Under the pieces are notes generated by a model that had not been told where the DNA came from, did not search any database, and saw only the letters and a program-made list of their open reading frames with translations. The translations under genes and the position numbers were made by a program. DNA of 58,383 nt, the filler included, from Porpidia crustulata (taxonomy: Eukaryota), in assembly GCA_964255105.1 (NCBI GenBank). It is 3 parts of 3 records of this genome, joined end to end, with 100 filler letters (N's around TTAATTAATTAA, not from the genome) between each part and the next. Parts side by side here need not be neighbours in the genome. Positions count along the whole stretch, not along the records: positions 39,050 to 58,383 come from CAXUWE010000144.1; 2 more parts are not named here. One strand, given 5' to 3'. Positions 1 to 58,383 of the stretch are shown piece by piece. The first letter of the stretch is position 1. Each line of letters starts with the position of its first letter.

Positions 1-486
1 CCACCACCACCGCACACCCCTTTTTCAAGCGCTCAATCCTTCTCAAATGATGTTTCCCAATCCTTAGCGATGCAAGCCGCGCGCAATGCATTTGGAAGTG
101 GACCAGCATCTCCAGCTGCACCACCACCACCACCCCCGCCTGCTCCTTCTCTTTTAGCGAAAGCGCCCCTGGCAAACTCAATCACGAGTGCAACACCCTC
201 ACTGCCTTCGTCGTCTAGACTAGGGACTCACCAGCCATTAAAATCGATGTTGGACGCCAGCGCATATACATTGCCAAACGGAAATGTGATGAACCATACC
301 ACAATCACTGGAAAAGACCTAGATTTTGCCAGTAGTAAGGTTGGAAGTGTCAAAATTGACGATACAAGATGGCGATTCCAAGACGAAACTCAATTACCCA
401 AGCCAAGAGATTTCGTTGGCGGGCCTAAGAAATACAGGGCAGGAAGAGGTAGTAGTGTGCCTCTCGATCTGTCCCCATATCGATGA
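1..486 (+). CDS. VRP1: Verprolin / WASP-interacting protein, 3' part (5' end outside window)
   Basis: Open frame from base 1 with poly-Pro tracts. The C-terminus RWRFQDETQLPKPRDFVGGPKKYRAGRGSSVPLDLS matches the conserved fungal verprolin C-terminal motif. Confidence 0.8.
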   Translation, partial: PPPPHTPFSSAQSFSNDVSQSLAMQAARNAFGSGPASPAAPPPPPPPAPSLLAKAPLANSITSATPSLPSSSRLGTHQPLKSMLDASAYTLPNGNVMNHTTITGKDLDFASSKVGSVKIDDTRWRFQDETQLPKPRDFVGGPKKYRAGRGSSVPLDLSPYR

Positions 487-933
487 ATATTTGTGCGTTT
501 GCGCTTCATGAAAACATTGTAAAGTAAGATCTATTATCAGGTATTCTCAACCCAACCGAACGGATAGGAAGCGAATACCAATGTTTTTTGCTTAATAATC
601 AAATGAGCTTCTTGTTTGAGCTTGTGGTTCCATTTCCACCTATATAATAGGGTAAATTGGCTGAATGCCTCGGCCATGATACGAACTTTCGCAGGTGATC
701 TGAATGCCGGGCAAACGCTATCATACATGACTGGAAAACTTCGATAATTGTATCCAGCTATTAATTTGTTTGAGCATCCATCTGTAGCATCAGACGTTGA
801 GTGCTCAATGCAAGAATCTGTTGATTGGTTGGTATTTCAATGACTTCCCTCTAGCATACTTAATGTAAACAGTACACATCACAGTGATTCCGTCAAGTGA
901 TCATTGAAACACTGTCATACCTTTGATTTCCGG

Positions 934-1395
934 TCAAAGGTGTACACCATCAACATCCTGCCCATCCTCGTCGACCTGTTCCCTCAATCTTCTCGCCAGC
1001 TCTTCGTCTCCTAATCTTCCTGTGGAGGCACGCGCAGCCTCTCTGCCCTCAGTCATCCGGATATCCTCTTCTTCGATCTTAACGTCATTATCTTCAGAGA
1101 TATTCAATCCCAGATCCTCGTCCTGATCCCATTTATTGCCCCTCCTCTCGACTTCTGCTCTTAGCAGAAGAACCCTCTCCTTCATTTTGCCAATGACCTC
1201 TCGGTTCTCTACTAAGGCTTCGGCACAATCTTGGTCTCCTTCGCTGGCAAGAATCCGTAATTCTTGATTCGAAGTTTCGAGATGCGCAATCGAATTGCGG
1301 ATTTCCGCCGCTTTGATATCCAGATTTGAGAGGGGGAGGTCAGTAATCGCTTCGGCAAAGCGATGAAGCGGGATAGGGGTGGAGGTGGAGGACAT
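934..1395 (-). CDS. TMA17: Tma17/Adc17-like protein (proteasome ATPase assembly chaperone / FAS-associated)
   Basis: Intronless 153 aa. PIPLHRFAEAITDLPLSNLDIKAAEIRNSIAHLETSNQEL...ENREVI aligns by eye with yeast Tma17 (PIQIEEFKTAI...EIENSINHLQRSNARL...ENEIVL). Confidence 0.7.
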   Translation of the reverse strand: MSSTSTPIPLHRFAEAITDLPLSNLDIKAAEIRNSIAHLETSNQELRILASEGDQDCAEALVENREVIGKMKERVLLLRAEVERRGNKWDQDEDLGLNISEDNDVKIEEEDIRMTEGREAARASTGRLGDEELARRLREQVDEDGQDVDGVHL

Positions 1396-1594
1396 CTGGA
1401 GTAGCGGAAATATTCAGGAGCATTACAATGCGAAGGTAATGGTTTGCTAAGTCGCTGTTTCCACGACAAAGGACGTTCGAAGCACCACTCACAGTATCAC
1501 CCACTCTTGCGGAACGTTTCCGCTTCGAAGCGCAACATTTAATATGCATCCACTACGACTAGAACGCCATAATTATCCTCTATTCCAGTGTGAG

Positions 1595-3205
1595 ATGAGC
1601 ATTGTATGGGCGGCGTCATGGCGACCGGTATGTTCGAGTGGTCGGGCCTATCTGCAACGGCCGACAGTGCTTTCGAGATCTGCCTTCACATTTCTGAGCG
1701 ATGCTAAACCGATAAGCCAGCGCATCAGTCCAATTGCAGGTATGACCACTGCAACTGACGATGTTCGGTCCACTCGCCCACAGTTTGAGCGTCACCTGCG
1801 GCAGCGAAATGGAGCCATAAAGCATGTTGCGATACTTCCGCGCCGGAAGTCTACTTTCTCAGTTACAGGTCATGGTGATGAACAAGCATCAAGACTCGGG
1901 GTAAAACCGCTTTCAGAAAGCAAGATTGCAAAGATTTTTGGTACTGGTGTGGGCTATAAGGAAGGTAATGCCGTTCTGCGCAATGTGCAACATCAACGCA
2001 TTACTGGTACATTGGATCATCCCCTCCCAGCGCAGGACTTGCTGAAAGGAAAAGCGCTGGCATGGCTTCGCAAGACTTACTTTATAGATGAAGAGGCTGC
2101 TATAGTCGCGCGAATAGACCAGGAGCTGGAGAAAGAGGACAAAGATTACGCCTCGACGACTAACAACTATAGTCATTCTGTCTTAGATGAAATCAAAGCA
2201 AGGAACTTAGCGAAGGCAGCGAGGGAAAGGGAAGTGAAGGAGAAGGCGGAGCAAGCGAGAGAGCATACAATTGGTCCGAAAAGCGTAACGAGTACTCCAA
2301 GGGCCGTTGTTGCACGACGACCAGAGTCTCCAGAGTGGGTCAGAAAATACAAGGAAAAGGCTACGTCAAAATTGACTGAACCACCAACCATGACTAAATT
2401 TGAACGTCTGTGGCCGTCAACCTTACTAGTCCTTGCAGTCGTTGGTTTCTCTGCTCTCTTTGCACAGAATTACCATCCTCCTTCTAGAAAAGCACGCCTT
2501 TGGCCCGATATTCCGCCCGTTGCAGCGACAATCATCACACTTATTGGCTTTAATGTGTTTATTTTCTTACTCTGGAGGCTACCTCAGGCGTGGTACATCC
2601 TCAATCGACGTTTTGCAATGACCCCGGGCTACCCCAGTAGCACCAGCATGATAGGCAACTTTTTCAGTCACCAGAAATTTTCGCATCTTGCGATGAACAT
2701 GGTTTTATTGTGGGTAATTGGAACTGGACTACATAACGACATTGGTCGTGGGAACTTCTTAGCCGTTTTCCTGACTTGCGGAGCGGTCTCTTCGTACATC
2801 TCACTATCCGTGTACGTTTTCCGGAACATACTGTACACATCGTCTATAGGTGCAAGCGGAGCAATTTGTGGCCTTTTGGCTACATGGCTTACGCTTGATC
2901 ATCATAAAGAAGTCTCCTTCCTCTTTCTACCAGATCATTTCATGCAAGGGTGGAGTCCCTACGTTGTCCTTGGCCTGATGATAGTTGGGGATATCCTTGG
3001 AGCTACAAAACGTTTGGCCCCCCCGGGCGTGGCCGCAGTAGACCACGTATCTCACCTGGGAGGTTATGTGGCAGGCTTGTGGTGTGCTCAGGCTTTCCGC
3101 TACCAGAGACGATTGCGGCAGCCGATAAGTGACGAGAAGAGAAACGACATAAAGTCCGCCGATGAAGGCAGTCAAAGCAGAATGAAGGCAGTCAAAGCAG
3201 AATGA
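1595..3205 (+). CDS. PCP1: Mitochondrial rhomboid intramembrane serine protease (Pcp1/PARL-like)
   Basis: Rhomboid motifs FSHQKFSHLAMNM, catalytic GASG and HVSHLGG, several TM helices, and an Arg/Ser-rich N-terminus. Start at ATG 1595 preferred; ATG 1544 is possible. Confidence 0.85.
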   Translation: MSIVWAASWRPVCSSGRAYLQRPTVLSRSAFTFLSDAKPISQRISPIAGMTTATDDVRSTRPQFERHLRQRNGAIKHVAILPRRKSTFSVTGHGDEQASRLGVKPLSESKIAKIFGTGVGYKEGNAVLRNVQHQRITGTLDHPLPAQDLLKGKALAWLRKTYFIDEEAAIVARIDQELEKEDKDYASTTNNYSHSVLDEIKARNLAKAAREREVKEKAEQAREHTIGPKSVTSTPRAVVARRPESPEWVRKYKEKATSKLTEPPTMTKFERLWPSTLLVLAVVGFSALFAQNYHPPSRKARLWPDIPPVAATIITLIGFNVFIFLLWRLPQAWYILNRRFAMTPGYPSSTSMIGNFFSHQKFSHLAMNMVLLWVIGTGLHNDIGRGNFLAVFLTCGAVSSYISLSVYVFRNILYTSSIGASGAICGLLATWLTLDHHKEVSFLFLPDHFMQGWSPYVVLGLMIVGDILGATKRLAPPGVAAVDHVSHLGGYVAGLWCAQAFRYQRRLRQPISDEKRNDIKSADEGSQSRMKAVKAE

Positions 3206-3245
3206 AGGCAGTCAAAGCAGAATGAAGGCAGTCAAAGCAGAATGA
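3162..3245 (+). repeat. 20-bp tandem repeat (ATGAAGGCAGTCAAAGCAGA) x4.2 overlapping the rhomboid stop codon
   Basis: Perfect copies start at 3162, 3182, 3202 and 3222, with a partial copy at 3242. Confidence 0.95.
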
Positions 3246-4237
3246 CTCGATATTTGATCATGAGGATTCTCTGGGATAGGAATTTACTCCGTAGGACCGA
3301 GTTCAAGTCATTTAGTAGACTTATCACCCACAAGCCCCCGCTGTATTCAAGGGCGCCAGAAGCGAAAGATCTCTTGGGCTAGCCTGCATGTCAAATGAAC
3401 GATACTTTTTGAAGGACGTGGTTGTACACAATCTTTTAAGAGCAAGATGGTCTCCACACTCTCAGCCCGTGATTCTTCGACTGCCATAATCGCGCGAAGC
3501 ACGTACCAATGAAAGCGTTGTATCAAGCCAAGAGCTCTCCTGACAATTTTGCAATCGAAAGCGCACGAAGGAAATAGCATGGCTGTAGATACGGTCTGGT
3601 TTAGAGCCAGCTCCATGCTTCATTGTGGGAGTGCCAGCGCAGAATGTGACATAAGGGAACTCTGCAGATAAGGGATTTGGTATTGATAGAGATGTTTACT
3701 GAGTTGAAGCACGATATTCAAAGGAGCTTTGGTGCCGACTTCTGGGCGATTCATTGTATAAATAATGACCATGTGAATTCCCCACACTATAACTTTGTAG
3801 ACCGTTTCTGTCGACGAGTTTGGATTGTACATACTGCATGTAGCTCTGCTTTCGACCACCTAGTCCATGGTGCTTGATGTAATGACTCTACAAAAACGCC
3901 AATAGAGTGCTTTATTCAACTCACAACAATTCTGGAAGAAGCAACCCTTGAAGTAACACCCTGAGGTCTATGACCTTCGAGGTTAAGATATTTGACTTCC
4001 CCAGATGTATCCGGGCCACGTGTAAAGTAATGACGATATGTGAAGCTTTTAGATAAGGATCTCACATCCTATATGACTTACTGTCAATTAATTAGACGTA
4101 AACAGATACCTCAAGACCTGATATGGAGAATCAAAGACTCCACGATAGTCCCGCTATGCTATGCAACAGAGGTGGATCACAGACTTGCCAGACTAGCTGC
4201 GCAAGGTTCTTCGCTTTCGAAATCCCTGTCGACAACC

Positions 4238-5389
4238 TCACTGAGGTAGCATGATTGTACAGGCCCCGCTCGCCGCATCCGCCGGAATACTCCCATTGGC
4301 AATCCAGATATCAATAAGAGGCTGCATAGGCTCCAAATCCTTGTCACTCAAAAGACCAAACAGTTTGGCAACAGAGACATAATGCACAAAACAGCTATTT
4401 AAGTCCGTCCATCCATTTCCGTTACTTCCGCTGGTGATGTGCCAGAATGGATCGACCCAGTGCGAATGATACATATGTCCATAGAGACGGAATATCTGGC
4501 GGAAAATGGTCTTCACGTCACCAAAGAATGTCTCAGGGAAGCCGCCTTTCTTGCCTACCCAGTCATGGCCAGCAAGCTGGGAGATTGGAGTGGTGAGGTG
4601 AGTAGGCCCCATGGGTATTGGGGTAGTGGAGCCAGGGGTACTGAGGCCGCCGGAGGGGTAGGCTGACGCATTGGTTGATGGGATGGAGGAGTCGGTGGGA
4701 AAGGCTTTAGGGTCGTGAATCTTACCGACAATCCAACGCTGGACGAGGGAGATGTATTGCGAGGCGGGAACTTTGATGGGGATCTTATCGTTGTTCAGCC
4801 AGGTGTACGTATGACTACTCGAAGGGGATTAGTACAAGGGGTCAAGGAAATTCTGAGCCTCGGTGATTTACCGGCCAGCGGACATGACTGGGCATGTCTT
4901 GGGGTTGCAAATGGGAAGTCCAGTATTAGTGTCTACCTCCTGAATGCATTGGAGCAATGACTCAACGAGCCGATATTGCTCAACGCCTACCGAGAATAAG
5001 TATCAGGAGGAGACTTTGGTCTAATATAGTACTTGGTTACCTTGGTGTGCAAGCCATTCTCCGAGGTCTACATTCTTCGGCTGTGCCGCTAAGGGCATGA
5101 AGTTCCCCCTTACTCCCAAACGTGCATATTTCTCGCGGAAAAAGAATTTAGTGGGCTCGGGTTCAATCTGGTCTGCGCTGCTTGGGCTATTGTCCGTATT
5201 GGAGCCTAGAGTTGAGGAGAAGGACGCCGAGGTTTTTAAGGGTGGCATAGATGGTGCATAAGCTGTTGGCGAAGAGTTCTGGGAGCCATTGCCCTTCTGT
5301 TGCTGGTTGGTACCGCTGCCATTGACATTTGGCTTACTTGCTTGGCGATTAAAGCCTTGGCGGCTAGAATGATATGTAACGTCAGTCAT
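4238..5389 (-). CDS. MOB2: Mob1/phocein family kinase activator (Mob2-like), multi-exon; true start uncertain (upstream of 5389)
   Basis: Spliced translation: NFMPLAAQPKNVDLGEWLAHQ / CNPKTCPVMSAG / YTWLNNDKIPIKVPASQYISLVQRWI / FRQIFRLYGHMYHSHW / LNSCFVHY...LLSDKDLEPMQPLI. Introns near 4988-5040 and 4817-4873. Confidence 0.8.
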
Positions 5390-6251
5390 GGACTTTCTTT
5401 ATCTGATCTCTGTGGTGGACCTGCTCAGATAAATTTGAAGCAATGATCCGGTATAAACGGAATAGAAAGCGAAAACTGTATGGAGAAGCTAAGAAGTAAA
5501 TAAACAGTATACCGCCTGAAGCCATAAGATATTAGGGATAGGGAGAAAAGGAAAGAAAATGTGCAATCCTGGACTACTCTCGCCCCAAGTGCTCAATGGC
5601 GAGAGCGTCATATGGATGAGACAGACTCGGCCGGGCAGCTCCTAACAAACGCCTAAGAGGCGACTAGGTAATTAACCTGTTTGTTTCAAGCACAAACTTG
5701 GCCTTTTGGAGAATGCGGTAGTGAAGGTACGCCGGGAGCGGGTTCTGTCCAGTGTTGCGTTGTGATCTTGGCACCTGCAGCTGGAGTGTTCTGTATAAGT
5801 ATAAAGAAATAAGTGAACAGTAGTAGTTGGATAATTTAGCACTTTCCACGAGCTGTGATGTCAGTCGAGCTTAAGAAGAAACACAATTGGACGCGTTGAG
5901 GAACGCTATACGTATTTGCACCAAGATCGTTGATGAAACGTGCGATAAAACGGAGATTTTATTACTGCGGTATGAACTTACACACTCTGAAAGAACGTCG
6001 CCATACTTATTCCTGGTCAGAAGTCTTTCTTACTCAAAAGTTGAGGCAGTTGAACTTGATATTAGTGTTCACAATAAGAGGTTAACTGAAAGAAGATTTT
6101 GATACTGGTACTGATACTGTAATATACAGGTAGCGCAAGAAACCAGGAAAATAGTATTCCCGAGCGCCGACGCCCTACAAGGTGCACTCATACCTCACAT
6201 ACCAATCACTACACCACATAACGTTGGAGGCCCGCATCTGCAGAAGAAAGC

Positions 6252-7831
6252 ATGGACAATCATCATGTCGTTGATGACGTCCCTAGCATTGGGCCTAAGA
6301 TCGCAGACTATCATCCTCAAACCGATCACGGCGAAGCGACAGCTATGACTTCAGATGCATCCGAGGGCGATGTTGCTGGTGGGCTCTTTGGCTCTGAATC
6401 GGAAGCTGACGATGACAGGTTTGTGACCAACCTATACTACAACACAGGTGAACATGCTGATGTGTCTTCCATTAGTCAAGAGGGTAGTCGGAAGCCCCGT
6501 AAGCTCGATAACGAAGAGCAAGATGCCAGTGATGACCAGGACAAATCCGATCTTGTCGAAGGTGACGATGGCGAGGATGGTATGGAAGAGAGAGCCGAGA
6601 CCGTCCTGGATGTCAAATTAGGTCGGCATGCTGTTCCCCGACCAAGTGATGGCGAGGTCAGTAGGCCCCCTTATTGCCTCGAGATTTATGTAGAACTTGC
6701 TACTGATCCTTGTAACAGGTATATCTTTTCCAATGTCCAGACTTTCTAGGTGTTGAACCTAAAGCTTTTGATCCAAAGAGCTTCCAACCTCCTACCACTG
6801 ACCACCACTCTATGACTAACCCTTCTTCAACCTTCTCATCGTACTACACCTCTAACAATACGATGCGATGGAGAAATTCGCCCAATACCCCCACGAGTAT
6901 TCAGTCAAATGCACGTGTGCTAAAATGGTCTGATAATTCATTCACACTTCAGCTTGGATCGAATCCCAGAGAACAATTTGAGTTGACTACCAAATCACTC
7001 GCTCCGAGTCAGACCAATCCATATAGGCAAAACGCCAGTATTGCTAAGCGAGGTCACTTCGCGAACGGCACACCATCTTACGATTCTCGTCTCGACTCAC
7101 ATACCTATCTTGCTGCTCCTCATGAATCAGCCGGGCTTATCCGCATTACGAATCAAATTACTTCATCATTGGGGGTGCAAACATCTACGGACCAAGATGA
7201 CGACGCGTTGGTGCGACTTCAGGAATCCCTAGCTGCTGCAATTAAGGGTAACAAGACTGCTCCAGACGGCGGGTTAGCTATCATCAGTGTCTCAGAAGAC
7301 CCCGAATTAGCGAAGAAGAAGGCAGAAGTTGCTGAGAAGGAGAAAGTGCGTGCACAGCGACGCCGTCAGGTTCAAGAGGAACGAGAACGAGACCGTGCAA
7401 ATCGTGTGCTAGGCCGCTCCGGACTTCGTATGAGCGGACTTTCGTCAGGCTTAACAATTGGTGGACTTGAAGATGATGACGGTATGGGTGTCGCAAGAGC
7501 ACGAACCAGTAAGCCAAAACGAAAGCCGAGACGTCGCAACAGCGAATATAGTGACGAAGAGGAGGACTTTCGTGGCCGCGGACGTACCCGGGAAGATGAA
7601 TATGACGAAGACGACGGGTTTCTTGTGGGCAGTGACGAGGAGCCTGAGATCGTACCTGACGAGAGCGAGGAGGAAGTCGAAACAGCTGACGATGCAGAAG
7701 AAGAAGAGGAGGGGTCGAGGAAGCCTATATCTACCAAGAGAGCGACGGCACAATTGGCAGGTGAGGAGGGTGCAATTGGAAGTAGGACGAAGAAGAGACG
7801 TGTAGTTGAAGAGGATGAAGATGAGGATTGA
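6252..7831 (+). CDS. LEO1: Leo1 subunit of the Paf1 complex (3 exons)
   Basis: Acidic N-terminus, then PDFLGVEPKAFDP, NTMRWR, SNARVLKWSDNSFTLQLGS and a C-terminal EDEYDEDDGFLV. Introns at about 6419-6475 and 6657-6718. Confidence 0.9.
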
Positions 7832-9948
7832 TCAGCTGCTCGGCTGGTAATAGAGACTTCTACTAGATTCTTGGCTGAGTCTCCCTTCGATGGATTCAGG
7901 CCTGTATCTCGAGTCATACAAAGGCAAAAAAGGCTCCTTGTGCAACCACTATTCGAACCAAGGCACGGATACTAGCTCGCGTCTTTAGTCTTCGCCTCAT
8001 GTAACACCTATACAGCCCTGGTATCTCTTGCTCCATCACTTTCTACCTGATCTAATGTTGTCCCGCATGATCTCAAGATCACCAGGGGATATAAAAAGCA
8101 AGCGAACAACTACCAAGAGGCCAGACCGAGCAATAGTTTGATTGACAGCATAAGCATGATTAATTATAACGATCAGCTACATGCTTCTAGTTGCTCGTGC
8201 CGAGCCTAAATATTAGGTCAGGATGGACCAAATTGGGTTTACTGACTTCCTGCCACTCCCTCTGGCAAGGAGGTAAGATCTCTAGGGGTCAATCTCAACG
8301 CGTGGTCGCAAATAAATAACGTTAACGATACATGATGAAGATCCTATGAAGTTTACAATGTCTATAAGGTACTGCCTAGCCCTCGGTGCTCATGTGATTT
8401 GCGAACCAGGAAAAATTGCGTGCTGGAGGGGATAAAGATAGTCAAGCATGCGGTTTCGATCGGAAAGCCAAAGGAGCTTCGGAGGCTCATGAGTTTACCA
8501 TGAATATATAAAGAAATCGATTGACAATTGATGTTCCAGCAAAGTCCCAGGATTGCAGGTTGTTAACCGAGAGTATGAGAGGATCCACAGCACTGCAAGT
8601 AATGGTACTTGCAATGGCATCTCACATGTCATTTCGCTTTTTGCAAGACTAGTTATGGGCAATATCGCGCGTAAGATGTTTAGTCTAGCAATGCCAGCGC
8701 ATAGCCCTGTAACACAAAGCACTACGCAGCTCGGGGTGTCATATTAGTTTTGAGAAGTGCTCATGCAGCCTCGTTTGCCTGATGAGCAGAAGACTACGTT
8801 AATATGGCGTAAGTCTTCACTACTTGAGCTTTGCGTTCTCTTTCCACACACATATACGTCCAATAATTTTTTAACATCCTCAGGATTCTACTCATATTGT
8901 ACTAGTTCATTAGATGCAATGTGTTATGCTTGCCAAGCCATACAAGAAAACTTCCTTTAGTCCATTTAAGCGTTCGTATATTAAGTAGCCCAGATGAATG
9001 TCCTTTGCTCTGCTCGATCATCTAGCATATGCGAAAGATCAATTGAAGCTTGCGCTATGGAGAAGAGAACCAGTGCCGTGGAGTAAAAAATTCAGGTCTC
9101 ATATAAAAAGGATCAAGAACCACAACATTGCAGTGCCGAACAGCAGAGGCTTGCAGAATTATCATCTGAGAAATCAAAGCGCAAGCTAATATGGCACAAA
9201 GGTTACTTAATTTTGTCATCCTTCCTGGCTATTTCAATGGCCAGACTCTCAGGCGGCGACCCCTAGAGTATGTTGACCGTTCTTTGTCTTGCTAGACAGC
9301 ACGCTTCTCTCTACATTTATTTACTTCAAAACCCCTGCATATCTTTCGAGGTCCTCTCCTACTATAGGTGAAGTGCACCTTAACTCATCTATGTCATGCA
9401 GATGAGCCCAATAATATAGGTCTCACACATGTACTATTTGTAAGCCTTATGCAATAACGATTCGAGTGGCGGTTTCCCATCTTATTTTGTACCATCTGGT
9501 GAGCTGGGCGGTCTCTCCTTTCAACTCTCCCTCCACAACCCTCACAGCCTCAAGTCATATGTTGCCACTGCATCTCAGACTGAAAATAGCATGAATCACT
9601 TACGCATTTACTACGACCTCAGCATTATAAATCCACCACGGCCCGCCTTGACGAAAATACTGAGGTGCAAGTTGGTCAGGCTACTATTGTAATCATGTGA
9701 ATGCAATTTTACAAATGTGTGGAAATCGAAGAGTGGAGAACGTAGTATTGAGGATTTTCTATATTGGGAAGTGAGCTACTACGTGTACGTACAACGTGAT
9801 GATCCACAGTCAAATGCCTCCCTCCCTGTAATCCTGCCATTTCCAGCTTTGTCATCTTCCCATCATCTCCTGTCAAATTTCTCTACATCTCTTAGAGTCG
9901 CCCATCTACCAACGCAACGCCTCCAATTTAAGGCAGCTTCAATAAATC

Positions 9949-10621
9949 ATGAAGTTATTTCCAACTCTCTTCATGGCCGCCATCCTCCCGATTACCCTCG
10001 CGAGTGCGCCGTTCTCCATCATTGCCGCTCGTTAAGCAAGTCCTATCCATCTCCAACCAGTCGAGGATTCCGGTCAATCATTCTGGATCGGCAAGGGCAC
10101 CTCTTCCTATTGTCCGACTTCGATTAATCCCAATTGCCCGCCAGGCAACCAGACCGTGCTTGTGGTTGGCGGTGATAGTGGGGGATGTAGTATGGTGAGC
10201 GATTCTGCGGCTGCTTTTGAAAATTGTTGAGATTCGAGAGTATGCGAGAAACTTGAATAACTGGACAACGTATACATAGGACGCTGAGGTGCCTGGAGGC
10301 CAACGTGTCTACGTAACCGGCACCGGCCGTCTCGGGTTTACCCAAGCCCACTCCTCCATCATCCCATCTGGTGCTTATCTTTTTCCCTTCACCCTTGAAC
10401 CAGGCGCCTCCTTCGGCATATATGGCTTCTCAGGCTTGGGGGCCACCGGATTTTTGGCTTGTCCTGTGAAAAATGGAACGGCACCTTGGCAGATTTTTGC
10501 AAATGTGAAGGGGCTCAAGGATGGAGATGTGCCAGGAAAATGTTTGAGGGACTGTTTGGGTTTTGATGCTTTGGCACCCAAGTATACAGGTAGTGGGCCT
10601 GCGGCGTGGCAGTATGTGTGA
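9949..10621 (+). pseudogene. Secreted cell-wall / 'IgE-binding protein'-like gene with in-frame TAA at codon 29
   Basis: Signal peptide MKLFPTLFMAAILPITLA, then FSIIAAR*ASPIHLQPVEDSGQSFWIGKGTSSYCP..CPPGNQT. Intron 10195-10279. Exon 2 reads VPGGQRVYV..GRLGFTQAHS..FLACP..CLGFDALA..AAWQY. Confidence 0.7.
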
Positions 10622-11551
10622 AGGCTGGATCTAGCAGAAGATTTGTGAATCGCGCTGGTTGAAGAAGATTAAAGGAAGTTGAGGGTATGCTGAGACAGAT
10701 CTCGGCATGTGCGTCGTACTGGATGCTATGACATTAGAGTTGGAGCTTTAGCAATCAAATACAGAGCATACTAATTACTTGAACTGGTATATGAAAGTAT
10801 AACACATAACACCCTGAAACCAAATTGGTACACGAAATCCCTATAGCATAATCTCGATGTCCCAAGTGAAAACCCTGCCAACAAAATTTGCAGTAACAGT
10901 AACCAGGAGCGCCTACAAGTCGTACACAGAACCACCAGGTAGATATCAATCCACAAAAACTCCCCACACAGACCTCTTCGATTTACTGCTCCTGCAAAAG
11001 GAGCCCAAACCTTCCATGAGCAGCACCACACGTCGTACCACCACTCGCAGTACCCAGCCTGGTGTTTGTTCCCTCAACAAATATGTAGCACCAATTCCAC
11101 AGCCCCTTTCCCACCTACCGGAAACGCCAAGGACCTGAGAAGGAAAGAACCAGTGCGCATCGATCAAGGGAGCCGGGAACGGAAGCCCACCCACGTGAGA
11201 ATCTTCCGGAAGGAAGACTCATCAGGGTAGCCCTCAGCAAGCCGCCGAGGCGGAGCTCCCATGTTTTTTGTAGATTTAGTATTACTACTGATGATGAGGA
11301 AGAAAGGGTAGAGGTGGGCGGGTGAAAGTTTATATTAGAGATACGTAGGGCTTAGTGGGGGAGTCTAGCGGTTGGCTGGGGCAGGGATGGTTAATTGTCC
11401 TATCCACCACCCACCTACCCTCTCACTCTCTGTGCCTCTGCCGAGGGTGCATGGAAGAGGAGCTCGTTCATGCACAATAAACATGAAATGCGAGTGGGGG
11501 CATTTTCAATGATTTCAGAAGTAGATGCTACCTCGCCAATTTCGCCAACGT

Positions 11552-12325
11552 CTAGTATAGCCGCTTTGGCGGCGACATTGATGCCTTGATCGTTAAACTT
11601 CCCACATTCTGCCATGCCTTCTTCAATAAACTAACCAAGTAGTTGATAGCCAACATGATGTTCGAGATGAGCTCGTCCTCCGACATGCCCACATTCCCAA
11701 CGGCGACTCCCAAGCACAGCACCTTCTTCAATTGGAACTTGATTGTCGATTTGACTTCGGTGATCTTGGCGGCTAAATCTTCATTATGGGAGATGGGTGT
11801 TGGGAATTTGCCAGCTGTAGAGTACTTAGTAAGAATTGTGAGATCAAGGGGCTAGATACCAACCCTTTGACAATCCCGGACCCAAGAGGCGGGGAATCTG
11901 CTTGATGAGTGTATCCGAAGCTACAAAAGCATCATACTTTCTCGCCAGCTTCTTGATCAGCTTCTTGTTCTTGTTCAGTTTCTTTAGATCATCTGAGCTC
12001 ATGGCATCCACCCCGTGGTGCTTAGCCCTATCAATATCATGCTGGTCTCCAAGAACACAGATGCTCATGCCAGGACGAGGGACAGTGGGTAGCTTAATGG
12101 TGCCGGAGAAACGCTTGTCTCGCTGAGGGTCATAGTTCTTGAGGCCGATTTGGAGCTCGACGGTTTCGAGAAAGTTGCGTTTCTTCTCGTTCAGTGAATA
12201 CTCGAGGAGGGATTGCACGTTGGTGCGCACTCCGGCTGTAGCGGTTTTGGGTTAGCTGAATTCTTGGGAATCGAGAGGTAGGTCGCAACAGCGTGCGGCT
12301 TACCGACTGTGATTTTGGACGCCAT
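11552..12325 (-). CDS. RPL1: 60S ribosomal protein L1 (uL1/L10a), 3 exons
   Basis: MASKITV / [32 protein letters not shown]...LGPGLSK / AGKFPTP...[17 protein letters not shown]...[20 protein letters not shown]. Confidence 0.97.
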
Positions 12326-12458
12326 GGAGACAGTCTTCCAGAAGAGGTTTCAAGTCTTATGGTGGGGAGTTGCGCGTGCTGTGTAGTGTACGAGGTTTCG
12401 TAACTGAAAGTTCGCTTGTATTGGGATAATTGTGTGGCGAGCGGTTCTACGCTAGTCG

Positions 12459-12466
12459 AGCCCTAA
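12459..12466 (-). promoter_or_regulatory. Candidate Tbf1-type ribosomal-protein promoter element (TTAGGGCT)
   Basis: AGCCCTAA lies about 135 bp upstream of the RPL1 ATG. TTAGGGCT-type Tbf1 sites are known at ribosomal-protein promoters in Candida albicans; extension to this species is inference. Confidence 0.45.
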
Positions 12467-13578
12467 GATCCGAAAAAGTCCCTCGTCCGCCTGGGGGATC
12501 CTTAACATCATTGTATGAATTGCCTACTGTGTATGGTAACGCTCGTTATTTCACTATCTTTGATAGACACACAAACCAGTACGTACTTCATTTAAATGAT
12601 TACAATGTACAAGATGTGTTGTCTTCATTCCTCACCGCATCTCACTACCTATCCAATCTATACGTGCTCACCCCTCAGCGGGTCAACTGGGCTCAGACTA
12701 TTAATAATAACCCTAACCCTATGCCAGCTGACCGTTTGAGGGGTATACGTGTAGAGTATGACCCTCAAAGGATTTGCACTCCGAAGCTGAGTTAAAACCG
12801 TGCCCAGCATGACAATAATCTATGTGTCGGGTATCAAAAGCATCTAGGAGTCAAGCCTAATCTAAGCATCCACAGCTCTCGAAATTATGCGCCTTCAACG
12901 AACATTCTGTATTACTAATGGCAGGTAGTCACAATGGAAGGCATTGAATTTAGGGAGTTCGAGGTATCTCAGTGTCGAAATCGACAATTCGACAGCATAA
13001 CAGGATTTCTCGACTTTCAGACGGTATCTTGAATGGACGAATCCTAAATAAGCCAATCAAAACGATACCCTGTCTTCTTACAACTACATACACATATCAG
13101 AAGTAAAACTCCTAGGCGATAGTTCAAGCATGGGACTGTCATTATTGTAGAATAGAAGGCAGACCTAGTCGTCGAAACTCAACGATTTAAGACAAGCCGC
13201 TTCCTTGCTGTTCTGGTGTGTCGACGGAATTACCCTATTAGCACCTAATTTGTGTAAGTCCATGAGGCTGAGAGATCGAGACTTGTGATCGCGGCTCTTT
13301 GCAGACTTAGGCGCTGGTGGCGCTCCCCCTTGCATTCGAGAGCTGAACTCCTGCTTCCGTCGCGTGATTCGTCGTTGAAGTGGAACCATCAGACGATCTG
13401 GCTTTCTTTCCTCTCTTATGTAGATACATATACCTTCTCTGACCTCTTCATTCTGGTAAAGCATGTTCTTCGCTTTTGCATAAAAATTTTGAGATATTCC
13501 AGCGGTAACCTTAGGCTTTGATGCTTGCAAAGAGTTCTCCTTTACCCATTTCAAACATTAGTGCTTATTTAGTTCTCG

Positions 13579-15682
13579 ATGTCTGGAAGTAGGAGTGCTC
13601 ATAGTTTCGAGAATTTCGATGACCCACTCGTCTACGCCAAACATGAGGCAGCAGTACTACAGGCGGATACTTTCAATTTCGTCATAGATTTTGACAGCGA
13701 GACCGCTTTATCTACCTTAAATATTGATCTTCAATCTATGGAAAGCATCCTAAGTACCCAGGTACGACATTTCATTACGTTCCAGACCGCTTAAAAGCAA
13801 ACTTTCTAGCAACTCTCGTGCTTTTCGGCAAGTAGCTACTGACTTGGACTTGTTAGCGGGCAGGCAACGCAAGAACTCGATGGATGTAAGTTGATCTGTT
13901 GAGCATCATCTTCGAGCCATTGAGAGTAATTATTCGCATAGAAACATATGGATGCCAGAGAAGCAGAAAGATGTAATCACTGTCAGTCGATGCAGACACT
14001 TGAAGTTTTGTCGACTCTGACTTGATGGATAGGCGTTGGCAGATTACTACGATTTCTCGCCACGTCTCCTCGGCCTCATGGCCTGTGAACCGTTAAAGCC
14101 TGCGCTTGTAGTACACGAAGAGCGTCCTAGCAGAACGCGAGCGCTCGTACAAACATTCCGAGACCGGAAATCAACCGATACACATTCCTCGGATCCTGAG
14201 GCGGTTGAGATGGTGGAGCCCCACAAAAATGATGGAGATCTTGATCTGAATCACTATCGTATAATTGACGAAGTTTGGCATTTCTGTTCTGTGGACTGGG
14301 GATCCAAATGTAAGACGTTGCATATTGACTGATGAGACTCGACTCAATTTAAGGCAGATCTCAGTATAGGTTACAATTCTCTCCACAATGCGGAGACTAA
14401 AGTAAATGATGATACTTCGGACGAGCCACTACCGAAATTACCTCACGGAACCAGGCTATGGACATGGCTGATTCTATGCAGCGATGGTAAGCTGGCCTAT
14501 GATTGGGTAACCCCTGCAAGTGCTCACAGGTAGTATAGGCACTGTCATTGCTGTTCACGAGAATCCGTTCCCCGGTCGCTCTGGGATCTTAGACAATAAA
14601 GAACAGGCAGCTCTGAAAGTTATACGAAAAAACTTACTAAACGTCTTCCGACGACTAAGCAAGGCTAACGACGAAGCGATGACCAAAAATCCCATGTCGG
14701 CGCTGAAAATAAGATCAGGGGCACGGTCTGAAGAAGGCAGACCAATAATCAACTCAGATGCACCGAGCCTACTCTTTTACTATCTCTTCGATGACTGGTA
14801 TACAAGCTACAGCTTAGTTTCAAGGAAACAGCATCAATACGGACAGCAGCTTGAACGACTCGTAGGTTCACTTCATAAAGATTGCGGTAATTTCGCTTAC
14901 AGTCGTGTAGCGCGTGCAGATGTTTGAGAGGCCTGAAGTTGATCATATTGACAAATTGCATCATTTTGGGCGGCAGCTGGCTGTACTGAAGCGAATATAC
15001 CAAAGCTACGCCCTCATTATAGAGCGTATTCTAGATCGCCAAAGACTTCCAGATACTTCGGCAAAAAGTACACATAACCACTTTGCCAGCCATAGGGCAC
15101 TTGAGCACGAGGGACATCAGCCTCTACCCAATGGAGAAGTTGCGGTTGAGAATCTAACCTTTGAAGTACCTCTAGCGTCAGCCGCCACTGTTCGATTCGA
15201 GAGGTTGAAAGACAGGATCAATCTTTATGCATTGAGCGAGATACAAGACTGTCTGGATGAGAAGGAGTCTCTAGTATTCATGGTATGACGCTCTGTCTTG
15301 CGCTACGATATGACGCAGCTAATATTGATAGAACTTCAATCTGATCACACTGAAGCAGTCTAGTGCGGTTGAGCGCCTTACACGTATCACCATACTACTT
15401 GCGAAGGTCACCATACTCTTCATGCCCGTCAGCCTAATGACCGCCTATTTCTCGGTGCAGATTACAGATCTTTACGGTGTTTACACCGTTAAGACATATT
15501 GGGCTTGCTTTGGCGTCGTCATGGGAATGTCGTTGATTTTCCTAATTATATTTGGCAAGCTTAGTGGTACCTTAGAGGGAAAGCCCATCTATAGGTCATT
15601 CAGTGAGACCCTGTATGACAGCACCCGGCTTGTTTTGGGGAGGCACGCTATAGGGAGAAAGAGGAATGTGAGGGGATACTAA
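13579..15682 (+). CDS. Fungal CorA-like (Mg2+ transporter-like) membrane protein, multi-exon
   Basis: Exons include TRWINIW, DFSPRLLGLM, WHFCSVDWG and LLFYYLFDDW. The C-terminus SAVERLTRITILLAKVTILFMPVSLMTAYFS plus a second TM helix is typical of the CorA-like two-TM tail. Confidence 0.75.
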
Positions 15683-16515
15683 TGGAATTTCCTGTCTTGG
15701 AGTATAAGGAAGCGCAACTCGTGCATTTTGTCAGATTTCATGGAACTTTGCCCTCAACCAAATATCTTTCAGTAAGAAAACCCAGCCAATAATTCTGTGT
15801 TGGAAAGTATAGTAATAGGAACGGGATTTCGAGATCGTCGGTATTCTGGTCATGAAGGCAGATTTGGATTGCCGGGTAATTTATCCTACTACTAGATACC
15901 TACCCTAAGAGATTGTCCACAAATCGGGGCACATGGTCATCCCTGGTTCAAATAGCTGGTACCTAATCAGGAAGATCTGCAGCTGCCTGCAATGTCTTCA
16001 ATCTAGCCACGTTGCATTCACACGTTAAGTATATAAAGCTGGTTATGAGGAATATACCAGAAATATATTGAGATAGAGATCCTTTTATTCAACGCCTGAG
16101 CCAGTCAAGCTCCACTTAGCCACGTTAGTATCAATTGTCCTCTAAGGTCACGTGCCTCTCCGTTCGCCGAGCCGCCGTCTAAAAGTTCCAGTGGCCTCAA
16201 CAACACAATCATTGTCTGATTCGTACGACATCCACAGTCATCCCTTAAACTCATAGAGACTTACAATCACTCGATCCGAACGGTAATGTTCCCATTCTCC
16301 TATCAATAATGCAGCATGAAGGAAGTATCCCCGCAGTGTCGCCCAGGCTCTCATATCGACATGTTTCAATGCGCCATTACAAATCCCAAGTCAATCATGC
16401 CACAGACCCTTTCACGATTAATCTGAATTTTCCACAAGCTAACGAGCCGGTCAGTGGTGTTAAGGCATTCCCCAGTGATAAATTCTTTGACAAGCAACGA
16501 TTTCTCATTCCCTAG

Positions 16516-17258
<743 letters not shown>

Positions 17259-18157
17259 GACATCCGCCAAAGGTTTGGAGCTACCATATGAGGTCCTCAA
17301 ATTAGTCTTCCACTCGTCTTTCACCCCGCTTCTCCAGATCGTCTACTATCCTACTATTGTTGTCAAGCGAAAGTACTCTGGGTGGTTCCCAGGCACCAGA
17401 AGGGAGATAATGCATCTACGATAAAGATGCAGGATCTTATGTGCATTCGTAGTCTAGCTTCATGTCCGCGTGTGCTTGTGCTTGGGTCTGAATTTGTGGT
17501 ATGATAGGTGTTCAAAGCAATGCTAGAATTGAATTCACAGACGTCCACGTTGCATCTTGAACTTAAAAAATGTGACTCGATCAAGCAAAAATTGAAGCAG
17601 GTGAACAGCCATAAGTGGCTATCGGTAAAGCAGGAAATACAAAAACGCCTTTATGTGGCCCTCTGGCCATTCATGACTTCTCGACTCCTTTGACATTGAT
17701 ATACAGTTGTGTTGATTTGAATCCTAAACTCGGAGTGATCTGCTATTGAATGCCCACTTAGTCTTTTTGTTCATCCAGCTGCAAGCATACGAATCAATCC
17801 CTCGAAATATCTTCCATGGTCCGACGTCTCGTTCTTGAGAGGCAGCTGATATACATATAATTTATCGTTCAAAGCGACTGTCTAAGTATTCAAATCTAGA
17901 TGATATTTGAATTTGTCACTAAAGCCAGCCAAATCACATTGTCTCACAGTTTCACCATTCAAAGTACCGAAGTTCGCGCCTCCTGATCAGTGACTCAGAC
18001 CATCATGCAACCATTCGAAACCTCAAATACTTTACTTCATTCCTCCTTTGGATTTTTGTATTATTCTGAAGCTCATTCAAATTAAGGTTCGTAGTCTCTC
18101 GTTCTGTCTTCCATTGTCCTAGATTAGCCAAATCTGTCTTTTGTAGCAAAAAACATC

Positions 18158-19479
18158 ATGCCAGCAACGCGTGTGACCGTCGCTTTGAATTCCAAGCAAT
18201 CCCAGAGAGCCCCCCTTCTGATTCCTTCATCTGCCTCTCGCGATCCAGCGTCTGCATCTTCGGTCCGAGATCTTGTCATCAAGACTGCGCAGTCAAAGCT
18301 GCGGTTGAAGAAGCCCGCCAGGATCTTTGCAGCTGGGGGGAAAGAATTAAAAGAATCGAAGCACTGGGAGAGTGTTCTCAATGATGATGTTGTGCTGCTC
18401 GCTTCTGCTGGGGAGGACTATATTGGCTCCATCGAGGAAGAGACACTAGCTGCTCAGGGAGGGGATCAAGATGGAGGTAGATTATCTGAAGGCGGCAAAC
18501 CGAGTTGTTCCATCAATATTCTCGCCGAAAAGGCATTTGTCGACTCAACATCCATCACCCAACTAGAAACCACAGCGCGGACGCTGCCTGGGATTGTTCA
18601 CGCGGTAGCACAACCAGACCTACACCCAGGAACAAAGTTTCCCATTGGCGCTGTCTTTATTTCAAAAGGATGGATTCATCCGCCTTTGATTGGCGGCGAC
18701 ATTGGCTGTGGAATGGCCTGGTACAAGACTAAGTTATCAAGATCTCAGGTCGAGGGAGATAAAGGACGGAAAATTGCCGAAAAGCTACGGGGTCTCGAAG
18801 GTCCATGGCGAACCCAGCAGGACCGTGAAGTATGGTTACGAATAAATGCTTCTAATGACAATGCACACTGCGGGGCGGGCGAGGAATGGGATACCTCCTT
18901 GGGTACCATCGGCGCTGGTAATCATTTTGGCGAGCTCCAAGTTGTCGAACAATCGGCAATGACTGACGGGAAAAGCACTTCAAAATCTTCACGGCAGTTG
19001 TATGAAGGGGAGGTAATACTATTAGTCCATTCTGGATCTCGAGGCTACGGTGGAGACATTCTCAGGCGGTACACCGCCGATGGAAGAAGTAGTATACACA
19101 AGTCCGAGGCCGCAGCTAGGCTTTATCTACGCGAGCATGATCGAGCCTGTACCTGGGCAGCTAGGAACCGTGATCTTATAGCGCTGCGATTCTTGGCCTG
19201 CCTCGAGCCCGGCGATGATGCTTGGGACCTGGGCCTGAACGACCTCGAGTCAAACGCCACCGCTCTCCAGATCCTTACTGCAAGAACAGCCGTCCAAAAC
19301 CGAAGAGTGGTTGATATATGGCATAACAATGTTGAGATTACATCCTGGCCACCTCGCCCACCAGTCGCCGAAGACACCAACACTAATTCTGATATCAACG
19401 CATTCGACAACGGAAAAGACCTTCAATCTGGGCTTCAAAACTCACCAGGCCCCACCCAAACCTGCATCCATCGCAAAGG
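18158..19479 (+). CDS. RtcB-family RNA ligase (RtcB2 / PrfH-coupled type) with N-terminal DCX/KHA-like domain; truncated by assembly gap
   Basis: Intronless. Motifs PDLHPG..FPIG, GGDIGCGM, LGTIGAGNHFGELQ, LLVHSGSRG, WHN and IHRKG. The C-terminal catalytic His region is lost in the gap. Confidence 0.88.
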
Positions 19480-19579
19480 NNNNNNNNNNNNNNNNNNNNN
19501 NNNNNNNNNNNNNNNNNNNNNNNTTAATTAATTAANNNNNNNNNNNNNNNNNNNNNNNNNNNNNNNNNNNNNNNNNNNN
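19480..19579. other. Artificial contig linker (44 N + TTAATTAATTAA + 44 N)
   Basis: Palindromic all-frame stop spacer centred in an exactly 100-nt N block; the same structure occurs at 38950. Confidence 0.97.
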
Positions 19580-20105
19580 GTATTAACTAGGCCTTCCAGA
19601 ATGATGCACTACCAACTGCACCACTCCCCCGTCCCTGGTGTTCATGTGAGTGACAGCCAAGAAGTGAGCCACCTGGTCAGGGTCAAATGCATGCCCACTT
19701 CATTCCCACCATGAATTTACTGAAATCTTACCACACTAAGGTCTCAGCAGCCATGGCAAAACTAGTACGAGAACATGAGGGGTTGCGCCGTCGCGCTTTA
19801 ATAAGAACAAGATACATTATACCAAGTATTTGCAGGCCTCCTTCGATGCTGCCATCCAATGCATACGAGATCCCTTACTGCCTACGGGTCTTAGATATGT
19901 ATGATTTTATCAGACGGCTTATGCAAAAGATGCCATCACCGTGCTTAGAGCGCCATATCCTTGGGAGACGACATGTAGAGAGGGTTTGGAATCTTATGCG
20001 TTAAACGAATATATAATGGAGGAAACGCGCAACTAAAATAAATGCTGCAGTCCGTTTGTCCCTTTCCCATAACACGAAAATTTACCGAGACCAAGAATTA
20101 CTTCG

Positions 20106-21915
20106 TCAATTAAAGCCACTATGCGAAGCAGACCACTGTCCCTGACGATGATCCATTGTTGATGAAGATTGAGTGCCGGCTCTTTTGCGCAGCCCACGTT
20201 CAAATTCCTTGGTCATATGGTTTATCTGCTCAATTTCTTGAAGACCTTCTTGGAAGGCTGGAGAATCATGGGAAAGAGCCAGACCCGTGTGCAGGATCTA
20301 AAGTTTGGCATCAATAGAGTCAAAGAAGCCTGTGATTCGAGGGAATAGCACAAATGGTCTCGAAGGTAGTTTAGCCGTGAGGGCTTCATTAGGCGAGTCA
20401 ACGGCATCCGGGCTGTTCGCGGGCTGGTAATGAACAAAATCCCATTTCTGCCAATCATCAGTCGACGGTTCGTAGTCCAAGTGGACTCGACAACTGTCCC
20501 TCCGAAGGGCACTCCAGATCATGATGGCCAGATTAGCAATAGCTGTCAGCTTGGCACGTAATCGATGCTCGCTCGAGTTCTGAAAGTATCGAAGTTTGCC
20601 CAGAATAGCCTGCACAATGTCCAGCATATCAGATTTAGTAGATATTTCGGATGTTCCGGAATGACCATGTGGATCCAAACGATCGAGTTTATCAATCGTA
20701 GTCAACTGCCAGGATAATTCTTGACTCGGATTTGCGAGCTGGATTTCCGAGATCGCGTCGAGGATGAAATTCATGGTTTGTAGTCTAGACGTGTGCTCCA
20801 CTGCTGTCGTAGATTCAGCGAAATATCGTCGCTGTATGATAAAGATCGTCTTCGATAATATGAAGTCCTGTATAGCATATGTCCTCAAGCAAGTGGAAAC
20901 AGCGCTCTCGGAAGACAAGAGCGGATATTCGAAAATACCACTAGCCTTACACAACTGGTCTCGAATGACATCACTGTCCAGCTACAAGAAGTATCAATGG
21001 TACTGCAACTATAAATCCACATCTTCATCAGATCTGCATACCGACTTTGCATCCTTCGGCAAGAATATGAAATCGTTTAGTGCTACATCGTGAATGCGCT
21101 CGAACAATTTGTGGAAGCCGTTAATACTGAGATTTTCAATCAGTAATGCAGTATGAAACTTGAAGAGGATCAATGATTACTAGAATTGAGGTGTCTGCAC
21201 CGAGACCGTGGAGAGCGCTTTAATTTGACTTAATTCCGATTCGACGCTTCTAATGTATGATTGGGAACTTCTCTTTTCAATTTGAAAACTCTCTTTCTGC
21301 TCGTCAAGGTTCTTCTGACACTGTAAGTTCTTTTCCTCCAGCGTCTTAACGGCGCCTTGAAGTACGTTGTTCTCCGTCTCTAACGTTTTGATCTTCTTCT
21401 CAAGCTCCTCTCTCGTCCGCTTAATTTTAGCTACAGCTTTCTCCGAGAGCTGTTTCTTTGCTTCCTCTATCTGCCTTTTGTCTTTGCATATCTGAATGTA
21501 TTGCCATACGTGTATCATCCATACTTGCTTTTTCCGTTTCGAGCTTCTCTCGGTCCCACTCAAGCTGGTGGACGTCAGCTTTGTACGAGTCGTTTTCGTC
21601 CAAAAGTCTCGCCATCTCTTGATCCTTTCGAACAGTGAGGTCGGTCATCATGGTTTCGAGCTCATCGATCCGAGCCTGCTGATTGATACCGACATCATAT
21701 ACCATGTCGACATTATCGATCTCTTCCTGGTAAGCCTGCATAAAGCACAGGATCTTGAATACATGGCGCACAGCGTCTATGCCCACGTCTATATCCTCTT
21801 GCGTTAGGTCTTGAAGACTGGTGCTGAACAAACTCCTCGTGGTTTTCGCCTTCAATTTGCCTCTTCCATTTGAGTGGGTGTTCCCGTTCCTTTCGGTCGA
21901 GTCCCTGGGTCCCAT
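20106..21915 (-). pseudogene. Coiled-coil hypothetical protein, disrupted (frameshift near 21475, in-frame TAG at 20298-20300)
   Basis: MGPRDSTERNG... coiled coil changes frame at DMQRQK / RQIEEAKKQ. After DAKL* the same frame continues for 63 codons (ILHTGLALSHDSPAFQEGLQEIEQ...) to TGA at 20106. Confidence 0.6.
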
Positions 21916-22830
21916 CTTTAGGGAAGTGAGTCCCGGAGGATTAGACGACTTGGTTCTCAGCACAGGTCCTCGCACATGAAAGCGGAAAAGTGAGGGAGAA
22001 CGACGACGTGATAATTCAAGGTGAGACTGAAATGGAAGAGAGACATACGCTGGAGATCCGACTGGACGCCGCAGATACTGAATCCTTGCTTGTCTGAAGA
22101 TGGCTGAAGACAGCACGAGCAATGATCTCTTGGAAATAGGATCGTCCCGCTTCTTTCGAGGCTTTGGGACGTAGATATGCCTACCCATGAGAGTTCACCT
22201 CCCAAGTGTGGGTAAAGAAGGATGCAAGAAAATCTGGAGCATATCCAAATTCAATAAGTTCTCCGCCCACTTCTCTTCGATCACAACTGCGGCTTCTCGA
22301 GAAAGCTGTGTATCGCTCCGTTGCGTCTAGCAGAACAAGGTTGCCCAGTGATGGAACGTCGATGGTCCATTAGATTGCCACGTTGAACGTTATGGATGCT
22401 TCTTTTGTTGCCGCGCATTTCGTCACCGTATCGTATGCACGACTCGCCGGAAACAGTTTTAAGTAAAGAGCGGGCTCAAATAAGAAATGAGCACGTCAAG
22501 GAGTTCGCATGCACTGCATCAATCGTGTGGAGGAGGGAGGGAAAGACGAAAGAAAGGTTGGCTATCTATATAGGTGGGGGTAGCACGAGGCTTTCGTTCA
22601 AGCAAAATGATTGGCTAGGCTTGAAAGACAAAGCCTCCAATAGCATTCCAACTTTTCCTTTTGGCATCCAGCCCCCGGCACTGCATTTATTCGTTGTGGT
22701 ATTCGAAAATTTTCATTCCAAAGTCTGCTATGAAGCTCAACTTCTTCATTTGACCGGTATGGATTACGTCCTTATCTTGTACATACAAATAATCCTTTTA
22801 ATTCCGCAAGCACAATTCTAATGGACTAAT

Positions 22831-23037
22831 CGGTTTGGTTCCGAACCATTCAGGCTTTTTGTCGATGGCAAGCCGATATACATGCATAGAACATTGGTTG
22901 TCAGTGTATCAAAGCCACTTGATTGCCTAATCAATGGTTATATGTCCGAGGCGCAAAATGGTGAAGCAGGATTAGAAGAGGTTGATGAACCTGCATTTGC
23001 TCATTTCTGCCATTGGGCCTATGCGCAGCTTCAATAA
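22831..23037 (+). pseudogene. BTB/POZ domain fragment
   Basis: RFGSEPFRLFVDGKPIYMHRTLVVSVSKPLDCLINGYMSEAQNGEAGLEEVDEPAFAHFCHWAY then stop. This is the typical fungal BTB pattern, truncated, and is absent from the ORF track. Confidence 0.75.
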
Positions 23038-23139
23038 ACACACTCAATCATATCATGAATCGTGAATCCATCCCCAACATTCTTTAATAACCTCCTGATA
23101 CTATAATGACTCTCATGTGAGCTCCTAATACTGCTTTTC

Positions 23140-23769
23140 ATGAAAATGCTTTCACGATCAGATTACTATGTCACGCTCAGCATCACGAAATTATATACCA
23201 CGTACACCACTATCATCCAGCTAGAAAGTGACGTAATCCTCATAACGACCACTCAAGCCATATCATCAACGTCGCAGCACTCAGGTTCTTCCACTATCGA
23301 GTCGACAACTTCTAGCCGCGACGACAACACCTCAGGGTCAACAATTGGAATTATAGTGATATGCATTCTGGTGCCTCTGTTCCTCCTTTTACTGTTTTGT
23401 GCTTGTCTTTCGAAAGGAGACAGGAAAACTCAGGGACCAGAGGGACCGCGAGGTGAACGAGGACTGCAGGGAGAGCGCGTACTACGAGGAGTCCAGGGAG
23501 AACAGGGACAACATGGACCACAGGGAGATCGAGGAACACGAGGATTCCAGGGAGAACAGGGACAACATGGACCGCAGGGAGATCGAGGAACACGAGGATT
23601 CCAGGGGGAGCAAGGACAACATGGACCGCAGGGAGATCGAGGAGAACAAGGACCGCGGGGGGAACGCGGGGGGTTACAGGGAGCACAAGGAGTACAGGGA
23701 GTACAAGGAGTACAGGGAGTACAGGGAGTACAAGGAGTACAGGGAGTACAGGGGGTACAGGGGGTATAA
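23140..23769 (+). CDS. Single-pass membrane protein with collagen-like Gly-X-Y repeats (probably 3'-truncated)
   Basis: Ser/Thr-rich segment, TM helix [23 protein letters not shown], then about 35 Gly-X-Y triplets (GPE, GER, GEQ, GPQ, GVQ). Confidence 0.65.
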
Positions 23770-23814
23770 GGAGTATAGGGAGTGTAGAGGCCGTAAGACG
23801 TACAGGGAGTGCAA
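23494..23814 (+). repeat. Nested coding tandem repeats: 54-bp unit x~2.8 (23494-23643) and 9-bp GGAGTACAR unit (23671-23814)
   Basis: [18 protein letters not shown] is repeated, followed by a (GVQ)n array that continues past the stop. Confidence 0.9.
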
Positions 23815-23895
23815 TCTGCTAGAAGAATGGACATCCATAATGTACGTTTCCCAGTGATCCACAATCTCAGCCCAACTATCCTAGCTTTACAGCGC

Positions 23896-24310
23896 TTATA
23901 TAGAGGTGGGGAAATTTTCGAAAGTCTGCAGGTCCGCGGAAAGTCGAAGACTTTCCGATTCGCGGGACTCTTTTTCGTAGATAGGCTTGTCGATATTGTA
24001 ACGAAAGCTCCGCTTCGCTTTGAGAATTGCGTTGACGAACACTATTTGGTGCCTTTCAGGCTCTCTTCCTTCTCTTCGGAGCTCTAATCCGGCTGTGCTA
24101 GCAGTCGATGAAGTTTGCTGTTTTAGCAGTTTCATTAGTTTTCCGTTCTGCTCTTCTAGCGTATCAGTCCTCTATTGTAGTATGACCTTCGGTGGCAGTC
24201 TCGATTTCTTGAAGTCAGCGGTGTTCTGAGATGGAGGAGCACTTGTCGCCAGTTCTGATTCATTTTCCGGTGCTAGCAATTGATGTGAAGGGCTCGGAAC
24301 CAGGTTCATG
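23896..24310 (-). pseudogene. Gene relic (hypothetical) with internal TAG
   Basis: Frame reads ...KKSRLPPKVILQ*RTDTLEEQNGKLMKLLKQ...[16 protein letters not shown]; family not recognised. Confidence 0.3.
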
Positions 24311-24473
24311 TAGATGCTGGATAGTGTCTCGAATTGTCTTCAACACGGCTGCTCAGATGGCTCCGGACTAGAGTGTAAGGTGAACCTTCGCGCCCACTTT
24401 AGAGTATCTGTGGAATTGAAAAGGACATGTGAACCTTGTGGGGCCTTGATTTGTACTAGCTTCAGAGTAGAAC

Positions 24474-25006
24474 ATGACGGACAGTCTAGATGGAGATTAC
24501 CTGGGTCTCGAAAGAACATTCACGACTCTGATTTCATGGCTCAAACCGGCTGACGTCAATCCTCATGCGACGCTTCTTAGTCCTATTTTAAACGCAGTAG
24601 CCGAGTGCGAGGACCCATCCGAAACAGTTCAAACCGTCAAAGATCGGTCATCAGTGATGCACAAGCTTCTCCCTCCGCATCCAACCATGCTATCTTCCGT
24701 CAATACAGCGTTCATAAAGTACATGGCCGCAATAGAACTTTTCAAAAACTTCGAGGCGATCTTTCAGCGTTACATGGAGGAAATAGACTTCAAGAGCTGC
24801 GGCAATATTGCTTGGGTGGAGATGCGGGAGAAGCACACCATTTGGAACCTTGGCCACTGCGTCTCCACCCCAAAGCGGACATCAAAGAGGCACAGGTAAA
24901 ATTCGAGTCTTTGTTGGCGTCTGGACATACAGGACGCGAACGATACGTCGAGTGGATACGAGTTGCCCCGGCATCAGGACAGCACATCTGCAGGATCAAA
25001 TTTTAG
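24474..25006 (+). pseudogene. C-terminal fragment of a fungal DUF4470/MYND-associated protein, frameshifted near 24840
   Basis: DGDYLGLERT...LKPADVNPHATLL..LNAV...MREKHTI / EPWPLRL...FESLLASGHTGRERYVEW resembles the C-terminus of that family as I recall it. No N-terminal part is present. Confidence 0.55.
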
Positions 25007-25314
25007 TATGTCGTTAACGCTAGAATCTCTAGAGAGCTCGCGACTTCCCGGATCTTCTACTGAAAGCTTGCCAGGCACAGTGAAGTAGGCGTAGCGTTAT
25101 CTTAACCTCTTTGCTGTTTTATCAATGGCCCTTTATACTGTCTCAAAGTCTGCAGCATTCGTCTGAAGTCAGATACAGTATGGATTGGTGGGGTTGATCT
25201 GTCCAACCACAAGGTCATGTCCCCCGCTTTCCCCTCATTCCACAAATAATTTTACAAAAGGTCTGTCCCTCGACATTCCATCACGACGGGATTAACACAT
25301 CCTATAGAACATAG

Positions 25315-26560
25315 ATGGCTAAGAAATCTCTAGTCGTTCTGAGAGACTCTGGACGATTCACTATCGTTAGCGATCCGGTCATGTGCTGCGATGATACTCC
25401 AGCAAAGAGTGACAGAGATCTAAGAGAATGCGGCGGTGAGCCCATCATGGTCAAGCCAGAAGAGAGCGTGATCGCCGATTCTTCATTGGACCTTGAAGAG
25501 GATCTTCCCAAAGGTAGGATTTCCCTCGTCGTCATGAATATAATATAAATTCGACTTACGCTCCGTCCAGACATCCCCGAGATATCATTCATCAGCGTCT
25601 CAGCACAATCATCGTTTATCAACACAACGTCAGAGGCAGTGGAAGAGCTGGCTAGCTCGTCAGTCTCCCGATCCCCTCTTACATAGATTTTCGCAACAAC
25701 TGAGTCCTCTTCTTTTGTTCCAACAGGCTGTACAAGTCCTCTATCTTCTCGGTCACCGTTGGCCCACTCAAGGACACGTTCTCGGTCCATCAAGCCATCC
25801 TTTCGGCATCCCCCATCTTGAAGGAGAAATGCACGCATATGGTCAACGTGTACGGCTCTACTTGTCTGGAGCTGCTACACGTCGACCCAGAGTCATTTGC
25901 TCTACTCCTTGATTTCCTCTATACCGGAGATTTCAACCCCACTAAAAGCTGGTCGAGCAAAGATATCCTCGATATGAGGACCCTGGATTTAAAAGAAGAG
26001 AGCTCTGTCAGGTACTGCAAAGAAGGTCGCTCTACTGCCTTGCTCTTGATTATCAACTTCACCAACTGCAAGACCTTGTTATCCAAAAAAATGCAGATAG
26101 ACGATCCCATCCCGTTTCACAATTTTCTCAAGATTGCCGAGGAAACTTACGAGAAGCTTGGGGAAGGGCAAGGAGCTTCCTTCAGAGAACAATTCAAGAG
26201 TTAGGCCACAAGAGAATTTAAAGACAGTAAAGATACAGTATGGCAGAATTGGATTGCTGCTACAGTCATGAGAGGAGGTCCCTTGGCCGCAGATCTGTTT
26301 GCGAGTCTAGCGTCCAGTAATGAGCAAACTCTTCCAACTGAAGACAATGGAGGAGAAAACTCGTTGTCTCGAGCGTGGGTAGCCCAATCCTCCAAGCTCG
26401 GCTCTTTCTATTCTCCAAAACTCGAGGCGCGTAGAACGATAAGTCCAGGACCTGAATGGCGTAGACGCTCTAAGACATTGAGCAAACTAGCATACATCAC
26501 GCCACTTCCTTATAGTCCGAATATATAACCTACCTGCGACGCGTTCATCCAGCACCCATT
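25315..26560 (+). pseudogene. BTB/POZ domain protein with frameshifts and stops
   Basis: Fragments in different frames: YKSSIFSVTVGPLKDTFSVHQAILSASP / LELLHVDPESFALLLDFLYTGDF / FHNFLKIAEETY...GGPLAADLF. Confidence 0.65.
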
Positions 26561-26653
26561 CCAGTGCACGACCTAGCATCCTCTCCTCTCCTTCAATCGT
26601 CGGATTCCACAACATATAATCGTGGAACCGATAAACCTTTTATTTCCGCACAA

Positions 26654-29261
26654 TCACGTTTTCGTGTCCTTCTTTGACTTCTTGGCCTTTTTTGAGAACG
26701 GTGAGCTAGACCCTTCTGGAAGATTTGCAAAAGGAATCGACACGGCGTTGAAGGAGAAAACGGGGACCGCTTGATCCAGCTCAAGTGCAGGAGAGATTCG
26801 GGACACCTCAATATCGCTAAGTGTCGGTACTATCTCCAATTCTGAGGATATTGTAATTGACTCGGGTAGTCCAGTGGAAGCTTCTCCTACGATGTGCTGA
26901 AGTGGCCTCTCAGTACCTGCAATAGTCAATCAATCGACAGTGCAGCTTGCCTGGGATAGTTGTTCAAAGTCAGACAAAGTCTCGGCGTTTTCGCTATCGG
27001 GATCATGTCGCTTCGTCGGTTTTCGGGAATCAAGGGTGCGGAAATTCGATACATCAGCTCCATCTGAATTGAAAGTTAACCGACATGGGATCTGGAAAAT
27101 TGGATGGAAGGCATACTCAAAGTCTTGCGATTGGTATGGATCCTGCAGATTTCCAACCCTGCTTGTAGCACTACCATTTTCTGTTGCGTTAGCTCTCGAA
27201 GGCCCTGGTTTTGGTGAGATTCGGCTGCTATCCCACCGACAAGCTCTTTGTCCATCTGCAAAACGTGTGACGGTGAGAGAAGGTCACTGATGCCAGCAAC
27301 AAGGCAGCTTTCAATTGCATGGACTGCCACGTTGTCTATCACTGATTTCATCGCAACCTGACCGGTTATAAGTAAGATCTTCGGTATCAGATGAAGCGTT
27401 CTTACCTTATAGTAGGCTTCCATACAATCTAGGATCTCTGAGCAAGCATATCGGTCCATATCGGCCTCAGTCCTCGAAGAGAGCGCAGACAGGAGACTGG
27501 GGACTCTAGCGTTTTTCACACTAACGCTGTCCACATTGGTACTTTGATTATGGCCCAGAAATCTCCGTAGCTTGTGAGCAATCTCTGCTTCGTGGCGTTT
27601 TCCCCTCACTTTCTGAATGGTCTCGGTAAGATAGTGGTTGTAAGTAATTGGGTGGCCAGTCTGGTATGGTCTTAGGATTTCATTAAGCTTTCCATTCATC
27701 TCCTTGAGCTTTTGATCCATGAGAGGATCGATCACCTGACCAAGAAGGGCTTCCGAGGTCGGTTCGTCAGCCAAGTGCGAGATCAGTAGGTCGAGAAAGG
27801 ACCTCGTCGCTTGCCAGACGTTTCTCAGGTGCTGTCGAGCCAATCGTTCCCATGGCTTTGATTGTTCACAAAAAAGATCGCCAACAATGAGGGGACTGAA
27901 CATCCCCGGCAATTCTTGACCTCTAGTGATATTCAAAAGCTCCTTGATCTCATCGATAAATTCTGCTCTTGATACCGTCATCATACTTTCCGTTGGATGG
28001 GAAGAGCTGTTGAGTTCTTCCACAATGCGACGCTGCTGTCCTCGAAGTTGGACTGATTCTGCGAATTCGACATTCAGATTCTGGATGACAGCCCGAAGTC
28101 TCTTGGTGTAGCCGTTTGCTGAGCGGGACTCGCCAAAGTACCTGTGCCCATAAGAACCATCGAGAGAGGCCTTAGAGATCGCTTGAAATTCCTGGCTGAT
28201 CTGCAAAAGAAACAGTCGCTGTTGGTCAAAGCCGTCTCGATTGGGCCCGAGCCTAGCTAAGGTTCCACGACAGTCATTTATTTTGGTTTCGATATCGTCA
28301 ATGAGCATCGGTAGCTCGGCCCGAATCTGATCAAAGAGAACCTTGCTGAGCTTTTTCGCAAGGTATGGATACCAACAGTGTCCCTTGGAAAGTCCTTCCA
28401 GGGCCCCTGATCAAGGAATTGCCGCTCAGCATCATCCCGACCTTCTGCTGATAATTGTCTGGTCTCATAGCTACGATTTTTGAGGACGTGCCAGCCAAGT
28501 CGGAACGCGATGTCCATATTTCGAGCCAGATTCACAAAAGCTGACTCGCTTTCGGATCCAACGGAAAGCGTATCCGGCTTCGTGATGACCCCCATTGTTC
28601 GTCTGCCTTGTGGATCTACTTGTCTTGCCAACTTCAGCACAATCTGGTTGGCGTAGTCGTTCTTCGCAGAAATCACAGCGAGAATGATGCTCCTTCGGTT
28701 GATCATGTACTCATACACCATGCTCTGCACAATTTGAATGTCTGCAGCCGTCTGTAACTTATTCTCCGAATGGATCAGGCCTGGCAAGTCAACAATTGTC
28801 AAATGTGGTTGATTTGGCCCAGAGATTTCGAGGCGGAGAACATCCGTTGAGAATGCACTGGAACTTTGCGTCACGTCCATGCAAGATTTGGCATCGTGGA
28901 CGAGCGCCGAAAAATCTTCTAGATTGGCCAGATTATGCCGAAAAGCTAGGAGTTTCAGCTTTTCCTTTTCTGTACGTCCGGGGCCAGGTACTATGGCCAC
29001 AGAGATATTGACGCCTGACGTATGTCGAAGTATAACTTCGGTGGCAAAACGCGTGCAAAGATTGTCTTTGGTAGGAAATGGGATCCCGGAAATCGCCTCA
29101 AGCACGGAGCTCTTGCCAGATGACTGATCGCCGCAGACAACCAGCTGGGGAAGATTTACATACTGACTAATTCCATGGGAACGAAGCTTGTCGATGTCGT
29201 TCAGTAGAGCAAGCTTCTTGTCGGAGCCCAGTGTCTCAAGCCTGGACTTAGGATAATTCAT
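26654..29261 (-). CDS. Mx-like dynamin-family GTPase (copy 1), with a 1-nt frameshift in an A5 run at 28352-28356; 3' end uncertain
   Basis: LPQLVVCGDQSSGKSS (G1), LCTRFATE (G2), DLPG (G3) and TKPD (G4). Middle domain has RGQELPG and PITYNHY; GED-like region follows intron 27358-27405. Adding one A restores LRKKLSKVLFDQIRAELP. Confidence 0.88.
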
Positions 29262-29449
29262 TGTGAATACAGAGAGGTAGTAAACGTTACGCGACTATAC
29301 AAGACTCCACGGCTCAATACGAGAGTGTTTTTCGAAAGTTATCTAGAACAAAACGAAAAGGATGTTCCGTTACTGGATATCAGCGCGGTCTTGTTGTGAT
29401 AGCAATGAAAGGGGTGCTCTAGGTTCACCGGGGTAAGCCAACTGTTGTG

Positions 29450-29975
29450 ACATTGCTTATTGGTTCGCTACTAGAGATGTGAGAAACGCTTATCGTCTGA
29501 TACGCTTTGGGTCGTCGGATTCTTGCGTTATCTCTTTTCATCTCGAAGCCCTATAACGCAGTCATGAGTAAATCGCTGAAGGAAATCAGTAGAGCGTTGC
29601 ATTTGATTATGCATATCGTCGAAAAGATGTCAGCCGTCCTCACTGAGCCTCGACAAAAGTGTTTATGATCGACAGATGAGCGGACACAAAGTGTCTATCC
29701 AATAACAAGGCATGATGCCCGCAATGCATCTCGTATGTAGAAACCCACAATTCAGAACACACAAAGATTCGTCCACAATCTCCAGTCATGTACGCTTGAC
29801 TCATTGCTATCTGTCCCCACATCTGATTGAACGTCACGCTTTACTCTATTTGTTCATGACTGCATTCTGATGTATTGAGATGAAAAGATAACATACAAGA
29901 ACCTAACGCCACAAAATATATCGGACGATCCTTGTTTCTCACATCTTCTACAGCGAAGCAAGAAAAACGATGTGT
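29450..29975. repeat. Diverged inverted repeat (~120-bp arms at ~29450-29575 and ~29845-29975) in the divergent promoter
   Basis: Left arm: TTCGCT..AGATGTGAGAAAC..ATCGTC..TTCTTG..TCTTTTCATCTC..GCAGTCATGA..AAAT. The right arm carries the reverse complement of the same blocks in the same order and spacing. Confidence 0.85.
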
Positions 29976-30240
29976 TCCATTACGAGGCCCTTTTCCTGAA
30001 ATGAATTAGTTTGGTAATAGACGTTCTGCGCGCGAATATTTTAGACTGATCCTTAATATCACCCTTTTCATAGAACTTGAGACGTTTTATTTCCAACGTA
30101 TTGACAATTTCGGCCGTGTCAGCCAGTGGTTTCGCTGACTTTCTTGCTTTTGGCTCGCCCACATCGAGGATCGAAGGAATTTGGATGCGGGACCACAACA
30201 GTCAAAACCTCTAGTTCCCTGGAAAATTGCCGTATTTGTT

Positions 30241-30952
30241 ATGGCACTCATACTAGCCTCGACAAGATCGGCGTTCTTCCAACAGTATGATTTTCACTTT
30301 AACCTTCATGCCACGCTCCACACCGAATTTCGCCGTCTAGCGAAAGATCGTAAATGGAAACAAGGCTCGAACAGCAAGCTATTTGAGAAGGCTTGGGGTC
30401 GCTGTTTTGGCCCAGAGGTTCCCGTCGGCTGCGAAATCGATAGGGGGGAACGTCGTACTGGAGCTCAGCATGTCACGGATAATGACGAGTTTTTCTCTAT
30501 GCTACACAGCCTTCAAAGCCTCGACCTTGAGGGAGGGACAACCAAGAGGACACTAAAAGCCCAAAGGGTTGGCGCGGAATTTGTCTCCCATTACGGTAAC
30601 GACGCTCATGTCACGGAGAGATGGCAGGTGCTTTGCCAGGATTGCGGAGTCAATCCAGTACCACCATCTATCAAAAAATGCAAAAAGGTGCAGCCCCTTC
30701 CTGCGATGCGCTCGGCAGGATTTTGGTAGTACGTACCCATGCTGATGTCTTCTTGAGTTTTATTAGGCACTGAAAGGCTTAAACATTAACATATATCATT
30801 TCCTCGATGCGAAAAGAACCGGAAAAGTCCCGCATCGTTTTCCATCCCGACGGGATTTGGCGGTGTTCATGGAAAGACATCCAGAGAAAAGGTATCCTTT
30901 GAGTATGGCGAGACAGAACAAGTTCTTGAGTGTACTTCTCATCGAATGCTAG
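30241..30952 (+). CDS. Uncharacterised fungal 'F..HYG-D....W..LC' family protein (partner 1), 2 exons
   Basis: FFQQYDF..TEFRRLAKDRKW...EFVSHYGNDAHVTERWQVLCQDCGVNPVPPSIKKCKK / intron 30688-30766 / ALKGLNINIYHFLDAKRTGKVPHRFPSRRDLAVF...KRYPL...FLSVLL. Confidence 0.75.
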
Positions 30953-31795
30953 CGAGTTCTCTGAACCATCACCTCGATTACTAGGAAGTATTACACCCGC
31001 GCGGTACCTCGCTTCTCCGCAGTAAATATGTTTCAAGCATACCTCGATGTAATGGTCGACAGCGCGTCTATCCTGCTCATCTTTGTCTTTTCGCCTTCCT
31101 CCTCCTTCTGATTGTCCCACTGATCCTTGTTGTCTACGCTGATTAGAAAATCGGAGGAAGTATGCGTTCGGCCTTCGTCGCTACATTTGCATGCTCATTT
31201 GCGGGACTTTGACAAGACAAGACAGTTGCGGCACCGTGAAGGGACGCTAAAGACGGGAGTGCAGATATAACTGAAACTATCCTGATAGGGACTTGGCTGG
31301 GGGATCAAATATGGGGCTGATTATAGAGTATTAAAGTATTCCATAGCAGGCAGTAGTGTAGAAATGCTGGGGTTGAAAAACAATTATCCTGTTATACTGA
31401 GTTATTGCTCGCTTTTGTTTGCGGAGGTTGTATTATTTACATTGGGTTCGATTCCAGAGTATTCATCGTTGGCATATATATTTCGAGTGAATGATTTGAA
31501 AGCACTTGCTGTCAAAAACTTCAATGCGCCATTGATGTGAAGAACTTCTAAGAGATCAGGATTTTATGATTGTTTAGCACAACTCAACGATTAGGTCGAG
31601 TCAATCTTAATCTGATCTAAACCAAACGAACCTCTCCTGGTCTGGGGTATTTTCTGGGAGACTAAGCAGAAGTAACGGAGTTAGAAACCATATTAAGTCA
31701 AATTTGATAAACACGCCGAGATATAGATAATGAAGCAGTGACTCGATGATAGTAGCGAGCGCAATTCATGATCTATGATAGTGACATGATATACA

Positions 31796-34196
31796 CTATG
31801 ATGTAGCACTCCCCATAACACCACGAAAAATACTTCGTCCGTCATTCAACTTTTTAATTTTGCTTTCAAGAAGATCCCTTTGTCTCCTCGCCGACGGAGG
31901 CTCAGAGGCGATTGCTTGCGCTTCCGGGTCAGACATGCCGTTCACTGTAATGGGAGAAAAAATTTTCTCCAGGCCGCGCACGATGTGTCGCTCCACGACT
32001 TGCGTAGTAATGTTGTCGACGAAAGTTTTAGTGAGAGCTAAGCAGAATGAGTATGGAATAATCGATCAGGGAACTCACTGACCTTGTAAATCGAATGAAG
32101 ACAGTCAAGAGCTTCTTCACAACTATGATTCTCCATGTCCGGATCTATCTCGCCAGAATATTCTCGCGCTGCTTTTTTAGTATCGACATGTGCACTTGTA
32201 TGATTTGAGCTACATCCTGGAAGTATGACGTGTTGGGTCGCGTTGTCAATGCAACTGGCCAGAGACATTTCTTCTCTTTCGCGACGTCTCTTCTTGATCG
32301 TGTCAGTGTAGTAGTGATTATATGTTATCGGATAGCTTTTGATGTCTTCGATGATCCTTTCCATCTCTTTGATAGAACCGACGAACCTCAACTGTAGAGC
32401 ATCTTCGACCTTGGACGACCAGAGACGGGTGTATACATCCTTGGGACATTTCTCTCGAAGCAAAGCATCAAGGAATCGATTGCAGACGTCCGCAACATCC
32501 TCAATGTGATGCTCGGCCATCTGTTGCCATTTACTAGATTGCTCCCAGAAGAGCTCACCAACCAACAGCGGATTGAAGTTACCGGGTAGCTCTTTACCAC
32601 GAGTCCGAACCAAAACTTCTCTGACCCAGTCCATCGCTCTAGATTTGGACCAATGAACCGGTGGTACCGGTTCTGTTATTGAGATAATGGGGATCACTCC
32701 TGGCTTAAGTGCTCTATCGTCCGTCTCCGCTTCGTCGTGTTCGCCGATGTGGTATTTGTAGCCGTGCGTGCGCAAAAGATTGGAGAATTCGCAGTTCTTG
32801 TACTGAATAACAGCCCGCAGTCGACGTATCGTCGAGGAAGATTCTACTGAAAATGCATGATCGGCGCTATGAGCAAAGTATTCTCCTTCGTAGTGCCCAT
32901 TGACTGCAGCTTTGCCAACCTCGTAAAAGTCCAGGCTGAGCTGCGTCAAAAAGGCTTTGCACTCCTGCGACGTAGCTCTCGAATTACCCATTGCTTCCAG
33001 TTGAAGTTGTGTATCCGCGAACGCTTCCTCGAGATCCTTTCGTAGTTTCGGGAGCTCCTGCTTTACGTGATCGAAGAGCAGCTGGCTAAGCCGATCCCGT
33101 AGAGACGTAATCCCAACACACTCTTTGGGCAGGGTGGAGAAATTCGATCTTCTGAAGTAGTTGATTTCAGAGACATTGCGTTGCTCAAATGAGCTTGAGC
33201 CCTCTTCATAACTGCGGTTCTTCAGTACGTGCCAGCCCAACTTGAAAAATATGTCCTCGTTTCGTGCCAGACCGAGAAAAGCGCTTTCGCTGCCAGAGCC
33301 GGAAGATAGTCGATCGGGTTTTGTAATGATACCAAGCGTGCGATCTCCCTCTGGGTCGACTTTTCTAACCTTCTTCAGGATACCTTGATTGGCATAGTCG
33401 TTGGCTGCCGAGACCACAGCCAGACAAATTGTACGAGGCTGGCATATGTAATGGTCGGTGATCTCGGTGACAAGCTGGACATCCTCTTCAGTCACTCCTC
33501 TGGTCTCAGTCTGCACGAGCCCCGGAAGATCGACCAATGTCAGCTGAGGTCTGGAACGACCTCCAATTTCGATACTCAAGACATCTTTGGCGAAGGCCTT
33601 GGACTTGGCGGTAGATTTGTTATTGATTCCCATAAGAGCCGTTGCTTTGTCCATTAAGGAAGGAAGGTCTTCAAAATCCGAAATGGACTCTTTAAAAGAT
33701 TCGATGGAAGCTCGTTCTTCAGGGGGCCTTTCGTTGTCTGGTATCACTTTAATTGTGATCGCGTCACTCGTGGCACGGCGTAAAATGATTTCTGTGGCAA
33801 ATCGCGTACAGAGATTATCGTTTCTTGGGAATGGGATTTCTGTAAGGGCTTCGAGGACTGAACTTTTGCCGGCTGATTGATCACCGCAAACGACGAGCTG
33901 CGGCAGGGACAGCGTGCTCTCAAGACCACATTGGCGAAGCTGATCGACAATGTTAAGTACCTTTCGTTGTTCGGCGCTTTGAAGGCCTTCAAGAGACGAA
34001 GTTGTTTCCAATGCTTGAGGCGGGTTGTCAATCTCCGGTTCCATGAAGCTGCCGGCGACTGACAGGTCATCTGAATCGTCTGGATGTCAGCAGCCCATTC
34101 ATGACGCAAGCAAATAACCAGATATCATCACTTGCCTGAAGAATTAGTTGAGGAATCTCGATCAGGCAAACCGGCCATTGAGTATGATGCAGACAT
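31796..34196 (-). CDS. Mx-like dynamin-family GTPase (copy 2), apparently intact
   Basis: GDQSAGKSS, LCTRFATE, DLPG, TKPD, RGKELPGNFNP, PITYNHYYTD and a GED exon KTFVDNITTQVVERHIVRGL. GC-AG intron 34080-34135 joins exon 1 in frame; the last intron is near 32038-32080. Confidence 0.92.
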
Positions 34197-35064
34197 GATA
34201 TTTAAAGAGAAGATGGCAACTTGAAACAGCGAACAATAGTGATCAGGAGGGAAGCAGTGGGTGATATGTGAATGAGAATCATGCATGCTGAACTTCAACC
34301 AAGCAACGCGCACTTGAAGAAACGCTATCTTAAAGCAAGGCAGACTTCTTCTCATTGAGCGCATGACACGTGATAAGCTCATGCGTCTCGCCATTCCCTG
34401 TTTATTACATATCTCACATATAAGTCTTATCAATCTATTGCGATTCGTATTCGTCTTTTGGGAAAAAGCCGATATAAGCTGCAAATCGCTCAATTGAGTC
34501 GAATGACGAAGAGCGCGGCCGAAAGTGATGAGCTGCAGATAGTTCCGCTATATTTTTGCTGTTAGGGCAGTAGATGACTCATTGGAGTATGCAAAAGGAC
34601 AACCAAGCCAATGACTCTCTTTTCAACGGCTCCAGTAAAGGTGCCCATGGGGAAGTCCAATGAGCAGCTCTTTGAGGCACGAACCATGGCATAAATTGCA
34701 TCCGCGAAACACTTGCGATAGACGTCAGCCACTCATGTCCTCGGCTTCACCTTATGCTCATTGAAAGATTGCCCGGTGCATATTTGCTTCGATACGAGTT
34801 ATTCGAATCAGCCATTCAGATGAACATGATAACCCATAGATCACGGCTCGCAATCTTCGATCTAAAACAAAGTCATTAGATTGGTCAATAACACGACAGC
34901 TCCAGTTCTTAGTCACATGCATAAATCATTGGACCACCCGTTTTTAATATGACTTTCCTACCTCCTCCTTTTCCTTATTCCACTTCACCTGAATTCACAT
35001 TACACACGATTGAACGTGCACTTTCATTGTCGCCAAGCTGATTTTGTGCAAAGCGGCAGCTGAA

Positions 35065-35152
35065 ATGGCTGGCATCTGCTACCAATTCGAGGAGTCGGGC
35101 ACGTGCCGTTTCGGAAACGAGTGCAAATTCTCCCATCTCTTCACGAATGAAG
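35065..35152 (+). other. CCCH zinc-finger coding exon upstream of partner 2
   Basis: ATG 35065 gives MAGICYQFEESGTCRFGNECKFSHL, i.e. C-x8-C-x5-C-x3-H. I found no in-frame GT-AG splice to the 35264 frame, so the link is broken or miscalled. Confidence 0.75.
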
Positions 35153-35263
35153 GTTCCCATCCACGTTCCCTACTGGAGCTTAAATAACATGTGATAGCAG
35201 TCGTTCACAAATAGTAAAAACAAGAATGAGAACAGGAAGGAGAAGAAAAAGAAGAAGACACGC

Positions 35264-35852
35264 ATGAGTCATCCCTCGGCGGATCACCTTGACATATTCT
35301 TCACTCAGTATCCCGCATTCAGCTATCGACAAAATTTTTCCTCCACTGAGGAATTCTATCGCATGTGCGACTTCTTTGGTTGGGACCGCGATGATCCTGA
35401 ACGAGAAGAGGCCCATGAGAGCTTCAAGAAAGCTCTGGTGCTACAGTTCAATAGCCTTTATGGGACCGAAGTTGACGACCTTCAATCCCGGCGGGGACTA
35501 TTTCTCGCCCTGGAAAATTTCCCGCTTCCTGAAGACCTCAAAAAGGCTAAAAAGGTAAGCCCCGAACGTGGATTCTGGGGAAACGACAAATTAGAACAAA
35601 GATAATCGTGAAAATACTTGGGAATAGATGTTTGAGGGGAAATTCGTCAATCTTGTCGACCTTGTTGACACAGGAAATACGGGCTAGTGCGCTACCCAGT
35701 TCGATACACTTGAGGAACCCAAGGAGTACACAATCAAAACAGGGAAGTTCTTTCCAAAAGAGTCTGCGTATGCTGGAGGGATGCTTAAGTTTCTCCTGCG
35801 CGAAATTTTCAACGAGCATGTGGGTGGAACGTCGCGTCGGAACCGTCACTAG
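35264..35852 (+). pseudogene. Uncharacterised 'FN..YG-D' family protein (partner 2), in-frame TAG at 35685-35687
   Basis: LDIFFTQYPAFSY..EEFYRMCDFFGWDRDD..FKKALVLQFNSLYGTEVDDL..LPEDLKKAKK / intron / FVNLVDLVDTGNTG*CATQF...YTIKTGKFFPKESAYAGGMLKFLLREI. Same architecture and intron position as 30241-30952. Confidence 0.75.
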
Positions 35853-36227
35853 GCCTTAATCGTCGAGACTTTTGCGCGAATGTGAGCACGAACATGCTCG
35901 ACCAGAGAATTTGGGTACTGACGTGATCCAATATTGACACTATTTTCATGGAAAGAGTTTAACGTTAGCTTAGGAAGTATACTTGCTTTCGTATTCAGAT
36001 TATCACGGATGTATTAAGATAATTCCTTGGCAATTGATTTTCACGTCACGTGCAGCCTGACTTATTTACGCCCTACCGTTGCGCTACCTCGCATTCGTTC
36101 CCAACCGACAATAGACATCCAATAGACGCAATCTTTCGCCGACCACTAGAGCGTCTCACTATACATGCCACAATCAGAGCCCAGAGCTTTAAACACGATT
36201 ATAAGCCGTACGGAATGACCAATTAGC

Positions 36228-36910
36228 ATGGGAAGACGTACGAGGAAGAACGACGAGTACTACGCGGTGATTCGTCGTTTCTACCTCACTGTTCCAACAG
36301 TCTTCTCGTCCTGGTAACCATTCCATAGGTAGTGAGATCATCATGTCCCATAGTCACTGATCATGACCACTGCTTTAGGGGAGATGTACATCCTTTGGTA
36401 GATGGTTTTTCGAAGCCAGTGATAAATGGGTTTGTTACTCTAGCAGAGGCTGAAGCGCATATGAGAAACAACGGAGTAGAGGACCACAAACGCGAAATTA
36501 AATAGGGGGCTTGGACAACAACACCAGAGAAAGGGAAAACTGCGTATTACGCAGTCGCGAATGGCCGTGAACCAGGGATTCGGGAGTATTACTAGTAAGT
36601 CTGAGAATCTATTCGCACGTAGCTCGTCTAACTCATGGACAGCGTCAGCGGTGGTTTGGAGCCAGAAGTAGTGAACTTCTCTGGTGCTTGTCATAAGCGT
36701 TTCCGAACATTGGCACAGGCAGAAGCCTTCATAGCGGATTGGGTGGAGATGCATGCTTGTATAGTTAAAACCAAGATCAAAGAGGAGCTGTTGGTTGGTC
36801 ATCGACCGGCGAAATTGAAGAGATCACCAGTTGAACGTAGTTTGAAGACTAAGAGCCACGACGACGACGACGAGCTTACAGACGTCTTCAGCAAGACCGG
36901 AATTGAGTAG
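36228..36910 (+). pseudogene. Protein of two RNase H1 N-terminal (Cauli_VI, hybrid/dsRNA-binding) domains, no catalytic RNase H; in-frame TAG at 36503-36505
   Basis: Domain 1: EYYAVIRR..VPTVFSSW / GDVHPLVDGFS...GFVTLAEAEAHM. Domain 2: AYYAVANGREPGIREYY / ..EPEVVNFSGACHKRFRTLAQAEAFI. Two introns. Confidence 0.8.
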
Positions 36911-37122
36911 TGCTGGATGACTATCTTATATCTGGCAAAAACGCATCACCTTGGGGGCATTTAGCACGAGAGCCCAATTGGGCTCGGCTTCGGCTGCCAG
37001 CAAGTTTTGCCCGACGGACCGTGAGAAAGTTCCTGATCAAATGGCAAGGGAAGACGGACAATACGGCGTGGCGAAAATAGCCTGTATGCATCGGACATTA
37101 TTTCTATCTGTTCACTATTTGC

Positions 37123-37950
37123 CTAAATAATAACATGCAGATCAACACATGTTGTGTAAATCTCATCCTTCCGCCTTATCGAACCATCCGGAGTATCAAG
37201 AGAAGATGGCCAATCCCAAACCCAATATAGTGTACAGACCCCCTCTATTGTGTCCTCCGGAACCTGCACTGTATTTCGACACCACCTATTTGGCCCCTGT
37301 CCTGGATCTGCTTCGAAGACTTTTTGTCTGAGCTGGAAAATAGGACTCGAAAAATTGGGTCCATAACATTCTCCGTCATCGAAGTCAAACTCTGCGAGCA
37401 GTCGTCCACGTGCATCGCCCGCCGTTCCATCCTTGTTCCAGACTTTGTGAATGTTGAGCAGGGTATCGGTTGAACGAGACTCCTTAGTTCCGTATACGAA
37501 AACTGTTCCAGGCGTCACCTTCCCGGGGGTTGCATGCGGAAGCGTGACATGCCCATTTTCTTGGTATCTTAAAACAATCTCCTTGCCTGCTTTCACCTCC
37601 AAACGTGGGCTACCTTGAGACTGGTACGGAAATTGTTGACTGGGCATGCAAATTTTGTCGCTGGATATGATCTCGACGTTTCCTGAACGCCCATTTGGCG
37701 GAAGTAAGTAAGTCATGACCGTACCATTATGAAGAAACTCTGGCGAGGTTCGAATCACTACAGAATAGTTAGCCGAGTATACACCGCTCAACGAAAGTTG
37801 CAAATCACCATTGCCTCTCGGATAGCCGGGGTTTTGGAATCCGACATCTTCGACAAGGGAGACCTGCTCAACCCATGAGTGACAACTTATTGTCATCACA
37901 AGAGCCATCACAATCGCGGACACACATGTCTTGACTGTAAATTCAATCAT
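37123..37950 (-). CDS. Secreted uncharacterised protein with predicted N-terminal His (LPMO-like / DUF7492-like)
   Basis: Signal peptide ends ISC|HSWVEQ. Motifs GYPRG, YQENGHVT, FDDGECY, TLYWVWDWP and EIYTTCVD. Probable in-frame intron near 37765-37810. The DUF number is from memory and needs checking. Confidence 0.7.
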   Translation of the reverse strand: MIEFTVKTCVSAIVMALVMTISCHSWVEQVSLVEDVGFQNPGYPRGNGDLQLSLSGVYSANYSVVIRTSPEFLHNGTVMTYLLPPNGRSGNVEIISSDKICMPSQQFPYQSQGSPRLEVKAGKEIVLRYQENGHVTLPHATPGKVTPGTVFVYGTKESRSTDTLLNIHKVWNKDGTAGDARGRLLAEFDFDDGECYGPNFSSPIFQLRQKVFEADPGQGPNRWCRNTVQVPEDTIEGVCTLYWVWDWPSSLDTPDGSIRRKDEIYTTCVDLHVII

Positions 37951-38554
37951 TGTAGAGTCAGATTTGATCTATTGCACGTTGAGTACTTGTTTCGATCTAA
38001 AATGATAGGCTGGAGGAAGGATGTATACTCTGCAATGATTCAAGGGTAACGCTCTTTATATACATTAGATCGAATTCAATGTTAAGGGCTAAGGAAGACT
38101 AAAGCCAAACGTAGGGTGAGGGATTGGCCTTTGGAGTCGAAGGGCTAGGGGTGGGATTTCGAGTCTCACGTGCAGTTTCCGAAGAGATTCCTCCTCTCGG
38201 GCCATCTGCTACAACTTATCAAACTCGAAGCGTGATGCGGTTGTACTTGTAAGAGATATTGGTTCAATGCACGCTGTTTATTTCTATCAGACTATCATGT
38301 CTTAACATTTTCCATGCATACCTGTTACAATGCACCAATTGTCCTAACAAAGCATGAAATATGGATTAACGGATCTCATTTTATTCAACTATTTAGTCTA
38401 CAGTATCGAGATAATTATTTATTGATAAGATGAAATCATTCTACTGAATCTCGACAGAAAATTAAACTCTATTAATCAATACAAACCATTTTATAACAAG
38501 ATCTTTTACAGACAGTTTCCGAATATCACTGACCTCATGATTCTTTCCTGAGCC

Positions 38555-38949
38555 TCAAGTACTTAGGTAGTTTGAAGGAGCGAAGCCTGGTGTGTTATTT
38601 GACTTCAAGATGAGCCACCAGCCTGTAAGGTATCATTAGTATGTGATGTTCATTTATGTTTTATTGCAACTCACCATCTCCTCGATCATAAGCGAAGCGT
38701 ACCATTTCTCCCTGGTCTAGACTGGCCTCTGTTGTATCCTTTGCCTGATATGAAAACAAGGTGCGATGAGTGGGTTGTGCGATTGAGGGCGTTGGTGTTG
38801 CTGAAGTCGACGGTTGTGTCTGGGCCGCAGTCTGTTGGGTAGGGAGTATTGGCTGCTGGGTCGGAAGTCCAGGCTGTTGCATAGGAAGGATAGGCTGCTG
38901 GGTTGGAAGTGCGGGCTGCTGGGTTGGAAGTGCAGGCTGTTGATTGGAA
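38555..38949 (-). CDS. C-terminal SH3-domain protein with QQPxLPT repeats (5' part lost in gap)
   Basis: HRTLFSYQAKDTTEASLDQGEMVRFAYDRGDG / intron / WWLILKSNNTPGFAPSNYLST* fits the SH3 consensus (Y.Y, WW, G.P.NY). Confidence 0.75.
38830..38949 (-). repeat. 21-bp coding tandem repeat (QQPxLPT)n running into the gap
   Basis: Repeated GGCTGCTGGGTTGGAAG-like units on the + strand. Confidence 0.8.
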
Positions 38950-39049
38950 NNNNNNNNNNNNNNNNNNNNNNNNNNNNNNNNNNNNNNNNNNNNTTAATTA
39001 ATTAANNNNNNNNNNNNNNNNNNNNNNNNNNNNNNNNNNNNNNNNNNNN
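38950..39049. other. Artificial contig linker (44 N + TTAATTAATTAA + 44 N)
   Basis: Same structure as 19480-19579. Confidence 0.97.
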
Positions 39050-39848
39050 GGGTTAGAGGGTTGTGGGGTTGGGAGGTGTGGAGTGTACTTGCAAATAATC
39101 AGGGTGGTCGTCGCCGATGCAGCTTTCGTTCACGGGGACGTGATCGAGGGACCGCCATTCGAAGTCGATGTGTTGTGTGGATACGTCGACGACCTGAAAT
39201 AGAGCTTCTTTGATGGGTCGGCCATATTGGCTTGAATTGGTACTGAACGACGGTGCATGGTTGATACTGCCCGCTTGAATGATTTTCCTGCCGTTATCAA
39301 AGATCTCGAAATCATGAGGGTCCAGATGTGTTTGGTTCTCCAAACTCGCAAACGTCTCTACTACATCGTATTTCTCATCCAGAATCACATTTGTACAGGC
39401 CTTCAGCTGATAATCTTCCGTCACCTTGGTGTACGCCAGATGCGTACGCCCTTGGTAATTGACAGGGCGGAGGTTTTGAGCACGCACAGGCTGCTCGGAT
39501 TCAGACTGCTCGTGGCCGTTCCAAATGAGATCCTGGTGGTGTGAGAATCTGGGTAGCAGATTTTACAGAAGAGCACTTACGCCACGAAGATTGTAGATGA
39601 AAGGACCATCTTGCTGCGAGAAATATGGCGTGAGGAATAACAAATCGCTGTCGTTTTCTTTCAATTCATTTACATGGACAGTCAAAGATGGAGCTTTTAT
39701 ATCTGGTCTCTGTTTATCTGTTTAGTCACCCAGCAATGCTCACACTTGGAAGAGCCTCTGTACATACTGAGAGATATCGAGATGACTGGACAGGCTGGAT
39801 TGTGAAGGAGTGTGTGAGGATATATAGACAGCATAGCGAAATGTGCAT
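39050..39848 (-). CDS. Secreted arylsulfotransferase (ASST)-like protein, N-terminal part; truncated by gap
   Basis: Exons RPDIKAP...LFLTPY..QDGPFIYNLRG / DLIWNG...VILDEKY...DPHDF...FQVVDVSTQHIDFEWRSLDHV..ES...DY match the fungal ASST-domain pattern. Probable start MHISLCCL at 39848. Confidence 0.75.
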
Positions 39849-40064
39849 ATCTTGAAGGCGAGGATACGACGTCCTCCCATGTACTTTGTATAAGGCTATG
39901 AAATCTTTATTTGGCACGAAGGTTGGGTCAATTGGATGAGACAATCTAGAAAAGTGAGGCTCATGTTTCCATTGCGAGCTAGCAGCATCTAGTACTATGG
40001 CTCTTTATATCGGTTCCATTGACCCAGTTATTTTAATTCTGGCAAAAGCATTTCCCTCTCTTTC

Positions 40065-41134
40065 ATGTCCAAGCAGCATTCATCCATCTTCGGACAATAC
40101 AATACAATGGGTCATCAACAATTTCCGGATTTACAGGTTTCCATAATTGACGAAGATCCTCATCTGCGCCAGCGTTCTGTGCCGATGAAGACACTCGTGT
40201 TGGGATATCCTCGTACAGGAACTTCATGTACTATATATACTGTCTCAAAGTCATCATCGAAACGTCGAGCTAATAAGGCCGTAGCAATGCAAATAGCATT
40301 AGAACAGCTGGGCTTTGGGCCATGCTATCACATGCGAACGGCCATGAACCAGTACCCACGCGATTGCGAGATGTGGCTAGAAGCTTTTCAAGCAAAGTAT
40401 GAAGGAAAAGGTGTCTTCGAGAAGCAGCAATGGGATCAATTGCTTGGATACTACAGTGTAAGTTATATGTCGCACGCGATGTTTGGGAAGAGGAAGTTCT
40501 GAGACCTCGAAAGTCCGTCTGCGACTTGCCAGCCATTGTTTTTGGTCCGGAGCTCATGGCCGCCTATCCAGATGCCAAAATCATTCTTACCAACCGAGAT
40601 GTCGACTCGTGGCACAAATCATGCTCCCAGACCCTTCTCCAAGCGAGATGGTACTGGCTCCACAATGTCCTGCAACACGTTGACTGGGTAACGGGCCTAG
40701 TCCACTCATTGCGGAAGAAGTACTGGCAGTGCCTCTTTCAGGACGACTTCGAAGCAAATGGGAAGACCGCCATGCGTGCTCATTACTTGTTGATTCGCAA
40801 CATCGCACAGGAAACCGGGCGCCAGGTATTAGAGTTTCAGCTTGGGGATGAATGGGATCCACTCTGTGAATTCCTCGAAGTGGACGTTCCATGTCATCCG
40901 TACCCAAGAGTCAATGAGGGCGGCAACTGGATTCTGAAAATGCATCAGCGCGCCCACCAAAGGGCTATAGCTGTCGTATCCAGGTTTTTCCGCTTCGCTC
41001 TGCCAATGACAGCGATCGGTTTGGCGGTGTGGTTTGCAATGGCGAGGCCACCGCTACTCTCAACCCACATTGGTCACAATCCTCTTCTCGGCCTTTCTTT
41101 TTCGAAGCTATCTGAGATTAGAATGGGGCATTGA
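40065..41134 (+). CDS. P-loop sulfotransferase-family protein (Sulfotransfer_4 type) with C-terminal TM helix
   Basis: VLGYPRTGTSS, ALEQLGFGPCYHM, DLPA..F..ELMAAYPDAKIILTNRD.DSW, WDPLCEFL, PYPRVN. Two introns; ATG 40107 is an alternative start. Confidence 0.85.
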
Positions 41135-41706
41135 CGGTACGACCAAGTTCATTTCTTCCAAGCTCATGCGTTGTTAGGAACTATAGATCCGTAAATGCAC
41201 CATGGGACGCACTGCTGTCGCATATGCGAGATCGAAGTTCAAGCAGACTAGAAGTAGGCCGATTTCTAGTGAGGAAGGACGCGCTACTGCAGCTTGCAGT
41301 TCAAATCTCTGCGCCCCGCATGAAACTCTCTTTTCTCCGCTCTCTCAAAGCGGAATTCCGCCAATGCCTACTAAATGCACCTAAACCGGAGATGCTCGTA
41401 TCAACACTGAAAAGCGAAGGTGAACGAATGATTCAGGACGTGGGTATCCGGTGCTTGCAAACCTCAACAATGTTATCATCTAGCCCAAAATTAACCCCTC
41501 TGACGGATGACTTGGACTGCTATGAACGCGCAAGTTTGGCAAGCCCGCAAAGTATGTTCTGCTTGCGATGTCGCTCAATCGGCCCAGCCTCTAGTGGCAG
41601 CCAGGCATACTTTCATGTGTTGGAGCTTTATCTGCCAGACCTGGTAGGTGTATGGGGATGATCCAATCAGTCTGTGTCTATAGATCGTTGCACACCTCGC
41701 CGTATC

Positions 41707-42865
41707 ATGGAGAATACCAAGTACAACGATTTGCGTATTGCAGAAGTACAAGTCCTTGACCTCAAAGCCCTTCGCAATGGCGACAACGTCGAAAGGAGAA
41801 GACTTTTTGACGCTTGCTGTAAAGATGGCTTCTTTTATCTTAACATGTCAGGCTCAGAGCCCAAAATACATACGGCCATTAGCAGCATCTACAAGCTCGA
41901 ACAGCAATTGTTCAGTTTGTCAGAAAATGAATTGATGTATTATGACATCGACAAGCTTTCCCATAAGAAGTTGAATGGGTTCGTAACTTCGCCATATCTC
42001 TGCACGAACAGAACGCTTGAGTGACAATCGACAGCTATAAACCATTGGGTCGAAATCATGGCGAGCTCACGGGCAGGAAAGACGGATTCCAGTCCTACGC
42101 GGTATAGACCTTCCAATCGGCCATCCGTAGCTCAAAGCACCTGTCAGCGGTAGCTGACTTTGTTTTTAAAAGGTACCTAAAGACGGTATCATGCGGCTGG
42201 GAGATCAGGCCAACTTCAAGCGTCCTCAGGTCATCGATGTCCATATGTCCTCTCTGCACACCCTTGCATCAGCAGTCTCAAAGGCAGCTTCAACAATCCT
42301 CTCGAGTCTCTCATCAAGCCTTAAGCTCCGACCAGAAGAAAGTCTCCAAAATATCCACAACACGCATCTGCCCTCCCCAGATCTTGTCCGCCTATTAAAA
42401 TACCATGATCAGCCGTTCTTCGAACGCGGTTCCTCGCACATAGCGCACACTGATATTGGCTCTCTGACATTCCTCTTCACCGAGCAATTCGGCTTGCAAA
42501 TCATAGGTACGGAGAGCGAAGAGTGGGAGTGGATGCAACCCCGAGAGGGATGCGCTATCGTAAACATTGGCGATTGCCTTAGCTTACTGACCAACAAAAC
42601 ATTTCGCTCATGTCAGCATCGCGTAAAACCATTACCGGGACAAGCAATGAAGGAACGGTATAGCTTTGCTTATTTCATGAGGCCTGACGAGAATGCCCTT
42701 ATGAGAGCGTTAAAAAGCCCGTTGATACCTGAGGTAGAAGACCAGGGCGAGGAGACCGTCACAAGTGGCGAGTGGTTGCAGCTGAAGTATACCATGTTGC
42801 GGCGGGATACTTGGAATAAGGAGAAAAGTTGGATGCTCAATGGAGTCGAGCGGAGCAAGTTGTGA
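41707..42865 (+). CDS. Fe(II)/2-oxoglutarate dioxygenase, IPNS/DIOX_N type
   Basis: LFDACCKDGFFYL, RLLKY, HTDIGSLTFLF (HxD), VNIGD, HRV and RYSFAYF (RxS). Two introns. Confidence 0.92.
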
Positions 42866-43261
42866 TAGATGCATAGACTCCAAGCCACTCGTCGACAACG
42901 TCCAAGCTTTGTGACATGCATGCTAAGTCAGTATCTTGATAAATCCTTGCATGAGATTTCCGTGGACGCTTCGAGTAAATAGGACAACAGAGGTGCTCAT
43001 GGAATTCCTGGTGTAACTCTGGTAGCTTAAGAAGATCATTTATAGCTTTATATGACATGACTTGGAGCACAGATGATTACGTACCTTGAATGGGTAGATC
43101 CGGACAAAATCCCGACTGCTGTGTGTGCCACTTCTAGTAAAATATCAATCTCAACTATTTCGACCAACCGCCGTATAAGTCAGCATCTTTCTTGAACACT
43201 GGGTCGGTCCACAGCTTTGAATCCTAATGTTACTTTGCAGACAAACTTTTGGATCAATAAA

Positions 43262-45477
43262 ATGCCGGACCAAGTCCCAAATGACGAGACACGACCGCTC
43301 TTATCTCCATATCTATCCCCAAGTATCTCGCAAACAAACGATGATGATGGAGAGCATACAGCGGCAATATCGTTTGGACTGACGAAGTTTATACTGGCAC
43401 TTATAGGTACGCAATCAACCGCCAAGGATATCTACAGCAGGATCTTGTTCCTACTGCGGCTGATTCCACTCAGGCGTTTTTCTGGCAAACGCAGATACCT
43501 CACTTGTCGTGGCCACATACCCATCAATTGCGTCCGAGTTTCGGGACTTGGGAAATGGGCCATGGTTGTTAACAATTTACACGCTTGGATACAGTGTCGC
43601 TCTGCCGGCTGTGAGTTGAATTTCTAGTATCTCCGTAGTTCCTCCACGACTGCCAGAGCTCGAATGCAGTCAAAACAAATCCTTCGTAATCCCAAGCATT
43701 TGAGCATTGATTGACTTTGTTCTCGCTAGTATGGAGCCATCAGCGATGTTTTCGGACGGAAGAAACCTCTTCTCGTCGCTTATGTTTTGTTTGGCATAGG
43801 ATGTATCGTCTCGTACGTTCAAATCAAAAGTCATCTTGGGCTCATGTTCTCGCATTCCCTTGGAGTCTTACAAAGATCAGAGCAACAGCATTTTCGTTGC
43901 AGCAAGTCATACTTGGCCGAATGGTATCCGGATTTGGTGGAGCCGGAATGACAGCAATGGTTTCTGTCATCATCACGGGTAGATATGTTAATTAGTACTC
44001 GAAACTTTTGTCGCATGACTAAGTTTCTTCAATCAGATTTAGCACCACTCTCAAAGGTTGCTTTACTAAGGAGCTACGTCAATGTGGCAGCAGTCGCAGG
44101 AAGGAGCGCAGGAGGGCCCATCGGTGGGCTTCTTCTTGACAGTATTGGCTGGCGATGGTATGGTACTGTATGCAATACTTTGAGGTAAAATCTGAATGAG
44201 AGTGCAGGTCATTTTTTGCTCAAGTGCCAATAGTGCTCGGATGTCTTGTTACGGCACTCTGGCAATCGTTACCAACTCCCACTCGAAATGGCCAGAAGCA
44301 ACGTCACCTGGATATATTGGGAATAATGGCCTTCGCATTGACAATGTTGTCCTTTTTACTGTTTGTCAATTTTGCAGGCAAAAAAGGAGGGGCCCCCAGT
44401 CCTGTCTTGATTCTGCTCGCATTGTCATTCGTCTTCTTTGCAATTGCCTTTTTGTTGATTGAGATTTACTTGGCTGCAAATCCGATGATCCCCTTTTCGA
44501 TGCTGAAGCAGGACAGGTTGGGATTCTATTTTGCTGTGCAGGTGTTGCTGCTTGTCGCACAATTTACTGTGAGTTTTCGTTCTCAAAGCGGTTCTTACTA
44601 ACGCACGGACAGATTGTTTCGAACGTGGCAACGTACTTTGCTCGTACGGAGAATGCCTCAAACTCGATTGCCGCACTCCATATCACGCCTGCTCCTGTGG
44701 GTAATGCCATTGGCGCTCTAGTTGCTGGCAAATTGATCAGCAGGTAAGTGTTGCATGATATATTGCTATTGAAATCTGACGTCGTTTGCACAGCACAAAG
44801 CGGTACAAAGTCATTTCAGTAGTAGCTGCGAGCTTGTGTATTGCAAGCTTCATTTTGGTAATGTTGAGGTGGCAGGGCCAAATCAATGTGTGGGAGTCTC
44901 TGTACATCTTCCCAGCAAGTCTAGGTATTGGTTTGCTGAATTCATCTCAATTCATCGGCTTGTCAGCCTCGGTTGAGAAAAGTCAATTAGCCACAACCAT
45001 CAGTATATTTTTCCTCAGTCAGCAGATTGGCATGATGATCGGGGCGAGTGCGTCTTCGGCTTTGCTTCGCAAGACTTTCCGAAATGCCTTACTAGACAAA
45101 TTGGGCAATGGTCGGGACAGCAGACAGGTAAGTATCCTGGGATCTCCTAATATCCTCTCTCCAAGATCACCAAGAGGATACCTATCCATAGTGTTCAGGC
45201 AGAACCACACAGAGTCAATCCAGTATCCGCGCTAATTCGACTTGGTACCAGGTTATCAAAGATATACTCAATGACAGCCACGCCGCGCTGCACTTGCCCA
45301 AAGCTTTGCAAGCAATCGCCCTATTGAGCTATGTCCGTGGCTTCCTCTTCGTATCAAGTGAGTGGTCAAACTCCTGCTCGTTGATGGATGTCTGACCCCT
45401 CCGCAGTACTCTCGGTCTGCAGCTCAAGCCTGACACTGCCCTTCTTGGTGTTTCTCCCAGAGAGGACTATTGAATAA
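43262..45477 (+). CDS. MFS drug/amino-acid transporter (Vba/DHA14-like), multi-exon
   Basis: VFLANADTSLVVATY, YGAISDVFGRKK, GRMVSGFGGAGM, GRSAGGPIGGLL..IGWRW.F, and many TM helices. Confidence 0.85.
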
Positions 45478-46704
45478 AAGCATCAACAACGGAGGGACGA
45501 TTCTTCCATGATAGCAAAAGTATCGACATTAGGAATAATGGTACCTTACGATACAATGTCATAAGTAGGTGGATGTTAAGCTGTTCATGAGATAGCTGGC
45601 CTACACCGCTGTTCTTGATATATCTATAGGCAATTCCTGACCAGCCGCAATATTATGTGCAGCTTGCTCCTTACAGTGTCGCTATGGTGTGCTTGTATTT
45701 CCTAGTAGACAACATCTGAGTGTTCAGATCTTGATGTAGTTCGGGCCTTCAAGGAATGTTTAAATTACTTCTGCCATCGTCTTGGGCGATCTTCTTCAGT
45801 ATCCGCCATCTTTTGCTTATCCATGGAATCGATCACAGAAAAAAGTAGTGAATTGCAGTTACGGTAAGCGCCGTAGACTTTGTAGCCTATGCGGAAGGTC
45901 TTTGAAAATTATAAGTCTCCGATTTACTTTCCTCCTCCAGCCTCCGGAATGACTGTACTAAGCCATGAGGGACCTTCAAGAACCTCTTACTACTATCGTC
46001 TCCATCTGTTTGATGCGGTTGAGCGTATGATGTGATGGCCTCCCAATTTCGGCTTGTACCCTGCCTTCGTGTTACAGTAACTAGTATGCCATTCGCCTGA
46101 TCTTGATAATAGGCTGGGGTGGCGGATAGATTTTACGGTTCGACTGGCGTAAGATCACCAAATACCAAAACGGACGATCCCGTCGAATGTCACGTGATTC
46201 ACTGTCAAAATTATTCCATCATTTGTCTCCTTACCAACATTGCATCTTATGCCCTACATAGTTCAAACGCTCTTGTCTTGAATCGTGTTCAGGCATAGCT
46301 ATCGCAACTGTCCGTGGCCCCTGTCATACGCGCCTGTCTCTGATGGCTTGGAGCTATCGTCTGACTTGGATCTAGGGTTCACAGTCTCCTCTGGTTGACA
46401 ATATCGTGTTTCTATGTGCTATACATCAATTCTATTTGCGCCGACGGGGAGAAATCATCTGTACCGCCTGTCGCCAGTATCTATCATATGTCTGAACAGA
46501 ATCGCTCTGTAATGACAACCCATCGCACAAGGAACTTGATACAATTGCAAGCTAGGATAACGAAGAGCGAGACCGCAAGTAGACTTCGAATGTCCTACTT
46601 GGGATCTGCATCCCGTCGCTATCAGACCGACCAGTCACGTCTCGAACAGCATTTTTGTTACCTACCAACATCCTTGAGCGCTCAATTCCATCCTATGCTT
46701 AGAG

Positions 46705-47874
46705 ATGTCTGCGTTACCGCGATGTGTTGCTCTAGCAGGTGCAGGTGACTTGGGCCGCTATGTCTGCGAAGAGCTGCTCAAATCTAGTCAATTTCGAGTT
46801 GTCATTTTGACGCGTGGAGTATGCGCCTCCACTTAAAACAGTATTCAGAGCTCATCAAGACTGACATAATATATTGAGCTGACTACCAGACCTGTCATAA
46901 ATGGGTCACAGATCTGCATATTCCCAGCCACAAAACCGACTATACTGTGTCTTCAATCCTCTCGATTCTAAACAATACCCGCGCCTCCACATTGATCTCC
47001 TTCATCAATGATCCTACGCCCAATTATGTTACTACTCACGCTGCCATCCTTGAAGCCTGCTGCCAATCGGCCACATGCAAGCGTCTCATACCATCTGAAT
47101 GGATCGGTGACTCAAAGACCTATCCGTTGAAGCCTGAGTACTACGCGACATCGCGGGAACCCTTTAGGCAAATGTTGAAAGAGCAAACGGAAGTTGAGTG
47201 GACGCTGTTTAATACTGGATGGCTGGCAGACTATTTTTTGCCGAGACGGAAGTCACACATGAAACCTGTACCTCTCGAGTTTCCCATGGACCCAAACGGC
47301 TGGCGGGCACATGTGAGAGGAACGGGACATGAGACACAAAGCTGGACGTGTGCCAGGGATGTAGGGCGGGCGGTGGTGGAGCTGCTCAAGGCTGATGAGT
47401 GGGTGAGTAAAAAAGATATTTCGTTGCGAGACCTCACATGCAAATGCTCCGCACTTTGGGAAAGACTTTCAACTAGCTCGGACTTATGCTGAAATGGCTA
47501 CTTAGGAGACGCATACATACGTGGCCGGTGAATGGAGCACATTCAACGAAGCTATCATGACAATGGAATCTTTCTATGGTACCTGAAGCCCCATCTTTGA
47601 TTCCCAATTCAACGCACCAGCTAACCTGAACCCCTGGCTAGGCCGCCAAGTGCCGCTTACCTACAAATCCCTTGAGGATATACAGGTGTCCTTTGCGAAA
47701 AGTGCAACCATGGAAGATAAAATGTTGGCGCAAATGGAGGAGGTAATAGCAATGGGATGTTTGGCCTGTCCGAAAGAGAAGACACTGCGACAGCGTGACA
47801 AGTATTTCAAGGGGCTACGATTTCTCGGCTTGAAGGATTTGCTGAAGTATGCCGAGGACGTAGAGTTTGTGTAG
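46705..47874 (+). CDS. NmrA / isoflavone-reductase-like NAD(P)-binding protein, multi-exon
   Basis: MSALPRCVALAGAGDLGRYVCEEL (Rossmann motif), KRLIPSEW, WTLFNTGWLADYF, TCARDVGRAV. Confidence 0.85.
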
Positions 47875-48104
47875 ATGGAGGAAAGGAACCAGAAAGATCC
47901 ACGTCTCCAATTTTGCAGGTCATTCAGTGTATAAAGAAGAATTATCAACCACTTTATCATCGGATAGAAATTACTATTCGTCCAAGCGGGCTTCTTCTGC
48001 TTGGTTTGAAGTCTATTAACTCGATTTCTTGAGTTTTTCAAGACAAAACCCTGGAATACGACCTCATCTGAATAACGCTAAAATCTACAGTACAATCCCC
48101 AATG

Positions 48105-49929
48105 TTACTCGGTATCTTCAGTTGCCGCGCTTGCGTAGCTCGGTTCTTCTATTTCATCCACTGACCAGCTCTTCAATGCAGCGACACCGATAACGCCTGC
48201 CACAAATAATGTGGCACATGTCCAAAATGGTATTCCAAGGGGAAAGTTTCCGTTGTTTAGCACAAGACTGAAGAGACCGGACCACAGCGGGGCACCTATC
48301 AGTGCAGCGATAATATTGATGAGACCTGTGCGCACGTAGAATTCCGAGACCTTTTCTCCTGGTGGTAGAGTCAATGTTCCGTACGCTGTCAAAGAATCGG
48401 CTAGGCCAATTCCACTTGTGTACACGCAGAGAAATAGGATGAAAAAAGCGGCTGGAGCTGAGAACCCAAGACCGATTACCCCTATCACGTTAGTCGCAAG
48501 AGATGCCTGCGTGATAAACAGGTCGATCTGTGGTGTGCTCATGCGGGGTTCCAGATACCGTTTGCGGAGCGTCGGTAAGGCGAAGAGTACTAGTGAGGAG
48601 ATCAACGCTTTCAGAGCGAGAGCGCGATTGACCGTTGCTAGCGGCCAATTTAGAACTAGGGATGTGTATTGGGGAAGAAGGACTTCGATTCGGACGGAAA
48701 GACCGTTGAGTAAGAAGACGATTAAGACGGTGAGGGTAGGGTTGGACATGCGAAAGAGGGTGACGACTGAGTAGTACGAAGCATACCATGAGCGCAGGAG
48801 AATACCGGCAAGAGAGTGCTGGAGACTTATTAGCTGCAACTGACGAGACAGGGGTGCTTCGAACATATCTTACATTGGGACTGGCGCGACGGGGGAGTGT
48901 CTGCCTCCCAGAAGCTGGATCTACTGACTCAGGATCGTCAGAGATGAGGAGGATGGGCAATGAGTCTTCTATAGCCTTGGTGTCACGCCCGAACTCAACC
49001 GGGATCGTCGCGGCAACGCAGGTCGTTAGAGCGTAGCAAAGGATGGAAAGACCGTTCAAAAGGTAGACATGATTGCTGAGCAGCAAAGAGCCAATGATAG
49101 ATCCTGCAACGCTGGCTAAGAGATAGCATCCACTGATGTAATTATATGCAATCGTTCTGGTGAAAACGATTAGGTACTCGGCCGAGATGAAATCTCAGAA
49201 AAATTTATAGCAATGACTTACAATTTCTCAGGTGGTGAGATTAGAGCAATACATGTCACAACGATTGTAATTCGTGTGATTTCGCCACCCCCAATCAAAT
49301 CGAAAATGAACGATGAGAGAATGGCATTGGTGGTCCATGTTCGATGGAGCGAGACTATGCTTGATAAGCATGATAGTTTTTATGCCAATGGTAAAAGAAG
49401 GGATTATATAACGCACAGTTAAAGATAGAGTATAAAACCGCCAAAGCAGAACAGCATAAGTTTATGAGTATGAGTCGGCGTAGGCCTAGAAATGGTAAGA
49501 GTTCCTTGTAAGTTGCAAGCACAAGGAGCGCTGTCATTGCACGCCGCAATTATTAGCATATCTATTTGTTGATCTCAAACTTCTTCTCAAGCGAGCGTAA
49601 TATGACTGTGTATCAGACCAGATAAAGATGAAATGACAGAGTGACCTACCTGGTAGATTGGACAGAAATGAATCGAGACCATCAGTGACGGAGAGTCGAG
49701 ATTGGACAACATCGACTTTACACAGCGCTTCTTTCACACCATTTTGTGGGTCAATTTTTGTAGGATCGACGGTCATGTAGAAGGCGAGACACTGCGATTG
49801 TTGAAAAAGATATACCCGTGAGCTTTTGTGTACAACGGCGGCGAGATTGGCGAGAGTAAGGACAAAGCCTAACAGGAAAACCTGCCCATTCGTTGACCGT
49901 TTGCGAAAGAGGACGCTTTGAAAAGACAT
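48105..49929 (-). CDS. MFS transporter, multi-exon
   Basis: Hydrophobic exons with CKVDVVQS, FDLIGGG and IAALIGAPLW. Confidence 0.8.
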
Positions 49930-50354
49930 GCTGTTTGATTTTACTTCGTCAAAATATATATGGGCGCGAAAATGTAGTCGAGAACTGAAGAGATAGAGAG
50001 TAGTAGAGAGCGAGACGGAAGTGCGAGAGCCTACATACTGAACTCAGCTCGCACACGCCGTAGTGATGGTGGTGTTGATGGATAGGATTGTGACCATCCC
50101 CTTATGCGAAGACATTGATCTCATGATGGACCGTGTGGTGTGGACGAATGTGGACGAACGTTACAGATATCTCGGAGGGGAGAGACCAGCTACCACGCTA
50201 AAGCGAATAGGGAATAGAGTAGACAGGCCGGCACACCTGCCAGTCGACCTACAACCTCAAAATGCTATTCATCTACTAACGGTCTACCAGTATTGTACCT
50301 GATCAACTTCCTAGGCGCCCCTTTATCCCCCCTCCCATCTGGTGCCCCGTCTCA

Positions 50355-51446
50355 TCATTCTATACTACTCTCGCTCACCCGGAATCTTTTTACTGGATCA
50401 GTCTCGTCGCAGTGTCCTAAGAATGGGTTATCCAGAACATATCCCGCCTGCTTCTGAGCTGCAACAGACCATTCCTGAACCTCCTCTTTAGACCACCACA
50501 GATGTTGATTCTCCTAAAGACTATCAGTATGTGCTCCACTCAAAGTTGATGGCGAGACTGGTTTTGAAGCTGGATGTAAAGGTGGTAAGACGGAGGGTAA
50601 ATACATACTTCTGGTCGCATCCACGAGCGACAAAAGAAAAATCCATGCATGGGTCTGCTTTGTAATGTTCTATTTGCAGCGCCAGCATGCACCGTTGAGC
50701 CAAGAAAACAGAGCGCTTCCCCGAGGTCCATTACTGCAGATACCGTCTCGTCTGACTTTGGGCGCCTCGAATTATCCCACAGATGGGAGCCTGGGATAAA
50801 CTGGGCAAAATCAACTCAGCAATACACAGGCATGCGAAGGAGTAGGAGTCTCCCACCAGAGTAGCCCCGTTATCGACATTCACCTTAACACCAGGAACCA
50901 AAAGTCCAAGGCTAAAATCAGAACCCAAACGATATTTCTGTTGTCCTCGGACTTCATGTGTTTGCTGCCAGATAAAGTCATCCCGGTGTAGACTCTGTGC
51001 TTGGACGCCAGGGCCAATATCCAAAGTCGCTGCCACGGACAGGATAGGGTCGGTGGTAATTATTGTAGCACCACTGTCATTGTAAGGTATGGACTCCGTT
51101 CGCAAGAAATGGTTGAGGATCTTAAGAAAAGCAGGCTGCTGCAGCCAGACCTCACGTGCCGTCCTGCTACGCCCGAACAAGCGGTAACATCGTATCGTTT
51201 CTCGAGGAAGAGAGTGTGATGCGCGCTAACGGGTTTTGTCAGTCTTACTGAAAAATGACCAATCACACGACAGCCAAGGTAGCAGAATCATACATCTTCG
51301 ATCTGGGCTTGGATGTAGGGCGCGGCTTCGGCGTTGACCTTGTCGACGTCAGCAATGCTCGAAAAGCCTGTCAAGATAACAGCGCCATCTTCTTCAATGC
51401 TCTGTATGGCCGTGCGCGTGTCGTGGAGAGGTACTCGGCGAGCCAT
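50355..51446 (-). CDS. Phytanoyl-CoA dioxygenase (PhyH)-family Fe/2OG dioxygenase, multi-exon
   Basis: IEEDGAVILTGF, LDIGPGVQAQSLHRDD, NGAT..IPGSHLWD, FLGSTVHAGAAN, RPEENQHL. Confidence 0.9.
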
Positions 51447-51728
51447 ACTATATCCGCCCACAGCAAGGTGATACTAGATAAAAAGGAAGCTTAATTAGAA
51501 TGGATCACTGCCAGTATTATAGAGCCGTTTAGTAGGTAGGGGTACCCCGCTCGAAAGGTAGTGGCTACAACAATCAAGACGATTGGTTCATATCACTGCC
51601 CTGTGGTCCCTCAAGTCAGTGCCTTGGAAAGCGTGGCTTGAATCAAGACCAGGTATTGATATCCATATACGTGAGAGATCTAGGACTTGAGCGTCGCTCT
51701 CTGTGATATATCTATATTGTAACCATAT

Positions 51729-52451
51729 TTACAGCTTCCGAGAAAGAAATCTGTCCCGGTATATAAGATCAGGATCCAGATTAGGAGTGGCGGGAATACG
51801 ATTGGGGACTTTCGTCACCCACATCTGAGCTTCTGTCTCCTTCGCCTCCACCTCTGGCGCGGCACATTCGATGAAAGATAGGATTGAAATCCGAGGATTA
51901 TAGCAATCCTCCAGGTAGCCTTTCCACGCTACATCGTCAAACACCATTGTTCCATGAACTTTGAGCATCCGCCAGCAGACTACGGCGTCATGTAAGACAT
52001 CGACGGCCACATGAGAAGCATCGATGTAGATGAAGTCGAATACGGTCGCTTCGCGTCGCAGCTCTAGTAACGCTTCGTCGCTCCTTGCTTTCATCACGCG
52101 CAATTTGTTTACATGCTCGCATTTCGAGGTGTTTGACTGAAATCGGCTTTCGAGCGAAGTAATGTCATATTGATGCACTTGATCTGGGTCCTGATGCTCC
52201 ATCCCACCCTCGAAGGTATCGATAGCTGTCATGCGAGATTCGGGATGACTCATGAGGTTGTCAAGTAACCAAGTCGTGGAGGCGCCTTCGAAAGAACCAA
52301 CTTCTAGAATGTTTAATTTCTTGCCACGAAATGGAGTAGTGAGTTGCTCCCATTCTGGGCGAACATCTTCGTCGAACCATGAGCGCTGGAACGTAAATCT
52401 GCCACGGTTAAGGTCATTTTGTGGCCAATCTGCCTTGGGTTTGGAATTCAT
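51729..52451 (-). CDS. Class I SAM-dependent methyltransferase (Methyltransf_24-like), intronless
   Basis: ILEVGSFEGAST, IDTF, FDFIYIDASH, DAVVCWRMLKVHGTMVFDD. Start at MNSKPK (52451) preferred over 52556. Confidence 0.88.
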   Translation of the reverse strand: MNSKPKADWPQNDLNRGRFTFQRSWFDEDVRPEWEQLTTPFRGKKLNILEVGSFEGASTTWLLDNLMSHPESRMTAIDTFEGGMEHQDPDQVHQYDITSLESRFQSNTSKCEHVNKLRVMKARSDEALLELRREATVFDFIYIDASHVAVDVLHDAVVCWRMLKVHGTMVFDDVAWKGYLEDCYNPRISILSFIECAAPEVEAKETEAQMWVTKVPNRIPATPNLDPDLIYRDRFLSRKL

Positions 52452-52884
52452 CTTGGATTTTACTACTGAAGTACAATGCACAGCGACGACTTTAACGATG
52501 GCAGTTCTACTTTCTAGAAATGGCACGTTCAATAAATATTGCAGCAAGCGACGCATATTGAGGACTTTGGTCCTGCATTAGCGTTCTGATCTCATGCATC
52601 TCATGCATAGACTAAAATAGGCTGTGGAACTGGCAGCCGTCTCTCATCTGACTGGAGGTCTCGTGGGCTTTGATGATTCCTTTACCCGGGGGAGCTCGTT
52701 AGTAAATTCTATTGGTTTCAATGTTGAGATTCTAGTTTGAGGTCTCCGACCTTGGTGCTTCCAAGCTTTCTATACAAGATCTAACAACCAGAGAGAAAGG
52801 TCATAGAACGACTCTCGATCTGCTACGATCGACACTTCAACCAAGTACTGAGGCTGGTGCAGAATCTTCATACCACCACCAAGG

Positions 52885-54965
52885 ATGATTGAGATACGTC
52901 GAGGGCCGTACACAATCGAACAGTCTCCTGCAATTCCGATACCATCAGAGATTAATCCTAGACGAATCAAGACCTCGATTGTCGTAGCTTGGGCTTCCTG
53001 GATACTGTACACGTCCCTTCAATTTAGGTACGTGAGCCTCTTACAAAAAGAAACAACAGACATATTGTGGCAACTATGGGTAGCTGTGCTTGCGGAATTT
53101 TTTTTAACCTTTCAAACTGCTGTTACGTCTTTCAATATCATTCTTGCCCTTTTCAGTGTGAACGATACTACTCCTCGGCCCTCGCTTCGCTTGACTGGCA
53201 ACACTGCTCCCTCTGTAGACGTTCTAGTTACGTGCTGTGGTGAGCCCCTAGATATCATTGTAAACACCGTTGCCGCAGCTGCTGCACAGGACTATCCTTC
53301 GAAGCAGCTACGTATTTTCCTACTTGATGACGGCCACGATGAAAGGCTTCGACAAGCTATCAATGTTCTCAATGGTCGTTTGGGTCTCCACCGGAAAACT
53401 ACCATTATTTATTTCTCTCGGAAGACCCAATTGGCTATTAAGTCATATTTCAAGGCCGGGAACCTTAGTGCTGGAATAGAGGAGAGTGAGTGCTTAGGAA
53501 GCTCGGAACTTCTTGCTGGACTCGACGCAGATATGATTCCAGAGGGGGATTGGTTAAGGCGGGTGGTACCACACCTGCTTTTGAACGACAAAACGGCCAT
53601 TGCATGCTCTCCGCAGGTAAAGAAGAAAGTCTAGAAAATTCGAACATTGGCTTACGGAGGCTTAAGAGCTATTATAATGTTCCAGCGAACGATCCCCTAG
53701 GCCAACAAGCGGAGTTTGAGATGTATTTCACCGTCCAGGAAGCCCTCAATGATCGTCTCGGTGCTTCGATGTGCACAGGCACTGGCTATGTCGTTCGAAG
53801 GAAAGCTCTCACTGATATTGGAGGCTGGCCCCAGGCCGAAACCGGGGAAGATTTCATGTGCTCTGCCCTACTGGGTAACGCAGGCTGGGAGATTGCATTC
53901 GTCCGAGGAAACCTCCAGTCTGGACTTGCTCCTGGAAATCTTAGAGGGGTAATGAAGCAGAGAATGCGTTGGGTAGGTTAATTTCCGTTCTTGTATCTTG
54001 CCTTATATCAAGTTACTAATGCCTACGAGATCGATGCCTGCATAGAGGTGTGCCAATTCTTTGGATACTACCTACCGGGATCGGCGAGTACCTCCCAGAT
54101 GACAATGTCTCAAAGAGCGGTCAATCTGCTGTACGCGCTACGAGACTACTCGCCAGTGACAACCAGTCTAACTTTGATAACTCTACCCCTGGCTATTTTC
54201 CCCTGGCACACTGAAGGGCTTGCAAGGGCGTTATCTAAGCATCAGAGCCACCTGTTCTGGATCCGATCAGCCTTCGTGACAACACTCTTTGCTCAGAAGA
54301 TCAATACCTATGTTATGTACAAACACGTTGGACTCCTAAGAATGGCTAATCTTCAAAGTCTTGAAATATGGAGTGCACCCTGTAAGCTAGGTTCTCAAGT
54401 CTCGTTGCTATTTAATACAATAACATGCAAGGTTAATCGGTGATGCTATTCCAATAAAATTTCTAACAAGTAGTGTGCTCCAGACACGGCCTATCGTTGC
54501 CTTGTATCATTCCTCCCAGCATCCATGCGAATCTCGAGCTTCGCGGTTTGCGGCGCCATCATCTCACCCGCCAATGAACGCTCTCGACTCAATCGCAAGT
54601 CCCTTCCAACTCGTCTCTCCAGTCCCGACATGATATTGTATACCCTGTACGCAATATACGCCTTATCGCCGTTGATCTTCTGCCTCAAGGCCTACTTGAA
54701 CGACGAGGATGTCCCACAGCTATTTTCCCCCTTCACAGGGCCGGTTATCATGTTACTGAATTGCGTTTGGAAGGTTCTCGTGCCGGTAAGATATATGATC
54801 TGGCCACCTACAGTTCCAGAATGGGAGAAGCTGGTCAAAATGGACGGGATGGGGGTGAAGAGACCCAGAAAGGATTGGGAGAAGAATGAGCAAGGTCATG
54901 GAATCTGGTGGGTTTCGTTGGGTGTTTGCGAGCTATGCATGGTTTGGCTGTGCATTAGCTATTGA
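52885..54965 (+). CDS. Membrane GT2 glycosyltransferase (cellulose-synthase-like), 4 exons
   Basis: VDVLVTCCGE, LDDG, KAGNL, LDADMIP, PQ, CTGTG, GEDF and QRMRW (D,D,D,QxxRW), with N- and C-terminal TM helices. Confidence 0.9.
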
Positions 54966-55049
54966 GAGTTTCCGCGGTCTGTGGAACGAATGCACTGATA
55001 GATAGCGGATTCTAGACATGATTCATGATTCATGATTCTCTTCCAACTT

Positions 55050-57800
55050 TCTGTAACGTAGACGGTATCGTCACGTCGTCGGTCAGTCTGAGAAATGAGA
55101 CAACTGCTCGCTTCTGAGATTTACGATTCATACAGCTTCTACTCATCAGGATCGTTTACTACCTCTGTTCTTTATTCGCTATAGGTTACAGTACGATAAT
55201 AACCCGCTTGCGCTTTCTCAACGTCTTCACTAAGGTATTTATGCAGCTTACAATATCTTGCTCCATGTCTAGTCTTGATAAGCCTCGATTGACGCGCTCA
55301 GGTATAGACTATGACAAAATCTTCCATTTACTGTTTTCGTGTCGTCTGTAGTACTTCTCTCGTTCTTGTTACTATTTCTCGTTCTCATTAATAGAAAAAG
55401 TCCTTCACGAGCAAGAGTGACGCGATGAATGAATCAGTGATGATGAGTGATGCCGAGCATGACAGAGTCGGTAGTGAAAACTCGATCATTAATGGTATGC
55501 GTCTAATTAATTGTAGAAATGAAAAGCCATTAAACCGAATGAATGCAGGCAGGAATGAATTTGTTTCTATACAAAGATTTAATAAACATCAGTAAATGAT
55601 GTGACTTGTTGAACAGGCAGGGTGACTGTCGTAGTGTTGCTACTGAATTACGTACAGAACTAGAAGGTTGAGTGGCCAGGTGGTCACATAAGACAGGGGT
55701 AGGGCAAAGCCCTATCACTAGATCCAATCCATCCATTCACACCGACTAGATAATGAGGAGGTTAGGCCTTCGTCCTACCGCACTTTCCAACATGACTCGA
55801 TTCAAGTCTCTGCGACCATACAATAAACCAATATGCCATAAACATGAACTTGAAGCGTGCGATCAGCATCGCAGTAACCAGTAACCAGTAACCCAGTCCG
55901 TCAGCGAATTGATATACGGAATGGGCAGCAGCCCTGCCGATAGTCGCATAACCCAGCTGCTTTTGGGGTGCCTTTCTAGATTATCACGTTGTCACACAAC
56001 CCTATAGATCTCTGGCTATCCATCGAGTAGCCTACGTTAAACAGTATGGGGCACGAGTTTGCTAGCTTCGCCTTATTGTGTCTTCGCCGAACATCCAACA
56101 GGTGCAGGTTCGTCCTGACGTGAATTTTTAGTAGACAGATTCATTTGGAACCTTCTGGGAGACCCTAGGATACTCTGTTCATATGCTTAATGGGTTTAGT
56201 ACAGACAACGTCGTGGAATAGAGTAATAACGATCGGTCATAATGTTCGACCGTTAAGTGATGCTAGCGAATTCAATCAAAGACGTTTCGGATCCCCGCGG
56301 GTCTAAGAACAACCTCAGCGGCCGAGTCTAATAACAGTACTCCCACGTCCATCAAAACCACCACGGTCAAGCCCATCACTAGCTTCGCTTTCTTCACTCC
56401 TCCAAGTTGCATTGTCGTGACAGCCAACGTTGTAGAATATCACGCTCTTTACACTCGAGGAGACAGCGGCATCTTTGCGCTCGGAGACAGCGGAGTAAGA
56501 TATTAAGACGGCGATAAGACACGGCCATTCGGAGTGCCGCAGCACTGATACTTCTCTCATTTAGCTCGTGCGGGTTGGTTTGGATAAGGCAATTCAAGTA
56601 ATCAAGCTCTTGCGGCTGTTGGGGTTGTGTCTGGTCGCGCTACCCTGCGCCCCAATTTATGGACAGTACTACCGAGCCTGTTCTCCGTGCTGATGCGTCG
56701 TTGTTGCCAAGGATAGTATCTGTCTCAATATTGCATCGATGAAGAAATCCTTCTTGTCCGCATCTTAGAGCTTCGTAAATTAGTTCATTATTAAAACTAA
56801 GCGTAAGATTGAATGGTTGAGACAATCATCTACGCAGGATTTTGAAATTCTGAAGCTACGCATATTGCGTGTTGACAATGAGCCAAACTCCCAACGCTCT
56901 CTGAATACAGTCAGATGGTTCTAAGAAGAAGTACGGATATATTCTTTGTTCTAACAAAATATGCTTTTGTAGATCTGATATCGTGCTACTCTGGCACGTA
57001 GGGATGACCTTGAGTCCTTGGTCGTACCAGGCAACGATATCGACGGATACGTCGCCTGATTGATAGATAACAAGCATATGCTTAGTCTCAACACTCAACC
57101 CACGCCTTTCCGAGGAAAACCAAGGAAGGGGCACCGAGTAAATTCCGTGGACATTTTATTACCTCTTTTTCATATATCCTCATCCCTCCCCTTCGCACAT
57201 CCATATGGTGATGTATCCACTATCCTGAATAAGGGAGCATTGGGTGGATGTGATCGTGCATCAATCGTGCTTCTTATTTTCTTTCTATTTGTGAAACCCG
57301 AATGAGCCAAGATGGAGAGATAGCGATCATATCCTCGACCGTGCAGCTCGCTGTGACCACGAAGTGTATCCGTCACGCCCATGAGTATTGGCGGTGGGAG
57401 GATCTGCATGGAAGATGGTGGGTTGGGGCATCATTGGGTTTCTCGGGGGGGTATGACGATGGTGATCGCGGACGGATCCATCATCCCTTTATTACTTCTT
57501 CCTAGTTGTGAAGCCGCGAATTTGTGATGATAGAAATTGCGGTCCCAGTATCACTATCTTCCTCGAACGTGATCTACTCATCATCCCCAATTGAGCCAAG
57601 GTGCGATCTCGAGTCGCTATCTTCCTTGAATGTGTGGCTCGCTGTGGCCGTGAAGATGAGGGATGTCGGAAGGCATGGTAGACTTGTGAAATTCTCTTGG
57701 GAATTCCATGAATATCTGCCCCAAAATTCCCGCGCAGCTCGTAGCGGTATAGTATATAGCGTGGTGGTAGCGGCCTGCCATCGTTACGTCTGATGATTAT
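55050..57800 (-). pseudogene. Degenerate, stop-riddled coding-like remnant(s), unidentified
   Basis: Protein-like patches on the minus strand are broken by many stops (e.g. ELDYLNCLIQTNPHELNERSISAAALRM; LRGHSELHGRGYDRYLSILAHSG, with a diverged second copy near 57590-57660). Confidence 0.3.
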
Positions 57801-58383
57801 TTGGTATATGTTGATGTTGGTTGGATGTGGGTACGCGCGTGGCCTGGGCCTCGGCTATCGTTGTTAAGAAGATATTAGGTGTTGGGAAGCCACGAGGTCA
57901 TCTGAAAAAAGGTTCTAAAGGTAGTCAGACGGTGCATACAAGGCGTGTGAGGATGAAGGTACCCTCCTGTGAAAGGACCCAGAGTAGTCCTAAACGATTT
58001 GCATCCCGTTCCCTAAGACAAGGTGTTATTTTTTCTAGGTACGAAAAAGCCTAAAACCGTACAGATCACGGTTACGGGGGGAAAAAGATCGGAGCTGCAG
58101 TCAGCGTAGAGATTGTGGAGAGCCTTCGGTTTTGCGAGAGCCAAAGATCCAAGAGAAAGCTTCCAGACTTTAGGTAGGTAGCTCTTGAACCCTGATAGAT
58201 TCATCCATTTGTTGTGAGGTGGAAGGATGAATCCTATCGAGGTTTAGTCCCAAGACAAGGAGGATTTCTTCACTGAATTACATAGCTCATGCTTCTGTGA
58301 TTACATAAATCAATTTCATGACTCTGCGGTCGAGCGGGCTAGTTTACTGCCGAGCTGCAACATTTGTAAGCCCGCGCTTATTA

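Follow-up and report, generated by a model that had tools for sequence, protein, structure and literature searches.

A duplicated head-to-head pair of an Mx-like dynamin and a small partner gene in Porpidia crustulata that is probably clade-restricted and decaying

The locus described here (positions 26,654–36,910 of a 58,383-nt stretch, hereafter the window, from the lichen-type fungus Porpidia crustulata, GCA_964255105.1) contains two tandem units, each with an Mx-like dynamin gene on the minus strand, head-to-head with a small partner gene (Table 1). We consider it fairly probable, from the sequence comparisons given below, that the locus represents a pair maintained through descent and tandem duplication, restricted to one clade and now decaying. 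An Mx-like dynamin of the MxF kind would ancestrally have adjoined, head-to-head, a small member of a large fungal gene family without a name, and an old tandem duplication of this one pair would have given DYN1–P1 and DYN2–P2. The region would gain and lose genes quickly; DYN1, P2 and the double-Cauli_VI gene would have been disabled recently, with DYN2 and P1 still under purifying selection.

Table 1. Features of the dynamin–partner locus (positions counted in the window)
Feature	Coordinates	Strand	Details
DYN1, Mx-like dynamin copy 1	29261..27076	minus	exons 29261-27406, 27357-27076; 48-nt intron after YYK
MITE-like element	29457..29964		in DYN1–P1 intergenic region; 117-nt inverted arms 29457-29573, 29848-29964
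P1, partner 1, intact	30241..30952	plus	exons 30241-30687, 30767-30952; intron after KK; without CCCH exon
DYN2, Mx-like dynamin copy 2, intact	34044..31796	minus	exons 34044-32079, 32037-31796; 41-nt intron
CCCH zinc-finger exon of P2	35065..35148	plus	zf-CCCH (PF00642), ORF 35065-35187
P2 core, partner 2	35198..35852	plus	exons 35198-35554 (ATG at 35264), 35628-35852
Double-Cauli_VI gene	36228..36910	plus	exons 36228-36313, 36379-36594, 36643-36910

All parts of the twice-repeated unit were recovered where a preliminary description, made from this DNA, had placed them, and the divergent spacing of about 0.9–1 kb that it gave was measured as 979 nt between the ATGs of DYN1 and P1 and 1020 nt between those of DYN2 and the CCCH exon. 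Each pair may have a common bidirectional promoter. Direct repeats across 26000–37200 are short (the longest 18–28 nt, 74–89% identity), and none connects the two divergent promoters. The intergenic region of the first pair holds the MITE-like element, the arms of which are 70% complementary. It gave a read-depth peak at 29586–29939 in runs X1 and X3, and a copy of 29457–29826 sits inside an insertion at loci L007/L010.

Both dynamins matched the expected domains: DYN2 with Dynamin_N (PF00350, E 2.9e-32) and Dynamin_M (PF01031, E 9.8e-23), and DYN1 with the same two families (E 1e-37 and 1.3e-18) in two different frames. The alignment showed the G1, G3 and G4 motifs in both copies (GDQSSGKSS/GDQSAGKSS, DLPG and TKPD). 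Pfam GED gave no match in the last exons at E up to 1; the two copies co-align through this region. Among solved structures searched by sequence, the nine best matches were all Mx1/Mx2 (E 8.6e-37 to 7e-30), with dynamin ranking below them (3e-28) and Mgm1/Vps1-type proteins at 5.5e-27 and weaker. By domains and search ranks, therefore, DYN1 and DYN2 are assigned to the Mx-like branch of the dynamin superfamily, the fungal MxF kind. The intron that had been placed after (Y/I)YK in both genes lies directly after YYK in DYN1; in DYN2 the sole in-frame splice (donor GTGAGT, 41 nt) is 4 nt beyond the equivalent point. The ORF at 26654–26929 could be an additional 3' exon of DYN1. The dN/dS of DYN2 was 0.13–0.15.

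The two partners are weakly similar by BLASTP (E 0.007). The preliminary description had staked itself on their being related, and profile comparison indeed joins them in one family (hhalign, 97.2%, E 3.1e-11 over 91 columns). Both have an intron right after a KK pair, as had been noticed, and the annotated Lepraria protein P0027 confirms this splice. Relatives of P1 comprised 41 of 54 candidates at 45–87% identity, named Xylographa and Lepraria proteins among them, and its dN/dS against relatives was 0.27–0.45. As the dynamins share 49% identity over 301 aa of the GTPase domain (E 1e-99) and 31% over 349 aa of the stalk (E 1e-47), and the partners are homologous by profile, the view that the pair was duplicated as a unit and is still paired after deep divergence holds. 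One tandem duplication, and not chance, explains homologous pairs in equal order and orientation.

The CCCH exon was also correctly attributed to partner 2. It encodes a C-x8-C-x5-C-x3-H finger (32.4 bits against a cut-off of 20.5, E 8.1e-8), a CCCH finger is fused in 4 of 8 homologues, and relatives join the exon to the P2 core in frame by a GC-AG intron, the donor being GCAGGT in L007, L010, L017 and L015 (in-frame GCAGGT..AG) and GCAAGT in L001. A GT-AG intron at 35153–35197 was tried as the join and rejected, since a stop codon results both here and in L007.

In the Porpidia crustulata genome, 3 of the 5 genes are disabled, which the preliminary description had missed. DYN1 carries a 1-nt frameshift at the A5 run 28352–28356, and its alignment to DYN2 needs a shift between VGIHTLR and KKLSKVLFD; because of this frame change DYN1 is probably a recent pseudogene. 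P2 has an in-frame TAG at 35685–35687, where 11 window-clade relatives have CAG or CAA (Q), and an R at an invariant W (position 76, W in 11 of 11 other sequences). On these two changes P2 too is a probable pseudogene, and its dN/dS of 0.28–0.32 suggests that the loss is recent. The splice donor of its CCCH exon is also lost, GAAGGT (35149–35154) replacing GCAGGT, and the sole in-frame joins found to the core use an odd GCTTAA donor. The double-Cauli_VI gene has an in-frame TAG at 36503–36505, between its two domains, where 9 relatives have CAT (H). Both TAG sites are sense codons in relatives at ~89% DNA identity. P2 is disabled at L012/L014 as well. RIP as a single cause of the lesions was rejected: CAG to TAG fits it, but neither the 1-nt deletion nor the C-to-A change in the donor does, and nor does the T-to-C change that put R in the place of W.

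The lesions come from one sample at a depth of only ~11–12x, and they might be errors, or else minor alleles if the sample was mixed, all five genes being intact. The homopolymer context of the DYN1 lesion and the still long and conserved ORFs flanking each lesion would suit such an explanation. It is nevertheless very doubtful: P2 differs at three separate points (the lost donor, the R for W and the TAG), and the TAG of the Cauli_VI gene needs two substitutions from the CAT of relatives. The Logan contigs of run X1 also carry the same letters at all lesion sites (0 differences over 27005–29641, which covers DYN1, and 0 differences in records 3 and 7), although these are not independent support, as they were probably built from the same reads.

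Next to P2, the double-Cauli_VI gene consists of two Cauli_VI domains only, as had been described. Cauli_VI (PF01693) matched three exon pieces (E 0.0098, 0.0016 and 1.3e-4), domain 1 covering profile positions 19–43 and domain 2 positions 2–13 and 22–44. The single pieces score low because an intron splits each domain; the last reaches 22.6 bits against the Pfam cut-off of 21. No RNase H catalytic domain and no other family was matched by the pieces of this gene. In 9 of the 11 loci of the window clade it adjoins P2 on the same strand at a distance of 375 nt, and it was found beside partner genes in 0 of 35 loci outside this clade.

DYN2 lies beside P2 in 9 of 11 window-clade loci, the remaining two being too short to judge. 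Outside the clade, the linkage of partner homologues to dynamins expected from the preliminary description was seen in only 1 of the 14 assessable metagenome places (those with at least 2.5 kb upstream of the partner), in a sample that is small, biased to one subfamily and does not distinguish orthologues from paralogues; this comes near the outcome that the description itself had named as its refutation. L013 and L015, the sister genes that branch closest to the P2 clade in the partner tree, both lack a dynamin. At L017/L018 a transposon and a kinase occupy the place of DYN1: homology of L017 to the Porpidia crustulata stretch ends at 29254, beside the DYN1 start, and a pogo-like transposase and a fungal kinase are found there. 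In these gene neighbourhoods, therefore, the pairing is lineage-restricted and not obligatory, and most family members have no adjoining dynamin.

A third diverged pair, of the DYN2–P2 type, was observed at L028/L029. With the L028 dynamin, the GTPase domain of DYN2 shares 63% identity and that of DYN1 45%, and the L028 partner matches P2, not P1; judged from these comparisons, dynamin and partner divergence is congruent. All three diverged pairs keep the head-to-head layout, which counts against simple descent: with identity down to 49% and ~30%, neutral synteny is usually less persistent. This persistence could reflect selection for co-regulation.

A profile including P1 and P2 collected 2577 clusters at 50% identity, with the consensus FF.YP.F.Y ... 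VNLVDLVD ... FP...A.AGGLLK.LLR.I. A zf-CCCH domain is present in 22 of the 150 best representatives. Among the 49 longer members checked, 2 have fused dsRNA-binding JAZ fingers and none a fused dynamin. The family profile matched 2 forms of at least 488 aa, both Rhizoctonia proteins and perhaps merged gene models, the first having a tyrosinase domain and the second ABC_tran; no dynamin fusion was among them, which is weak evidence. The family proteins P0045 and P0027 have no Pfam match at E up to 1. The AlphaFold model of the partner (mean pLDDT 86) gave nothing in Foldseek against the PDB at E up to 0.001, and in VIA-align its top match reached Z 5.5 over 59 residues. The family is confidently predicted to form an all-helical domain of ~150 residues, often preceded by an RNA-binding zinc finger. 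The frequent fusion to such fingers fits an RNA-related role, and the partner probably acts on or together with RNA. In the ESM Atlas, a feature search with the partner had a best score of 0.86 (a lead only), and a search limited to named clusters had no usable match. The partner model resembles an Atlas cluster, the members of which all carry Cauli_VI (TM 0.65); this too is a lead only, both models being predicted.

These fusions raise the question of whether the partner domain is functionally tied to RNA-binding modules (the CCCH finger of P2 and the downstream Cauli_VI gene), the dynamin being an incidental neighbour. The CCCH and JAZ fusions, the Cauli_VI-bearing Atlas cluster with its partner-like domain and the same-strand adjacency of P2 and the Cauli_VI gene all point that way. 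We still regard it as quite unlikely, as the adjacency was confined to the window clade among the loci compared, no Cauli_VI lay upstream of partner genes in 13 scanned loci without a clear CCCH match (136 ORFs), Cauli_VI does not figure in the 25 families found most often in the 150 representatives, and the Atlas match compares two predicted models.

The preliminary description had read the locus as a defence cassette of an RNA sensor, an adaptor and an Mx GTPase. The sensors of viral RNA or dsRNA would be CCCH-P2 and the double-Cauli_VI protein, which would then bring in or activate the Mx-like GTPase, and the lesions would reflect the fast turnover that immune genes typically show. Fungal Mx-like dynamins MxF1/MxF2 have been proposed to be antiviral owing to gene turnover (Langley et al., PNAS 2025, PMC11789081). 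Gene turnover is seen at this locus too, the pair persists in three diverged copies, and the finger fusions and the Atlas resemblance would also suit a sensor. Against this, 13 of the 14 assessable places and the closest sister genes have no dynamin, P1 lacks an RNA-binding exon, the Cauli_VI neighbour was seen in window-clade loci alone, DYN2 is kept though P2 appears dead and P1 is kept though DYN1 appears dead, and P2 is disabled at L012/L014 too. The cassette is left unsupported, yet not refuted; we think it unlikely. Very little probability is also given to a wider proposal, in which the innate immunity of fungi would include the partner domain as an RNA-linked module not described before, passing viral RNA or dsRNA to the Mx-like GTPase encoded head-to-head with it. 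Recognition of viral or double-stranded RNA would fall to the partner domain in combination with CCCH, JAZ or Cauli_VI, and the shared-promoter pair would turn over as immune genes do, with rapid duplication, reshuffling and loss. If true, an Mx system with a sensor or adaptor dedicated to it and genetically linked would be known from outside animals for the first time. We therefore prefer the reading of a pair kept by descent and now decaying; as the linkage is narrow and half of the pair set is decaying, we regard the locus as a lead, not as a system.

Fungal Mx-like dynamins received their name as recently as 2025, without known function or partners, and our literature search found nothing on their neighbours or partners. 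Through a conserved genetic partner, they would for the first time become open to experiment, as would RNA-triggered immunity of fungi beyond RNAi. The partner family, which is very large, fungal, and without a Pfam entry or a clear solved fold, merits a name and a test, and may be of more lasting use than the pair itself.

The locus shares features with several known systems. LeoA of Eleos/LeoABC (PADLOC) is likewise a dynamin-superfamily P-loop GTPase encoded beside partner genes, but the match is limited to 28 residues around the P-loop (E 1.6e-4). Full-length membership was rejected, as only this stretch matched and the PADLOC models found no match in the partners P1, P0045 and P0027. Animal Mx1/MxA and Mx2/MxB are the best solved matches (E 1e-36 to 1e-35 over GTPase and BSE, with G1, G3 and G4 present); here, ~300–330 residues align and the stalk is unmatched by sequence. 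To our knowledge, fungi have no interferon system. The dsRNA response of Neurospora described in 2007 reportedly includes Mx-like and 6-16-like genes among those induced. ZAP is a CCCH zinc-finger antiviral protein, and Cauli_VI is the hybrid-binding domain of RNase H1. Like ZAP, P2 carries a CCCH finger, but a single one and not four, followed by an unrelated helical domain; the gene after P2 shares with RNase H1 the Cauli_VI domain, here in two copies, but not the catalytic domain. The accessible portion of the paper on MxF1/MxF2 does not mention a head-to-head partner or fungal gene neighbours (PMC11789081). As described there, these proteins resemble DYN1 and DYN2 in having a GTPase domain, a stalk and a C-terminal helical region with no PH domain, and in a copy number that shifts between close relatives (PMC11789081).

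The two-gene unit proposed in the preliminary description was indeed found twice, each Mx-like dynamin gene on the minus strand (DYN1, DYN2) facing a small gene on the plus strand (its partner, P1 or P2) at a distance of about 1 kb. The dynamins are homologous: the GTPase domains share 49% identity over 301 aa (E 1e-99) and the stalks 31% over 349 aa (E 1e-47). Against the sequences of solved structures, DYN2 matched Mx1/Mx2 best (E about 1e-36), followed by dynamin (3e-28). The direct BLASTP match between P1 and P2 was weak (E 0.007). Comparison of the profiles built from their respective relatives gave a probability of 97.2% and an E of 3.1e-11, placing both in the same family, as had been claimed. 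An intron directly after KK is common to the two partners, this splice being backed by an annotated Lepraria protein (P0027). The dynamin intron described as following (Y/I)YK was observed directly after YYK in DYN1; in DYN2 it lies 4 nt further on. Homologous but diverged dynamins, together with the partners, bear out a pairing that has persisted since an old duplication in a long-lasting head-to-head layout, and such a layout allows for a shared bidirectional promoter.

Features of the dynamin-partner locus (window coordinates)
Feature	Position	Strand	Description
DYN1	29261..27076	minus	Dynamin_N + Dynamin_M
MITE-like element	29457-29964		117-nt inverted arms, within DYN1-P1 intergenic region
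P1	30241-30687 + 30767-30952	plus	faces DYN1, ~1 kb away
DYN2	34044..31796	minus	Dynamin_N + Dynamin_M
CCCH ORF	35065-35187	plus	C-x8-C-x5-C-x3-H finger, E 8e-8
P2	35264-35554 + 35628-35852	plus	faces DYN2, ~1 kb away
Cauli_VI gene	36228-36910	plus	two Cauli_VI domains, one intron within each, no other domain

The CCCH finger exon reported to precede P2 was recovered as a zf-CCCH match. In relatives, this exon is spliced in frame onto the P2 core exon by a GC-AG intron (GCAGGT...AG; GCAAGT in the metagenome locus L001), and a fused zf-CCCH was present in four of eight P2 homologues of the protein collection. The gene after P2 likewise proved to consist solely of Cauli_VI domains.

Conservation of the pairing was assessed in a single metagenome scan with the P2 subfamily as query, from the partner side only, which returned 46 loci. 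Eleven of these fall within the same clade as the window (86-92% identity at the protein level). DYN2 stands head-to-head with CCCH-P2 in nine of the eleven, the remaining two having <0.8 kb of upstream sequence, and the Cauli_VI gene lies downstream in 9/11 loci of this clade and in 0/35 others. Outside the clade we counted 24 distinct partner genes, and 14 places offered at least 2.5 kb of upstream sequence. A dynamin was found beside the partner in one of these 14 places (L028/L029), and the other 13 had mixed neighbours (MFS, PP2C, bZIP, ammonium transporter, several transposons). The L028/L029 dynamin is divergently oriented, 1.75 kb from a CCCH exon, and shares 63% identity with the DYN2 GTPase vs 45% with that of DYN1. 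The partner tree places L013 and L015, neither of which has a dynamin, closest to the P2 clade as its sisters, with L028 further out in the same subclade. Dynamin and partner patterns of divergence were congruent in a small set comprising the two window pairs and the L028 pair; all three probably derive from a single ancestral adjacency, copied and then inherited.

Genes also come and go at this locus. Homology of L017 to the window starts at 29254 (the DYN1 start), its upstream sequence instead holding a pogo-like transposase and a fungal kinase, and L018 gave no DYN1 match upstream of P1. A contig of sequencing run X2 (29134-29677) does connect the 5' end of DYN1 to the intergenic region. 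In L007 and L010, a 4.8-kb insertion (L010 1483-6346) separates P1 from DYN2; it carries one ORF that is P-loop-like and unmatched in Pfam, and another that weakly matches a 3'-5' exonuclease. The MITE-like element is apparently multi-copy, since depth peaks over it in runs X1 and X3, and this insertion contains a second copy. Mobile elements (DUF3435, pogo-like DDE_1, copia-type RVT_2, PDDEXK_12, LINE-type RVT_1) are often close to partner-family genes (L013, L017, L027, L034, L038). The pairing is not a rule across the partner family: the closest sister genes are without a dynamin, and genes are gained and lost at the locus.

Three of the five genes (DYN1, P2 and the Cauli_VI gene) are disabled in the P. 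crustulata window, a point absent from the preliminary description. The reading frame of DYN1 shifts at an A5 run (28352-28356), where one extra A would restore TLRKKLSKVLFD, aligning to SLRDRLSQLLFD of DYN2. In P2, the GC donor of the CCCH exon now reads GAAGGT, position 76 is R (W in 11/11 other sequences), and an in-frame TAG occupies 35685-35687 (CAG or CAA in 11 window-clade relatives). The Cauli_VI gene has TAG at 36503-36505, where nine relatives have CAT. Logan contigs of run X1 showed 0 differences from the window over all lesion sites; as the same reads probably underlie both, this excludes an assembler artefact and leaves a sequencing artefact to be considered. P2 is disabled in the L012/L014 relative too, where the CCCH exon contains a TAG and the last exon shifts frame. 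The dN/dS values against relatives (DYN2 0.13-0.15, P1 0.27-0.45, P2 0.28-0.32, Cauli_VI gene about 0.45) indicate constraint through most of the divergence, with recent gene losses. Each pair retains one intact member (DYN2, P1) and one dead member (P2, DYN1), which argues against an obligate two-component system. Run X1 yielded additional contigs 85-92% like window 26471-27312 and 36555-36751. Among all differences of this run, C>T (44) and G>A (53) are far commoner than A>G (15) and T>C (16), which may reflect duplicates mutated in a RIP-like manner or the presence of a second strain. Elsewhere, L025 is a frameshifted version of the L045 gene.

The window is gene-dense, its left part holding housekeeping genes (rhomboid, Mob1, Leo1, ribosomal L1, Arf) and its right part metabolic ones. 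A possible small metabolite cluster occupies 40023-52577, where sulfotransferase, 2OG-Fe(II) oxygenase, MFS transporter and methyltransferase genes stand in a row. A 219-aa ORF at 23110-23766 (+) gave a match at E 1e-17 to PF01391, the collagen triple-helix repeat; repeats of this type are uncommon in fungi, and the opposite strand reads as a PCT/PCS-rich repeat. Paired 44-nt N runs, with 12 bases between members, occur at 19480-19579 and 38950-39049, the second pair inside a proline/glutamine-rich repeat ORF.

The partner family is large. P1 relatives made up 41/54 candidates (45-87% identity), the named ones belonging to Xylographa pallens and Lepraria finkii, two lichen fungi, in keeping with a lecanoromycete source. 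The profile of P1 and P2 relatives found 2577 clusters (50% identity, E up to 0.001), 1316 of them at E up to 1e-10; Pfam gave no match at E up to 1. The AlphaFold model of the family protein P0045 (78 sequences) is all-helical, with a mean pLDDT of 86 (~97 across residues 41-170). Foldseek returned nothing from the PDB at E up to 0.001, and the top VIA-align match had Z 5.5 over 59 residues. zf-CCCH was present in 22 of the 150 best representatives. The 49 longer representatives included fusions to CCCH (5), the dsRNA-binding JAZ finger (2), WD40 (3), ABC_tran (1) and Ifi-6-16 with CCCH (1), and none to dynamin. A fusion to Cauli_VI was not confirmed, as 136 upstream ORFs of 13 loci held no match to that domain. 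The fusions to RNA-binding domains make an RNA-related role of the partner likely. As leads only, between predicted models, the ESM Atlas model of the partner domain resembles two clusters, one with JAZ fingers (TM 0.87) and one of 388 aa from Ascomycota, with Cauli_VI in all members (TM 0.65). Family genes also occur in tandem in other fungi (L022 at 10007 and 11341; L038 at 6137 and 10010), and some proteins have 2-6 domain copies per chain (e.g. P0050, P0053, P0060, P0134). P0164 unites Ifi-6-16, CCCH finger and partner domains in one protein, which could be a genuine fusion or the result of merged gene models.

The antiviral cassette of RNA sensor, adaptor and Mx GTPase put forward earlier is a legitimate hypothesis, which we consider improbable. 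According to PMC11789081, the fungal Mx-like dynamins (MxF) have no established function, and their gene turnover is taken as an antiviral hint; the dynamin-partner locus shows the same gene turnover.

Follow-up and report, generated by a model that had tools for sequence, protein, structure and literature searches.

The nine genes on the last contig of the window (the whole analysed stretch of 58,383 nucleotides, filler included, from Porpidia crustulata, assembly GCA_964255105.1) are best described as an accessory gene neighbourhood that is lineage-specific and belongs to a lichen-type ascomycete. We assign a probability of about 0.5 to this reading, in which two separately conserved modules with proposed sulfate-relay and glycan roles are present and do not make up one fixed cluster. 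A sequence-only reading had proposed a single backbone-less cluster. Its view of accessory genes without a backbone, arranged beyond a chance row, was retained, given the collinearity with the related metagenome contig L007 and the recurrence of the sulfotransferase-ASST and methyltransferase-GT2 pairs. The notion of one fixed unit was not, since synteny with L007 ends after the first MFS transporter.

The following features were located, with the main evidence in brackets:

38950..39049, no strand: artificial contig joint, N44 + TTAATTAATTAA + N44 (linker read in the sequence)
39050..39848, minus strand: ASST-type (PAPS-independent) aryl-sulfate sulfotransferase, 5' fragment (weak PF14269 match, collinearity with L007)
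40107..41134, plus strand: Sulfotransfer_4 (PAPS-type) sulfotransferase (ST), 3 exons, 304 aa, intact (Pfam, E 1.9e-39)
41707..42865, plus strand: 2OG/Fe(II) oxygenase, 3 exons, 343 aa (DIOX_N and 2OG-FeII_Oxy, Pfam, E 2.2e-15)
43262..45530, plus strand: MFS transporter 1, many short exons, 3' end approximate (weak MFS_1 match, collinearity with L007)
46705..47874, plus strand: NmrA-like atypical short-chain reductase, about 310 aa, 4 exons, provisional splice sites (Rossmann-type N-terminus, ESM-Atlas)
48105..49929, minus strand: MFS transporter 2 (ESM-Atlas features, identity to the Gallowayella weberi protein P0015)
50355..51446, minus strand: PhyH-family Fe(II)/2OG dioxygenase, 4 exons, 290 aa (Pfam PhyH, E 1.8e-9)
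51729..52451, minus strand: class I, cation-dependent-type O-methyltransferase, single exon, 240 aa (Methyltransf_24, E 2.8e-18; Methyltransf_3)
52885..54965, plus strand: BcsA/Tft1-like processive GT2 synthase, 4 exons, 623 aa (GT2 families, Pfam, E 6.8e-10)
55606..55792, no strand: short high-copy element in the gene-poor right flank (word depth)

All nine genes named by the earlier reading proved real, and their family assignments were upheld by Pfam (26 stop-to-stop ORF pieces of 39050-54965), the L007 orthologue, ESM-Atlas features or homologue identity. The two divergent pairs are arranged as described, with starts facing each other at 39848 (minus) and 40107 (plus) for ASST and ST, and at 52451 (minus) and 52885 (plus) for methyltransferase and GT2. 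The hand-built models of the ST, 2OG, PhyH and GT2 genes are open and intact, and that of the NmrA-like gene plausibly is as well. The observation that no backbone gene is visible was also confirmed, as none of the contig's scanned ORFs, and none of 38 ORFs from the rest of the window, showed a PKS, NRPS, terpene or DMATS domain. No transcription factor gene was seen in the ORFs scanned, and promoter words were not in common beyond the level of shuffles.

The contig ends within the ASST gene and retains only its 5' part, and the Arylsulfotran_2 match of this fragment (18.7 bits) lies under the 27-bit cut-off. The assignment is secured by the collinear L007 orthologue (52-78% identical), whose C-terminal ORF matches PF14269 with an E-value of 5e-21. 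In the fragment, the start, a hydrophobic N-terminus and an 'LDPHDF' motif could be read. The structures 9kf6/9kf4 are the only PDB sequence matches of the fungal ASST, with E 3.6e-35 against 9kf6 for the L007 protein and E 4.4e-56 against 9kf6/9kf4, nearly full length and with three His motifs aligned, for that of the distant contig L003. The ST keeps both PAPS-binding motifs; across 15 homologues, neither the 'PRTGTS' loop nor the R..S 3'-phosphate motif varies. The PDB matches of its profile include PAPS-type enzymes and comprise SgdX2 as the best match, a Schistosoma sulfotransferase and 9kf1. Since we take SgdX2 not to be a plain sulfotransferase, the sulfation activity of this family is only putative. 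For MFS transporter 1, weak MFS_1 matches on three pieces of 43196-45235 are complemented by ten collinear tblastx blocks with L007, which are 46-95% identical.

The ASST, ST, 2OG oxygenase and MFS transporter 1 genes form module A, which is conserved as a unit in L007, the closest relative available. Positions 39089-45525 of the window are collinear with L007 8510-14947 in the order ASST-ST-2OG-MFS, and the 2OG and ST proteins are 75% and 72% identical to their orthologues. Past the first MFS gene, homologues of the methyltransferase, GT2, PhyH, NmrA-like and MFS2 genes are absent from L007 within about 5.6 kb of MFS1 and 10 kb of ST. Instead, this 5.6 kb flank holds an SDR and a formyl-transferase-like ORF; the 7.4 kb past ASST carry genes for a DHBP synthase, a transaldolase, an MFS protein and a 2OG enzyme. 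The core of the module extends further: ST, ASST and MFS genes lie within 7 kb on the distant, eukaryote-like contigs L003 and L004, and ST occurs together with ASST on a third distant contig, L059. The copies on these three contigs are 28-36% (ST) and 34-36% (ASST) identical to those of the window and L007, and the identity between L003 and L004 is about 51%. The pair is in tandem in L003 and L004 and divergent in the window and L007. Overall, ASST was found near ST in 4 of 80 ST-family loci; 39 of the 80 are flanked by 4 kb or more on one or both sides.

Module A most likely acts as a two-step sulfate relay, as suggested by the closest solved ASST relative, which acts on caprazamycin-type liponucleosides. 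The PAPS-type ST would sulfate a small phenol inside the cell, MFS transporter 1 would export the product, and the ASST, the N-terminus of which is hydrophobic like that of a secreted protein, would pass the sulfate to the final acceptor without PAPS. The 2OG oxygenase may provide the hydroxyl group used in the relay, or trim it. A comparable system is the two-step sulfation of caprazamycins and liposidomycins in Streptomyces, which involves the type III PKS Cpz6, the PAPS-dependent Cpz8 and the ASST Cpz4 (Tang et al. 2013, as cited in the available text of PMC12142624 and PMC11677658). Both systems link a PAPS-type sulfotransferase gene with an ASST-type gene, and the available part of a preprint describes 9KF6, one of the only two solved relatives of the fungal enzyme, as a Streptomyces ASST active on these liponucleosides; 9kf1, matched by the ST profile, is an adjacent entry code. 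However, the window genes are eukaryotic and contain introns, they are accompanied by genes for a 2OG oxygenase and an MFS pump, and neither a nearby type III PKS nor nucleoside-antibiotic genes are present. Near none of the ST-ASST pairs was a type III PKS or another possible origin of a phenol carrier detected, and the literature searched contained no account of such a pair in a fungus.

Module B consists of the GT2 gene and the divergent methyltransferase gene, accompanied here by the PhyH, NmrA-like and MFS transporter 2 genes. The GT2 protein has all catalytic motifs (DDG, DAD, GED, QRMRW), its splice sites match annotated homologues, and its clade profile matches BcsA in the PDB with an E-value of 6.4e-28. 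In a tree of 41 rows, it falls into a 14-row clade with a support of 100, in which all 12 named members are lichen-forming fungi, apart from a 16-row clade holding the A. fumigatus protein P0061, presumably Tft1. So far, the clade is known mainly from lichen fungi. The methyltransferase has 191 homologues, with an identity of at least 58% in all 120 among the matches listed. Its AF2 model (pLDDT 82) matched catechol/CCoA-type O-methyltransferases and the sugar O-methyltransferase MycE in Foldseek at a TM-score of about 0.55, and in this predicted fold a phenol and a sugar substrate are indistinguishable.

ESM-Atlas features identified the reductase as NmrA (0.94, 179 shared) and transporter 2 as MFS (0.98, 215 shared), with no Pfam match for the reductase or the transporter pieces even at E<=5 and no PDB sequence match for the reductase. 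Transporter 2 also shares 53-75% identity with the N-terminal part, which bears PF07690, of P0015, a gene model in which MFS2 and GT2 are fused. The PhyH dioxygenase has both HxD and the distal His, and its best PDB sequence matches are SwnH1 (E 1.4e-6, 164 aa), SwnH2 and NvfE. The accessory genes of the swainsonine (SWN) cluster include the SwnH1/H2 dioxygenases, the SwnN reductase and the SwnT transporter, and the window resembles this set in having a PhyH dioxygenase gene beside those for an NmrA-like reductase and an MFS protein. The SWN likeness holds at the family level only (E 1.4e-6, 164 aa), and the window has neither a SwnK-type hybrid synthase nor an aminotransferase.

Most likely, module B produces a beta-linked glycan or oligosaccharide and decorates it. 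A backbone synthase would not be needed in either module because the scaffold would be a sugar polymer in B or a phenol made elsewhere in A. Like Tft1/AfTFT1 and BcsA, the window GT2 combines several hydrophobic segments with the motifs D, DxD, (T/G)ED and QxxRW. Unlike these, it has a conserved methyltransferase neighbour; it also lacks a PilZ domain, belongs to a clade separate from Tft1, is shorter than the A. fumigatus protein (623 vs 738 aa) and is only about 38% identical to P0061 in exon 1. The detoxification pair of Hypocreales uses a soluble GT1 UDP-glucosyltransferase, unlike the membrane GT2 of the processive synthase type found here. In both cases, a gene for a sugar transferase is paired with one for an O-methyltransferase, and no backbone gene belongs to the setting. 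This glucosyltransferase-methyltransferase pair is mentioned in PMC7690957. AfTFT1 of Aspergillus fumigatus is a fungal mixed-linkage glucan (MLG) synthase according to the available parts of bioRxiv 10.64898/2026.09.17.752320 and PMC4344333.

The methyltransferase and GT2 genes have neighbouring locus tags in four other lichen fungi, out of seven species in which both are tagged, namely Psora crenata (Q9163_001479/1480), Xylographa opegraphella (MMC26_000717/718), Letrouitia subvulpina (Q9167_001823/1824) and Polycauliona sp. 2 (Q9169_006821/6822). Among the matches listed, they are on separate contigs in Toensbergia, G. weberi and Teloschistes exilis, as are ST and GT2 in Psora testacea and Toensbergia leucococca. 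Such cases are soft negatives because further GT2 paralogues exist, as shown by Polycauliona.

A single nine-gene cluster, in which the GT2 would provide the scaffold, the methyltransferase, dioxygenases, reductase and sulfotransferases would decorate one sulfated, methylated and hydroxylated glycan or glycoside and the MFS proteins would export it, appears unlikely. The nine genes do share one contig with no unrelated gene in between, MFS2 adjoins GT2 in G. weberi, and ST lies three genes from GT2 in L. subvulpina (tags 1827 and 1824) and five from the methyltransferase in Xylographa trunciseda (MMC11_007439 and 7444). One ENA pair of ST and methyltransferase also has a 16,400-b longest contig in common. 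Modules A and B are near each other in the window and probably in three other assemblies. In L007, however, only ASST-ST-2OG-MFS stay together; its ST and methyltransferase have only a 209,905-b longest contig in common and are not adjacent. Among the matches listed, only four non-self STs match a methyltransferase homologue in longest contig (78616, 39334, 16400, 209905), at least the last of which is a non-adjacent case. L003 and L004 have ST-ASST-MFS without GT2 or methyltransferase, and several Teloschistales have the methyltransferase-GT2 pair with no ST orthologue of theirs among the 120 matches listed. Any link between the modules is putative. The opposite view, an accessory region with few genes where a cell-wall synthase gene and genes of the detoxification type (sulfotransferases, oxygenases, pumps) stand side by side by chance and the adjacencies are leftovers of common descent, is likewise improbable. 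All families in the row are common in fungal xenobiotic metabolism, which counts for this view, as do the differing content among relatives and the lack of a transcription factor, backbone and common promoter word; shared ancestry among Lecanoromycetes could also explain part of the synteny. Nevertheless, the ST-ASST linkage is kept at 32-36% identity and in a changed gene order, and the methyltransferase-GT2 adjacency spans taxa that presumably belong to different orders.

Another possibility, which we consider very unlikely, is that the row is a fragment of a canonical cluster with a PKS, NRPS or terpene synthase just past either contig end. The contig stops inside the ASST gene at 39050 and, after 3.4 kb without genes, at 58383; a distant ST paralogue (L033) adjoins an NRPS-like A-T-C ORF and a P450, and the PhyH enzyme resembles secondary-metabolism dioxygenases. 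Against this, no backbone gene is present in the L007 flanks (7.4 kb past ASST, 5.6 kb past MFS1), and none was seen in L003 or L004. The suspicion that a backbone might lie beyond a gap at 39049 does not apply as posed, since this gap is an artificial joint between contigs and not a sequencing gap within a locus. An identical linker occurs at 19480-19579, the window's ST protein is encoded on a 19,334-b contig corresponding to 39050-58383, and an independent contig set (run X1) also breaks at 39056, with a single 12,747-b contig covering 39056-51802 and linking modules A and B. As the DNA to the left belongs to another contig, the left neighbours are uninformative about the cluster.

The right flank had been described as degenerate DNA, which was not borne out. 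None of the 13 ORFs scanned in it has a Pfam match, and searches there for RNA families, tRNAs and internal repeats found none. The short high-copy element at 55606-55792 has a summed word depth of 144 in its bin and of up to 192-211 in short records at this place, compared with about 10-12 elsewhere, and six loose ends lie at its borders.

The nine genes between 39050 and 54965 are best read as a two-module accessory neighbourhood, combining a probable sulfate relay with a GT2-methyltransferase glycan unit of a clade found mainly in lichen fungi. Module A comprises an ASST, a Sulfotransfer_4 enzyme (ST), a 2OG oxygenase (2OG) and an MFS transporter (MFS1). Module B comprises an O-methyltransferase (MT) and a BcsA-like GT2, here joined by a PhyH dioxygenase, an NmrA-like reductase and a second transporter (MFS2).

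The contig structure defines which genes can be regarded as neighbours. The N blocks at 19480-19579 and 38950-39049 are identical (N44, TTAATTAATTAA, N44), and both are a six-frame-stop linker joining contigs and no gap inside a locus. Since the contig carrying the ST ORF, with a length of 19,334 b, corresponds exactly to 39050-58383, the nine-gene region lies on a separate contig. At least three contigs are joined in the window, and neighbourhoods across the linkers are therefore no evidence of linkage. The genes detected to the left of 39050, on the other contigs (rhomboid, Mob1, Leo1, ribosomal L1, Arf, a BTB protein, DUF7492 and two dynamin-like GTPases; Pfam, 38 ORFs), are not shown to be neighbours of the nine genes. 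In the DNA run X1, which provides an independent contig set, one contig of 12,747 b spans 39056-51802 and others cover 51777-55634 and 55764-58383. The nine genes are thus contiguous in X1 too, with the left break at the same place. The gap at 39049 described in the sequence-only reading is the N44 linker between contigs, and a real gap is absent.

The DNA of the window is intron-bearing and eukaryotic, and the gene models were built by hand and verified against homologues. A Pfam search on 26 ORF pieces of the contig matched Sulfotransfer_4, DIOX_N/2OG-FeII_Oxy, a weak MFS_1, PhyH, Methyltransf_24 and GT2, with no match for the "reductase" or MFS2 pieces. The assignment as an NmrA-like reductase is based on a Rossmann-type N-terminus and the ESM-Atlas feature NmrA (0.94), and a PDB sequence search with its exon gave no match. 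MFS2 was assigned by the ESM-Atlas feature MFS (0.98) and by being 53-75% identical to that half of a fused Gallowayella weberi gene model which bears PF07690. Open reading frames were obtained for ST (304 aa, three exons, intact), 2OG (343 aa), PhyH (290 aa, with the HxD...H residues), GT2 (623 aa, with splice sites matching annotated homologues) and, provisionally, the NmrA-like reductase (~310 aa), and the MT is encoded by one 240-aa ORF. Both oxygenases keep the iron-binding residues: PhyH contains HRD, with the distal H in 'VHAG', and 2OG contains HTD, with the distal H in 'QHRV', and additionally RxS. From its start at 39848 (-), the ASST gene runs off the contig at 39050, so that the call of this gene in the sequence-only reading stands for the family and applies to a 5' fragment only. 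The fragment scores 18.7 bits against PF14269, under the 27-bit threshold, and the family assignment comes from the collinear orthologue in the metagenome locus L007, which matches PF14269 with an E-value of 5e-21. The two divergent pairs are real; 258 b separate the starts of ASST and ST, and 433 b those of MT and GT2. The nine genes observed are thus confirmed, with three corrections: to the gap, to the ASST, which is truncated, and to the description of the right flank.

Module A is supported by synteny. L007 (20.5 kb) is the closest ST locus in the metagenome scan with an ST 72% identical to that of the window, the 79 other loci being at most 38% identical. By tblastx, 39089-45525 is collinear with L007 8510-14947, covering ASST, ST, 2OG and MFS1 in the same order and orientation, with no match past MFS1. 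L007 continues beyond ASST with DHBP synthase, transaldolase, MFS and 2OG genes and beyond MFS1 with an SDR and a formyl-transferase-like ORF, and no backbone is present. The second 2OG and second MFS genes (L007 311-3291) lie ~5 kb beyond ASST, with the genes for transaldolase and DHBP synthase in between. Of the 80 ST-family loci retrieved, 39 have at least 4 kb on one side, and ASST adjoins ST in four of the 80 (L007, L003, L004 and L059). The copies in L003, L004 and L059 are 28-36% (ST) and 34-36% (ASST) identical to those of the window and L007; between L003 and L004, the identity is ~51%. The arrangement is a tandem ST, ASST and MFS in L003 and L004 and a divergent ASST/ST pair in the window. 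Because of the low identities (28-36%) and the changed gene order, the ST-ASST linkage is considered old and to have outlasted rearrangement.

The ST matches PF17784 with an E-value of 1.9e-39, its 5'-PSB and 3'-PB motifs are invariant in a 15-row alignment, and its profile matches PAPS-type enzymes in the PDB, including 9kf1, whose entry code neighbours 9kf4/9kf6. These last two are the only relatives with a solved structure that the fungal ASST has; the L007 copy matches with an E-value of 3.6e-35, and the L003 copy, along almost the entire chain, with 4.4e-56. Three His motifs of the L003 ASST are aligned with 9kf6; the window fragment contains the first one only, as the contig ends before the rest. 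The ASST N-terminus is hydrophobic in both the window and L007. A preprint describes 9KF6 as an ASST from Streptomyces that acts on caprazamycin-type liponucleosides. In the caprazamycin pathway, the PAPS-dependent Cpz8 is described as sulfating a phenolic carrier, from which the ASST Cpz4 passes the sulfate on (Tang et al. 2013 as cited in PMC12142624, PMC11677658).

From the ST-ASST linkage, the similarity to 9kf6/9kf4, the Cpz8/Cpz4 pathway, the PAPS motifs and the hydrophobic ASST N-terminus, we infer a relay from ST through MFS1 to ASST. Here, ST would charge a phenol in a PAPS-dependent reaction, MFS1 would export the sulfated phenol, and ASST would hand the sulfate to an acceptor. Judged by sequence, module A is probably such a sulfate relay. 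A type III PKS as a source of the phenol carrier was not found by Pfam on the contig, L007, L003 or L004. The literature searched contained no account of a fungal ST-ASST pair, and characterised fungal phenol sulfotransferases such as FgSULT1 are described as Sulfotransfer_1 enzymes (PMC7690957). A secreted arylsulfotransferase orthogroup reported as enriched in chlorolichens (10.64898/2026.09.03.749242) may be connected to the ASST of the window. If true, the relay would bring to fungi a mechanism so far described in a single antibiotic pathway of Streptomyces and provide a function for the widespread, so far uncharacterised fungal ASST-like and Sulfotransfer_4 families.

A more far-reaching reading, which we consider unlikely, is that lichen fungi sulfate an extracellular product by an aryl-sulfate shuttle, in which the Sulfotransfer_4 enzyme would charge a phenol in the cytosol, MFS1 would export it, and the sulfate would then be handed over by a secreted ASST, either at the surface of the hyphae or where fungus and alga meet. 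A shuttle is proposed because sulfation outside the cell would have no access to PAPS, and the sulfated product might be the methylated beta-glycan of the neighbouring GT2. If true, it would mark the first case of PAPS-independent sulfation in fungi and open to genetics a matrix component found so far mainly in lichen fungi. The possibility that lichens are already on record for sulfated polysaccharides was considered and set aside, as the reference given for them in a review (PMC11625862) concerns the algal partner and not the fungus.

The GT2 of module B has the features of processive BcsA/CesA-type enzymes (D, DxD, (T/G)ED, QxxRW and membrane segments), read in the model as DDG, DAD, GED and QRMRW with four segments above a Kyte-Doolittle value of 1.6. 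The profile of its clade matches BcsA best in the PDB (6.4e-28), followed by plant CesA and CslF6. For this reason, membership in the GT1-MT detoxification pair of Hypocreales, whose glycosyltransferase we take to be a soluble GT1 UDP-glucosyltransferase, was rejected. In a single quick FastTree of 41 rows, the GT2 falls into a 14-row clade with a support of 100, whose 12 named members are all lichen-forming fungi. A Cercospora protein forms the sister of this clade, which is apart from a 16-row clade containing an A. fumigatus protein taken as Tft1, reported as an MLG synthase (AfTFT1; 10.64898/2026.09.17.752320, PMC4344333); the window GT2 lies outside the Tft1 clade. More distant relatives with 37-42% identity occur in Aspergillus, Nemania and one Xylariomycetidae species, and "lichen-specific" therefore applies to the close GT2 clade as sampled only. 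GT2 exon 1 is 45-63% identical to sequences from Gallowayella, Xanthomendoza, Teloschistes, Endocarpon, Letrouitia, Psora, Toensbergia, Xylographa and Pseudevernia. Within the lichen-fungus clade, the GT2s of Endocarpon and Xylographa, genera of different classes, group together with a support of 100, perhaps because of an ancient paralogy or a gene transfer among lichen fungi. The best matches of ST, GT2 and MT are lichen-forming fungi or metagenome proteins, with identities of up to 72% for ST and up to 79% for MT, pointing to a lichen-type ascomycete as the source.

The MT is strongly conserved, with the best 120 of 191 homologues all at least 58% identical. An AF2 model of the MT (pLDDT 82) resembles cation-dependent O-methyltransferases of the catechol type (COMT/CCoAOMT) and of the sugar type (MycE) with a TM of ~0.55, and the only PDB sequence match, 3dul, is marginal (E 0.0065). 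Residues D144, D172 and D173 are invariant and, by inference only, may act as an acidic metal triad. According to locus tags and accessions, MT and GT2 lie side by side in Psora crenata, Xylographa opegraphella, Letrouitia subvulpina and Polycauliona sp. 2, and the fused G. weberi gene model joins the MFS2 orthologue to GT2. In the three other species with tags for both genes, Toensbergia, G. weberi and T. exilis, the listed MT and GT2 are on different contigs; these are soft negatives, because in Polycauliona a second, unlisted GT2 paralogue was the true neighbour of the MT. No account of this GT2-MT pair was found in the literature searched. A GT2 gene reported as induced in resynthesised Usnea (PMC7526373) may be connected to that of the window. 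If module B makes a lichen-fungus glycan, it would provide a testable gene for the thallus extracellular matrix, the genetics of which are largely unknown.

Whether the nine genes form one cluster depends on the linkage of the modules. The modules are linked in the window itself. In L. subvulpina, MT (1823), GT2 (1824) and ST (1827) have sequential accessions, in X. trunciseda ST is 7439 and MT 7444, and in one ENA pair ST and MT have a common longest contig of 16,400 b. The L007 ST is 100% identical to a homologue (P0122) whose organism has its MT on a contig of matching length (209,905 b). Within 10 kb on each side of ST in L007, no MT, GT2, PhyH, NmrA-like or MFS2 homologue was found, and ST and GT2 are on separate contigs in Psora testacea and Toensbergia. 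We conclude that modules A and B associate repeatedly, but not obligatorily. The single nine-gene cluster proposed from sequence alone thus holds for the conserved tailoring and transporter sets of each module, but not for the nine as one fixed unit, as the synteny with L007 ends after MFS1 and L003 and L004 contain neither GT2 nor MT.

The earlier statement that no backbone gene is visible was borne out, as Pfam detected no core synthase domain (PKS, NRPS, terpene cyclase or DMATS) on the contig (26 + 15 ORF pieces), in the remaining window (38 ORFs) or in the syntenic L007 (20 ORFs). Compared to a canonical fungal cluster, a core synthase is missing, and co-localised tailoring enzymes with a transporter recur across species for each module, not for all nine genes. 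Backbone-based cluster finders would overlook both modules alike. Membership in the SWN cluster was rejected, as the likeness is at family level only and neither a SwnK-type hybrid synthase nor an aminotransferase is present. Pfam found no transcription-factor domain on the contig, and a k-mer search of seven upstream regions revealed no shared word beyond shuffles, the best 7-mer occurring in 5/7 and being reached by 10/200 shuffles. In another metagenome locus (L033, 996-15857), a distant Sulfotransfer_4 paralogue with 32% identity lies directly upstream of a 1309-aa NRPS-like ORF (A-T-C domains), near a P450 and a 2OG oxygenase 40% identical to that of the window. The Sulfotransfer_4 family can therefore occupy backbone-containing clusters too.

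The right flank had been described as degenerate DNA. Its 3.4 kb contain no gene that could be recognised, and scans of the contig or its right flank for Rfam families (at gathering score), tRNAs and internal repeats were all without a match, but the flank does carry one short element:

55606-55792, short high-copy element; X1 summed word depth of 144 in the bin and short records of 192-211 vs ~10-12 around (~15-20x), with several loose ends at the borders

This element is probably a dispersed repeat and accounts for the X1 contig break there. On the middle contig, two dynamin-family GTPase genes (Dynamin_N and Dynamin_M) at 27079-29294 (-) and 32041-34086 (-) are ~3 kb apart. A Pro/Gln-rich ORF at 38661-38949 (-) with a repeat unit of ~8 residues runs into the contig linker and is no continuation of the ASST gene across it. 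The ORF at 23110-23766 (+) contains collagen triple-helix repeats (PF01391, E 1e-17), which are unusual in a fungus and may be a low-complexity match.
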